Source of the DNA: Octopus sinensis
Taxonomy: Eukaryota
Length of the DNA: 64,000 bases
Direction: 5' to 3'
NCBI RefSeq assembly: GCF_006345805.1
Contig: NW_021836179.1
Span: 186,001 to 250,000 of the forward strand
Numbering within the stretch: the stretch's first letter is position 1; every line of letters begins with the position of its first letter. Positions 1 to 64,000 of the stretch are shown here, in pieces. A model generated the notes under the pieces. It ran no database searches, was not told the DNA's origin, and was given only the letters and a program-made list of their open reading frames with translations. The translations under genes and the position numbers were made by a program.

Positions 1-129
<129 letters not shown>

Positions 130-199
130 TTATATCGTTGTCAAAATTCATTAAAACACCCAACAGCAAACAATATTTTAAAACCTTTTCACCTGCTGA

Positions 200-722
200 A
201 TCATGGCTGCTACCCACCTCTCCTCTCCTCTCTTGCTCTCACAACTCCTTACTCTCTTCACTCCTACCCAAATTCTCTCTTCATTGGTACACCCCACCAC
301 TCCACATGCACTAGCACTGACTACTTCACAGTACCTATACCACACACCTACACATAACCATCTACACACTCACACATTACAGACACACACACACAAGCGC
401 ACATCCATACGTCAACGTCACTAACCCCTATACACACACACACACACACATTCTCATATATGCACACACGTCTGTATCTGCATTTTGGGATCACCAATGC
501 TTTACCTCCCCTTCTTTCTACCTCTCCTGTCATACTTGACCGCTAAATCTTTTTCTTTTCTTTTCTCTCTCTCTCTCTCTGTTTATTTTCTATTTTTCCT
601 CTCTGCTGAAGAGCATAGGCTTGAAACATAAAAGACTCACTTTCCTGAGTTTGAAACCAATAAACTTACTTGTTGTTCACACACCCGTCTTTGTGTTTTG
701 CTTTTCTGTAAATTTCAACTAT
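200..722 (+). mobile_element. Penelope-like element 3'/pLTR relic
   Basis: CT/CA-rich tract ending in CTGAAGAGCATAGGCTTGAAACATAAAAGAC (hammerhead-core-like CTGANGA..GAAAC, typical of Penelope termini). A related motif occurs at ~5781-5820. Confidence 0.4.
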
Positions 723-733
723 ATATACATATA

Positions 734-1016
734 TATTTCTTTACTACCCACAAGGGGCTAAACACAGAGGGGACAAACAAGGATAGACAAAGGGATTAAG
801 TCGATTACATCGACCCCAGTGCGAAACTGGTACTTTATTTATCGACCCCGAAAGGATGAAAGACAAAGTTGACCCGAGTTCAAATTCCGCCGAGGTCGAC
901 TTTGCTTTTCATCCTTTTGGGGTCAATTAAATAAAGTACCAGTTTCACACTGGGGTCGATGTAATCGACTTAATCCCTTTTGTCTGTCCTTGTTTGGCCC
1001 CTCTGTGTTTAGCCCC
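734..1016. mobile_element. Two inverted fragments of a Deu/Nin-domain tRNA-derived SINE
   Basis: Core CTTTCATCCTTTCGGGGTCGATAAA..AGTACCAG on the minus strand at 734-875 and on the plus strand at 876-1016. Confidence 0.85.
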
Positions 1017-1020
1017 CAGC

Positions 1021-1200
1021 AGCCACGTAAAGAGCACCCACTACACTCACGGAGTGGTTGGCGTTAGGAAGGGCATCCAGCCGTAGAAACATTGCCAGAT
1101 CAGACTGGGCCTGGTGCAGCCTTCTGGCTTCCCAGACCCCAGTTGAACCGTCCAACCCATGCTAGCATGAAAAGCGGATGCTAAATGATGATGATGATGA
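1021..1200 (+). mobile_element. SINE with RTE-type 3' tail
   Basis: GGTTGGCGTTAGGAAGGGCATCC...CCCATGCTAGCATG..(GAT)n tail. Further copies lie at ~1640-1890, 31100-31385, 31965-32295, 37910-38140 and 51015-51400. Confidence 0.85.
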
Positions 1201-1221
1201 TATATATATAGTTGAAATTTG

Positions 1222-1440
1222 TCCAATGCTAGAGGGACAAACACATACACACACGCACATATATATATACATATATATGACAGACTTCTTTCAGTTTCCG
1301 TCTACCAAATCCACTCACAAGGCATTGGTCAGTCCGAGGCTATAGCAGAAGACACTTGCCCAAGATGCCATGCAGTGGGACTGAACCCGGAACCATGTGG
1401 CTGGTAAGCAAGCAACTTACCACACAGCCACTCCTGCGCC
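1222..1440 (-). mobile_element. 5' half of the tRNA-derived SINE with a central (TA)n tract
   Basis: Reverse complement of GGCGCAGGAGTGGCTGTGTGGTAAG..GGTTCAGTCCCACTG; A/B-box-like head. Confidence 0.85.
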
Positions 1441-2181
1441 TATGTATATACATATATATGTATGTATATACATATATATGTATGTATATACATATATATG
1501 TATGTATGTACATATATATATACATGCACACATCCAAAAGTGGAGACTTTCAGACAATGAATATTTAAGTTAACTTTGATACTTTTAATTGTACCACTTA
1601 TAAATGCTGATGTGGACAAAGTATTAAGCCATGTCAATTTTATGAAATTGTTAATAGCACCAACCGATCGTAGCCGCTGCCAGACTCCCCTGGCACTTGT
1701 GCCAGTGGCACGTAAGAAGCACCCACTACACTCATGGAGTGGTTGGCGTTAGGAAGGGCATCCAGCTGTAGAAATACTGCCAGATCAGACTGGATTCTGG
1801 TGCAGCCCCTGGCTTCCCAGATCCCCGGTCGAACCATCAACCCGTGCTAGCGCGGAAAACGGATGTTAAACGATGATGATGATGATGAAGCGAACGCTTA
1901 GCAATAATTGGATCCATGGCTGCTTAGAAACTTCTGCTTTTAAATCTTCCAAAATATTCAGGAGTAAAAATAAAAGCAATTCCATTATCATGACAACATG
2001 TATATCATCATTGGTGGCGCTGACTCGTGTCTGAGTAGTTACTCTATAGCGAGTGAGTGAGCCCCTTCAACTTGTTGGGTGCCCCTGAGGTGGCTGTTCA
2101 GGGAAAGGATGATATATATTTTTATTATGGAGATGTACTTGCATAGCAAGTGACCTGATCTGAGATCGTGTGCTGGAAGGA

Positions 2182-2453
2182 AAACAATTGCAGCATGGAA
2201 GGTGTTTATAAGCCATTTAAGAAACACACAAAAACCGTGAGATTCACTTCAACAATTAAATTTAATTTGTTAATATATTTTCATTTCTTTGAGACTGAGA
2301 CATATTCACTGCAGGACAGAATTTTGTCAGTGAACAGGTCGTGGTCTGAAAGAGACGAAAATATTTTGACAAATTAAATTTAAATGTTGAAGTGAATCTA
2401 ACGGTTTTTGTGTGTTTCTTAAATGGCTTAGAAACACCTTCCATGCTGCAATT

Positions 2454-2457
<4 letters not shown>
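2182..2457. mobile_element. Palindromic MITE-like element
   Basis: ~115-bp inverted arms (AAACAATTGCAGCATGGAAGGTGTTT..., 2182-2296 vs 2344-2457) around a short spacer. Confidence 0.75.
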
Positions 2458-2512
<55 letters not shown>

Positions 2513-2552
2513 TATATATTTCATTTCATTTCATTTGAGTTTGAGTCCATGC

Positions 2553-2918
2553 TCAGGCCAAGTCGAAGACTCCACCCTCAGAGTCTGGTGTGGTTGCCAG
2601 GTTGTATTCTCTGTATAATTTTGACATGTGTAGGAGTGAGTTTGAGTGAGTTTGTGCTCGTTGTGTATATCCTGGGGGATGGGGTTCATCTCTAATGGTG
2701 CTTAAGTATCTATCCAGCTGCAATTTGAATGATTCCACACTGCATCCTGATAGATTTCTGACATGTACCGGAATGGAGTTGAATAGTTGTGCTCCTCGAA
2801 CCAACAGACTTGACTCTCGCAGGGTTTTTGCTGATGATGAGAACCTAATAATGTTTGAAAATCGATTTAGGTTGTTCATTATTTTCAGTCTGCAGAGAAA
2901 CAGGTAAAAATTTGTCAT
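2553..2918 (-). mobile_element. CR1/L2-group LINE ORF2 C-terminal fragment
   Basis: Peptide RGAQLFNSIPVHVRNLSGCSVESFKLQLDRYLSTIRDEP matches the typical post-RT tail of CR1/L2-group LINEs. Confidence 0.7.
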
Positions 2919-3039
2919 GCTTAAATTATACCATATTTTACATATATATTGTAGTGACTTAATTTAGATATAAAGTAGATTCGAACCTAAATCGGCAAAT
3001 TCCCCCAAATATCGATGTTAGTAATTCAATATTATGAAT

Positions 3040-4103
3040 TTCGTCGACCCTGAAAGGATGAAAGGTGGAATTTGAAGTCAGGCCGTAGCGACGAGTGAAA
3101 TACCAGTTTTGACAGCACGTAAAAGATTCTTATTTCTTTACTGCTCACAAGGGGCTAATTAAGTCGATTACTGCGTAACTGGTACTTAATTTATCGACCC
3201 CGAAGGGTTAAAAGACAAAGTCGACCTCGGCAGAATTTGAACTCACAACATAGCGGCAGACGAAATACCGCTAAGAATTTCGCCCGGCGCGCTAACGTTT
3301 CTGTCAGCTCGCCGCCTTATGCTTGGTTAACCACAATTAAGTATAAAATATATCTTTTAGAACATCGTCACCAAGGCCGTTGCTGGGAACAACGAAGATG
3401 CGTTTATCACAGCCAAGATATTAACCACAGTAACCATGGTGATTTGCATCAAAATATTATTACTATTTTTTTCCCTTCTTTCTTCAAATTTTCTTCCGTT
3501 TCTCGCCGAGTGTTTTCCGTTACAACCTGTTTCACCCAGGAGAATATCAATAACATATTTTTGTATGTTCTACACGGAGATTTTGGTGTGAGTAAATATA
3601 TTTTCACACTAAATATTGATTTGTATAGCATATATTTCTTTATTGCCCACAAGGGGCTAAACATAGAGGGGACAAACAAAGGCAGACAAAGGGAAAAAGT
3701 CGATTACATCGACTCCAGTGCGTAACTGGTACTTTATTTATCGACCCCGAAAGGATTAAAGGCAAAGTTGAACTCAGAACGTTGCGGCAGACGAAATACT
3801 GCTAAGCATTGCGGCCGGCGTGCTAACGATTCTGCCAGCTCGCCGCCTTATTGATTTCTTTAGAATAACATGTAAGATATACATACGTGTTTCTTTATTG
3901 CCCAGAAGGGGACAAACAAGGACAGACAAACGGATTAAGTCGATTACATCGACCCCAGTGCATAACTGGTACTTTATTTATCGACCCCGAAAGGATTAAA
4001 GGAAAAGTCGACCTCGGCGGAATTTGAACCCAGAACGTAGCGGCGGACGAAATACGGCTACACATTTCGCCCGGCGTGCTAACGATTCTGCCAGCTCGCC
4101 GCC
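3040..4103 (-). mobile_element. Cluster of Deu/Nin-domain SINE copies (~3100-3320, 3635-3850, 3885-4103)
   Basis: Repeated reverse-complement GGCGGCGAGCTGGCAGAATCGTTAGCACGCCGG head and Nin core. Confidence 0.85.
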
Positions 4104-4280
4104 TTTACATACCTATCTATCGATTGATCATACGTGCCGGACTTCTTGTCTGGCTTCCAGAAATCCGGGAATATGCCGACTTGAAAAATACACCCTTCCC
4201 CCACCCCACATATATAAAAAAAAAGAAGAAATTTTTACGGTGAGCAACGATCTTCTTCTTCAAATGTAAACAAAAGACCG
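3390..4280 (+). promoter_or_regulatory. Older, SINE-interrupted copy of the ZNF promoter/exon-1 unit
   Basis: 3390-3632 aligns to the reverse complement of 22860-23170 (octamer ATTTGCAT, GTGAGT donor). Remaining pieces are at 3860-3885 (GTAAGA donor) and 4108-4170 (TATCGAT, GAAATCCGGGAATA). Confidence 0.6.
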
Positions 4281-4339
4281 TTCACCAGTTTGACTGCAAC
4301 GGTACCCATACCGTAATTTAGCCTCTTAGCAATTATTGA

Positions 4340-4530
4340 TCATAATATTCCATGCTTCCTGAGATTCACCAACACTACACCTGATCTTTCTCCCCTCCAT
4401 ACACACACAAGCACGTATCTGACTCATACACTGTTCGCTTCCCAGGCATTTCTACATTACTGCAGATGCTTTATTACACACTTTCTGACAGGTTGTGGGG
4501 CACCTGAGCCCTGGATACAATAATTTCGTT
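4340..4530 (+). mobile_element. CR1-like LINE 3' end
   Basis: CCATGCTTCCTGAGATTCACCAACACTAC...(ATT)n tail, the same 3' end as at 33070-33495 and 62560-63020. Confidence 0.75.
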
Positions 4531-4704
4531 ATTATTATTATTATTATTATTTAAGGGTTTCAAATTTTGCCAGAAGGGGACGAGACGATTATATCGAGCG
4601 CAGTTCATAGTCCCTATTTCCTCCTCCCCTTTTGGAGCGGAGGGAATAAGTACCCCTTAAGGAGTTGGTTCTGGGGACGGGGGGGGGGGAATCCCCGCAG
4701 ATCG

Positions 4705-4830
4705 AAAGAGGGGGCGGATTACTTTTGTCACATGACACCCCACACTTCCGTTTCCGCTACATCCTGCCTGACGCGGGAGAAGAACCGTAAAGTGTTTTTG
4801 TTTGTTTTTCACGGAGATTTTGAGGTGAGT
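4705..4830 (+). promoter_or_regulatory. Putative promoter and non-coding exon 1 of ZNF-1
   Basis: CpG-rich. GC box GGGGCGG (~4711), palindromic E-box GTCACATGAC (4727-4736), ETS-like CACTTCCG, donor GAG|GTGAGT (4825). Conserved in the copy at 22880-23005 (-). Confidence 0.6.
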
Positions 4831-4849
4831 AAACATATTTTCACTCTAA

Positions 4850-5530
4850 ATATTGATTTGTGTAGCATAACAAGTAAGATATCCACACCTATCTATCGAT
4901 CGATCGATCGTAGGTGCCGGATCTCTTATCCGGCTTCCAGAAATCCGGGAATACTTACACCGTGTATCGAGTATTCGGTTCCGCCCTCCCTTTTTCCGAA
5001 GATGACCAGGTTTTCATCTTTACACTTTGTGGGTCCTGAGGGACTGTGGCCTTCCTTGCTGCTGCCCCCCTCTCTTTAGAATCTCTGGTCATATTGATTT
5101 GTGTAGCATAACAGGTAAGATATCCACACCTATCTATCGATCGATCGTAGGTGCCGGATCTCTATCCGGCTTCCAGAAATCCGGGAATACTTATACCGTG
5201 TATAAGATGACCGGGTTTTCATCTTTACACTTTGTGTGTCCTGAGGGACTGTGGTCTTCCTTACTGCCGCCCCCGTCTCTTTAGCTTCTCTGGTCATATC
5301 TAATTCGGATTGTTTTCCTCCCCCAGAGCACACAACACTACGCTTCAGTGAGCGATGTTGAGCAGAATCTTCCAAAGTTAGACTAAGTTTCACCAAAGAA
5401 CAGACGGAATGACACCCTCAACACAACACGGCCTAATTTCCTATTTTACAAACGTAAAATCGATTCACAGGTGAAATTGCATCAATGAATTGCACGAGTA
5501 TTCTTGTCGCAGTGGACCTTATGAGAAATG
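4850..5530 (+). repeat. CpG-rich module shared by ZNF paralogs, containing a ~240-bp tandem duplication
   Basis: Units at 4850-5092 and 5093-5290. Near-identical reverse-complement copies at 15480-16190 and 22520-22870. Contains CAG|GTAAGA donor(s) and TATCGATCGATCG. Confidence 0.85.
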
Positions 5531-5735
5531 GCACTTTGCCAGTTCTTCGCAGTCGCAGCATATCTCCAGAGGTCTCGGTTTTTTTGTCATTGCCTCTGTG
5601 AGGCATAATGTTCGAAGGCCATGCTTCACTACCTCATCCCGTGTCTTCCTGGGTCTACCTCAACCCCGGATTCATTCAACTGTTTGGGAGTGGCACTTTT
5701 TTACACACCTCTCCTCATCCTATGTGTGTATGTAG
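5530..5735 (-). mobile_element. RTE LINE 3' fragment
   Basis: Minus strand encodes RGRPRKTRDEVVKHGLRTLCLTEAMTK; homologous to 51540-51700. Confidence 0.7.
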
Positions 5736-5911
5736 CTCCTACACGCATTTTTTTCTCTCTTGTATTTCTTCTGTGTATCTTTCTGTCGAAGAGCGTAGGC
5801 TAGAAACGTAAAAGACTTGTTCTATTTCTATTTCTGAGCTCCATACTAATACATTTGTTTGTTTGTACTCCACCTGCCTTCGTCTTTTGTTTATTTTCGT
5901 AAATCTTCCCG

Positions 5912-5981
<70 letters not shown>

Positions 5982-6106
5982 TGTGATGGAGTAGTTGTAG
6001 TCTACAAATTTTTAGATTTCACCCAATGATGTCAATATAGAAATGTTATAACATTTCTCTTTTGATCTCTCCTCTCTATCTAAATACTGTTTCTTTATTA
6101 TTTCAG

Positions 6107-6549
6107 ATTAACGGATGACATTGGCATAAAACGACTTTTGTTCATAGGAGACATTTGGAATATTTACCATATTTTAAAGACTAAAGGAAAACGTTTTAGG
6201 GAACAAATATAATAACCCTACTGCTATAAATCTGGGATTGAATTACTGTGAAATATTTGCTATGAAATATTGGCTCTCACCTGAGATTCATACCAACATT
6301 TCTCCATCTCCTTACCTGGTGCTTTTGCTTTCTAATTAAATTTGAATATATTTTTAAAGGGGTTTGCAGCATCTTTAGATATTTATAATGATCACAGTTG
6401 ATAGCAGTAGAAATATTTCTAAGGAGTAAATTATTACAAAAGAACAAGAAAAAGGAAATTATATGATTTGGTCAGAGAAGAACGGTAAAGGAAAAATTTG
6501 ATACTGTGAGAAACTTCAATGGTTGGGTTGATTTGTATCCTTTAGAGAA
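6107..6549 (+). other. Conserved region upstream of the ZNF ATG (5' part of exon 2), beginning at a splice acceptor
   Basis: TTTCTTTATTATTTCAG| acceptor (AG at 6105-6106). Homologous blocks precede ZNF-2 (12859-12487), ZNF-3 (17635-17273) and ZNF-6 (36515-37095). Confidence 0.7.
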
Positions 6550-7413
6550 ATGTCAAAAGAACTGAGAAAATCAAAACATTGGTGTGAAATCTGTGGTAAA
6601 TCATTCTTTAGAAGTACTGAGTTGATTAAACACATTCGTGTTCATACAGGTGAGAAGCCATTTGACTGTGATACCTGTGGTAAATCATTCTCTCTAAGAC
6701 ATCACTTAACTGAACATAAACGTATTCATACTGGGGAGCGGCCACATCACTGTGATGTCTGTGGTAAATCATTCTCTGCAAGTAGTACGTTAACTAAACA
6801 CAAACGTATTCACACAGGAGAGAAACCATATCACTGTGATATCTGTGGTAAGGCATTCACTGAGAATGGTCACTTACACAGACACAAACGTTTTCATACA
6901 GGAGAAAAGCCATTTCAATGTGTCACCTGTGGTAAGTCATTCTCTGAAGGTAATGCCTTAACAACACACAAACGTATTCACACAGGAGAGAAGCCATATC
7001 GCTGCAATATCTGTGGTACATCATTTTCTGAATGCGGAGTCTTAGTAAGACACAGACGTATTCACACGGGAGAGAGACCGTATCACTGTGTTATCTGTGG
7101 TAAATCATTCTCTGGAATTAATGACTTGACTAGACACAAACGTATTCACACAGGGGAGAGACCATATCAGTGTGACGTCTGTGGTAAATCATTCACTGCA
7201 AAACAGAACTTAATTAAGCACAGACGTGTTCATACAGGGGAGAAACCATATCACTGTGACATCTGTGATAAATCATTCTCTCAGAGCAACAGCTTAACTA
7301 CTCACAAACGTATTCATACGAGAGAAAAACCACATCACTGTGATATCTGTGGTAAATCATTCTCTAGGAGAAGTAACTTAACTACACATGCATCTGTCCA
7401 TGCGAAAGTGTGA
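6550..7413 (+). CDS. C2H2 zinc-finger protein, 10 fingers, 287 aa (ZNF-1)
   Basis: Ten CxxC-x12-HxxxH units joined by TGEKP/TGERP linkers; intact ORF with only a ~10-aa leader. Confidence 0.96.
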   Translation: MSKELRKSKHWCEICGKSFFRSTELIKHIRVHTGEKPFDCDTCGKSFSLRHHLTEHKRIHTGERPHHCDVCGKSFSASSTLTKHKRIHTGEKPYHCDICGKAFTENGHLHRHKRFHTGEKPFQCVTCGKSFSEGNALTTHKRIHTGEKPYRCNICGTSFSECGVLVRHRRIHTGERPYHCVICGKSFSGINDLTRHKRIHTGERPYQCDVCGKSFTAKQNLIKHRRVHTGEKPYHCDICDKSFSQSNSLTTHKRIHTREKPHHCDICGKSFSRRSNLTTHASVHAKV

Positions 7414-8428
7414 TGGTATCATTGTCAGAATTCATTAGAACATCCAACAACAGCCGAAATCTTAAAACCGTTCTCTCTGGTAAATCACGGCTTAACCTTT
7501 GTGCCCTTAACAGTAACCATACTCATCAAAGTTACCACGTTGAGATGTTTTTTTATAGTCAGATGCCCTTCCTTATGCCAACCACTTTAGTAGATTCTTA
7601 CCTGGCATTCACATAGTTTACCTGGACACAGGTTGCTTTTTAAACTCCATTCCGTTCAGAAAATAACTTGTAAACATAAATTTATTCACATAGTAAAAAA
7701 AAGATATGTGTGTGTGATAACAAGCTGTTATCAATATACAGATCAATATACAGACGGATAGGTATGTAGACTATATGAACAGACATATTTGGAGACACGG
7801 ATCCTCACATATAAAGATGCACATCCATACATACAAACATGGTACATAGTTACATAACACACACACACACAAGGGGACAGAGGTGCATATATACACAAAC
7901 ACAGACAGGCAAGCACATGAATGTGTATTCTATCCATTCTATTCAGGACCAAGTTGAAGATTGTGTTTTGGAGAAAAAAGAAGACAGGGCAATGTTGTTT
8001 CTTACACTCCCAAGAAGAGGCATAAGGTTGCGGACAAACCATTTCTCGAATCTGTCGAGTGTTTTGCGAAAAAAACCCCAAAAAAAACATGACCTTGGAG
8101 CCTTACCAAAGACAAGAATCTGGATATTCTCTGTGTAGAAGTGAAATTTTATCATAAACATGTGGTGCTGCACAGTAATAAGAGACCTGGGTGAATGAAG
8201 AAGAATGCAAATGCCATGGATTGTATTATGAATGCCCTCGATTGATGTAAGAAGCTCTGCAATGACATCTGGACCCAATTTGTTGAGACTGGAGAAGTTT
8301 CAGAGCAGAAGTTGACTGGAAATGGAAATCCAAAATCTTCAGTAAATCCTGATCTTCATCTAAATCTTAATTTGGTGATTCAATACTGTTGCTCTTTAAA
8401 TATTTACAGAGATTATTTTCCCTGGAGG

Positions 8429-8461
<33 letters not shown>

Positions 8462-9623
8462 CCACTGATAGTGTTTAGAAGACCTTGTAACTTCTGTGAT
8501 GGTGTTAATACATGGGACCAATGCCAAGACAGACATTCATCTCAGTGGAGTCCCCTCCTTTCCCCTGGACTGTCCCTTATTACGGTGTGTATTATGTCTT
8601 CTCCCCCCCCCCCCCCCACTACACCTCATCATCCACTACAATCCCTTTCCTCCACCTCCTCCCCAACACCACTCTCTCCTCTCTGTCTTCTAGTCTCCCA
8701 CTTCCAACTGTATCATTTCTCTCTTTCTGCTCCTCAATATACAAAGCTTCACCACTCACTGCATCCCCCTTCCTTTTCCTCCCCTGTCTACCTCCCACTC
8801 TCCTCTTACACTCACAAACCCACCTCCCTCACTGCAACAGTCTTTCTCTTTCTCTTGCATATTAATCCTCAGACTTCTTCAGCAGATGCAGTTACATTCC
8901 ATCCATGACTCTCCAGTTTTTTTTTCTGACGTTCTTTATCCAGCATTAAATCAGCAAGTAATCTCTAGTTTTCAGGACCAGAAGGTTTAAATTGCATAGA
9001 ATTTAGCTGTTGTTTCTAGCAGGTGAAGTGACCATATATTGATCAAACAAAAAGAAAATATTGATGAACAAATAAAATTCAGCTGAATATATTCTTTTCT
9101 TCTTTTACCTGTTTCTCTGTTTGTAGCCTCTGGCAACAGACAGGGAGATGGGATTCTATCTGTTTCCACTTCTGTTCCAAACTGGATACAAATACTATGT
9201 CGAAATTGCTTCTCAAAATATGTATCTTATGTAACCATAAATATAAAATATCTTCTAGAACCATAAATGGACACAGGACAGACGATGTAATCTAGTTTAT
9301 GAGAGCAACTACGGACTTTGTATTTTATATCAGAAGTCCCAACCAACGGATTGCATATCGGAACCCACCTGTGGAACTTTTGCTACCAGGCTGCAAAGAA
9401 ATAATTCATTTGTTTAAAATTATATAATAATTAAATTGAATATTGGACTTGAATTTTAAAATTGTTTAAATATTCAACATTCATCTCTGCTCAATACTCT
9501 CATAACTGTAACCACATTTATAATTAAAGTATAATTCTATAATTACTGAGTATTTTACGTCTACCTTTACTATCTATAATAACAATGGCTACATTTTGCA
9601 ATTAATGTATATTTTTTTATTTA

Positions 9624-10000
9624 TAGGCGCAGGAGTGGTAAGTAGCTTGCTAACCAACCACATGGTTCCGGGTTCAGTCCCACTGTGTGGCACCTTGGGC
9701 AAGTGTCTTCTGCTATAGCCCCGGGCCGACCACAGCCTTGTGAGTGGATTTGGTAGACGGAAACTGAAAGAAGCCCGTCGTATGTATATATATATATATG
9801 TGTGTCTGTGTTTGTCCCAGTAGCATTGCTTGACAACCGATGCTGGTGTGTTTATGTCCCCGTTACTTAGCGGTTCGGCAAAAGAGACCGATGGAATACG
9901 TACTGGGCTTACAAAAGAATAAGTCCCGGGGTTGAGTTGCTCGATTAAAGGTGGTGCTCCAGCATGGCCGCAGTCAAATTACTGAAAGAAGTAAGAGAGT
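9624..10000 (+). mobile_element. Full-length tRNA-derived (TA)n-core SINE
   Basis: Head GGCGCAGGAGTGG through tail CAGCATGGCCGCAGTCAAAT..GTAAGAGAG. Confidence 0.9.
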
Positions 10001-10289
10001 ATGTAATTCAACTAATTTTCAGATTTGAAAGAAATTATACACTTTGTCTTCTCTTTAATAAATCACTCTTTTATTATTTCCCATCTGAATCGAAATGCAG
10101 TGGAATCATCCATGTACCACAACCGGTCCGCATAATTATTGTCTGGCACGAAGCCGGTCCATTGTAGAAAAAAGGTTGGAGAGAACCGTTTCATATATAC
10201 ATCCTGTCCACAACTCTATGTAAGGGAGATAACTTAGCATTCCGATATTTTTAATAAAATCTTAAATATATATAACGTAATGAAATTAT

Positions 10290-11062
10290 TGTATACAGTG
10301 CTCAGGTGCACCACAACTTGTCAGAAAGTGCGTATAAAGTACATGCAGTAATGTACAAATGTCTGGAAAGCGAACAGTGTATAAGTCAGATACATGCTTG
10401 CGTGTGTATGGAGGGAAGAAAATCAGGTGTAGTGTTGGCGAATCTCAGGAAGTTTTGAACGATGCAGTGCTCCGACAACTAACAACCGATGCCGGCAGTT
10501 TGTTCCATGCTTCAGCAACTCTTAGCGTGAAAAAATGTTTCCGAAAGTCATGGGAGCTGTGCTGTTTTCTGACTTTGCAAACATGTCCATGGGTGTTAGA
10601 CAGGTGGAGTTTGAAAAGGTGCTCAGAGTTATTGTTTGTGCAATGGTTAATAACTTTATGGGTGTCTGCCAAGTCAGCTGCCAGACATCGGAGTTTCAAT
10701 GTGTCCATGCCCAGGGAAGTAAGGCGTTCAGAATATGGCAAATGCCTGATGGAGGGTATTCTCTTGGTTGTCAGATACATGCTTGCGTGTGTATGGATGG
10801 AAGAAAATTAGGTGTAGTGTTGGCGAATCTCAGGAAGTTTTGAAGGATGCAGTGCTCCGACAACTAACAACTGATGCTGGCAGTTTGTTCCATGCTTCAG
10901 CAACTCTTAGCGTGAAAAAATGTTTTCTGAAGTCATGGGAGCTGTGCTGTTTTCTGACTTTGCAAACATGTCCACGGGTGTTAGACAGGTGGAGTTTGAA
11001 AAGGTGCTCAGAGTTATTGTTTGTAAGATGGTTAATAATTTTATGGGTGTCTGCCAAGTTAG
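10290..11062 (-). mobile_element. CR1-like LINE 3' fragments, duplicated in tandem
   Basis: RIPSIRHLPYSERLTSLGMDTLKLRCLAADL..HFFTLRVAEAWNKLPASVV. The second copy (10768-11062) repeats the same peptide. Confidence 0.85.
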
Positions 11063-11357
11063 TTGTTGTTGGTTGCAGTGAAGCTGCATTAGTTTTGTTG
11101 ATTCTGTTGTTCTTATTGTTGTTGTTGTTTGTGTTGAGGCTTTGAGAGCCACAGGGGAGCATCTCTTTAGGTTTGGTTCCCGGCCACACTTGACCAACAT
11201 TCATGTCTGGCAGAGTTGGGCCTTGCTTTGCTGGCAAGTAGTGGGATTAGATTCATCTTCATCTCTTACAACTACAACATTGCCTGCAGAAGAGGTCACC
11301 AGGTTGGCAAATATTAATTGTTGTTGGGTGTTTTAACGATGTCTGACAATGATGCAA

Positions 11358-11598
11358 TCACACTTTTACATGGACAGATGCATGTGTAGTTAAGTTACTT
11401 CTCCGAGAGAATGTTTAACCCCAGATACTACAGTGATATAGTCTCTCCCCTGAATGAATACGTTGGTGTCGTGTTAAGTTCGGGGTTGTCAGAGAAGGAT
11501 TTGCCACAGGTATCACAGTGAAATGGCTCCTCACCTGTATGAAAACGTTTGTCTGTAGTCAAGTCAGTAATTCCAGAGAATGATTTACCACAGATTTA
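11358..11598 (-). pseudogene. Decayed C-terminal fingers of ZNF-2
   Basis: After the stop at 11599 the minus strand still reads [40 protein letters not shown] and, after frameshifts, RSNLTTHASVHVKV* (stop at 11358-11360). Confidence 0.85.
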
Positions 11599-12486
11599 TC
11601 ACACTGTGTGAATACCTTTGTGTTTAGTTAAATCACTGTTTTGAGAGAAGGCTTTGCCACAGATATCACAGCGATGTGGCTTCTCACCTGTATGAACACG
11701 TTTGTGTCGAATGAAGCTAGAGTTGGCAGAGAATGATTTACTACAGATATCACACTGATATGGTTTCTCCCTTGTATGAATACGTTTGTGTGTATTCAAG
11801 TCAGAAATTCCAGCAAATGATTTACTACAGATATCACACTGATATGGCCTCTCTCCTGTGTGAATACGCCTGTGTCTTCTTAATTGACCATCCTCAGTGA
11901 ATGCTTTCCCACAAATATCACATTCACATGGTTTCTCTCCTGTGTGGATACGTATATGTTTAGTTAAGGTACTACTTACAGAGAATGATTTACAACAGAT
12001 ATCACACTGATATGGTCTCTCACCTGTGTGAATACGCCTGTGACTTTTTAATTGACCATCCTCAGTGAATGCCTGTCCGCAGATATCACATTCATATGGT
12101 TTCTCTCCTGTGTGGATACGTATATGTTTAATTAAGGTGCTACTTGCAGAGAATGATTTACCACAGACATCACAATTATATGGTTTTTCTGCAGAATGAA
12201 TATTTTTATGCACAAATAAGGTACTGTTTAAAGTGAAAGATTTACCACAGATATCACAGTGAAATGGTTTCTCTCCTGTGTGAGTACGCCTGTGTTTACT
12301 CAAGCTACCGTTTTGAGAGAAGGATTTGCCACAGGTATCACAGTGAAATGGCTTCTCACCTGTATGAAAACAAATGTGTTTAACCAAATCATTACCTGTG
12401 GGGAAGGATTTACCACAGATTTCACAACCATGTTGTGATTCTTCTAATTCTTTTGACATTTTTCTAAGGAATACAAATGGATCCAA
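11599..12486 (-). CDS. C2H2 zinc-finger protein, 10 fingers (ZNF-2); conserved MSKE start at 12459
   Basis: Ten C2H2 units with TGEKP linkers; fingers 4-5 are duplicated as 6-7; ends prematurely at HTV*. Confidence 0.93.
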
Positions 12487-12976
12487 CCATTAAACTTTTC
12501 CCTTGTTTTTCTTCTCTCAACACAGAATATAATTTCTTTTTCTTTGTTGTTGTTGTTATCATTTATTCCTTATTTCTACTGCGATCAACTGTTATTTTAT
12601 CAATATTTAAAATTCTGCAAACTCCTTTGCAAATAGATTCAACTTAATTAGAATGCAAAAGCAACAGATAACGAGATGGAGAAATGTTGCTATGAATCTC
12701 AGCTCAGATCAAATGTTTCACAGCAATTCAATCCTAGATTTATAACAGTTGGGATATTATATCTGTTCTCTATAATATTTTCCTCTAGTCTTTAAATTAT
12801 AAATATTCCAGATGTCTCCAATGTACAAAAGTTGTTTTGTGCCAATGTCATCCGTGAATCTGAAATAATAAAGAAACAGAATTAGATAGAGAGGAAAGAT
12901 CAAAATAGGATTGTTACATTTCTATATTGAATAACAAATGACATCATATAACATTGGGTGAAATCTAAAACTTTAT

Positions 12977-13862
12977 GTGTGGTAAGTAGCTTGTTTACCA
13001 ACCACATGGTACCGGTTGAGTCCCACTGCGTGGCACCTTGGGCGAGTGTCTTCTACTACAGCCTCGGGCCGACCAAAGCCTTGGGAGTCGACTTGGTAGA
13101 CGGAAACTGAAAGAAGCCCGTCGTATATATGTATATGTGTGTGTGCGTGTATGTTTGTGTTTGTCCCCCTAGCATTGCTTGACAACCGATGCTGGCGTGT
13201 TTATAACCCCGTCACTTAGCAGTTCGGCAAAACAGACCGGTAGAATAAGTACTGGGCTTACAAAGAATAAGTCCCGGGGTTGTGTTGCTCGATTAAAGGC
13301 GGTGCTCCAGCATGGCCGCAGTCAAATGACTGAAACAAGTAAAAGAGTAATAACTATATGTTTACATTATGTAACATTTTATATGGCTGCTGGGGGTGTT
13401 TGTCTCCCCTTCATAAATATATAAGTACACAGGAAAAAATGTGTCGAAGCCATCAGGAAGCGTCGATGCTTCCTAGGGCTAAACAGCGGTAGTGTAATCC
13501 CCTACTGTCACGTTAGATTGACAGTATACAACCATTCTATCGCTCCACCACCATACATATCTCTGAGATATTTAGAAATTTAATATTTCTGATATATATA
13601 TATATATATATACTCTTTTACTTGTTTCAGTCATTTGACTGCGGCCATGCTGGAGCACCGCCTTTAGTCGAGCAAATCGACCCTGGGACTTATTCTTTGT
13701 AAGCCCAGTACTTATTCTATCGGTCTCTTTTTGCCGAACCGCTAAGTGACGGGGACATAAACACACCAGCATCGATTGTCAAGCAATGCTAGGGGGACAA
13801 ACACAGACACACCAGCATCGATTGTCAAGCAATGCTAGGGGGACAAACACAGACACACAAAC

Positions 13863-13900
<38 letters not shown>

Positions 13901-14063
13901 GACAGGCTTCTTTCAGTTTCTGTCTGCCAAATCCACTCACAAGGCTTTGGTCAGCCCGAGGCTATAGCAGAAGACACTTGCCCAAGATGCCATGCAGTGG
14001 GACTGAACCCGGAACCATGTGGTTGGTAAGCAAGCTACTTACCACACAGCCACTCCTGCGCCT
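12977..14063. mobile_element. Inverted pair of (TA)n-core SINEs (12977-13350 +, 13611-14063 -)
   Basis: Same consensus in opposite orientations ~260 bp apart; the second copy has an internal ~46-bp duplication. Confidence 0.88.
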
Positions 14064-14269
14064 AACTGTTTATATATATAAAATACAAAAACGGTTTCTA
14101 ATGCAAAACATCCAGAAAGTTAGGTGAAACAAAAAAGAGACAACAAAATATCCAGACAGATGATACAAAGAAAACAAGGACGGATCATTTGGAGTTTTCT
14201 ATCCTCAGTCGAGTTCCAGATTATCTTTGCAATTTCGGCTGATATATGATATATATATATCCCCCGAGG

Positions 14270-14830
14270 TAGGTGGCCCTGCTCGATGTGTAGAAACTCC
14301 ATAAGATGTACCCAGTGTAAGCTATGGACACATAAGAGGTGCAGCAACATCAAAGGAACATTAACCGAGAAGATAGCTTTCATGTGCGGCAGATGCACAG
14401 GGGCAATAGACACCACAGACACTCAGAAATCAGATTCCATCACACTCCAGGGGGAGAAACTAGAAGTAGTTAATAGTTCCCGTTACCTAGGTGACCAGGT
14501 AAGTAGTGGAGGTGGATGCTGAGAGTGTTACCACTAGAATAAGAATAACCTGGGCAAAGTTTAGAAAGCTTCTTTCCTAATGGTGACAAAGGGTCTCTCG
14601 CTCAGAGTGAAAGGTAGATTGTACGACGCATGTGTGTGAACTGCCTTGCTTCATGGCAGTGAAACATGGACCATGACTGTGGAGGACATGCGTAGGCTTG
14701 AAAGAAATGAAGCTAGCATGACCCACTGGATGTGTAATGCCAGTGTCCATGCACGACAGAGTGTAAGCACCCTGAGAGAAAGGTTGGACATAAGAAGCAT
14801 CGGATGTGGCATGCAGGAGAGGCGTCATCA
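14270..14830 (+). mobile_element. RTE-clade LINE fragment with a PHD-like Cys/His finger in the RT C-terminal region
   Basis: CRNSIRCTQCKLWTHKRCS..FMCGRC followed by LEVVNSSRYLGDQVSSGGGC and LHGSETWTMT..LERNE; contains stops and frameshifts. Confidence 0.85.
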
Positions 14831-15237
14831 TCGTTTAATGTCCATTTTCCAACCATGGCTTGACAACAGATGTTAGAGCGAGAAAGACACACATGAAGAT
14901 GATCGTAGAATATGCTAGAAACAACAGCCAAATCTCCATTTAATCACACACCTTTAAGTCTGACAATATTTACTCTTTTTTTAACGGAAAGGGCTTCTCT
15001 TATGGTTTTAAGTGCGTAATGCCAACGAAATCAAGTAAATCGGGGGGAGTAAAGGACGAGGAGGGGGTCGTTAAAAAGCTAAATCTCTCGAAAAAAGGCA
15101 CTACTTAAATATAGGTCCCGATGCATCTACGTAACAATGTTTTTAGGTTAGGGTTATGTAGATGCGTCAAGACCTTTGTATTTAAGTAGTATGGGAAAAA
15201 TTTCTTTTTTTTAAATGATGCTTCAAATCAATTTCAA

Positions 15238-15560
15238 GTGTGCATTCTAAGACAAAATCTGAAAAATTCCAACATATGTGGGCCACCTACCGCTGACGAC
15301 CACCGTATTTTCTACGCTTTCTTCACAATCTGCTGGAATAGAGGAGACATGAACGACGGTAGTATGTACAAAAACAAAGCGAGCATTCGTCAAGGCAGTT
15401 GGTTTGAAAACAGTCATCTCACTTTGTTCAATATCATCCTTCTATCATATTGCTGGGCCCACGACTTTTCTCTCTCAAAGACATTTCTCATAAGGTCCAC
15501 TGCGACAAGAATACTCGTGCAATTCATTGATGCAATTTCGACTGTGAATCGATTTTACGT
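15238..15560 (+). mobile_element. Merlin/IS1595-like transposase N-terminal relic
   Basis: KNKASIRQGSWFENSHLTLFNIILLSYCW resembles the SIRxGSWFExSxL..IL.L.Y.W motif of Merlin transposases; no DDE domain is seen. Confidence 0.6.
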
Positions 15561-16190
15561 CTGTAAAATAGGAAATTAGGCCGTGTTGTGTTGAGGGTGT
15601 AATTCCGTCTGTTCTTTGGTGAAACTTAGTCTAACTTTGGAAGATTCTGCTCAACATCGCTCACTGAAGCGTAGTGTTGTGTGCTCTGGAGGAGGAAAAC
15701 AATCCGAATTAGATATGACCAGAGAAGCTAAAGAGACGGGGGCGGCAGTAAGGAAGGCCACAGTCCCTCAGGACCCACAAAGTGTAAAGATGAAAACCTG
15801 GTCATCTTCAGAAAAAGGAAGGGCGGAACCGAATACTCGATACACGGTATAAGTATTCCCGGATTTCTGGAAGCCGGATAAGAGATCCGGCACGTACGAT
15901 CGATCGATAGATAGGTGTGGATATCTTACCAATTATGCTTTACAAATCAATATGACCAGAGAAGCTAAAGAGACGGGGGCGGCAGCAAGGAAGGCCACAG
16001 TCCCTCAGGACCCACAAAGTGTAAAGATGAAAACCTGGTCATCTTCGGAAAAAGGGAGGGCGGAACCGAATACTCGATACACGATATAAGTATTCCCGGA
16101 TTTCTGGAAGCCGGATAGGAGATCCGGCACGTACGATCGATCGATAGATAGGTGTGTATATCTTACCTGTTATGCTACACAAATCAATGT
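15480..16190 (-). repeat. Second copy of the CpG-rich ZNF intron-1 module with the same tandem duplication, lacking the promoter/exon-1 part
   Basis: Reverse complement of 4850-5530 with the same junction TCTGGTCATATTGATTTG; abuts the ZNF-3 3' region at ~16190. Confidence 0.85.
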
Positions 16191-16477
16191 TATCTTGCCA
16201 ATGTAGATTATAAGAGTGGCTATAAAATATATTGTGATAACAGCTCGTTAACACACTCAGGTAAGAATTTACTAAAGTGGCTGAAGTGGTTGATATAAGG
16301 AAGAGTATCTGGCTGTAAAAAAGTATCTGAAAAGGGTGACCACGAAGTGTATGGTTACTTTCAGGGGTCAATGATTACTTTTAAGGGCACAAAGGTTAAG
16401 CCATGATTTTCCAGGGAGAAAGGTTCCAAGATATTGAATGTTGCTGTGTGTTCTAATGAATTTTGACAATGATACAA

Positions 16478-17272
16478 TCACACTTTCGCATGGATAGATG
16501 CATGTGTATTTAAGTTACTTCTCTGAGAGAATGATTTACCACAGATATCACAGTGATATGGTTTTTCTCCTGTATGTATAAGTTTGTGTTTAGTTAAGTC
16601 ACAACTTTGAGAGAAAGCGAGACCACATGTATCACAATTATATGGTGTCTTCCCTGTGTGAATGCGTTTGTGTTTAGTTAAGTTTGAGTTATCAGAGAAT
16701 GATTTACCACAGGTGTCACAGTGAAATGGTTTTTCACCTGAATGAATACGTTGGTGTGTAGTCAAGTCGCTAATTCCAGAGAATGATTTGCCACAGGTAA
16801 CACAATGATACGGTCTCTCTCCTGTGTGAATACGTTCGTGTCTTCTTAAGATTTTACTGTCAGAGAATGCTTTGCCACAGATATCGCAACAATATGGTTT
16901 CTCACCTGTATGAATACGTTTGTGTGTTGTTAATTGACTACCTACAGAGAATGATTTAGCACAGGTAATACAGTGAAATGGCTTTTCCCCTGTATGAAAA
17001 CGTTTGTGTCTGCTTAAGTGACTATTCTCAGTGAATGCCTTTCCACAGATATCACAGGTATATGGTCTCTCACCTGTATGAATACGTTTGTGCCGACTTA
17101 AGCTACTGTTCTGAGAGAATGATTTACCACAGGTATCACAGTGAAATGGCTTCTCACCTGTATGGATACGAACGTGCTTAATCAACTCACTACTTCTAGA
17201 ATATGATTTACCACAGATTTCACAATAATGTTCTGATTTCCCTAATTCTTTTGACATTTCTCCAAGAGACAA
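16478..17272 (-). CDS. C2H2 zinc-finger protein, 9 fingers (ZNF-3); ATG start at 17257
   Basis: Nine C2H2 units, TGEKP linkers, C-terminus HASIHAKV*. Confidence 0.95.
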   Translation of the reverse strand: MSLGEMSKELGKSEHYCEICGKSYSRSSELIKHVRIHTGEKPFHCDTCGKSFSQNSSLSRHKRIHTGERPYTCDICGKAFTENSHLSRHKRFHTGEKPFHCITCAKSFSVGSQLTTHKRIHTGEKPYCCDICGKAFSDSKILRRHERIHTGERPYHCVTCGKSFSGISDLTTHQRIHSGEKPFHCDTCGKSFSDNSNLTKHKRIHTGKTPYNCDTCGLAFSQSCDLTKHKLIHTGEKPYHCDICGKSFSQRSNLNTHASIHAKV

Positions 17273-17937
17273 AATAGACCCAACCGTTAAAGTTTCTCAC
17301 AGTATTAAATTTTCCCCTTATCTTTCTTCTCTCACCACAGAATGTAATTTCCTTCTTCTTGTGCTTAGAAATATTTCTACTGCTATGGACTAAAATTCTG
17401 CAAACTCCTTTGCAAATAGATTCAACTTTAATCAGAATGCAAAAGCAACAGGTAAGGAGATGGAGAAATGTTGCTACGAATCTTTGCTCAGAGCAAATAT
17501 TTCACAGTAATCCAACCCTAGTAGGGTTATTATATCTGTTCCCTAAGACATTTTCCTTTAGTCTTTAAGACATGATAGATATTCCAGATGTATCCAATAT
17601 ACAGAAGTCGTTTTGTGCCAATGTCATCTGTGAATCTGAAATAATAAAGAAATAGTTTTAGATATAGAAAACAGATCAAATTGGAAGTGTTGCAACATTT
17701 CTATATTGATTAACAAATGACATCAAATAACTTTAGGTGAAAATTTATAAACTACAACTACACCTTCACATTGTTTGTGTATACATATATATCAGGTAGA
17801 GTAAAAAGTAAGCAACGTTTTGAACCATGAGGAATTTCTACTGGATTTTTGCAGTGTTTTGAATTTTTAAAAACATTTTTTTGCAATTGTCTGATAATAT
17901 AGATATAGCCTTGCCCAAATGCATCAATAAATTAATA

Positions 17938-18310
17938 CTCTTTTACTTGTTTAAGTCATTTGACTGCAGCCATGCTGGAGCACCGTCTTTAGTCGAGCAA
18001 ATCGACCCCGGGACTTATTCGTTGTAAGCCCAGTACTTACTCTATCGGTCTCTTTTGCCGAACCGCTAATTGACGGGGACGTAAACACACCAGCATCGGT
18101 TGTCAAGCAATGCTAGGGGAACAAACACACACATATACATATATACATATACACGACAGGCTTCTTTCAATTTCCGTCTACCAAATCCACTCACAAGGCA
18201 TTGGTCGGCCCGGGGCTATAGCAGACGACACTTGCCCAAGATGCTACGCAGTGGGACTGAACCCGGAACCATGTGGTTGGTTAGCAAGCTACTTACCACA
18301 CAGCCACTCC
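17938..18310 (-). mobile_element. (TA)n-core SINE
   Basis: Full consensus in reverse complement. Confidence 0.88.
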
Positions 18311-18349
18311 TGATATTGATATTTTTTTCCCTGTCCTTACAATCATCTG

Positions 18350-19690
18350 AAACAGAACTGTCAAAGAACGATATTCAAGCAATTTTGCAATTCAAATTCA
18401 AAAAAGGTCGTAAAGCAGCTGAAACTGCTTGCGATATCAACAAAATGTTTGGTGTGGAAACGACCAGTGAGTGGTCAGCTTGGAAATGGTTTAAATGATT
18501 TCGCAGTGGAGACCAGAGCCTTCAAGATCGTTAGTGCAGTGGACGCCCATCTGTCATTGATAACAAGTCAATTAAGGACTGTCATTAAGAAAGACCCATG
18601 CGAAACCACTCGAGAAGTGGCAAAAGAACTTCAATGAAAATCAGAAGATGTGCAGATATGAAATTTGCTTGTAGCTTCTTCTCCATTACCAGACCGACCC
18701 ATTTCTTGACTGTATTGTAACTTGTGATGAAAAGTGGATCCTGTATATCATCAACATCGTTTAGCGTCCGCTTTCCATGCTGGCATGGGTTGGACGGTTC
18801 AACTGGGGGTCTGTGAAGCCCGAAGGCTGCACCAGGTCAGTCAGATCTGGCAGTGTTTCTACAGCTGGAAGCCCTTCCTAACGCCAACCACTCCGTGAGT
18901 GTAGTGGGTGGTGCTTTTTATGTGCCAGGCGAGGCTGGCACGGCCACGATCGGATGGTGTTTTTTTGTGCCACCGACACAGGTGCCAGACAAGGCTGGCG
19001 AATGGCCACGCTCGGATGGTGTTTTTCACATGCCACCGGCACGGAGGCCAGGCAAGGCCACGCTCAGATGGTGTTTTTTACGTGCCCACTGCACGGAGGC
19101 CAGTCGATGCGGTACTGGCTACGGCCACGTTCGGATGGTTTTCTATGTGCCACCGGCACTGGTATCACGAAAAATACAAATTCCATTGATGTTCATCAAT
19201 TTTGATTTGATTTGATTTTCACTTGTCTCAACAGGTCTTCACAAGTAGAGTTATGTGTTCCAATGATAAAAAAATGTTCTTTGCAGTGGTTGGAACAAAT
19301 AAAGCACCAAAAACCTTCCCTAAATTTGAGCCCTTCAAAAAGAAGGTTATGGTGACTGTTTGGTGGTGTACTGCTGGACTCTTCCACTATAACTTCTTAA
19401 AACCTGGAAAAACCATTACTGCAGAAACATATTGCCATGAAATTGCCGAGATGAATGCAAAACTGAATCTCCTCCGTCCCAAGACTGGTCAACAGAAGAC
19501 GGCCAATCATTCTTCATGATAATGCTTGACCACATTTCACTAACGATGATCCAGATGTTAGGGGAACCTGGCTACCAAGTACTTCTCCACCACCCAGCTT
19601 ATTCCCCAAACCTTTCTCCTACTGACCACCACAGCTTTCAAGCACTTTGAAGGAGTTCAAAGTCAAACTGCGGAAAATGTATTCAAAAGC
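18350..19690 (+). mobile_element. Degenerate mariner transposase, interrupted by a SINE
   Basis: HTH KGRKAAETACDINKMFG..WKWFK*FRSG, DPCETTREVAKEL, IVTCDEKWILY, KKVMVTVWW..GKTITAETYC, HDNA and YSPNLSPTDHH motifs. Confidence 0.88.
18745..19200 (-). mobile_element. RTE-tailed SINE with an internal tandem array
   Basis: (ATC)n tail, GCCCTTCCTAACGCCAACC, and about five units of GGATGGTGCTTTTTACGTGCCACCGGCAC. Confidence 0.85.
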
Positions 19691-19999
19691 GCAGGAGTGG
19701 CTGTATGGTAAGTAGCTTGCTTACCAACCACATGGTTCCGGGTTCAGTCCCACTGCGGGGCACTTTGGGCAAGTGTCTTCTGCTAAAGCCCCGGGCCGAC
19801 CAAAGCCTTGTGAGTGGATTTGGTAGACGGAAACTGAAAGAAGCCCGTCGTATATATGTATATATATATATATATATAAATCAAAGCAATTAAGATTCAA
19901 GTCAATTCCAATGAATTTACTTGAATGTGGTACTTAACTTAGATGCACCAGAAAAACTATATGGTGTTAACCATACAGTAATGTGGGGTGATTATAAAT

Positions 20000-20497
20000 G
20001 AGAAAGAAGCAACAAGAATGGATTAGTTTTTCGGACAATTGTTTCATACAAAGACAGGCTTTATTACAAGTTGCAAAAATAGCAGCAGATAAAAGTGTCC
20101 CGTACTCATCAGCTAAAACACATATGAGTTCTCCAAACATCTTAGTGGGTGAGGCTATACTCATGAAGTATTGGAGATAATTTCATTAAAGGCAGATTTA
20201 GGTTGCAAACAGATTTCCAAAGTTCCTTAATGATGATGCACAGTCTTATCACAGGTTCTTAAAAGCTTATTAGCTTTGGAAATCTGTTTGCAACCTAAAT
20301 CTGCCTTTAATGAAATTATCTCCAATACTTCATGAGTATAGCCTCACCCACTAAGATGTTTGGAGAACTTATATGTATTTTACCTGATGAGTACGGGACA
20401 CTTTTATCTGCTGCTATTTTTTGCAACTTGTAATAAAGCCTGTCTTTGTATGAAACAATTGTACTAAAAACTAATCCATTCTTGTTGCTTCTTTCTC
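20000..20497. repeat. Long near-perfect inverted repeat (foldback)
   Basis: Arms 20000-20222 and 20274-20497 differ at about 6 positions; 51-bp spacer. Confidence 0.95.
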
Positions 20498-20522
20498 GTA
20501 TATATATATATATATATATATA

Positions 20523-20660
20523 TAGGCGCAGGAGTGGCTGTGTGGTAAGTAGCTTGTTTACCAACTGCATGGCACCTTGGGCAAGTGTCTTCTGCTATAG
20601 CCCCGGGCCGACCAATGCCTTGTGAGTGGATTTGGTAGACGGAAACTGAAAGAAGCCCGT

Positions 20661-20703
<43 letters not shown>

Positions 20704-20912
20704 TTGTGTGTCTGTGTTTGTTTCCCTAGCATTGCTTGACAACCGATGCTGGTGTGTTTATGTCCCCGTCACTTAGCGGTTCGGCAAAAGAGACCGATAG
20801 GATAAGTACTGGGCTTACAAAAGAATAAGTCCCGGGGTCGAGTTGCTCGATTAAAGGCGGTGCTCCAGCATGGCCGCAGTCAAATGACTGAAACAAGTAA
20901 AAGAGTAAAGAG
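20523..20912 (+). mobile_element. (TA)n-core SINE
   Basis: Consensus head and tail with an internal deletion in the head. Confidence 0.88.
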
Positions 20913-21164
20913 TTCATCAGCTCCAGAACTCTAGATTTTTACGTTACCAGAATAAACAAACTTGTAACTCGTTAGCAAAAATGTGTTGATTGCAATGGTA
21001 CCTACTTTGATGAATAAAATTTCTGCATTGTTGAAATATATTGTGATGAAATTTCCTGCTTCGAAACTTTGCTTATTTTTTACTGCTACATTGAAGTTCA
21101 GAATAATGGACAACAATATACTTCTCTCAAAAAATATATTGCCATTGCTCTTTACCTCCATGGC

Positions 21165-21490
21165 GCATGGCTCAGTGGTTAGAGCGTTGAGCTTACGATC
21201 GTGAGGTTGTGAGCTGGAATCCCGGACCGGACCGGGCTGCGTGTTGTGTTCTCGAGCGAGGCACTTTATTTCACGTTGCTCCGGTTCACTCAGCCTTAGA
21301 AACGAGTTGCGACGTCACTGGTGCCAAGCTGTATCGGCCCCTTTGCCTTTCCCTTGGATAACACTGGCGGCGTGGAGAGGGGAGGCTGGTATGCATGGGC
21401 GACTGCTGGTCTTCCATAAAACCACCTTGACCGGACTTGTGTCTAGGAGGGTAACTTTCTAGGTGCAATCCCATGGTCATTCATGACTGA
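21165..21490 (+). mobile_element. tRNA-derived SINE of a different family
   Basis: GGCGCATGGCTCAGTGGTTAGAGCG A-box-like head, then CACTTTATTTCACGTTGCTCC body. Confidence 0.75.
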
Positions 21491-21875
21491 AGACCAGCAG
21501 TCGCCCATGCATACCAGCCTTTACCACCAGATCAGTAATGACTGAGCAGACTTATGATTAAAAAACATTCCATCCATGACTATCCTGTTTTTCCTTCTGA
21601 CATCCAGGATTACATCAGCAAGTACAGTCATCAATTTTCAGGACCAGAAGGTTTAAATTGAATAGAATTTAGCTGTTGTTACTAGCACATGAAGTGACCA
21701 TGTATGGATCAAACAAAGAGAGAAATGGTGATGAACAAGTAAAATTCAACTGAATATATTCTTTTCTTCTTTTGCATGTTTCAGTCATTTGACTGCGGCC
21801 ATGCTGGAGCACACACATTAAAGGATTTTAGTAAAGAGCAATTTCAACTGTGAGTTGATTTTAGGGACGTCGATT

Positions 21876-22300
21876 GTCGATTTCCGTAAAAAATGTAAAC
21901 ACTGAATCGGCCATACATACATACACACACACATACATAGATACATACACACACACACATACACCGAGTAAAAAATTACACTGAATCGGCCATACATACA
22001 CACACATAGATACATACACACATACATAGATACATACACACACACACATACACCGAGTAAAAAATTTCGGTTATCTCTCTCTTTCACACATTATTCTCTC
22101 TTCGCACACACTAACAGAAGCACTTCACTTACACAACATACTGTCTGTCTCCCACACCACATCAAACACACACACGGGGACTTCAAAAAGAAATTCCCTC
22201 GTCATAAAATCGCTTCCTCTTAGTCTCTTTCGCTCTCATTACTTCAAATATTCCCGCAAAGCCATATGTAAAAAAATAAAAGTTTTTTACGGAAATCGAC
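21876..22300. repeat. Segment bounded by an 18-bp perfect inverted repeat, with internal tandem CA-rich units
   Basis: GTCGATTTCCGTAAAAAA (21876-21893) and its reverse complement (22283-22300); two units starting ACACTGAATCGGCCATAC inside. Confidence 0.6.
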
Positions 22301-22519
22301 TGAAACGTGTGCTACTACAAACGAAACATTGCCTTTGGCGATCCTTCGGTATAGGTACACACGTGACTTTGTTTACATTTCTGAAAATAAGAGACCCCCC
22401 CCCCATATATAAAAAAACCTCTTCAAATGTATCCGGTACTTTTGGTACTTATACCGAAGTTAGGCCAAATTGTTTACCTTGAGTGCGCGCACCTACACCA
22501 CTTTTCTTAAATAGTACCC

Positions 22520-23170
22520 ATCTGTTCTTTGGTGAAACTTAGTCTAACTTTGGAAGATTCTGCTCAACATCGCTCACTGAAGCGTAGTGTTGTGTGCTCT
22601 GGAGGAGGAAAACAATCCGAATTAGATATGACCAGAGAAGCTAAAGAGACGGGGGCGACAGAAAGGAAGGCCACAGTCCCTCAGGACCCACAAAGTGTAA
22701 AGATGAAAACCTGGTCATCTTCGAAGAAAGGAAGGGCGGAACCGAATACTCGATACACGGTGTAAGTATTCCCGGATTTCTGGAAGCCGGATAAAAAATC
22801 CGGCACGTACGATCGATCGATAGATAGGTGTGGATATCTTACCTGTTATGCTACACAAATCAATATTTAGAGTGAAAATATATTTACTCAAACCCAAATC
22901 TCCGTCAAGACATACAAAAACACGTTACGGTTCTTCTCCCGCGTCAGGCAGGATGAAGCGGAAACGGAAGTGTGGGGTGTCATGTGACAAACGTAATCCG
23001 CCCGTTCTCTACTAAATAAAACCAATAATGTCAAGATCAGGTGGGGAGGAAGAAATAATATTTTGATGCAAATCACCATGGTTACCGTGGTTAATATCTC
23101 GGCTGTGATAAACGAATGTTCATTATTGTTACCGTTGGCCTTGCTGACGATATTTTAAAAGATGGGATCT
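22520..23170 (-). promoter_or_regulatory. Putative promoter/exon 1 and start of intron 1 of ZNF-3
   Basis: Octamer, GC box, GTCACATGAC (22979-22988) and CACTTCCG. The GTGAGT donor is mutated to TTGAGT, but CAG|GTAAGA (~22843) is intact. Single copy of the 240-bp unit. Confidence 0.6.
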
Positions 23171-23180
23171 TTTCCGTTTG

Positions 23181-23560
23181 ACCGGCAGTTTTTAAAAATA
23201 ATTTCCACCTAACTAAACACTTTCAAACTTCGTTTTCTGGTAGAATGTGTTTATAAAACATCTTTTTCTCTTGGCTTTATTGAGAAAATTCTATAGTTTG
23301 TAAGATATTTGTTGTTGTTTTTTTCTCCAATTTCTGCAATTTCAACCAATCAATGACGTCTATTGAGGTGAAAACATTCTGTGCCGTATGAATATGTCCC
23401 TCGTTTAAGAAACTGATTGGGTTTATTTACATTTCTGAAGAAAAAAAGATACCCTTCCCCCCACCCCTAACCCTAAAAGAGATTGAAATGCAATAGATCG
23501 TTTCAAGGGTCATAATTATGGGTGACAATTTCATATGACACCGCTAGAAAAAACTGCCGT
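23181..23560. mobile_element. MITE with ~12-bp TIRs
   Basis: CCGGCAGTTTTT ... AAAAAACTGCCGT termini with an internal CCCTAACCCTAA. Confidence 0.65.
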
Positions 23561-24049
23561 AAATAATATTTAATCAACTTATCCATTCTGTAGCTTTTAA
23601 CTAATACATTGTTCCTACACCTGTATTTGTCTTTTTTTTTTTTTTGTAAATTTGAACCATATACCTGTTTGTGTGATTGGATGGATGCATGGACGGACGA
23701 ACAGACAGTCTCTCTACAGAGAGTGTTACTTTTCACTCGCAACCACTTTTATTAAATAGGATCATATTCGGAATAGGCAGAGTGAATGCAGAAAGAAGTA
23801 GGAGCACCTGATTTTAATTTGTGATAAAACAAGATAACAATCCTTAATTGTAAGTCATGCTCAGTTTTCTTAAAATAACAAGTCACCAGAAAATAAATGG
23901 AATAAACTGATATTATCAAATGGTACGGCAACACCTGACAAGTAAACAATCCCATGGGGTAAACAATGTTGTCAAATGGTGCCAGCTCACTCGAGGGGTC
24001 AGTCACGCTGTCCATTGATGTTATTCAACATTAATATTGGCTTACACAC

Positions 24050-25660
24050 TCATGTTTTGTAATTAATCTTCTTTCCTCTAGAGTGAATTTGTTTATGTCT
24101 TTTTAAATGATTATTTCTGTTGAATGATTTCCCACACACTTCACAGTGATATGGCCTTTCTCCGGTGTGGCTAAGTTTGTGGGCAATTAGACTAGAATTA
24201 GCACAGAAGGATTTCCCACATATCTCACAGTGATAAGGCTTTTCGCCGGTGTGGATTCGTTGGTGAGTAGTCAGATCTCTACTGGTCGCAAAACACTTCC
24301 CACACACGTCACAACTGAAAGGCCTTTCTCCAGAGTGCGTCCTTTTGTGTCTGTTTAAATCACTGTTGTTGACAAAAGATTTCTCACACATTTCACAGCG
24401 GAAAGGCTTTTCTCCAGAATGTATCAGCTTGTGTTTTGTTAAATTACTGTTGGAGGCAAAAGATTTCCCACAGATCTCGCAATAAAATGGCTTTTCTCCA
24501 GTGTGACTACGAATGTGTAAAATGAGATAAGAGTTATTTATGTAAGACTTGCCACATATTTCACAGTGAAACAGTTTTTCACCAGTGTGTGATATTTTAT
24601 GTGTTTTTAATTGACTTTTAGTAGTAAATGATTTTTCACAAATCTCACAGGCGAAAGGTTTTTCTCCAATATGACTACGTATGTGTATTACAAGAGAAGA
24701 GTTATTTATGTAAGATTTACCACAGATTTCACAGTGAAATGGCTTTTCCCCAGTGTGACTAATTTTATGAGTTTTTAAGTGACTGTTAGTAATAAAACAT
24801 TTCCCACAGATTTCACAGTGGAAAGGTTTATCTCCAGAGTGGATTCGTTTGTGTCTGTTTACATAACTATTATCAACAAAGGACTTTCCGCAGATTTCAC
24901 AGCAATAAGGTTTTTCTCCAGTGTGGCTACGTTTGTGGACTACAAGACGAGAATTATTAAGAAATGATTTCCCACAGATTTCACATTTAAACAGTTTCTC
25001 TTTAATATGCTTTCTTCTGTGTGCTGCTAAATCGCTATTATCAACAAAACACTTTTCACACATTTCACAATAAAACGGTTTTCCTCCACTGTGCATTCGT
25101 CTATGTTTTGTTAAATTCCTCTTATAGACGAATGATTCCCCACAGATTTCACAATGAAAAGGTTTCTCACCTGTGTGAATTCTTCTGTGAACTCCAAGGT
25201 TGGAATTTTCAGAGAAGCACTTCCCACATATTTCACAACTATACGGTTTTTCCCCTGTGTGGACTCTCATATGAACTCCAAGATTAGAATTATCAGAGAA
25301 TGATTTGCCACAGATTTCACAGCGGAAAGGTTTCTCTCCATTGTGGATTCTGGTATGTTTTGTTAATTTACTTTTAGAAACAAAATATTTCTCACAAATA
25401 TCACAATGGAACTGTTCTTCCTTCTTGTGTATTTCTCTGTGCGAGATGACCTCCTCTTCTGAAGAGAATATCTTCCTACAAATCTCACAGAAATATTCAG
25501 GAACATTTTTCTCTACAACTTTCTCATCCCCGTCTGTCTCTCTAACTGTATCTATATTGTTAATAACAGTTGTGCTAGAAATATCCAAATCATCAACGTT
25601 CTCCATATCAATTCTTGAACAATTCTTAAAGCTGACAAATGTCTGTGAGTCAATCTCCAA
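24050..25660 (-). CDS. C2H2 zinc-finger protein, 17 fingers, acidic N-terminal leader (ZNF-4); start homologous to ZNF-5 at 25606
   Basis: 536-aa ORF; MENVDDLD..ETDGDEK leader, then 17 CxxC..HxxxH units. Confidence 0.96.
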   Translation of the reverse strand: MEIDSQTFVSFKNCSRIDMENVDDLDISSTTVINNIDTVRETDGDEKVVEKNVPEYFCEICRKIFSSEEEVISHREIHKKEEQFHCDICEKYFVSKSKLTKHTRIHNGEKPFRCEICGKSFSDNSNLGVHMRVHTGEKPYSCEICGKCFSENSNLGVHRRIHTGEKPFHCEICGESFVYKRNLTKHRRMHSGGKPFYCEMCEKCFVDNSDLAAHRRKHIKEKLFKCEICGKSFLNNSRLVVHKRSHTGEKPYCCEICGKSFVDNSYVNRHKRIHSGDKPFHCEICGKCFITNSHLKTHKISHTGEKPFHCEICGKSYINNSSLVIHIRSHIGEKPFACEICEKSFTTKSQLKTHKISHTGEKLFHCEICGKSYINNSYLILHIRSHTGEKPFYCEICGKSFASNSNLTKHKLIHSGEKPFRCEMCEKSFVNNSDLNRHKRTHSGERPFSCDVCGKCFATSRDLTTHQRIHTGEKPYHCEICGKSFCANSSLIAHKLSHTGERPYHCEVCGKSFNRNNHLKRHKQIHSRGKKINYKT

Positions 25661-27164
25661 TGGTTCAGTTTCTTGTCTTAGATATCACAGGCCTATGTTT
25701 ACATGTAAGGAACAGATGTAACGTAGATATATTTTCTACTCACCAGTAAAATGTTTTATTGCTGACTGGGTCAATTCCATGTGGTTCACATATCGATGTA
25801 GACAAAGACTTTCTATTTCCTAATTAGAAATTAAAGGAATGACTGTAGCACCTCGGCGAAATTTGAGAGATGCTGTAATGAAGCGACCATTTAGCATTAC
25901 TCAAAAGCATGAAAATATATGAATGTCTAACAGCGATGACGAACCAAGAAAATAAGTGTGTGAGTGTGTATATAATATTTTACTCGATAAATAAGTGTGT
26001 ATATGCATACACAGGTACAAGTATTGTCCAATAAATGAGGATTGCTTCCGAGGAATAACCGAATAATATAACAATAGAATAAATGTTTTCAGCTTGAGGG
26101 ATGAGAAAAGTTCATGGATTGATTAGTTGCTGATTAAAAACCAATTAAAGTTGTGATCAAACGAAACATTTAATCACGAAGGTGATGGACCAGCGACCTC
26201 GAAGCATCTAGATCGCCCTATCTTATCCACAAACTTTAACGTTCGCCTTACCACGAGATAATTACTACACATCATGTAATTAGATTCACACAAATAATTA
26301 GCAACACAAGGAGACGGTGTCGTTGATAATTTCCCCCTCGTTTGAATGACACCGGTGATGTACTTTAAAAGTTTCTGACGTAATATAGTTCTTTTTTTTT
26401 TTTTGACAGAAATTCCGATACAATCGTAATCTATATCTGAAAGGTATTTGTGGAAATTTTGGATCATAAAATTCCTTGATGTAAAGATCTTTACACGCAA
26501 TCTGTTGACAAAGGCAAAGACACTAACCATAAAATATGTTGATAGATAAACGTTTAACCATACAAAAATGCACACACACACACACACACGCGGTCTATCT
26601 TACAGACTGTTCAAGAAACACAAGCATACATGTTCTCGTTCTCCCTCTCTTTTTCACACACACATTTCCATCTATCTTCGTGGTAAGATGTTTTAAATGT
26701 ATTAAATTATGTTGGGAACTTTTAATATACGTCACCGGTGTAATTCAAAACAAGGAAAAATTATCAATGACACCGCCCACTGTGTCTCTAATTAGTTGAG
26801 CCTAATTTTATTAAGACGCGATGTAGTAATTATCTCGCGATAAGGAGAACATTAATGTTTGTGTATAAAATTGGGCGAACTATATTTGATCACAGCCTTC
26901 GTTAATTGGTCGTTCCCTGTTTTACAGGAAAGAGGAAATGGCTTTTAATCAACAACAAATCAATCAACGAACTTACCTCAGCCTTCCTTACTTTTCATTT
27001 GGACTTTATACCAAACATTCTACTGGTGAGTAGGAAATACATCTACATTGCATCTGTTCCACACTTGTAAACGGAGGACTGTGATATCTAAGACAAGAAA
27101 TTGAACCACAATAGATTAACGCACGGACGTTTGTCTACTTTTTAAGAATTCCTCAAGAAATAAT

Positions 27165-28532
27165 ATGGAGAACGTTGATCACTTGGACACAATTGTTTTG
27201 AACGATACAGATACAGATCGAGAGACAGATGGAGATGAGAATGTAGAGAAAAATATTCCTGAATATCGCTGTGAGATTTGTAGAAAGACATTCTCTTCAG
27301 AAGATGAAGTCGTCACACACAAAGAAATACACAGGAAGGAAAAACCGTTTCATTGTGAAATATGTGGGAAATATTTTGCCTCAAACTGTTATTTAATAAG
27401 TCACAGAAGAATTCATACTGGAGAGAAACCATTCCGTTGTGAGATCTGTGGGAAATCTTTTACTCAGAATTCGAATCTTTTAGTTCACAAAAAAATACAT
27501 AGTGGGGAAAAAGCGTTCCATTGCGAATCCTGTGGGAAATCTTTTGCTCAGAACGGTCATCTTGTCAACCACATACGCAGTCACACGGGAGAAAAAGCCT
27601 TCCACTGTGAAATTTGTGGGAAATCTTTCTCTCAGAATGGTCATCGGGTGAAGCACATTCGTAGCCACACTGGAGAAAAACCCTTTAGTTGTGACATATG
27701 TGGTAAATCCTTTTCTGATAATTCCAGTGTTGTAGTTCACAAACGTAGCCACACGGGAGAGAAACCGTTTCATTGTAAAATCTGCGAGAAATCATTTGTT
27801 TCTCATGGAAGTTTAACAAAGCACAATATAATACACTCTGGAAAGAAACAATTTCACTGTGAAATCTGTGGTAAATCTTTTAATCAGAATTCACATCTTG
27901 TTAGTCACAAACGTAGTCACACTGGCGAAAAATCCTTCCATTGTGACATATGCGGAAAATCTTTCGCTCAGAATTCTCGTCTTGTTATCCACACACGTAG
28001 CCATACCGGAGAAAAACCTTTTCACTGTGAAATTTGTGGTAAATCATTCTGTGACCATTCTAGTCTTGTAGTTCACAAACGTAGCCACACTGGAGAAAAA
28101 CCGTATTGCTGTGATACATGCGGGAAATCATTCGTTTCAAACAGTATTTTAACAAAACACAAAATGGTACACACTGGGGAAAAGCGGTTTCCTTGTGAAA
28201 TATGTGGAAGACCTTTCATTAATAATCCAAGCCTTCTTAATCACAAACGTATTCATACAGGAGAAAAAGCCTTCCACTGCAAAATCTGTGGAAGATCTTT
28301 CACTCAGAATTCCCATCTTGCTATCCATACTCGTAGTCACACTGGAGAGAAACCCTTCCATTGTGAGACATGTGGTAAATCATTCTCTGATAAATCTTGT
28401 CTTGTAATTCACAAACGAAGCCATACTGGAGAAAAACCATTTCACTGTGAGATATGCCAGAAATCTTTTGTCTCCAACAGTAGTTTAACAAAACACAAAC
28501 AAATACACGCAAGAGAAAAACTTTCCTTGTGA
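27165..28532 (+). CDS. C2H2 zinc-finger protein, 15 fingers, acidic N-terminal leader (ZNF-5)
   Basis: 455-aa ORF; MENVDHLD..ETDGDEN leader, then 15 fingers. Confidence 0.96.
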   Translation: MENVDHLDTIVLNDTDTDRETDGDENVEKNIPEYRCEICRKTFSSEDEVVTHKEIHRKEKPFHCEICGKYFASNCYLISHRRIHTGEKPFRCEICGKSFTQNSNLLVHKKIHSGEKAFHCESCGKSFAQNGHLVNHIRSHTGEKAFHCEICGKSFSQNGHRVKHIRSHTGEKPFSCDICGKSFSDNSSVVVHKRSHTGEKPFHCKICEKSFVSHGSLTKHNIIHSGKKQFHCEICGKSFNQNSHLVSHKRSHTGEKSFHCDICGKSFAQNSRLVIHTRSHTGEKPFHCEICGKSFCDHSSLVVHKRSHTGEKPYCCDTCGKSFVSNSILTKHKMVHTGEKRFPCEICGRPFINNPSLLNHKRIHTGEKAFHCKICGRSFTQNSHLAIHTRSHTGEKPFHCETCGKSFSDKSCLVIHKRSHTGEKPFHCEICQKSFVSNSSLTKHKQIHAREKLSL

Positions 28533-28769
28533 AATGTGTAAGACTAGGGAAGAAAAAAAAGAAATTTATTTCTGTTTAGCTTTGTGTATACATACACTAC
28601 ATGTGTGTACATGTTGTGTTGGTGTATACATATTTGTTTATCCAATTTGGAAAAATGGAAGCAGATGTAAGACGTGTCATGGGACTTTTATGTTAAATAC
28701 TGCTTTTGCTGTTGAAACTTTTGTCAAGAATCACGAGGCGTTCATAATTATGATACATATCTCTTTTAC

Positions 28770-28948
28770 TGTTTTACTTGTTTCAGTCATTTGACTGCGG
28801 CCATGCTGGAGCACTGCCTTTAGTCGAGCAAATCGACCCCCGAGACTTATTCTATCGGTCTCCTTTTGCCGAACCGCTAAGTTACGGAGGACGTGAACAC
28901 ACCAGCATCGGTTGTCAAGCAATGATAGGTGGACAAACACAGACACAC

Positions 28949-28991
<43 letters not shown>

Positions 28992-29162
28992 CATGTATAC
29001 GACAGGCTTCTTTCAGCTTCCGTCTACCAAATCCACTCACAAGGCATTGGTCGGCCTGGGGCTCTAACAGAAGACACTTGCCCAAGATGCCATGCAGTGG
29101 GACTGAACCCGGAACCATGTGGCTGGTTAGCAAGCTACTTACCACACAGCCACTCCTGCGCA
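28770..29162 (-). mobile_element. (TA)n-core SINE
   Basis: Full consensus in reverse complement. Confidence 0.88.
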
Positions 29163-29389
29163 TATATCATAAGCATCAAAATGAGAAGAGGACAAATACT
29201 ATTATTTGATAAAGCCTTTTATTTTCGTTGTTACACTGTAAGGCACAACTTCATTTAGTAGTTGTTATATAAGGATTATTTGCAGCTCTGTTATCCATTC
29301 TGTAGGTGGTTAACGTCATCTTCTGTTGACTGCTAGAAGCAGAGGAACAAAATAAGAAAAAGGGAAAAAAAAAATCAATTGAACACCAA

Positions 29390-29600
29390 GGGTCTCGGTT
29401 GGTTGCACAACACAAGGTCCAATGGAACCTACTGAAGCAAGCGAATACCCTTGCGATATTATCGTGGGTAATGGCAACACGAAGATGTTGGAAAAGCGAA
29501 GGACCCTCGTGGGCATCTCTTGACACCTCGGTAAGGCGAGCTGCCAATGATGGCGAGAACTTCATTGTTAGCAGCTCAGCCCTTCCAAAAGATCCCAATG
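29390..29600 (-). mobile_element. CRE-clade non-LTR retrotransposon C-terminal relic
   Basis: GSFG..LAARLTEVSRDAHEGPSLFQHLRVAITHDNIARVF resembles the L..ATGDPRE..FLFQRLSVAIQRGNAA terminal motif of CRE elements. Confidence 0.55.
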
Positions 29601-29714
29601 AAAATATAACTCAACCCCGCCCCCTCCCCCCTCTCTCTCACTGCAATTATAGCAATCTCCAGCAGACAGAGCTGATGTAAGAAGGCATTCATCACTTACA
29701 GTCTCTTAGAAAAA

Positions 29715-30130
29715 AAAAGGGCTAGCTGGCAGAATCGTTAGAACACTGGGCGAAATGCGTAGTCGTATTTCGTCTGCCGTTACGTTCTGAGTTCAAATTC
29801 CGCCAAGGTCGACTTTGCCTTTCATCCTTTCGGGGTTGATAAATTAAGTACCAGTTACGCACCGGGGTCGATATAATCGACTTAATCCCTTTGCCTGTCC
29901 TTGTTTGTCCCCTCTATGTTTAGCCACTTGTGGGTAGTAAAGAAATACGTATTTCGTCTGTCGTTACGTTCTGAGTTCAAATTCAGCCGAGGTCGACTTT
30001 GCCTTTCATCCTTCCGGGGTCGATAAATTAAGTACCTGTTACGCACTGGGGTCGATATAATCGACTTAATCCCTTTGTCTGTCCTTGTTTGTCCCCTCTA
30101 TGTTTAGCCCCTTGTGGGTAGTAAAGAAAC
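29715..30130 (+). mobile_element. Two tandem Deu/Nin-domain SINE copies
   Basis: Nin core repeated at ~29810 and ~29990. Confidence 0.88.
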
Positions 30131-30286
30131 ACTTACAGTCTCTTAGAAATGCACAAACAAATACACACCGAAGGAGAGTCTTGTAACTGAAATATGAGGA
30201 ATCGTTCTCCTACAATTCTAAAATTATCCACCAATCTGTACACATTGAAGAACATTTGGCCGAATTTTGGTTTAAGTACCCCAAGA

Positions 30287-30800
30287 TCATCATCATCATC
30301 ATTGTTCGACCGTGGTCGAGACAATGGAATTTACCATGCTACGCCAGACTTCAAGGTCCATCATGGCATTACGGAGGTCCTGTTGCTAGATGCCTGTATC
30401 CCTGGAGATTACATCAGGGTAGGAGAGTGTGCGCCCTCTGGTATTGAGAGTAGATGGCTTCCAGAGGAGAAGAGTAGAAATTACCTCTTTTTCAGCTCTA
30501 CAACAATGTCCAGCAAACTGGACTCTCTTACCTTTCACAAGAGATGACACAGGTGGTAGTTTCCCATATATTTGCATTTTGGTTGGATGGTGCTTCCACG
30601 AAAGATTTTGAGCTCTGATAAGGAGGCGAGTGTAGGTTCCATCCAACCGCCTCTCAAGCTTCTTTGATAACGTCCAGGTTTCTGAGCCATATAGTAGAAT
30701 TGGTTCAACTGTGGCTTTGAAGATTTCAAGTTTGAAGTCTCTACTTAGATTTGATGACCAGATCTTATGCATGTCATTACAGGCTGACCAGGCCATACCC
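30287..30800 (-). mobile_element. RTE LINE 3' end with (GAT)n tail
   Basis: KATVEPILLYGSETWTLSKKLERRLDGTYTRLL..QFAGHC; tail at 30287-30302. Confidence 0.88.
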
Positions 30801-31882
30801 TTTCTAGTTAGAAAATCTTTTCCAGATGATGATATGTATGACCCAAGATATTTGTAATCAGAACCCCATATAACACTTCATAGCTTTTTCTATTTTTGTA
30901 ATCTTCACAAAGTTTTTGTGAATTTATCTTCTACACGAATAAATATGATTATAAAAAAAGTTTTTTTTTAATTTTTTAAACCTTTTTCCCTATGAGTTCC
31001 ATTCTTTTTCACTAATTTGTTTTAAATGAGAGATTAAAATATGGAGAGTCTGAAATTTTTGCTTAAATCCCAGCAGTGGATCATGCTTAGTTGTACCATC
31101 ATCATCATCATCATCATCATCATCGTTTAACGTCCGTTTTCCATGCTAGCATGGGTTGGACGGTTTAACTGGGGTCTGGGAAGCCAGAAGGCTGCACCAG
31201 GCCCAGTCTGATCTGGCAGAGTTTCTACGGCTGGATGCCCTTCCTAACGCCAACCACTCCGTGAGTGTAGTGGATGCTTTTTGTGTGTCACCGGCACAGG
31301 TGCCAGATGTGGCTGGCAAACGGCCACGATTGGATTGGTGCATTTTACGGGGGCCAGGCGAGGCTTGCACGGCCACAATCGGATGGTGCTTTGGGGAGAA
31401 AAAATTTTGAGTAGCATCCATACAGGTCAGAGTGACAAAGAAATGGGGAAAGTATCAGGTGGTCGTGAGATGTGCTTAAAACAACAGCTAAATCACCTTT
31501 CATAATCATGAATTCCCATGTGCTTGAGAAGAAGAGCAATTAAGCCAGTCGTAGCAGATACTGGTGTCATACAAATGGCCCCTGTGCCAGTGGCATGTAG
31601 AAGCACCCATTACACTCTTGGAGTGGTTGGCATTAGGAAGGGCATCCAGCTGTAGAAACCATGCCAAATGAGACTGGGGTCTGGTGCAGCCTTCCAGCCT
31701 TGGTCAAATTATCCAACACCTGCCAGTATGGACAACCAGTGTTAAATGATTGTGTGTGTGTGTGTGGGGGGGGTATAAAGGGTACTTAAAGCAGAATTCT
31801 GCTGAATATTTATTATATTGAAACAACATGTTTCACCATTCTGTTTGAATTTTCATGTGGTTGTTTACAAACCTCCTCTCGT

Positions 31883-32887
31883 TTAACCCTTTTGTTTACC
31901 ATATTTCTGTTGAGATGTTTTGTTTTTTTTTTTCAATTAGCTTTGAAGATAACTAAGAATTTAGTAAGTCGTTGCCAGTGCCGCCCCGACTGGCTTCCGT
32001 GCCGGTGGCATGTAAAAAGCACCATCCGATCGTGGCCGTTGCCAGCCTCTCTTGGCCCCCCGTGCTGGTGGCATGTAAAAAGCACCATCTGTCCGTGGCC
32101 GTTTGCTAGCCCCGTCTGGCACGTAAAAATCACCCACTACACTCACGGAGTGGTTGGCGTTAGGAAGGGCATCCAGCCGTAGAAACATTGCCAGATCAGA
32201 CTGGAGTCTGGTGCAGCCTTCTGGCTTCCCAGACCCCAGTTGAACCATCTAACCCATGCTAGCATGGAAAGCGGATGCTAAATGATGATGATGATCAGCA
32301 TTCAGCTAGTGTTGGGAACATAAGTTGTAACTAAGGTTTGGTGGAAGATTATATAAGGTAACGCCAGCTCCGCCACATGACTTTTAGAGGCTCTCTGCAA
32401 CTTTTTGAGGCCCCATCCCTTCAATCAAAATTCATCATCGACGCACCTTTTATTCATAGCTATATTTTACTTTATTCTATTTGAAGTTCAATATTTCATG
32501 TTATCTGAAAGAACATCTCTAACCCTTTCGTTACTGTATTTATTTTGAGATCCTCTGTATTTCTTTCAATTACTTTAAATATAACAAAGAATTTAGTAAA
32601 AGAGCTTAGTTATCATTAAGCTAGTGTTAGGAACACAATTTGTAACTAAGGTTTGGTGGAAGATTTTAATTCAAAACTTATGAAAACAAGACATTTGTAC
32701 TCAGAGCCAGAGGTGGTTTCCGCCGGGTTGGTATCAAAAGGGTTAAGAATTGTTTCTCTATTATATATTTTAACCCTTTTGTTACCATATTTCTGCTGAG
32801 ATGCTCTGTGTTTCTTTCAATTAATTTTAAATATAACAAAGAATTTAGTAAAAGAGCTTAGTTATCATTAAGCTAGTCTTAGGAACA
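31883..32887 (+). mobile_element. Three piggyBac-type MITE copies (31883-32350 SINE-interrupted; 32520-32746 complete; 32770-32887 truncated)
   Basis: TTAACCCTTT.. starts and an ..AAAGGGTTAA end; shared internal sequence. Confidence 0.75.
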
Positions 32888-33069
32888 GCTTGACCTGTCT
32901 TATCCACAAACATTAACGTTCACCTCAACACAAGATAATCAGAATATAATTATGACATGATTAAATTAAATCAAGATGATGTTAACCAAATCAATTTTGC
33001 TTCTTCTCTTTCTTTATTGGCGTATAATATAACAGTATCTTCTTCCGAATATCCATGAATCACAGTTTC

Positions 33070-33495
33070 AAGACACATTGAAACTCCGACGTCTGGCAGC
33101 TGACTTGGCAGACACCCATAAAATTATCAACCATCGCACAAACAGTAACTCTGAGCACCTTTTCAAACTCCCGTGGACATATTTACAAAGTCAGAAAACA
33201 GCACAGCTCCCATAACTTCAGGAAACGTTTTTTCACATTAAGAGTTGCTGAAGTATGGAACAAACTGCCGGCATCAGTTGTTAGTTGTCGGAGCACTGCA
33301 TCCTTCAAAACTTCCATGCTTCCTGAGATTCGCCAACACTACACTTGATCTTTCTCCCCTCCATACACACACAAGCATGTATCTGACTCATACATTGTTC
33401 GCTTTCCAGACATTTCTACATTACTGCATGTACTTTATATGCACTTTCTGACAAGTTGTGGTGCACCTGAGCACTGGATACAATAATTTCATTAT
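33070..33495 (+). mobile_element. CR1-like LINE 3' fragment
   Basis: RRLAADLADTHKIIN..FFTLRVAEVWNKLPASVV. Confidence 0.85.
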
Positions 33496-33499
33496 ATAT

Positions 33500-34118
33500 A
33501 TAAGACGTTGCACAGGCGGTGTTGCTGATATTTTGTTCCCTCTTTTGAATTATACCGGAGACAGAAGTTAATAGTCCTTATCAGAAGTTATTACATTCAC
33601 AAAACGCCTATCTTCAGATAGGCGTAAACAAAGTCACGTGTGTACGTATACCGAAGGATCACCATTGCTTCTCCTAGCTTTGGTAAAATCCCGGTGAATT
33701 ATAATGAATTATAACAAATGAAATAATTCGGACAAAACGAAAGAAGTTTTTAGACATCAATTCATATTTGTCAGTATTAAATCAACGTTTCCCTTTGTGA
33801 ATCGTTATCTCACTAGGAAAAACTTATTAAAACAATAAAGATATATTTAATATATATTTAAGCAAAGAGTAAATGAGATACGCTACTAAATACACAAATA
33901 TATTTGAGGTGGGGAAAAAGTAATTGAAGACATGCAATGACGAGATACGAATTGATGTCTGAAGAATAAGAAGCCAAACGAAAGTGGATGTCGCAGAATT
34001 TTTGGAATTGGAAAGAAAGGTTTGGAAATCCTAATCTAAGGACGAGAGAGAAACCCGTTTTGCAGTTTGGTCGACGCACTGGTTCACTGCTGAGAAACGG
34101 GGACAAACAACGGTAAGT
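33500..34118 (+). promoter_or_regulatory. Putative promoter and exon 1 of ZNF-6
   Basis: CpG-enriched; GTAAACAAAGTCACGTG motif (33624); donor ACG|GTAAGT at 34113; matching acceptor at 36513-36514. Confidence 0.5.
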
Positions 34119-34364
34119 CGACGAAGATTTACCTGAATAATAATAAATCTGTAATTACGTTTGTGAATAATAGAATTGTTATTACGTGGAACCCTTTCGA
34201 CAATTCAGTAATTCTATGCAAGGGAAAACACGTATCAACATTGGAAGGAAGAGATTTGCTCCTGTAAAAGTCGTCGTTTTGGCTGACCATGGGCCGACAG
34301 GAAAATACTTCCAAACTGAAATATTGATCTGTTATTTTCGAAACGACACGCTCCACTATTTGTG

Positions 34365-34735
34365 GAGGCACTCCGTCGGTTACGACGACGAAGGTTCCGG
34401 TTGATCCGAATCAACGGAACAGCCTGCTCGTGAAATTAACGTGTAAGTGGCTGAGCACTCCACAGACACGTGTACCCTTAACGTAGTTCTCGGGGATATT
34501 CAGCGTGACACAGAGAGTGACAAGGCCGGCTCTTTTGAAATACAGGTACAACAGAAACAGGAAGTAAGAGTGAGAGAAAGTTGTGGTGAAAGAGTACAGC
34601 AGGGATCGTCACCACCCCCTGCCGGAGCCTCGTGGAGCTTTAGGTGTTTTCGCTTAATAAACACTCACAACGCCCGGTCTGGGAATCGAAACCGCGAGTC
34701 CGCTGCCCTAACCACTGGGCCATTGCGCCTCCGCT
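34365..34735 (-). mobile_element. tRNA-derived SINE
   Basis: Minus-strand head GGAGGCGCAATGGCCCAGTGGTTAGGGCAGCGGACTC; 3' end CGTCGTAACCGACGGAGTGCC. Confidence 0.8.
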
Positions 34736-34764
34736 CCACTATTACGTGTGATATATAAGGTAAA

Positions 34765-36335
34765 GTAACGCTGTGAGCTAGCAGAAACGTTAGCACGCCG
34801 GGCGAAATGCTTTGCGGTATTTCGCCTGCGTTACGTTGTGAGTTCGAATTCCGCCGAGGTCGACTGTTCCTTTCATCCTTTCGGGGTCGATAAATTAAGT
34901 ACCAATTACGCACTGGGGTCGATGTAATCGACTTAATACCTATGTCTGTCCTTGTTTGTCCCCTCTGTGTTTAGCCCCTTGTGGGTAATAAAGAAATAGG
35001 TTTTTCGCCTGCCGTTATGTTCTGAGTTCAAATTCCGCCGAGGTTGAAAATTTAATTTCCTCATGCAGTCGAAGAAGTCAAAGTGTGATTGAAGCTAAAG
35101 GACTTCACATTAAATATTAAATAATTCCAGTATTCACTGTCATTTTTGATTATTTTGTTATTTTTTCAACCGTTCTGATCATTTTGCACTAAATCATCCA
35201 TAACTTTTGTATTATCCTCTCAAATTACACCCAAATCTCAGACAATAACAATTAATATTGTATTTATTGTCTGTGAAAATTATAGAATATAAAACAATTT
35301 TGATAAAAACTTATACCTACTTTTCTGACGAAAACAATGCCGTTCTGAACATTTTGGCTGCAACTGTATATATATATATATATACATATGATGGGCTCCT
35401 TTCAGTTTCTGTCAACCAAATCCACTCTCAAAGCTTTGGTCAGCCTGAGGCTATAGTAGAAGATATTTGCCCTAGGTGCAACGCAGTGGGACTGAACCCG
35501 GGACCATGTTGTTGGCAAGCAAGCTACTTACCACACAACTGCTCCTGTGCCTATGTTAGTTTTAATTTTTGTCTTTAAGATATTTCTGTATGTATATTTT
35601 GTAATAATTGTAATGAACTATAGTTCATCATCATCGTTTAACGTCCATTTTCCATGCTAGCATGGGTTGGACGGTTCATCTGGGGTCTGGACAGTTCATA
35701 AGGCGGCGAGCTTGCAGAATCGTTAGCACGTCGGGCGAAATGCTTAGCGGTATTTCGTCTACTGTTACGTTGTGAGTTCAAATTCCGCTGAGGTCGACTT
35801 TGCCTTTCATCCTTTCGGGGTCGATAAATTAAGTACCAGTTATGCACTGGGGTCGATGTAATCGACTTAATACCTATGTCTGTCCATGTTTGTCCCCTCT
35901 ATGTTCAGCCCCTTGTGGGTAATAAAGAAATAGGTTCATCTGGGGTCTGGGAAGCCAGGGGCTGCGCCAGGCTCCAGTCTGATCTGGCAGTGTTTCTACA
36001 GCTGGATGCCCTTCCTAACGCCAACCTCGCCATGAGTGTAGTGGGTGCTTTTTATGTGCCACCTGCACAGGTGCCAGATGAGGCTGGCAAACGGTCACGA
36101 TCAGATCGTGCTTTTTTTTACAGAATATACACATCAAAGTATCTTTATGGCCGCCATATGAAGCGTTAAAGAGCTGTATGTGTTGAGAAACATGGGTTAA
36201 CAATAAGCCACGGTGAAAGCCATAATATGGTCTCTTCATCTCAAAGAAAAAGTCACGGGGTCGATTTGCTCGACTAAAGGCGGTGCTCCAGCATGGCCGC
36301 AGTCAAATGACTGAAACAAGTAAAAGAGTAAAAGA
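34765..36335. mobile_element. Nested SINE pile in the ZNF-6 intron
   Basis: Nin SINEs at 34765-35040 and 35700-35932, the latter inserted in an RTE-tailed SINE and flanked by a duplicated GGTTCATCTGGGGTCTGG; (TA)n SINE pieces. Confidence 0.8.
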
Positions 36336-37095
36336 ATAGATATACATATAGGCATGCATGGATACACACAATTTGAAGCTGTATCTATAGTTTACAAATT
36401 TTTACATTTCACCCAATGTTATATGATGTCATTTGTTAATTAATAAACAAATGTTGTAACATTTCTCTTTTGATCTCTCCTCTCTATCTAAATACTGTTT
36501 CTTTATTATTTCAGATTCACAGATGACATTGGCACAAAACATCTTTTGTACATTGGATACATCTGGAATATCTATCATGTCTTAAAGACTAAAGGAAAAT
36601 GTCTTAACGAACGAATATAATAACCCAACTGCTATAAATCCAGGATTGAATTACTGTGAAATATTTGCTCTGAGCAACAATTCATAGCAACATATCTCCA
36701 TCTCCTTACCTGTTGCTTTTGCATTCTAATTAAACTTGAATATATTTCTAAAGGGGTTTGCAGCATCTTTAGATATTGATAATGATCACAGTTGATAGCA
36801 GTAGAAATATTTCTGAGGAATAAATTATTACAAAAGAACAAGAAAAAGGAAATTATATGATTTGGTCAGAGAAGAAAGATAAAGGAAAAATTTAATACTG
36901 TGAGAAACTTCAATGGTTGGATTGCTATGAAATATCTGCTCTCACCTGAGATTCATAGCAACATTTCTCCATCTCATTACCTGGTGCTTTGGCATTCTAA
37001 TTAAACATATTTTTAAAGGTGTTTGCAGCATCTTTAGGTATCAGTGAAGATCACAGTTGACAGCAGTGGATTGGGTTTTTGTGTTCTTTGAAGAG

Positions 37096-37875
37096 ATGTC
37101 GAAAAAGTTATGCAAGACATCATATCACTGTGAAATTTGTGGTAAATTATTCTCAAGAGATATTGACTTAACTAGACACATACGTATTCATACAGGAGAG
37201 AGACCGTTTCACTGTGAGGTCTGTGGTAAATCTTTCTCTCGAAGCAGTGTATTGACTATACACAAACGTATTCATACAGGAGAGAAACCATATCATTGCG
37301 ATATCTGTGATAAAGCATTCTCTGAAAATGCTAACTTAAGTAGACACAAGCGCATTCATTCAGGAGAGAAACCATATCAGTGTGATATCTGTGGTAAATC
37401 TTTCTGTCGAAGCAGTGACTTAACTTCACACAAACCTATTCATACCGGAGAGAAATCATTTCACTGTGATATCTGTGGTAAATCATTCTCTCAAAACAGT
37501 GTTTTAATTAACCACAAACGTATTCATACAGGGAAGAAGCCATATCACTGTGTTATCTGTAGTAAATTATTCTCTGGAAATAGTGACTTAACTAAACACA
37601 TACGTATGCATACAGGAGAGAAACCATTTCACTGTGATATCTGTGGTAAATCATTCTCAGAAAATAGTGTTTTAACTAAACACAAGCGTACTCACACAGG
37701 GGAGAAACCTTATCACTGTGATGTATGTAGTAAATCATTCTCTCAAAGTCCTAACTTAACTAAACACAAACGTATTCATACAGGAGAGAAACCATTTCAC
37801 TGTGCTATCTGTGGTAAATCATTTGCTCAAAAATGTAACTTAACTACACATATATCTATCCATACAAAAGTTTGA
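37096..37875 (+). CDS. C2H2 zinc-finger protein, 9 fingers (ZNF-6)
   Basis: ATG at 37096 (MSKKL), nine fingers, C-terminus HISIHTKV*. The ORF track start at 37057 is a non-ATG codon. Confidence 0.95.
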
Positions 37876-38104
37876 CTGTGTCACTGCTAAAGTTCAGTAT
37901 GCATTCAATGCCAGCCCCTCTCGCCCCTGTGCCGGTGGCATGTAAAAAGCACCTACTACACTCTCAGAGTGGTTGGTGTTTAGGAGGGGCATCATGCTGT
38001 AGAGACACTGCTAGATCAGATTAGGGCCTGGAGCAGCCTCCTGGCTCCTCAGACCCCAGTCGAACTGTCCAACCCATGCCAGCATGGAAAACAGATGTTA
38101 AACA

Positions 38105-38141
<37 letters not shown>

Positions 38142-38258
38142 CAGCATCAAAATTTTATAACAGCATTTCCCTTCTAAACTATGTATTAGCTTTTGTGGAT
38201 TTAACTATAATCACACAGCGATAATCATACTCATGATCAAGAGAGAGAGAGAGGTGGG

Positions 38259-38301
<43 letters not shown>

Positions 38302-38469
38302 AGAGACAGAGAGAAAGGAGAGGATAAGTGAAAACAAAAACAATACACAAAGCAAGTGTGTGCAATAAACATTGAGGATTGTCAAATTTGAAGACCAACA
38401 ATACACAACAAACTAGGCTGATTGTTATGTGTGTGTGTGTGTGTGTGTGTGCATGTATGTATGTATTAA

Positions 38470-39274
38470 TGTATACTCTTTTACTCTTTTACTTGTTTCA
38501 GTCATTTGACTGCGGCCATGCTGGAGCACCGCCTTTAGTCGAGCAACTCGATCCCGGGACTTATTCTTTTGTAAGCCCAGTACTCATTCTATCGGTCTCT
38601 TTTGCCAAACCGCTAAGTGACGGGGACGTAAACACACCAGCATCGGTTGTCAAGCAATGCTAGGGAGACAAACACAGACACATATATATACATATATATA
38701 CGACGGGCTTCTTTCAGTTTCCGTCTACCAAATCCACTCACAAGGCATTGGTCGGCCCGGGGCTATAGCAGAAGACACTTGCCCAAGATGCCACGCAGTG
38801 GGACTGAACCCGGAACCATGTGGTTGGTTAGCAAGCTACTTACCACACAGCCACTAAATGCAAAGGATTTTGTGGTACATATGTTTCTGGCTTTATTGAG
38901 CAATTTATATCAATGTATAATTGATATAATTGATTATGCATTGATATAAATTGCTCAATAATGCCAGAAACATATGTACCACAAAATCCTTTGCATCCTG
39001 TTTTTTCTTTTGATAAATATATCCTATCACCTACACCACTAGCTGGCATATACAGGTGCTTACAGTTATCAAGTATTCACCCTGAATTTTTTGTACCTAT
39101 ATAGGCGCAGGAGTGGCTGTGTGGTAAGTAGCTTGCTAACCAACCACATAGTTCCAGGTTCAGTCCCACTGCGTGGCATCTTGGGCTGGTGTCTTCTGCT
39201 ATAGCCCCGGGCCGACCAATGCCTTGTGAGTGGATTTGGTAGACGGAAACTGAAAGAAGCCCGTCATATATATG

Positions 39275-39346
<72 letters not shown>

Positions 39347-39555
39347 TGTGTTTGTGTGTCTGTGTTTGTCCCCCTAGCATTGCTTGACAACCGATGCTGG
39401 TGTCTTTACGTCCCCGTCACTTAGTGGTTCGGCAACAGAGACCGATAGAATAAGTACTGGGATTACAAAGAATAGGTCCCGGGGTCGATTTGCTTGACTA
39501 AAGGCGGTGCCCCAGCATGGCCGCAGTCAAATGACTGAAACAAGTAAAAGAGTAT
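38470..39555. mobile_element. Inverted pair of (TA)n-core SINEs (38470-38855 -, 39100-39555 +)
   Basis: Full consensus in opposite orientations. Confidence 0.88.
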
Positions 39556-39911
39556 ACTTAAATGCATAGCTAAGTTTCAGCTAGAACCACCCTGGGACAT
39601 GGTTAATGTAGAGACCCCATTTGGAAACAAGAATCAATGATGTTTCACATTACAGTTGTTCTGGGGGCACCATAACCCATTTGAGTAAAGGGTTATTGTC
39701 TGCAGTGATAGATCTGGGTGTATAGGGTGGAACTGAAATTTGTTGGAGATATTCACCCAGGAACCATTTCGATATCATAATTTGTTTCTTCTTCTTCTCC
39801 TATGTGTCTTGGCATGATGTTAAAGAGAGGACGGTTGGCATAAGGACCAAGCTGATGCTGTTGGTGGTGACCCAGCAGGGTCATGAAGTTGATGGCGAAA
39901 AACTTAAAACA

Positions 39912-41486
39912 TTAACCCCTTACCCAACAATTATTTTGAAAATAAATGTATTTTTTCAGACATATTTTTTAATTGTTTTATTTCACTATGTTTTGAATGG
40001 TGATTTCGAGGTATATTTCAAACCTTATGTCAAAAAAGAGTTTATAATAGACGAAGGAACTTGTTAAGGTATATTTCAAACTTATGTCAAAAAAGAGTTT
40101 ATAATAGACGAAGGAACTTGTTAAGGTATATTTCAAACTTATGTCAAAAAAGAGTTTATAATAGACGAAGGAACTTGTTAAGGTATATTTCAAATTTATG
40201 TCAAAAAAGAGTTTATAATAGACGAAGGAACTTGTTAAGGTATATTTCAAACTTATGTCAAAAAAGAGTTTATAATAGACGAAGGAACTCGTTAAGGTAT
40301 ATTTCAAACTTACGTCAAAAAAGAGTTTATAATATACGAAGGAACTCGTTAAGGTATATTTCAAACTTATGTCAAAAAAGACTTTATAATAGACAAAGGA
40401 ACTTGTTAAGGTATATTTCAAACTTATGTCAAAAAAGACTTTATAATATACGAGGAACTCGTTAAGGTATATTTCAAACTTACGTCAAAAAAGAGTTTAT
40501 AATATACGAAGGAACTCGTTAAGGTATATTTCAAACTTATGTCAAAAAAGAGTTTATAATAGACGAAGGAACTCGTTAAGGTATATTTCAAACTTATGTC
40601 AAAAAAGAGTTTATAATAGACGAAGGAACTCGTTAAGGTATATTTCAAACTTATGTCAAAAAAGAGTTTATAATATACGAAGGAACTCGTTAAGGTATAT
40701 TTCAAACTTATGTCAAAAAAGAGTTTATAATAGACGAAGGAACTTGTTAAGGTATATTTCAAATTTATGTCAAAAAAGAGTTTATAATAGACGAAGGAAC
40801 TCGTTAAGGTATATTTCAAACTTATGTCAAAAAAGAGTTTATAATAGACAAAGGAACTTGTTAAGGTATATTTCAAATTTATGTCAAAAAAGAGTTTATA
40901 ATAGACGAAGGAACTCGTTAAGGTATATTTCAAACTTATGTCAAAAAAGAGTTTATAATAGACAAAGGAACTTGTTAAGGTATATTTCAAACTTATGTCA
41001 AAAAAGAGTTTATAATAGACGAAGGAACTCGTTAAGGTATATTTCAAACTTATGTCAAAAAAGAGTTTATAATAGACGAAGGAACTTGTTAAGGTATATT
41101 TCAAATTTATGTCAAAAAAGAGTTTATAATAGACAAAGGAACTTGTTAAGGTATATTTCAAACTTATGTCAAAAAAGAGTTTATAATAGACGAAGGAACT
41201 CGTTAAGGTATATTTCAAACTTATGTCAAAAAAGAGTTTATAATAGACGAAGTAACTCGTTAAGGTATATTTCAAACCTTATGTCAAAAAAGAGTTTATT
41301 ATAGAGGAAGGAACTCGTTAAGGTATATTTCAAACCTTATGTCAAAAAAGAGTTTATAATAGACGAAGGAACTCGTTTGCTGTCGATTTTGGCGAGTCTA
41401 TCTTTTGACGAGTTAACTCGCCAGAGATAGAAAAAAACGATTTCGGTCAAAACGCATATATTCGTTTCTGCCGGGTAAGGGGTTAA
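39912..41486. mobile_element. piggyBac-type non-autonomous element with an internal tandem array
   Basis: TTAA-CCCCTTACCC ... GGGTAAGGGG-TTAA (TTAA target duplication and 10-bp TIR). Confidence 0.8.
40011..41377. repeat. Minisatellite, ~24 copies of a 57-bp unit
   Basis: GTATATTTCAAACTTATGTCAAAAAAGAGTTTATAATAGACGAAGGAACT(T/C)GTTAAG, head-to-tail with no spacers. Confidence 0.97.
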
Positions 41487-42049
41487 ATGATACGCATTCT
41501 GATAGAAAAGACGCACATCTTTGTTGTTTCAATTTTTTTATTCCGGGGACAAGAAAAGGAGATAAAACAAAACAATTAGTTGGAGAGAATATTTAACAAA
41601 TAAACAATTATGTTTTTAATAAATGACAATTCAAACTAATGTATAACATGATGGTGATGGTTTTTGTGGTGGCGGTGGTGGTGGGGATGTGAATACTTGC
41701 ATTTTGGGGACCAATGTGTAAACAAAACCCTTGAGTTGTTGAGTAAATGTAAATGAATGCTTTATCAGTTGGAAACAACTGGAATTATTTCAAAATGGAT
41801 TTTGAGATCTTAAGAGGGAGGAAGTGAAAATCAAATCCAAATAACAACAGGAGTGTCTTTGTGATAAGAGGCTTGCTTCCCAACTACATGGTTCCAGGTT
41901 CAGTCCCACTGGGTGGCACCTTAAGCAAGTGTCATCTACTATAACCAAAGCTTTGTGAGTGGCTTTGGTAGACAGACACAGAAAGAAGTCCATCCTGAAT
42001 ATATGAGTGTGTGTTTGTGTATATATGTATATACATATATATATGTATG

Positions 42050-42092
<43 letters not shown>

Positions 42093-42162
42093 TGATAAAT
42101 ATATGAGTGCAATTATGAAGGTGTTTAATCTGTTCTAGTGCATGTGTGTGTGTGTATGTATG

Positions 42163-42232
<70 letters not shown>

Positions 42233-42438
42233 TATAGATAGATAGATAGGTAGATAGATAGATAGATAGATAGATAGATATAGAGTTAAACGTGGGTATT
42301 GTTCAAATTCTTTTACTTCCTGGTACCTGTTTATGTATTTTTTCCGTGTTAATTGTTAACAAGGAAAAATACTCATTCATTTATATATATATATATCATC
42401 ATCATCGATTAACGTCTGCTCTCCATGCTAGCATGGGT

Positions 42439-42491
<53 letters not shown>

Positions 42492-45400
42492 TGTGCATCT
42501 GTGACTGTCCACCCTCACCATCGTTTGAGAACCAGTGTTGCTGTGTTTACACCCCTATAACTTGGCAGTTCAGCAAAAAAGACCAATAGAAAAACTACTA
42601 AGCTTACAAAGAGTAAGTCCTCGGATCGATTTCTTCTACTAAAGGTGGTGCTCCAGCATGACCACATTCAAATTACTGAAGCAAGTAAAGGAATAAGAGA
42701 ATACATATGTGCACACATACATATAAGTTAGTTCCTGGTAGATTATTTCCAGAGAAACCCAACCTGAGCTCTGGGCTGTTGGATTCCAGACCAATACCAA
42801 AATTCTTCAAGCGTAAGAAATGCCGGTTTCACAACAGTAACACCATAGTTATGTTACTATCATACACAAACATGTATATATATACATACATGTGTATATA
42901 TAAACATGTGAGTGTGTATGTGTATATATATACACACATATATATATATATATACATACGTATATAAAAATAAGCATATCTATATATATGTGTGTATTTA
43001 TGAGAAGGTTGTATGTTATTTCAGGAAAATTTCTTTATTATTTCTAACAAGACTATGGCTATGCTGGAGCACTGCCTTTAATTGAGGAAATCGACCCCAG
43101 GATTTTTTCTTTGTAAGCCTAGTACTTATTCTATCAGTCTCTTTTGCTAAACTGCTAAGCTATGGGGAACATATACACACACATACACATATATATACAA
43201 TGGGCTTCTTTCAGTTTCCATCTACCAAATCTACTTACAAGGCTTTGGTTGGCCCCAGGCTATAGTAGGAGTCACTTGTGCAAGGTGCCACACAGTGGGA
43301 CTGAACCCAGAGCCATGTGGTTGGTAAGCAATCTACTTACTACAGAGCCACTCCCACACCTATACACACATAGAAATGTATATACACACAGACATGTATG
43401 TATGTGTATATCCATCTATATATACATACATACATAAAGATGTATACACACACACACACACACGAGGAGGCAATGCCGACTACTCCCGGATATATTATAA
43501 GTATCCTCTTAACTGTTGCCATATCTTCATTGCTGTTCGAGCGAAGCAGACTCACAGAATATTTCTGAGACAGAAAGACTTCAAGCCAGTATCAAAACCC
43601 AATAACCAGCCCTGGTAAATAATATTCTTCTTCTATTTATTTAACACACAATTTACCACCACATTTACATTGCTAAACATTCATTAGACTTATTTCAAAC
43701 ATAAATATACTGTTATATAGAAATCGTTTTATTTGCACACACCATTTTATAGACTAAACATTGTTTAAACATTTTGCAGTGTCACATCACAAGTAAAACC
43801 TTTCATTTCCAGAATATAAAGTATGGTCGTGTTATAACTATGTCAAAACTATTTGATGGAAATGTTCATCTAAGGATACATCATTTTACGTAGTTTAAAG
43901 TGGATTTCTAAGTCTCAAGTGAAATTTAAAATTTGCAAATTAATTTCATGGCAGATAAATTAATTGGCTGTTTTTCATAAACTTAATATTTTAAAAGCTT
44001 TGTTGAGGGAGAAGGGCCTTGCATACGGCCCTTTCATTTTCCAGGGTCTCTGACAGGGATGAGTGGGAGAAACACATTCTCAAAACAAGGGGCCTAATGT
44101 GAATGCAGACAAAAGAGAAATCCTCTGCTAAAAGCAGCTCAGGGGCCAGCTTTTGGTGATAGATTTAGTCTGCAACATAGGGTGGCCACAATGGGATTTG
44201 AACTCAGTTCATAAAGAACCACATTACCTACTGGAAGGCATCGTGTCCAGTATTTAATTCTACCACCTCAAACTAGTATTTAAATTATTGACCCCTGCAT
44301 AATAAAAGTCAAAGTTGACCATGCCAGAATTTGAACCCAGAACACAAAGTGTCAGTACTAATACCATTCTAACGACTCTACTAATTGAAATGTTTTTAAC
44401 TGATTTTTTGATTTTAATATTAAACTTTGTATATAAATGGAATTGTTCTGGTGATTTCATTTCTATTTTATATCTTGAAGCAAACAAGAAGAATTGTTTA
44501 AATATTAAACAATTTGGTGACAACATATATTTTCTCTCTCAGCACATCTTTATCCTACATCAACATTTTAATGTGCAATGCATTAAATATGTTTTCTCAC
44601 CATCTTCGATATTATTTACCAGATGGATGGCTTCTGAGAATTACTTCACATTGTCTGCATTTATTATAAATTCTTACAAACTAACAACAAAGTCCCTAAA
44701 ATGCCCCTAAAAACATATTCAATCATGACAACTTATGGGAGGGTCATGGTTAGAGAGTTTTTGACTATAGCATTGCTAGACAAGAATTAACTTTCAGTTA
44801 AAAATCAAAAATGGAAATCATAGTTTTAATATATTTTAAACAAATGTATTTCTTTTATTTTAAATATATTTACTGTTTATAAAAATAATTTTAATGTTTC
44901 AATATTTCAACTTTATAAATTGTATTTTGGAATTATAAAAGTTAAACATCCTATTAAATTTAAAAAGATTGTATTTTTAATATATTTTTATAAATTACAT
45001 TTAAATATTGTATTTTTAATAATAATAATCTATGTTATAAATTTGTATATTTCTTCAAGTTAACCAAGAGAATTGTCTAAAAATTAAACAATTCCAAGGT
45101 AACATCAGATATACCAACGAACATGCACCTGTGTATAATGTAATTAATCATTTGTTATTACCTGGCCAAGGTACGACCTGGTTATGTTTCTCTAATGATG
45201 CTCTCTCAAGCAATAATATATTCATAGAAATCAAACAGTTAAACAAGTGAACTTATTCATGTAAAAGGGGTCAGTTGGCAAAGGCATTCACACATTTTAC
45301 TAAATGACTGTTTCCAGTATCTGCTCTGGTGGCCTGAGTTCAATACCTAGTGAGGTCAGCTTTACTTTATATTATGATTGATAAAGAACCAGTCAAGTAC

Positions 45401-45944
45401 TGGAGTGGATTTGTCATCATTGTTGTTCTTCTTCCTCTTCAACCACTTCTTTCTTTCTATGTGCAAGATATTACGAAGGGGTTACACAAGTAGAGAGAAA
45501 GGCTCCTCCAGATTTCAAATCTCTTCAAGTCATTCTATATCTTATGTCATCTGGTTGACCACTTTTGATTTTAAATACAGCCAGAGAGGTCAGATCTTCT
45601 GATGCTGTTTTTCAACTTATTTTCCATCAATGTAGACCCAGAGTTTATTTACATGCCTCCTCTTCATCCATTTCCTCCATCCTTCATCGTTCTTCTCTTT
45701 GTTTATATTATCAAGTCTGCAACAACTGTTGTAGTTGACCCTTCCACTTTTTTCAGCCGTTTAAGGCTCTGGTCTCAAAGACACTCATCTGGTCACTGCC
45801 ACTGTGCTTCTGTTGTTGTTGTTGTTGTCAACACCAGCTCATTGGCCATTCCCAGCATCAGCTCTGCCACTATAAATCCGTATGGAGTCAGGATCCTTTG
45901 GTTTGTGAATCTGTGGTGTATATATATATATATATACACACACA

Positions 45945-47925
45945 CAGGAGTGGCTGTGTGGTAAGAAGCTTACTTCCCAACCACATAGTTCCGGGTTCAG
46001 TTCCACTGCGTGATACTTTGAGCAAGTGTTTACTATTATAGCCTCAGGCCAACCAAAGACTTGTGAGAGGATTTGGTAGACGGAAATGAAAGAAGCCCGA
46101 TATCATCATCATCATCATCATCGTTTAACGTCCGCTTTCCATGCTGTCATGGGTTGGACAATTTGAGTGAGGACTGGCGAACCAGATGGTTGCACCAGGT
46201 TCCAATCTCATCTGGCAGAGTTTCTATAGCTGGATGCCCTTCCTAATGCCAACCATTCCGAGAGTGTACTGGCTGCTTTTACGTTACACCGGCACAAGGG
46301 CCAGCCAGGCGAAACTGGCAACGGCCAGGCTCAAATGGTGCCTTTTATGTGCCACCTGCACAGGAGCCAGTCCAGCAGCACTGGCAACGACCTCGCTCGA
46401 ATCATTTTTTGCGCCACCAGCACAAGTGCCAATGAGGCAATGCTGGTAATGATCACACTCAAATGGTGCTTTTCATGTGCCACCAGCAAGGGAGCCAGAC
46501 AGCTGCTTTGGCAATGATCACACTCGGATGGTGCTGTTAGCGCTTCACTGGCACGGGTGCCAGTCATCGAATTTGGTTCAATTTTGATATATATATATTT
46601 ATATATTTAAGGCGGCGAGCTGGCAGAGTGGTTAGCACGCCGGGCGAAATGCGTAGCCGTATTTCGTCTGTCGTTATGTTCCGAGTTCAAATTCCACCGA
46701 GGTCGACTTTGCCTTCATTCTTTCGGGGTCGATGAATTAAGTACCAGTTACGCACTGAGGTCGATATAATCGACATAATCTCTTTGTCTGTCCTTGTTTG
46801 TCCCCTCTATGTTTAGCCCCTTGTGGGTAGTAAAGAAATATATATTTATATTATATATAAATGTGTGTATATGTTTGTGTTTATGTTTGTCCCCCAGCTT
46901 CGCTTGACAACCGATTTTGATGTGTTTGCGTCCCTGTATCTTAGCGATTGGCAAAAGAGACTGATAGAATAAGTATTGGGCATACCAAAGAATAAGAACT
47001 GGGGTCCATTTATATTTAACTACAGGCGGTGCTCCAGCATGGCTGCAGTCAATTGACTGAAACAAATAAAGGAATACAATATATACATTATATATATATA
47101 TATATATATACATATGCATACATAACATATATATATATTATGAGAGACACATAAAGGGGAATGGTAATGTGGGAGGTGACAAGAATTAGAAGCAGTGGGG
47201 CAAGGGCAGAAGAGTGGCTGTGTGGTAAGAAGCATGCTCGCCAACCACATGTCTCTGGGTTCAGTCCCATTGCATGGCACATTGGGAAAATCAAAACCTT
47301 GTGAGTGGATCTGTTAGACGGAAACTGAAAGAAGCCTGTCATATATATTTATGTGTCTCTGTTTGTCCCACCAACAGAGCTTGACAACCAATATTGGTTT
47401 GATTACATCCCCGTAACTTAGCAATTTGGCTAAAGAGACCAATAGAATAAGTATTGGTCTTAGAAAGAATAAGTCCTGAGGTTGATTTGTTTGACTAAAG
47501 GCAGTGCTCCAGCATGGCCACACTCAAATGACTGAAGCAAGTACAAGAATAAAAGAATATATATATATATATATATATACACGTGGCCTTACTTGTGCCC
47601 GGGCTAGTAGGGTGCTAAGAGCATCATCCAAGCGTGATCGTTGCCAGAGTGGTTGACTGGCTTCCGTGCCAGTGGCACGTAAAAGACACCATTCGAGCGA
47701 GGTCGTTGCCAGTACCGCCTGACTGGCCCTCCTGCCGGTGGCACGTAAAATGCACCCACTACACTCTCGGAGTGGATGACGTTAGGAAGGGCATCCAGCT
47801 GTAGAAACTCTGCCAGATCAACATTGGAGCCTGGTGCAGCCATCTGGTTTGCTAGCCATCAGTCAAAATCGTCCAACCCATGCTAGCATGGAAGGCAGAC
47901 GTTAAACGATGATGATGATGATGAT
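45945..47925. mobile_element. Pile of SINEs from three families
   Basis: (TA)n-core pieces, RTE-tailed SINEs with internal arrays (46100-46590, 47590-47925), and a Nin SINE at 46610-46842. Confidence 0.82.
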
Positions 47926-50900
47926 GATACATAATACATATATATATTATATATATACATATATATATATATACACATACACACATAATATATATATATG
48001 TTTATGTAAAAGAAGGGAAATGAAATGTTGAAGTTGATATTTAAAAGGAGACAGTGAATGAGAGAGAGAGATGAAAGTAAAAGGGGACATATGAAGGATA
48101 TAAAATAGGAAAAGTATGGTTGTTGTTGTTATTGTTTATTATGATGATGATGATGATGTAGGTGGTGAGCTGGCAGAACAGTTAGCATGCTGGGCAAAAT
48201 GCTTGGCAGCATTTTGGTTGTCTTTACGTTCTGAGTTCAAATATTGCCGATGTCAACTTCCATTCTTTCAGGGTCGATAAAATAAGTACCTTTCGAGTTC
48301 TGGGGTCGCTGTAATCAACTTACCTGCTCCCCTGAAACTGCTGACCTTGTGCTAAAATCTGAAGCCATTCTTATTATTATTAATATTATTATTACTCGTT
48401 TGCCGCTACAGTCTGAGTTCAAATTCCACCAAAGTCGACTTTGCCTTTCTTCCTCTCGGGGTCAATTCAATAAGTACCAGTTACACACTGGAGTTGTGCA
48501 ACTGGTACTTATTCCACCAAATTCCACAAGGTTGACTTTACCTCTCATCCTTTTCTGATTGATAAAATAAGAACCAGATAGGGGCTGGGTCTGATGTAAT
48601 CAACTAGTCCCCTCACCCGAAATTTCAGGCCTTCTTCCTATAGTAACAAAGGATTATTATTATTATTATTATTACTGTGACGAGCTGGCAGAATTATGTG
48701 GATGCAAAGCAGAATTTTGACCATCTTTACATTCTGAGTTCAAATTCCACCAAGGTTGACTTCGCCTTTCATCCTTTAGGGATTGATGAATTAAGTTCTA
48801 GCTGAGTACTGGGGCCCCCCTTCCTTGAAATTGCTGGCCTTGTGCCAAAATTCAAAATCACTTTTATTATAATAGAAATATCGTAAAAAATAGGGATTTT
48901 CATAGAAGGCTAACAAACCTGCCATACACAGACAACTTCAGCTTTAATATAGAGAGATAATTAGGGTTCAGCTAACAGCTTCACCACATCCCGAAATTAG
49001 AAATGGGAGTTAAAAATTCCTTTTCTACTACTATAAGAATCTCCATGACGGTAAACATACTTTTTACGAAGGCAAAGAGAAAGACAATGAATCAACATGA
49101 CCAGAATTAATTATATTCGTGTTTCGAGATTAAAGTAATTTGAATTTTACTTACTTCTCTCTTCAGTATAATATTTCCAATTTTTATACAGTTTCAAAGT
49201 GCTATGACTGAATATGTACACAATCGAGCCTAATTATAATTAAATGGATAATTTTACCTATAAAGGTAATTTTAACGTACCGATTGACTTAGTAAAATTG
49301 TTAATTAATTAATTAATTAAATAATTAATTAAATTACTGTGCTAGTTGGGTGCAAAGAGCACCATACGAGTGTGATCGCTGACAGAGCGGCTAACCGGCT
49401 TCTTTGCCAGTGGCACATAAAAGACACCATTCAAGTGTGATCGTTACCAGCGTTGGCTTACTGGCACTCGAGCCCCGTGCTAGTAGGGTGTTAAGGGCAC
49501 CATCCGAGCATGATCGTTGCCAGAGCGGCTATCTGGCCTCCATGCCGATGGCACGTAAAACACACCATTCGAGTGTGATCGTTACAGCATTGCCTTACTG
49601 GCACCTATACCAGTGGCATGTGTAAAAGATTCGAGCGAGGTCATTGCCAGTACTGCCTGACTGTCCCCATGCCAGTGGCACGTAAAAGCACCCACTACAG
49701 TTAGGTGCTGGGGTTGATGTAATCGACTAGACCCCACACCCAAAATTTCAGGCCTTGTGCCTATAGTAGAAAGGATTATTATTATTATTATTATCTTCAA
49801 ATTATCACCAAAAAAAGATGGGGGCATGGCTGTAAGGTTAAGGAATTCACTTTGCAATCTTGTGGTTTCAGGTTCAGTCCCACTTTGCAGCACCTTAAAG
49901 AATTAATTTCTTCTAATGTTCCAGGTTGACTTAAGCCTTGTGAGTGGGTTTCGTACCTGGAACTGATAAAGCCTATGGTATATACATGTGGGTGTATATT
50001 CATGTATGCATATCTACATTTGTACTTATATGTGTATGCATTTATGTGTGTGTGTGTGTGCGTGCGTATGTCTGCTCATTCTCCTTGTTTTGACATCTGC
50101 TGCTAATTATAAACAAATGTCACGTCAAACAAACAGAGTCGTTTGTTTGCAGTGTTCCACCAGAAAACATATCCAACCATTGTGCTGTTCATGTTGGAAG
50201 AACTTGGGGAAATATTCTCTTGCTTGAAGCCAGCTGAAGATTGGTGACTCTCATCAAGTGTAGTCATAGACTTGACTGAGTGGAACTCACAAGAACCTGG
50301 CAAGAAACAAAACAAAATTATTAGAAGGAAAATACAGAAAAGAAAATACACCACCTGATGTATTATAAAGGTTTTGACATCCATTTTCCCTAACTGGCAT
50401 GGGTAGGACAGTTGACGAGGAAGCAGTGAACCAGAGGACATTGCTGAGCTCCAATGAAGATTTGGCAAGATTTCTACAGCTGGATGATCTTCTTAACACC
50501 AGATACACACATACACGTGTGTGTGTGTGTTATGCATGCATAAGAGTATATGAATGAATAAACATGGGTTTACTTATGTTTGATTGCACATCTGACTTTG
50601 TATGCTAGCATGGGTTAGATGAATATATTATTGTAGCCTTGTTTTACAGACAGACAGCCTTCCTATTGCTCACCCAAAACCATCTTGCAAGAACAAAAGT
50701 TCTTATTTCCCATGTCTTCCAAGGTGGGGGTGATTGGTTGACAGATGTTTCTGCTTGGAGCAACTTAAAAGAGATTGCAAACATAAACAAATGCACAGAC
50801 ACCTATGCGCACACACACTCAGCTCAAGTTCACTGCTTCCTGTAGCAGAAACAGCTGGAAGCTAATGAAGGTGTCTACGTAACTCTTGTTCTTTTGTCAT

Positions 50901-51539
50901 TCATTGATTCATAGCTAAAACATACATGGACACAAATATTTATACATGGGTATGTGAAGGTATATTCATATAGTTTCACACGTGCATTTATGTATATGTG
51001 TATGTATGTATATATCATCATCATGATCATTTAATGTCCTCTTTCCATGCTAGCATGGGTTGGGCTGATTGACTGAAGGCTGGTGAACCAGATGGTTGCA
51101 CCAGGCTTCAATCTTGATCTGGCAGAGTTTCTACAGCTGGATGCTTTTCCTAACGCCAACCACTCTGAGAGTGTAGTGGGTGCTTTTACGTGTCACCGGC
51201 ACGGGGCCAGTCACGCGATACTGGTAATGACCTTGCTCAAATCTTTTACACGTGCCAGTAACGCAATGCTGGTAACTATCAAGCTCGAATCGCGACTTTT
51301 ATGTGCCACTGGCACGGAAGCCGGTTAGCCACTCTGTCAACGATCACACTCGTATGGTGCTCTTTGCTCCTCGCTAGCACAGATGCCAGTCATCGGATTT
51401 GATTTTGATTTCACTTGCATCAACATGTCTTCGCAAGCAGAGTTTTAGTGTCCAAAGAAGGAAAAGGTATGCTAAATAAGTGGCTGGTTACACCCCTTGC
51501 ATAGACCACGAGGTTATGTTCTCATGTGGCTTGCCGAGT

Positions 51540-52400
51540 CTTCTCATGAACGGCATATTTCCAAAGTGTCTGTCACTATTTTTCCCTTGGTGAGGCCTAA
51601 AGTTCGAAGGTCATGCTTCACCACTTCATCCCAGGTTTTCTGGGTCTACCTGTTCCACAGGTTCCCTCAACCTCTAGGGTGTGGCACTTTTTCACACAGC
51701 TATCCTCATCCATTCTTGCAACATGACCATAACCAGTGCAGTCGTCTTTTGCACACCCCATCTGCTGCTTCTTAGGTCCCAACTTTTCTCTCAAGGTACT
51801 TACACTCTGTGTCGAGTATGCACACTGACATTACACATCCATCGGTGCATACTGGTTTCATTCCTTGCGAGCTTACGCATGTCTTCAGCAGTCACAGCCC
51901 ATGTTTCACTGCCATGTAGCATGGCTGTTCGTACACATGTGACATACTGTCTACCTTTTACTCTGAGTGAGAGGCCCTTTGTCACAAGCAGAGGTAAGAG
52001 CTCTCTGAACTTTGCCCAAGCTACTCTTATTCTAGCAGCTACACTTTCAGCGCACCCTCCCCTGCTACTGACTTGGTCACCTAGGTAATGGAAGCCATCA
52101 ACTACTTCTAGTTTTTCTCCCTGGAATGTGGCGGAAGTTGATCTCTGCACATTTTCAGTATTTATAGCTCCCGAGCATCTGTCACACACAAAAACTATCT
52201 TCCCAGTTAGCCTTCCTTTGATATTGCTGCACCTCTTATGTGCCATAGCTTACACTGGGTACATCTTAGATTTTCTTCTTCTACCTAAACCTCTACTACA
52301 GATCGCAGGGTCATCTACCTGAGGGATTTGTGGTTTGTTGCCTTCCCACTTTTAGGATTTTGGTGTTTTAGCTAGGTTGACTCTAAGGCCCTTTGATAAT
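51540..52400 (-). mobile_element. RTE LINE fragment with PHD-like insert
   Basis: KGLRVNLAKT..HKRCSNIKG..FVCDRC..LEVVDGFHYLGDQVSSRGGCAESVAARIRVAWAKFRELLPLL..LHGSETWAVT; same family as 14270-14830. Confidence 0.87.
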
Positions 52401-53937
52401 ATATATATATATATATATTATATTTAGCAGAAGTAACAAAGTGACCAAAATTCGAAAGTTTCGTTAATTAGCATTTATCAAACTGGTTCTTTGAAGGTAT
52501 ATTCCCAGACCTCCAAACACCACTTTGATGAGTGTCAAATTTCTTGGATCTTGAGTCCCTACTGTCACGCCCCTATCACCCCTACCTCTATCTTTCATCT
52601 CTCAATCACTCTCTCTTCTTCTTTTTACTCTACTATCTTACTGCTGTGACAAAGATTGGCAGTAAATCTCTTCTCTTCACCATTCTTCCAATGCAACTAG
52701 GGATGTTACTGGACCCACCTGAGTCTCTCCCCAAAACTCAGCCACTCCTTTTCATATTATACATATATATGTATGTGATCCTGAAGAAGGTCTCTTTTAT
52801 TTTTCATTCCTCCTGGGGTCAATAGAGTAACAGTCTATTGATCCCAGGAGCGGTGGAGGATCATTCTGATGATGATGGTCACCAGAATGTCATTAAACAC
52901 CCCCACCAATATTTCCTAATCCACCTCATTGAACCCCCAATACTTCATAATAAACTACACCAGTTATAACTCCTCACCTAATACAACACAAAACACACTT
53001 CACCTGCCAAACCCCTTTTTCATACAAACACATCTTTCTCATTGCTACCCAAACATCGTCTCTGAATTAAATATAATTAAGAAGAACCTACCTTTCATTA
53101 ATGGGCTTATTCATTAACCAATCTTTATGATCTCAATCAGCGACAAATAATAACGATCCTCTCAACATGCTGTCTATCAGTGTATTATATGAAAGCCCAC
53201 CTTTGGATAAGCTTTCCGAGTTAATCAATGTTGTGTATGATAATTGTGTGGATTATATTGAAATGTCGAGAGATTTACAGCATTTGTCAGGTTAAGAACA
53301 GTTTCATCTCCAGCTTTATTGGTATCTGTAAATCCAGGTAAATATGATGGAAACCAAGCCAACCATGACTGTCCATCATTTTCAGTACATATAATCATTA
53401 GTAATACTTATATTCCATCTAACTAGCAAAATGTTCAGTCTGTCTTGTATCTGACAAATGTCTATGAAACATAATAAAGTCTATGTTTTGCTAATTGTTC
53501 CATGTTAACGAAGTTTGAACATGATTGCTGTGTGTTGGGACATAATATAGCATGTATACCAATTAAAGTTAATTTTCTCTACGCTTAGAGTCTCGTTATT
53601 GAGTGCTTTTGGAACAGGGAATCTCTTTGACTAATTATCGTTAAATAAATCTAAGCCACACATGACTATTTCTTTGTGATGTTGAGAGCAAATATCATTT
53701 CCAGTGAAAATAATTATTTCTAATATTTCGACTCCATGTAATTAATGAAACTTATTAATACATCTTAGAATAGATTGTAATAAGTTGTTTAAATATTAAT
53801 TAGACAGATTAATTCCCTGACAGAAATACATAAATGTTTTGTTTGTGTTTTTCAAATGATGAAGCAAACATCATCTCCCTGAAACTTAATATTTTCACAA
53901 AGCTAAATGTTTTCCTTATATTCTTTACAGATTCACT

Positions 53938-56900
53938 ATGGAAGACCAGACTGAAAATACTTTAAGGAAACTTATGCCTCAGAAATGGGCTTTGAGTTAC
54001 TCAACACCAAAATGGGATGAAGAAGGAGTTGACAATAAAAGGGGTAAATACGAGGAAGATGATGGTTCAAGGAGAAGTGATGAAGGATATTGTAGTGTTA
54101 GTTCAGAGAGAGAATCAGCAGTGAAGGCCATATCTGTGGCAAGACTCAACACACATGGAGACAAAGAAAGCACAAAAGAAACTGAAAAACAAATAGTTGT
54201 TAAAATACAGAGGATTCGTCTTCAATATGATTGCAGCATGATGTTTATGGAGCATATAATTAAGGAGAGCAAACATTATGAAAGTCTGGGGTTAAGTGCC
54301 AATTGTATTTTAGAAAAGGTCAAAGAGAGACTTGGAATTTTGCTGAAATATACTAAAGAACAGAATATTTCTATTGAGCAGGACCTCGAATGGTTTCAAC
54401 AAAGACTCTTTGACATTTATGTCACCTGTAACCCATACAACCACAAGACCATTGAACCAGCAAAAGTAACCACAAAATTTCGGCCGCTTCAGCCAGTTGT
54501 GACCAGAGAAGCAAATATTGAGGAATCTGGAGAAGAATTTGAAGAAATCCCAATAATATCCAATATTGTCATCATAGAGGAGGGAGTGATGACATATTCC
54601 CACCTTTGTAAGACAATAAGTTTAGTAACAAGAGACAGTGACAGAATTGATGTCCATTGTCCATCTTCTGTGACCAGTTTCACCAGAATCAGTGAAGACA
54701 TGGTTCTGGCAACCCTCCCATTCCAAAAATGATTCTTATTATCAGCCCCAAAACCTTCAAGATCAAAAGGATACAGTTGGGGTTACATATGGTGAGTTAC
54801 TTGGAAGATTCTACACTTATAGGTGTAGAAATGTTTGGTAAGATAGTTTACCAATTTGATTGGGAGGATAATACCATAAACTATCAATTTATTACCAAAG
54901 AAACCCCTACAGATATTGCTGTAGGGGTCCAGAATATACTTGTAATTACATTCGCCAGCATCAACAGAGTAATCTGTTACAAACTGGATGGCCAACAGTT
55001 ATGGGAGGTAGAGACCCATTCTCTGCACCTCCCAAGTAAAATCTCTCTCTACCAAAATTATTTCTATGTCCTCCAGGGACAAATAATTTATAGGATTTCA
55101 GCTAAAGGTGTGTAACAAGGAGGGACATTGGCAGGAAATGCCGCTCTATTTCTGTTGGTAAAGATACCATTTTGGTTACAGATTATTGCAGCAAACCACA
55201 TGGTATTCAAATGAGTAAAGACTTTTGGCCCAAACTGTCATACAACCACCAGCTACATACCCCCAGTTTAAAAGACTATATTGATATTGAGAATTGCTAC
55301 AACATTACAAATATTCTACCTATGTCTACATCTTCTATATTAATAATTTACAAAAACAAGAAAGCTAAATTATTCACTGATAACGGGGAAATAATTAACC
55401 AAAATAATTCAGTTTTCCTTGAGCTTCCTTCTTTCTGTTGTAGAATAAACGCAAACAGATTCCTGGTATTTTATCGTGAAAAGAAAGGATTTCAGTATAT
55501 CACCTGTCCTGAACTAAGAAAAGGCCCTTTAATAAAGGTGCAAACTGATTACATGAAAATATGTCATATTGTATCAAATAAGTGTCTGGCTGTGACCACA
55601 ACTGAAAACAAAAGCGAGGTCCATATCCTCTTGATCAACGAAGATAAAGTTGACATTGCAGAAAGAATTTCTCTGGGACATCATAATGTCAGCATTGCTG
55701 CAACTCCAATTAATTTTGTAGTCGTAGATGGAAACGAAAATAAAATGGTATTTTATTCCACATGTGGTGAAGAACTTTTTCAAAAATACCTTCCATTCTA
55801 TGGCTACCCTCATCACATCTACTCTGATAATGTTTATTTCTATGTCCTCTTCAGGAGACACTCTATTCTCATATGTTACGATCTACATGGACAAATAAAA
55901 TGGCAGTGGGAACTGCCTTTCCCTGTTCACCCTCACATTGCTGTTTTCCAAGGAACTCTTTATGTCCCAGACACTCAACTCAACAGGGTTCTTCTTTACA
56001 AGTATCAAGACCGGTCATCTGCCTGCCTTTTACCCATTAAAAATCCTTATATCAGAAATCTAAATCTACGTCTCAAAGAAAAGGAGAATGACCAAAAACT
56101 TGTCATTGGCGAAATATGTAATCTGGCCAATGGACAGTTGGTGGTATCTGACATCAACCATGATTGCTTGTTGTACATTTCTGAGGAAGGAGACATTGTG
56201 TCCAGATTATCTCTGCCGTCTACAGCCACAGATATATGTCGATGGGATTCTAATCATATAGGGGTCACATTACCCCTACAGAAACAATTAAGGGTCATTG
56301 GAAACCTATCAAAGAGAGTGAGAAGTGTATCATTAAGGCAGCCTTATGTACGGATGTGTAAGATGGGTGAAGGTGAAATTATTTGTTATTGTGATAAACC
56401 ATCACATTTAGACATTTTAGCCATCAATTATTATAATCAAGTCGAAGTAATTAAGACAATTAATATCCCTGTGTTTGTGAAATCATTATCAATAGACAAG
56501 AAAACAGAAAAGCTATTAATTGTTACTAGGGAAAAAGCTTTTCAGTACAACACTAGAATAGGTGGTGGTGGTCATGGCGGTGATGGTAGTATTAGTAGTA
56601 GTGATGGTATGGTTTCCAGTGATTCAGAGACCAAAACAGAAGCTTTCTTCAAGGACATTAGTGGTGGTGGTCATGGCGGTCATCAGATGGTCCCCAGTGT
56701 TTTAATGTCCCAAGTGAAACGTCCCCTCAGTCTCCAAGGTGGATCTATTGACCAAACGTCTGTTTATCTGATAGACAGAAGCTGTATGTTTGCAATAAAC
56801 GATCAGAACTTGTTGGTTACTGATCTCGTTACTAATAATCAACTTAATTATTATATCGACCTGGTGGATGTATTTTCCAGAAACATTTCTCTCAGTGAAA

Positions 56901-59488
56901 TGTTGTCTTCCATTTTATATCTACAGGACCTGACAGTTTCTGATAAAGCCAGACGTATTCCTCTCCCTAAACATTTGGGAGACGAAGAACCAACGGATAT
57001 TAATCGTTTGGTTCTTACTGAAAATAATCTGATTGCAGGATGTGACTGGGAGAATGGAAACATTAAGATATTCACATTGGATGGTCACCTTATGGATTCA
57101 ATCAAAGTGAATGTTAATTTTGATATTAAAATGTGTCGATGGCAGTCAAACACACTGGTCATTACGAGTTGGGATTATTTTGATGATAATACACACCAAC
57201 TGTTGACATTAAAAGTGGAGTTTCCATTGTCGTTGGTAATTTACAAAACGAGAAATAATTATAATTGTGTGGCTTCTTTATCAAACAATCAACTGGTTTT
57301 GAGTGAATGGAGAGATGAAAGACATTTGCATTTTGTTGATATTGATGAAATACATTCGAATGTGAAGGAAATAAAAAAAATAGACATACCTGAACCATTA
57401 ATAAGAAGAGACAAAGATGGAGATTATTCTGGTAGAATCCTGGATATTAAAGTTACTGATGAAGATGTCATCATTGTCTTAAACAGGAGATTCATCATTT
57501 TCTTCAACAGAGGTGGTCAATATTTACATTCAGTCAGACACTACATGAAGTGTTTTGATGTTGACAGGATGACAATTGATGACAGTTTTTTGTACATTTA
57601 TGGTCGGTGGGAGAAATGTTTTTATTCATTTGGATATCAAAGCATTTTGTGTTTGACCCAGAAAGGGGAATACGAGAGAATATTTTTAAATGAAAGAATT
57701 TATAAAGATGAATTAGATTTCACCAGTATAAACTGTAAAGGACCAAGGTTTGTTGGAAGCTCCGAAAGGAGAGAGAGTGAATTGTATGTTGAAGGGTTGT
57801 TTATGGTGAATCGAGACAGCTTCCCGGTTGCTCGTTTACAAACAGACGAATGTCCTGTTCAAGTGAAAGATTTTGATGTCTCTGAGGAAGGAAAGACAGT
57901 TGTGTGTGAAAAAGCCAATAATGGAAATGTTAAAATATTCGATGAAGACGGCCAGTTGCTATGTCACAGAAATGTTGCAAGTTTAGTTGGTGGTGTGTGT
58001 TTTACACAAGAATCACACATAATGGCCACGGTTCCTAAAAGGAAAGAAATATTTCATCTGAATGGAGAAGATTTGCAGACATCTCAAGTTTGGTCGAGTC
58101 TCATCCCTTATGGTGTAATATGGAGAAAAGTGGTGGGTATTTACTGGTGTGTACATAATGAATTGATTGAATGTCATTGCATAAAGATTGATGGGGACCA
58201 AGTGAACATTCTGGAATCTGTGTCGTCATTAAATCTTGATTCTGGTCTTCGTTTCCCTTCCATTACATCTGAAACGAACAAGGAAATATTCAGTAATGAA
58301 TTAATTAATAAATTGGAATACAGAGGAGGAGATGGAGATGGAGGAGGAAGAAGAAGAGGTAAATCAGGTGAAATAATTGGTAAAGGTAGATTAAAGGTGA
58401 GATGTGGTAATTACATAGCGGAGATTAATAATTCAGGAATTGATGAAATATCAGTGAGGAGACTTCCATATAGGACAGCAATGGTCCCTTTTTCCATTCC
58501 TGCATTCGAGGAACCTGTTGATTATGATTTGTGGGACATTAGGGACCGGAACAGTAAACTAATTAAGTTAGATGAGAATGTGAGTGTGTTGATGTTTCGA
58601 GAAAGTGTCACATTAATCAGAACAACAACAACAACAACAGTGGACATACTTCAACATGAACAACAACAACGACCACCACTGGACATATGTCGGTGGACAG
58701 AGGAACGTTTCATTGTCGCCTTTGGGAGAGAAATGAGGGTCTTCAACAGGGATCTCCATCGTTTAAAAACCATCAGTACTGAGAAATACTACAACAGGAT
58801 TTATAAATACAACGACAATCAACTCGTGTGTGGTGGTCATTATATTAGAGACATAACTCAAGAAGAGAGACACGAGAAATACAAAAGAATGTGGGAGAAC
58901 AACAATTTTTACTATTATTGCGATGACCCCGACATCTTTGACCCTTATTATGTGGATGTGGTTGATATCAAAGATGGGAAATATAAAGATGAAGTGTGTC
59001 GTGGGAAGATGGGGAGATGTGGAAGGTTGGAGGGAGATGAAGGGGTGTGGGGTGTGGGAGTCACATCTTTTGGTGATGTTTTTGTTGTGAGGAGGGAGAT
59101 GAAGAAGGAGGGGGATGGAATTTGGGAAGATTTTTGTTTTGTGGAATGGTTCAGGGAAAAGTCTTTGGTGAGGAGGATAAGAATAGATGAACCGTTTTAT
59201 GATCTGGAATATTGTATTCCAAGACCTCGTCTGACCATAATTGGTGAATGTGTTTATATAACAGATTTAGAGAACAATATTTACGAAATACCTCGACATA
59301 TTGAAGAGGAAACATCTGAAGATGATGAAATCCTGGAATTAAAAGATAATCCAAAATATTTACTCCTCAGAAAGGAGGATAATGAAGTCTCTGAAGTTCT
59401 TGGTTTGGATGTTTCAGACAATTCTTTGATGGTTTTTGGAATTATTCCTGGACGTCAATCTTTTGCTTTCTTTTATTTTGACAAATAA
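53938..59488 (+). CDS. Large intronless multi-beta-propeller (NHL/TolB-like) protein, ~1850 aa if two 1-nt frameshifts (~54729, ~55111) are corrected; otherwise a pseudogene
   Basis: Acceptor TTCTTTACAG| 7 nt before the ATG. The three ORFs (53938-54732, 54729-55115, 55172-59488) join into continuous blade motifs. Six recurring modules. Confidence 0.75.
55112..59488 (+). CDS. Main open segment of the multi-propeller gene (1438 aa from 55172; frame open from ~55106)
   Basis: 4.3-kb ORF with repeated blades, e.g. GQLVVSDINHDCLLYISEEGDIV, NLIAGCDWENGNIKIFTLDGHLM, KTVVCEKANNGNVKIFDEDGQLL. Confidence 0.88.
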   Translation, partial: VTRRDIGRKCRSISVGKDTILVTDYCSKPHGIQMSKDFWPKLSYNHQLHTPSLKDYIDIENCYNITNILPMSTSSILIIYKNKKAKLFTDNGEIINQNNSVFLELPSFCCRINANRFLVFYREKKGFQYITCPELRKGPLIKVQTDYMKICHIVSNKCLAVTTTENKSEVHILLINEDKVDIAERISLGHHNVSIAATPINFVVVDGNENKMVFYSTCGEELFQKYLPFYGYPHHIYSDNVYFYVLFRRHSILICYDLHGQIKWQWELPFPVHPHIAVFQGTLYVPDTQLNRVLLYKYQDRSSACLLPIKNPYIRNLNLRLKEKENDQKLVIGEICNLANGQLVVSDINHDCLLYISEEGDIVSRLSLPSTATDICRWDSNHIGVTLPLQKQLRVIGNLSKRVRSVSLRQPYVRMCKMGEGEIICYCDKPSHLDILAINYYNQVEVIKTINIPVFVKSLSIDKKTEKLLIVTREKAFQYNTRIGGGGHGGDGSISSSDGMVSSDSETKTEAFFKDISGGGHGGHQMVPSVLMSQVKRPLSLQGGSIDQTSVYLIDRSCMFAINDQNLLVTDLVTNNQLNYYIDLVDVFSRNISLSEMLSSILYLQDLTVSDKARRIPLPKHLGDEEPTDINRLVLTENNLIAGCDWENGNIKIFTLDGHLMDSIKVNVNFDIKMCRWQSNTLVITSWDYFDDNTHQLLTLKVEFPLSLVIYKTRNNYNCVASLSNNQLVLSEWRDERHLHFVDIDEIHSNVKEIKKIDIPEPLIRRDKDGDYSGRILDIKVTDEDVIIVLNRRFIIFFNRGGQYLHSVRHYMKCFDVDRMTIDDSFLYIYGRWEKCFYSFGYQSILCLTQKGEYERIFLNERIYKDELDFTSINCKGPRFVGSSERRESELYVEGLFMVNRDSFPVARLQTDECPVQVKDFDVSEEGKTVVCEKANNGNVKIFDEDGQLLCHRNVASLVGGVCFTQESHIMATVPKRKEIFHLNGEDLQTSQVWSSLIPYGVIWRKVVGIYWCVHNELIECHCIKIDGDQVNILESVSSLNLDSGLRFPSITSETNKEIFSNELINKLEYRGGDGDGGGRRRGKSGEIIGKGRLKVRCGNYIAEINNSGIDEISVRRLPYRTAMVPFSIPAFEEPVDYDLWDIRDRNSKLIKLDENVSVLMFRESVTLIRTTTTTTVDILQHEQQQRPPLDICRWTEERFIVAFGREMRVFNRDLHRLKTISTEKYYNRIYKYNDNQLVCGGHYIRDITQEERHEKYKRMWENNNFYYYCDDPDIFDPYYVDVVDIKDGKYKDEVCRGKMGRCGRLEGDEGVWGVGVTSFGDVFVVRREMKKEGDGIWEDFCFVEWFREKSLVRRIRIDEPFYDLEYCIPRPRLTIIGECVYITDLENNIYEIPRHIEEETSEDDEILELKDNPKYLLLRKEDNEVSEVLGLDVSDNSLMVFGIIPGRQSFAFFYFDK

Positions 59489-59756
59489 ATATTTCCAGAA
59501 ATATTAAACTTCAATCTTCTTCTTCTTCTTATTATTATTGTTGTTGTTGTTGTTGTAAATGGCTTCGCACGGGAATCGAACCTGCATCGCATACATTGCA
59601 TTCTACACACTAACACTTATTGTTGTAACATTCCTCAACACTCTCTCTTTGTGTGTGTGTGTATATCTATATACAGTATATATACATGTGTTTATATATA
59701 TATACACACATATTTAGGAATGTATGTATAGAAGTAAGGCTATAAGTATGTATGTT

Positions 59757-59803
<47 letters not shown>

Positions 59804-59879
59804 GCATGCATGTATGTATAGGAATGTCTGGTCCGAAAGCAGAGACTTTCATAATCATTGATTCTCCATTAAAAGGCAG

Positions 59880-60030
59880 ACGACCACCACCGCCGTCGTG
59901 GTCGTGGCCGTCTCCGCCGTCGTGGTCGTCGTGGTGGTCGTCGTCGTCGTCGTCGTCGTCATCATCATCATCGTCATCATCATCATCGTCGCCATCATCG
60001 TCATCATCATCATCATCATCGTCGTCATCA
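59880..60030. repeat. (TCG)n/(TCA)n trinucleotide microsatellite
   Basis: Direct reading of the sequence. Confidence 0.95.
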
Positions 60031-60964
60031 GCGTTGTGTGTGCGTGTGTGCAGTCTGCATCTGACAGTTTTTAACGTTTAATAAGAATAGATTGTTGTTG
60101 TTGTTGTTGTTGCAGTGACATTCCAACTGCACACACACACAAACATTGCCTTTCGTCCTCGTAGGGTTGTTGTTGTTGTTGTTGCTGTTGGGGGTTCATA
60201 AAAAAAGAGAAGGACACTTTAAGAAGCATTCAGTAAAAGCTTTCCCATAACTGGTCATTTTTCATGCTAGAAATAGAAACCACTTTACTTTTCATATAAA
60301 ATTTGAAGGACAGCTAAGAAGCATTCATTTCATGCTAGAAAGAGCCACCTAAACCTTCACATTTTTGTTTCATCACAAATAAAAATTGAAAGACAATTTT
60401 CAAAGCATCCATGTCAAATATTGTCCTATAGATGGCCTAACATCATGCTAGAAATAACAGCCAAATACTCTGAAATTTGTATCGTTTTTCATCAAAAAAG
60501 TGAAGGACACTTTAAGAAGCAACTCTAAAGATATTGTCCTGTGGCGGTTTAAGTGTAAAATATTATAAAAGTATGCATCTATGAGTTTTATGTGTTTAAA
60601 AAACATAGCAAAGACATGTGTGTATATGTAGGTATATATAAATATACATGTGTATAAATGTTCCTTGATGATGTATATGCTTCTTCCCTAATAACTTGCA
60701 GAGAAATGGATATTTTTCATGGAATTTCCTACAAATATGCTTCAGATGGTGTAGATTCCGATTCTATGGGGATTTATTGGAAAAACCTTTTTCATTCAGG
60801 GACAAACGGTTTTCCCAACTTGTAACTGGAGATGAAAAACAGATGTGTATGAAAACGCAATGCAAAAATGTTACTGGAGCTGGAATAAAGTCCCCCAAAC
60901 AACAACCAAGGACGAATATCCATGCAAAATAAAAAGAAAAAAAGTTATGCTTTGTGTTTGGTAG

Positions 60965-61400
60965 GATCATCATCATCATCGTCATCATTATCATCGTTTA
61001 ACGTCCGTTTTCCATGCTAGCATGGGTTGAACGGTTCAACTGGGGTCTGGGAAGCCAGGAGGCTGCGCCAGGCTCCAGTCTGATCTGGCAGTGTTTCTAC
61101 GGCTGGATGCCCTTCCTAACGCCAGCCACTCCGAGAGTGTAGTGGGTGCTTTTTATGTGCCACCTGCAAAGGTGCCAGACAAGGCTGGCAAACGGCCACG
61201 ATCGGATGGTGCTTTTTACGTGCCACCAGCACGGGGGGGGGGGCAGACGGGGCTGGCAACGGCCACGATCGGATGGTGCTTTTTACGTACCACCAGCACG
61301 GGGGGGGGGGGGGGTTGGCAGACGGGGCTGGCAACGGCCACGATGGTTCTCTTACGTGTCACCAGTACTGGTATCTCAGCTACAATTTCCATTAATGTTG
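60965..61400 (-). mobile_element. RTE-tailed SINE with a poly-G-containing internal array
   Basis: (ATC)n tail and about four GGTGCTTTTTACGTGCCACC units. Confidence 0.85.
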
Positions 61401-61445
61401 AGAGATTTCGATTTCGACTTTCACTTTTATTTGATTTGATCATAA

Positions 61446-61900
61446 ACGATTTGATTTATTATGAGCTTCTCCCACAAAACCAGACAATTAATTCTGAAGT
61501 GTATTGCTATCAGCTGGCTAACTTGCAAATAATAAAAAAAAAAATCAAAGAATTGAGGCTGAAGATTGGACAACAGGAAAGAGTGGTAGAGTTGCAACAA
61601 AACAATGCCTGACCTCATGTCTTTGGCCACCGGAACAAAGCTACATGAACTTGTCCGGGATCTCTTAACCCCTCAACCATATTCTTCTGATATTGCACCA
61701 TCCGACTACCACTTGTTCTTGTCTCTACAGAACTCATCACAAGGGAAAACATTTAACCATTTGAATGGAATCAAAATGCATCTAAATGATATTTTGTCTT
61801 TGAAATTATTCAAATTTTATACTGATGGAATATTTAAATTGCCTAATAGATGGGAAAGGGTCGTTAATAATTAAGGGAAATTACTTCGCTGAATATAATA
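61446..61900 (+). mobile_element. mariner transposase C-terminal relic
   Basis: YYELLPQNQTINSEVYCYQL..NNA*PH..PYSSDIAPSDYHLFLSLQN..FYTDGIFKLPNRWERVVNN. Confidence 0.88.
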
Positions 61901-61924
61901 TATTGAAAGGTCAATAATTTACAT

Positions 61925-62315
61925 CCATTGCTCTTTATTCTTTTACTTGTTTCAGTCATTTGACTGCGGCCATGCTGGAGCACCGCCTTTAGTCGAGCAA
62001 ATCGATCCCGGGACTTATTCTTTGTAAGCCCAGTACTTATTCTATCAGTCACTTTTTGCTGAACCACTAAGTGACAGGGACGTAAACACACCAGCATCGG
62101 TTGTCAAGCAATGCTAGGGGTACAAACACACGCATATATATATATATATATACGACAGGCTTCTTTCAGTTTCCGTCTACCAAATCCACTCACAAGGCTT
62201 TGGTCGGCCTGAGGCTATAGTAGAAGACACTTGCCCAAGGTGCCACGCAGTGTGACTGAACCCGGAACCATGTGGTTGGTTAGCAAGCTAGTTACCACAC
62301 AGCCACTCCTGCGCC
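61925..62315 (-). mobile_element. (TA)n-core SINE
   Basis: Full consensus in reverse complement. Confidence 0.88.
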
Positions 62316-62559
62316 ATTGTTGCATATTAAAAAAACCCTCAGAACATTCCAGACAATATAATTCTTTTATTCGTCACTAAATTGATAGACATTCAGAGAA
62401 GGGCATTGAGCAAGGCTTCAATAAATAGGAGGGAACAGGTGAGAACCTAAACCTGGTCAACTCCTACCTGCATACCAAATACATCAAAGTACTCATTGTT
62501 AAGTCTCACCAGCCATTCATCTCCTAGCTTTTGCAGCAGCTACCATATAAGGGAGTGAG

Positions 62560-63020
62560 TCTCCCAGCCAAACGCTTCCTCTGGGGTCCAGATAAGTCCA
62601 TTCTTTACCAGAGAATGACTTTGCATTCACAATTATATCAACCACCTCACCAACAACAACACTGAACACCTTTTTGATCTCCATGTGTCCAACACATGTG
62701 GACATGCCTACAAAGTCAGAAAACAACACAGCTCCCATGACTTTCGGAAACATATTTTCACTCTCAGAGTTGCTGAAGCATGGAACAAACTGCCTGCGTC
62801 AGTTGTTGACTGCCATGATACTGCATCTTTTAAGGCCCTCATGCTTTCCGAAATCCGCCGAAACTACACCTGATTGCCCCCCTTCCATACTCATACACAT
62901 ATGTGTGTCATGACTCATGCACTGTTCTTTTCCTGACGCTTGTACATTACCCTATGTACTACACATACACTTTAGATGAGTTGTAGTGCACCTGAGTACA
63001 CAATGTTTTATTATTATTAT
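62560..63020 (+). mobile_element. CR1-like LINE 3' fragment
   Basis: GHAYKVRKQHSSHDFRKHIFTLRVAEAWNKLPASVV and (ATT)n tail. Confidence 0.85.
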
Positions 63021-63049
63021 TTTACTATGACTATCCTGCTTCCTGGTGA

Positions 63050-63200
63050 GAATGTAGTCAATCTGGTTTGTGTGCCACAAGATTCATAGGTGATCATATG
63101 GCTGGTGGGCTCCCCCAAAATCTGAAGTTAGCATGACAAAATCAGAGTGGGGTTGAAAATGATCAGAATATCCTCCAAAAAGTTTCTCAGTTTCATGAAG
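63050..63200 (-). mobile_element. LINE apurinic-endonuclease fragment (RTE-like)
   Basis: Minus strand reads SHMITYESCGTQT, then frameshifted QIDY, resembling the ITYxSGxxxTQIDY motif. Confidence 0.45.
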
Positions 63201-63617
63201 GTAATTTTCATCTGGACCCCTAAAAGCATATCTCTGCAGAGTTTAAAGAAAATACCAAGGAATCAATCTGGTGTGGGGCACTAAACTATACTTATGCCTT
63301 ATGTTCTTCCTTCGTGGTCTCTTCTATTTTGTACTTGGGGTCATTATTTATTTGACAACTTTACAATATTGCAGTGTATGAAAAGCATTTGAAAGCAAAT
63401 AAGCAGTAGATATACTGCAAAGGATGCAGTATTCAAGAAAGAACAAGGTGTGTGGTTGTTAGGAGGAAGTGGTTTGATATAGAGGTCCATAAATTGCAGA
63501 AAGGGAAAAGGTTAAATAAAAAACCCGAAAGAAATCTAAGTTTTGAAAATGCTTTAATTTCAATTGCACAGAGCAGAAGATCATTAAAGATAAACAGCAA
63601 ACAAAAAATTGTGGAAG

Positions 63618-64000
<383 letters not shown>

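What the first reader, a model, noticed from the sequence alone, without database searches (positions are those of the whole stretch)
53938..59488. Giant intronless protein made of six tandem divergent beta-propellers inside a ZNF cluster
After an acidic and helical N-terminus (~200 aa), a module of ~230-300 aa recurs six times. It is marked by SFTRISEDMVLAT (~54675), FCCRINANRFLVF (~55433), DICRWDSNHIGVT (~56231), KMCRWQSNTLVIT (~57128), GVCFTQESHIMAT (~57992) and DICRWTEERFIVA (~58682). Molluscan TRIM-like/NHL families usually carry one propeller after a B-box and coiled coil. Six in series with no introns in 5.5 kb is unusual and suggests a multivalent recognition scaffold (immune or RNA-binding; inference), possibly of retroposed origin. 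Upstream exons may exist because an acceptor precedes the ATG.
Basis: partly seen in the sequence, partly recalled or inferred. Interest (0 to 1): 0.7.

Follow-up and report, generated by a model that had tools for sequence, protein, structure and literature searches.

The report
Octopus six-propeller protein gene, frameshifted copy
This is one frameshifted copy of a large, uncharacterised, octopus-only gene family whose ~1,800-residue proteins string together six NHL-type beta-propellers, two of which are evolving fast on their likely binding face, as recognition molecules do.

Summary
The modules, the six marker motifs and the surrounding zinc-finger cluster are all real. The 5.5-kb "ORF" is not continuous: two 1-nt deletions (54726/54727 and 55109/55110) split it into three frames. 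This copy is therefore either a very recent pseudogene or a mis-assembled gene.

It belongs to a family of about 60 annotated "uncharacterized" proteins of 1,650-1,900 aa. I found them only in Octopus vulgaris, O. sinensis, O. bimaculoides and Argonauta hians. About 30 lie on one 29-Mb O. vulgaris chromosome, and the coding sequence is a single exon.

AlphaFold gives confident six-bladed propellers for modules 1, 2 and 4, and a 6-7-bladed one for module 6. Modules 3 and 5 are beta-rich but low-confidence; profile comparison ties them to the others. The nearest outside relatives are the NHL propellers of RING-B-box-NHL (TRIM-NHL) proteins. This family has no RING or B-box.

Among close paralogs, modules 4 and 6 have omega 1.75-4.1 (all ten pairs p<=0.03). 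Their variable residues concentrate in the D-A and B-C (top-face) loops. Modules 2, 3 and 5 have omega 0.36-0.65 and very low dS, which suggests gene conversion.

My best reading is an intracellular, multivalent recognition scaffold in an arms race. That function is inferred, not shown. I rate it a new variant of a known kind.

The parts
53914..53930 (+). Polypyrimidine tract and 3' splice acceptor (AG at 53929-53930), 7 nt before the start codon.
   Evidence: Sequence read. The P0003 gene model (L002) joins a 31-aa upstream exon to the homologous position. That exon was not found in the window.
53938..54537 (+). N-terminal region (WIN 1-200). It is acidic, with a disordered start, about 85 helical residues and then a disordered linker.
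   Evidence: pI 5.58. In the paralog P0035 model, helices span residues 75-160 at pLDDT 50-68. No Pfam or PDB match. Three very different sequence types exist among paralogs.
54538..55267 (+). Module 1 (WIN 201-445). A six-bladed propeller, interrupted in this copy by both frameshifts.
   Evidence: P0035 model residues 205-421: 23 strands, pLDDT about 80. The module-1 profile's only PDB hits are the NHL domains of Thin and Brat, E 0.06-0.09. dN/dS 0.14-0.58.
54726..54732 (+). Frameshift 1. One base is missing between 54726 and 54727 (CCAA-AAATG against CCAAGAAATG or CGAAAAATG in paralogs). This creates the TGA stop at 54730-54732.
55106..55112 (+). Frameshift 2. One base is missing between 55109 and 55110 (AAAGGT-GTG against AAAGGTGGTG).
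55268..56077 (+). Module 2 (WIN 446-715). A six-bladed propeller, basic (net +6.6) and conserved.
   Evidence: P0035 model residues 453-706: 23 strands, pLDDT about 70-80. dN/dS 0.20-0.75. Charge.
56078..56857 (+). Module 3 (WIN 716-975). Beta-rich and NHL-like, the most conserved part of the protein. It carries a Gly-rich low-complexity loop with a 99-nt in-frame insertion (about 56582-56680) flanked by a GGTGGTGGTGGTCATGGCGGT direct repeat.
   Evidence: hhalign M3~M6 94%, M3~M4 74%, and M3 against TRIM-NHL-like P0094 95.5%. AlphaFold2 confidence is low, pLDDT 30-48 with 19 strands. Insertion shown. dS among O. vulgaris copies is only 0.01-0.15.
56945..57802 (+). Module 4 (WIN 1005-1290). A six-bladed NHL-type propeller, hypervariable on one face.
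   Evidence: 24 strands, pLDDT about 75-92. Top 11 PDB profile hits are all TRIM-NHL NHL domains. Omega 1.5-4.7 among close paralogs. 139 nonsynonymous against 15 synonymous minimum changes. Variable sites: 49/88 in D-A/B-C loops, 9/45 in the other loops, 29/148 in strands.
57803..58432 (+). Module 5 (WIN 1291-1500). Conserved and beta-rich, probably a shorter or incomplete propeller.
   Evidence: hhalign M4~M5 81%, and M5 against P0087 91%. AlphaFold2 pLDDT about 30. dS 0.006-0.09 among all O. vulgaris copies and omega about 0.4-0.5. Its first blades draw weak hits to bacterial WD40 repeats.
58433..59488 (+). Module 6 (WIN 1501-1851) plus the stop codon. A large propeller of 6-7 blades, very acidic (net -19), hypervariable on one face.
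   Evidence: 29 strands, pLDDT mostly 75-94. hhalign M4~M6 93%. Omega 1.6-3.9. 118 nonsynonymous against 10 synonymous changes. Variable sites 39/106 against 7/67 by loop parity.

Best explanation
What is shown:
- The locus is one paralog of an octopod-restricted, tandemly and segmentally amplified gene family.
- The protein is about 1,800 aa, encoded on one coding exon behind a 5' intron.
- It has no signal peptide or transmembrane segment, so it is most likely soluble and intracellular.
- It consists of an acidic, partly helical N-terminus followed by six NHL-type beta-propeller modules. These descend from the propeller of molluscan RING-B-box-NHL (TRIM-NHL-like) proteins, but the RING and B-box are gone.
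- In this window the copy carries two 1-nt deletions in module 1. It is either a very young pseudogene or an assembly error; the sequence alone cannot decide.

What is inferred:
- The protein works as a multivalent recognition scaffold.
- Propellers 4 and 6 are the variable ligand-binding heads. Their top faces (D-A and B-C loops) are under diversifying selection and differ between paralogs.
- Propellers 1-3 and 5, with the N-terminal helical region, form the constant part. It is kept similar among paralogs by purifying selection and gene conversion, and probably handles assembly or hand-over to a common downstream partner.
- Exchange of blocks between paralogs adds combinatorial diversity.
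- The variable faces are acidic, so the ligands are more likely proteins than RNA. Viral or transposon proteins, or another fast-evolving partner, are candidates. The logic resembles TRIM5-type restriction factors or fungal NLRs with hypervariable WD40 repeats.
For: Family and distribution:
- 57-58 homologs at 41-90% identity, all Octopus.
- The exhaustive hmmsearch of 1.84 billion representatives added only Octopus fragments, Argonauta hians (1,913 aa) and a divergent copy conserved in all three Octopus species.
- Single coding exon in P0002, P0004, P0006, P0022 and P0063.

Structure:
- AlphaFold2 models.
- Foldseek to LRP2/LRP4, DDB1 and IFT-A multi-propeller chains, E 1e-13 to 1e-20.
- Best single-domain match is an NHL protein, TM 0.67.

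NHL kinship.

Selection:
- Pairwise NG86 and maximum-likelihood codon models give omega 1.75-4.09 for modules 4+6 in all ten close pairs (p 0.03 to 3e-7). Modules 2+3+5 give 0.36-0.65.
- Minimum changes are 257 nonsynonymous to 25 synonymous in modules 4+6, against 69 to 43 in modules 2+3+5 (Fisher p=4e-11).
- Variability is enriched in loops and in one loop parity for both modules (p about 9e-5 each). The NHL blade motif assigns that parity to D-A/B-C loops.

Mosaicism:
- dS between the same two genes ranges from 0.04 (modules 3 and 5) to 0.3-0.8 (modules 1, 4, 6 and the N-terminus).
- N-terminus and module-1 types occur in combinations that no single tree explains.
- Identity to L002 steps from 97% to 91.5% at the linker.

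No TM segment or signal peptide; module charges.

This copy was functional until recently or still is. 1,460 codons remain open after the second frameshift. Window-private changes are 12N:0S in module 4 and 8N:0S in module 6, the same pattern as in intact paralogs.
Against: - There is no functional, expression or binding data of any kind. The recognition role rests on evolutionary signatures alone.
- Modules 3 and 5 have low AlphaFold2 confidence (pLDDT 30-48). 'Six complete propellers' is therefore not proven, and the alignment was shallow (about 40 sequences from one genus).
- Omega above 1 was measured on paralogs that exchange sequence. Recombination and multi-nucleotide changes can inflate such estimates, and the ten pairs are not independent.
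- The face assignment relies on DSSP strand calls and a motif register, not on coordinates.
- Pfam's NHL model does not reach threshold on the protein, and individual PDB E-values are marginal (2e-3 at best).
- The window copy itself cannot make the full-length protein as assembled.
Confidence: 0.6

Rival explanations
1. The two frameshifts are assembly (consensus) errors, and the window holds an intact, functional family member.
For: - Both are single-base deletions in short runs or repeats: an A-run, and GGTGGTG.
- The remaining 1,460 codons are open.
- Conserved modules of this copy show omega 0.36-0.61 against intact paralogs, no higher than intact-versus-intact pairs.
- Private changes follow the family's selected pattern.
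Against: - The two lesions lie within 383 nt of each other, with none in the other 5 kb.
- At the first site the paralogs read AAGAAA or GAAAAA, so it is not a simple homopolymer length error.
- No protein identical to this copy is annotated; the best match is 92% over part of it. That fits a locus which annotators skipped.
- Large, fast-turnover families usually contain pseudogenes.
Confidence: 0.45
2. The family is a conserved-function cytoplasmic scaffold, like DDB1, IFT-A or EML multi-propeller proteins. The high dN/dS reflects relaxed constraint after duplication rather than ligand-driven diversification.
For: - Foldseek hits are scaffold proteins.
- A slowly evolving single-copy relative exists: P0063, P0101 and P0102 fall in one 90%-identity cluster across three species.
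- Many paralogs are fragments or fused gene models.
Against: - Relaxation gives omega approaching 1, not 2-4 with LRT p down to 3e-7.
- Excess replacements are confined to two modules and to one loop parity, while strands and the neighbouring modules stay constrained.
Confidence: 0.15
3. It is an RNA-binding post-transcriptional regulator that works like TRIM-NHL proteins (Brat, LIN-41/TRIM71, Mei-P26), with several NHL domains reading several RNA motifs.
For: - Nearest relatives by sequence are NHL domains of TRIM-NHL proteins. From established knowledge, several of these bind RNA on the top face.
- Module 2 is basic, net +6.6.
Against: - The fast-evolving modules 4 and 6 are acidic, net -6.6 and -19. 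That is the opposite of the electropositive RNA-binding faces known from Brat and TRIM71.
- No RING or B-box is present.
- Nothing was tested for RNA binding.
Confidence: 0.15
4. The ORF is cargo of, or derived from, a mobile element or virus, and its copy number reflects transposition or retroposition.
For: - Single-exon coding sequence, high copy number, lineage restriction, and copies on several chromosomes.
- One gene model (P0010) is fused to hAT-like DUF4371.
- A mariner transposase fragment lies 1.6 kb downstream.
Against: - No transposase, reverse transcriptase or integrase domain in the ORF.
- Paralogous loci are collinear for at least 17 kb, including the 5' intron region and 1 kb downstream, with ordinary interspersed repeats inside. 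That indicates segmental duplication.
- Purifying selection acts on modules 1-3 and 5.
- The viral structure library gives only generic propellers.
Confidence: 0.05

Closest known systems
TRIM-NHL proteins: Brat, TRIM2, TRIM3, TRIM32/Thin, TRIM71/LIN-41, Mei-P26, and molluscan RING-B-box-NHL proteins such as Acanthosepion (Sepia) pharaonis CAE1315789.1
   Same: - Six-bladed NHL-type propeller with the same blade motif. The family's 'DICRW...VTLP..KQL.VI' matches 'HGICLW...VTLPENKQICFV' in the cuttlefish protein.
- These are the only non-family sequence relatives found.
- Cytoplasmic, and the top face is the used face.
   Different: - No RING, no B-box and no demonstrable coiled coil.
- Six propellers in series instead of one.
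- The variable propellers are acidic.
- Dozens of fast-evolving paralogs, restricted to octopods.
LDL-receptor-related proteins (LRP2/megalin, LRP4, LRP5/6) with arrays of YWTD six-bladed propellers
   Same: Several six-bladed propellers strung along one chain. These are the top Foldseek PDB hits for the N-terminal 1,177 residues, E about 1e-20.
   Different: - LRPs are extracellular and membrane-anchored, and their propellers are separated by EGF and LDL-A modules.
- Here there is no signal peptide, TM segment, EGF or Ldl_recept_b Pfam match.
- The resemblance is in fold only (about 10% identity).
DDB1 / CPSF160 / SF3B3 and IFT-A WD-repeat proteins (cytoplasmic or nuclear multi-propeller scaffolds)
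   Same: Intracellular proteins built from two or three propellers that dock other proteins. They score strongly in Foldseek, E 1e-12 to 1e-19.
   Different: Those are seven-bladed WD40-like propellers in single-copy, highly conserved genes. No sequence similarity was detected.
Fast-evolving intracellular recognition proteins: TRIM5alpha/TRIM22 (variable SPRY surface) and fungal NLRs (HET-E/NWD) with hypervariable WD40 repeats
   Same: As recalled from the literature, these work by diversifying selection focused on one binding surface. Their paralog clusters also show sequence exchange and concerted evolution. The same signatures are seen here.
   Different: Different folds and domains: no SPRY, and no NACHT or NB-ARC NTPase. 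No immune function has been shown for the octopus family. This is an analogy of mechanism, not membership.
Unnamed octopod paralogs, for example O. bimaculoides LOC106878473, LOC106868082 and LOC106873774; O. sinensis LOC115226288; O. vulgaris CAI97xxxxx 'hypothetical predicted protein'; Argonauta hians GAB1597371.1
   Same: Same architecture end to end, at 41-90% protein identity and up to 97% DNA identity.
   Different: Those are annotated as intact ORFs, whereas the window copy has two frameshifts and a 99-nt linker insertion. None has a described function, and none appears in the searched literature.

Membership tests
Octopod six-propeller family (unnamed; LOC106878473-like) | Full-length collinear similarity to members of about 1,650-1,900 aa. 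| tested here: met
   85-87% identity over 1,787-1,908 aligned residues to P0002 and P0003. DNA identity 92-97%.
Octopod six-propeller family (unnamed; LOC106878473-like) | Uninterrupted single-exon coding sequence. | tested here: not met
   Two 1-nt deletions break the frame. Paralogs P0002, P0004, P0006, P0022 and P0063 are uninterrupted.
TRIM-NHL (RBCC-NHL) | N-terminal RING finger. | tested here: not met
   No Pfam RING match in the window pieces. No precomputed Pfam RING among family members.
TRIM-NHL (RBCC-NHL) | B-box zinc finger. | tested here: not met
   No Pfam zf-B_box match. The cuttlefish relative P0083 has both RING and B-box.
TRIM-NHL (RBCC-NHL) | Coiled coil between the B-box and the C-terminal domain. 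| tested here: inconclusive
   About 85 helical residues are predicted at moderate confidence in P0035. They show no profile similarity to anything.
TRIM-NHL (RBCC-NHL) | C-terminal six-bladed NHL propeller. | tested here: met
   Met at profile level. Module 4 against P0083's NHL region gives 95%. hmmsearch of the family profile hit P0083 at E=1e-8. Top PDB hits are Brat, TRIM2, Thin, TRIM3 and TRIM71. Module 4 has 24 strands, i.e. 6 blades. The Pfam NHL model itself is below threshold.
LDLR class B / YWTD propeller arrays | YWTD (Ldl_recept_b) repeats with flanking EGF modules, a signal peptide and a membrane anchor. | tested here: not met
   No Pfam match. The highest 19-residue hydropathy is 1.5, and the N-terminus is not signal-like. 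Fold similarity only.
WD40-repeat propellers | Pfam WD40 repeats and seven-bladed propellers. | tested here: not met
   No Pfam WD40 match. Only weak blade-level hits of module 5 to bacterial nSTAND-WD40 proteins, E 3e-13 to 1e-3 spread over repeated blades. The confident modules 1, 2 and 4 have 23-24 strands, i.e. six blades.
Processed retrogene | No introns at all, a poly(A) remnant, and homology ending at the transcript ends. | tested here: not met
   A splice acceptor sits 7 nt before the ATG and paralog models have upstream exons. Paralogous homology runs at least 10 kb upstream and 1 kb downstream of the coding sequence. The origin of the founder copy was not testable.

The most novel reading that the evidence does not exclude
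Octopods carry a germline-encoded, combinatorially diversified family of intracellular receptors built from arrays of NHL propellers. Two hypervariable propeller faces recognise fast-evolving targets such as viral or transposon proteins, and a constant, gene-converted chassis signals onward. This would be an innate-immunity or genome-defence system of a new architecture, sitting inside the expanded zinc-finger clusters.
Probability: 0.3. Interest if true: 0.85.

Novelty: new variant of a known kind. Interest (0 to 1): 0.62.

Why it matters
Cephalopods lack adaptive immunity, and little is known about how they diversify recognition. Their genome papers stress expansions of protocadherins, zinc fingers and GPCRs.

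Here is another large expansion, restricted to octopods: about 60 annotated genes, about 30 of them on one small chromosome. I found no description of it in the searched literature.

It has an unusual architecture of six NHL-type propellers. It also has a clean evolutionary signature: two hypervariable propellers with omega 2-4 on their top faces, set in a constant frame that appears to be homogenised by gene conversion.

That makes a concrete, testable candidate for a new intracellular recognition system. It also gives protein engineers a natural example of a multi-propeller array with swappable binding heads.

This particular window copy is only a broken or mis-assembled member, so the interest lies in the family rather than in this locus.

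Tried and rejected
- **Pfam** on the three ORF pieces gave nothing above threshold. The only trace was SGL/PF08450 at E=0.025.
- **PDB by single sequence** gave nothing.
- **Self-BLASTP** of the pieces gave only E about 0.006, so it cannot establish the repeat.
- **Profile search with the word-indexed database** found no hit outside Octopus. The exhaustive search was needed to reach Argonauta and the TRIM-NHL relatives.
- **First profile for the exhaustive search (A4)** would have built 1,694 positions, over the 1,200 limit. I checked this with a local hmmbuild and redesigned it as A5.
- **N-terminal region:** no Pfam hit, no PDB hit (best E 0.44, to a designed helical repeat), and no hhalign similarity to the modules or to P0083.
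- **Module 2 profile against PDB:** no hits.
- **Viral structure library:** generic propellers only.
- **Literature:** four searches, including the LOC and XP identifiers, found nothing on this family. The 2025 paper on cephalopod C2H2 expansions (PMC12513265) does not mention it.
- **Programmed frameshifting** rejected. There is no slippery heptamer, and the closest paralogs read straight through the same sites in one frame.
- **Transposon or retrogene origin of the recent copies** rejected, because the flanks are collinear.
- **Upstream exon** of the P0003 model was not found in the window.
- Two maximum-likelihood fits stalled at omega=1. I repeated them with multiple starts.
Full report

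The region does not hold one 5.5-kb ORF. ORF listing and three-frame translation show three open stretches in three different frames: 53938-54729 (stop at 54730-54732), 54696-55112 and 55106-59485. tblastn with an intact paralog (P0002) crosses both junctions with high identity.

DNA alignment with the two closest paralogous loci shows that the window lacks exactly one base between 54726/54727 and one between 55109/55110. I stitched the pieces into a conceptual 1,851-residue protein ('WIN', with X at each frameshift).

The surrounding zinc-finger cluster is real. Six ORFs between 6.5 and 37 kb are C2H2 arrays. The 84-bp zinc-finger periodicity reappears at 63.6 kb, so the gene lies inside the cluster.

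A good 3' splice acceptor (ttctttacag|attcactATG) sits 7 nt before the start codon.

**2. What family is it?**

Pfam and a single-sequence PDB search gave nothing. A search of 5.8 billion proteins returned 57 hits, all from Octopus vulgaris, O. sinensis or O. bimaculoides. Identity is 41-90%, typical length is 1,650-1,900 aa, and all are named 'uncharacterized' or 'hypothetical'. A profile search in the same database added one more.

An exhaustive hmmsearch of 1.84 billion cluster representatives found 48 hits. The full-length ones are:
- the Octopus paralogs;
- two Argonauta hians proteins (1,913 and 1,925 aa);
- a divergent copy, P0063/P0101/P0102, which is at least 90% identical across the three Octopus species and lies on a large chromosome.

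All shorter strong hits are Octopus fragments. About 34 clusters at 90% identity map to one 29.19-Mb O. vulgaris chromosome, OX597841.1, at roughly 9.6, 9.8, 10.3, 21.9, 22.0 and 22.7 Mb.

In P0002, P0004, P0006, P0022 and P0063 the gene range equals the coding length, so the coding sequence is a single exon. Other models (P0003, P0017, P0018, P0019) add a small exon 5-17 kb upstream. In P0003 that exon joins at the acceptor seen in the window.

The window is collinear with the P0003 locus from 43660 to 60798. Identity is 72-90% in the flanks, 97% over 53978-56581 and 91.5% over 56661-59729. The recent copies therefore arose by segmental duplication of at least 17 kb, not by retroposition.

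**3. Is it six propellers?**

Self-BLAST is nearly blind to the repeat. Profile-profile comparison of module alignments shows it:

| Module pair | hhalign probability |
|---|---|
| M3 ~ M6 | 94% |
| M4 ~ M6 | 93% |
| M4 ~ M5 | 81% |
| M3 ~ M4 | 74% |
| M1 ~ M3 | 32% |
| M1 ~ M2 | 22% |
| M2 ~ M4 | 23% |

AlphaFold2 on window residues WIN 985-1851 (pTM 0.71) gives:
- a confident 24-strand, six-bladed propeller for module 4;
- a confident 29-strand propeller for module 6;
- only pLDDT about 30 for module 5.

AlphaFold2 on the paralog P0035 (1,177 aa) gives:
- a disordered start, then helices at residues 75-160;
- confident 23-strand propellers for modules 1 and 2;
- low confidence (pLDDT 30-48, 19 strands) for module 3;
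- module 4 again confident.

Foldseek against the PDB returns multi-propeller chains. These are LRP2/megalin and LRP4 (arrays of six-bladed YWTD propellers, E about 1e-20), and DDB1, IFT-A, Aip1 and UTP proteins.

So four modules are well supported as propellers. Modules 3 and 5 are beta-rich and homologous to the others, but they are not shown to be complete propellers. They are also the most conserved parts, which leaves little covariation for the predictor to use.

**4. Which kind of propeller?**

The only non-family sequence relatives are molluscan RING-B-box-NHL proteins. The cuttlefish protein P0083 (Pfam RING, B-box, NHL) matched the family profile at E=1e-8 over its whole propeller. 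A mussel protein and several unnamed ones followed.

hhalign of modules 3, 4, 5 and 6 against these proteins gives 55-96%. A module-4 profile searched against PDB sequences returns NHL domains of TRIM-NHL proteins as its top eleven hits: Brat 2e-3, TRIM2 8e-3, then Thin, TRIM3 and TRIM71. Module 1 returns only Thin and Brat.

The best single-domain structural match in the viral library is also an NHL protein, TM 0.67.

RING and B-box are absent. The N-terminal helical region matches nothing. There is no signal peptide or hydrophobic segment.

**5. How does it evolve?**

I fetched eight paralogous coding sequences, built a codon alignment, and found two things.

*The genes are mosaics.* Between the same two genes, dS differs more than tenfold by module. 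For window against L005:

| Module | dS |
|---|---|
| M1 | 0.78 |
| M2 | 0.12 |
| M3 | 0.04 |
| M4 | 0.33 |
| M5 | 0.04 |
| M6 | 0.28 |

Modules 3 and 5 are nearly identical in all O. vulgaris copies (dS 0.006-0.15), yet they differ by 0.13-0.29 from the O. bimaculoides copy. The N-terminus comes in three types and module 1 in two, in combinations that a single tree cannot explain. This indicates gene conversion or block exchange between paralogs.

*Selection is modular.* This was measured in the clade of five close copies: the window, L001, L002, L004 and L007.
- Modules 4 and 6 have dN/dS above 1 in all ten pairs by NG86.
- Pairwise maximum-likelihood codon models give omega 1.75-4.09 for modules 4+6, with likelihood-ratio p from 0.03 to 3e-7.
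- Modules 2+3+5 give 0.36-0.65 (which supersedes).
- Tree-free minimum counts are 139 nonsynonymous to 15 synonymous (module 4) and 118 to 10 (module 6), against 69 to 43 in modules 2+3+5 (Fisher p=4e-11). The result holds with the four intact copies alone (p=2e-8).

*The variable sites cluster on one face.* Variable residues sit in discrete loops between conserved strands.
- In module 4 they occupy 58/133 loop positions against 29/148 strand positions (p=2e-5).
- They occupy 49/88 positions in odd-numbered loops against 9/45 in even-numbered loops (p=9e-5).
- Module 6 shows the same parity bias, 39/106 against 7/67 (p=9e-5).

Successive loops of a propeller alternate between its two faces. 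The NHL blade motif puts the variable loops at D-A and B-C. This places the variation on the top face, the usual ligand-binding face. That last step is an inference from motif register, not from coordinates.

**6. Status of this copy**

After the second frameshift, 1,460 codons remain open. The copy's conserved modules show omega no higher than in intact pairs. Its private substitutions are 12N:0S in module 4 and 8N:0S in module 6.

The lesions are therefore either very recent or artefacts of assembly. The sequence alone cannot decide. The copy also has a 99-nt in-frame insertion in the Gly-rich loop of module 3, flanked by a direct repeat and partly shared with L007.

**7. Mechanism**

*Shown:*
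- an octopod-restricted, amplified family;
- a soluble protein made of an acidic helical head and six NHL-type modules;
- two hypervariable modules under positive selection on one face;
- the other modules constrained and homogenised.

*Inferred:*
- The protein is a multivalent recognition scaffold.
- Modules 4 and 6 bind fast-evolving ligands.
- The constant modules and the N-terminus provide assembly or hand-over to a shared partner.
- The variable modules are acidic (net -6.6 and -19), so protein ligands are more likely than RNA. Module 2 (+6.6) could still bind nucleic acid.

The evolutionary logic resembles TRIM5-type restriction factors and fungal NLRs with hypervariable WD40 repeats. 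That is an analogy from memory, not a membership claim.

Rivals considered were: an intact gene with assembly errors; a housekeeping scaffold under relaxed constraint; a TRIM-NHL-like RNA regulator; and mobile-element cargo.

**8. Novelty**

The proteins are in public databases but unnamed. Four literature searches, including gene identifiers, found nothing about them.

The fold and its ancestry (the NHL propeller of TRIM-NHL proteins) are known. What is new is the six-in-series architecture without RING or B-box, the restriction to octopods, and the pattern of alternating constant and hypervariable modules.

I rate it a new variant of a known kind, with moderate to high interest for the family and low interest for this broken copy as such.

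Noticed in passing
window 40009-41377: A satellite of 24 copies of a 57-bp unit at 96% identity. It explains the low-GC, skewed block at 40-42 kb and the spurious ORFs on both strands there (40424-41275 on the minus strand has no Pfam match).
   Followed up: partly
window 61091-61609 (+): A 173-aa ORF with a partial mariner-type DDE transposase match (Pfam Transposase_1, E=2e-7), 1.6 kb downstream of the gene. It overlaps a G-rich 67-bp repeat at 61171-61344.
   Followed up: partly
window 56582-56680: A 99-nt in-frame insertion in the Gly-rich loop of module 3, flanked by direct repeats of GGTGGTGGTGGTCATGGCGGT. It is absent from L001, L002 and L005 and partly shared with L007. The loop appears to be a hotspot for slippage or recombination, and the window's identity to L002 steps from 97% to 91.5% exactly here.
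   Followed up: partly
window, for example 1260-1520, 9610-10000, 12980-13350, 13590-14080, 17930-18310, 19690-19880, 20510-20910, 28750-29170, 38450-38860, 39100-39560, 61930-62320: A dispersed repeat of about 200-420 bp is present at 15 or more places in the window, on both strands. It also occurs several times in the paralogous O. vulgaris locus L001, at 70-93% identity. It looks like a SINE-type element and was not classified.
   Followed up: no
L003 (O. vulgaris OX597815.1, 215.6-Mb chromosome), gene 10001-14989: A divergent family member (P0063, 1,662 aa, single exon) lies on a different, large chromosome. Its O. sinensis and O. bimaculoides counterparts fall in the same 90%-identity cluster, so it evolves slowly. 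It is a possible founder, or a conserved-function copy that contrasts with the amplified subfamily.
   Followed up: partly
proteins P0005 and P0010 (O. vulgaris gene models on OX597841.1): Some annotated family members are fused to C2H2 zinc fingers (P0005) or to a hAT-like DUF4371 domain (P0010). P0001 (2,526 aa) contains two partial copies. These are probably gene-model fusions of neighbours, which shows that annotation of this cluster is unreliable.
   Followed up: no
window 57900-58150 (first blades of module 5): The family profile draws repeated weak hits (E 3e-13 to 1e-3, 4-10 stretches each) to WD40 blades of bacterial nSTAND/AAA-WD40 proteins. I read this as generic blade resemblance rather than homology.
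   Followed up: partly
window 15713-16188 and 29764-30129: Two tandem duplications of long units: 237 bp x2 and 184 bp x2, both at 95% identity. They lie between zinc-finger exons and were not examined further.
   Followed up: no
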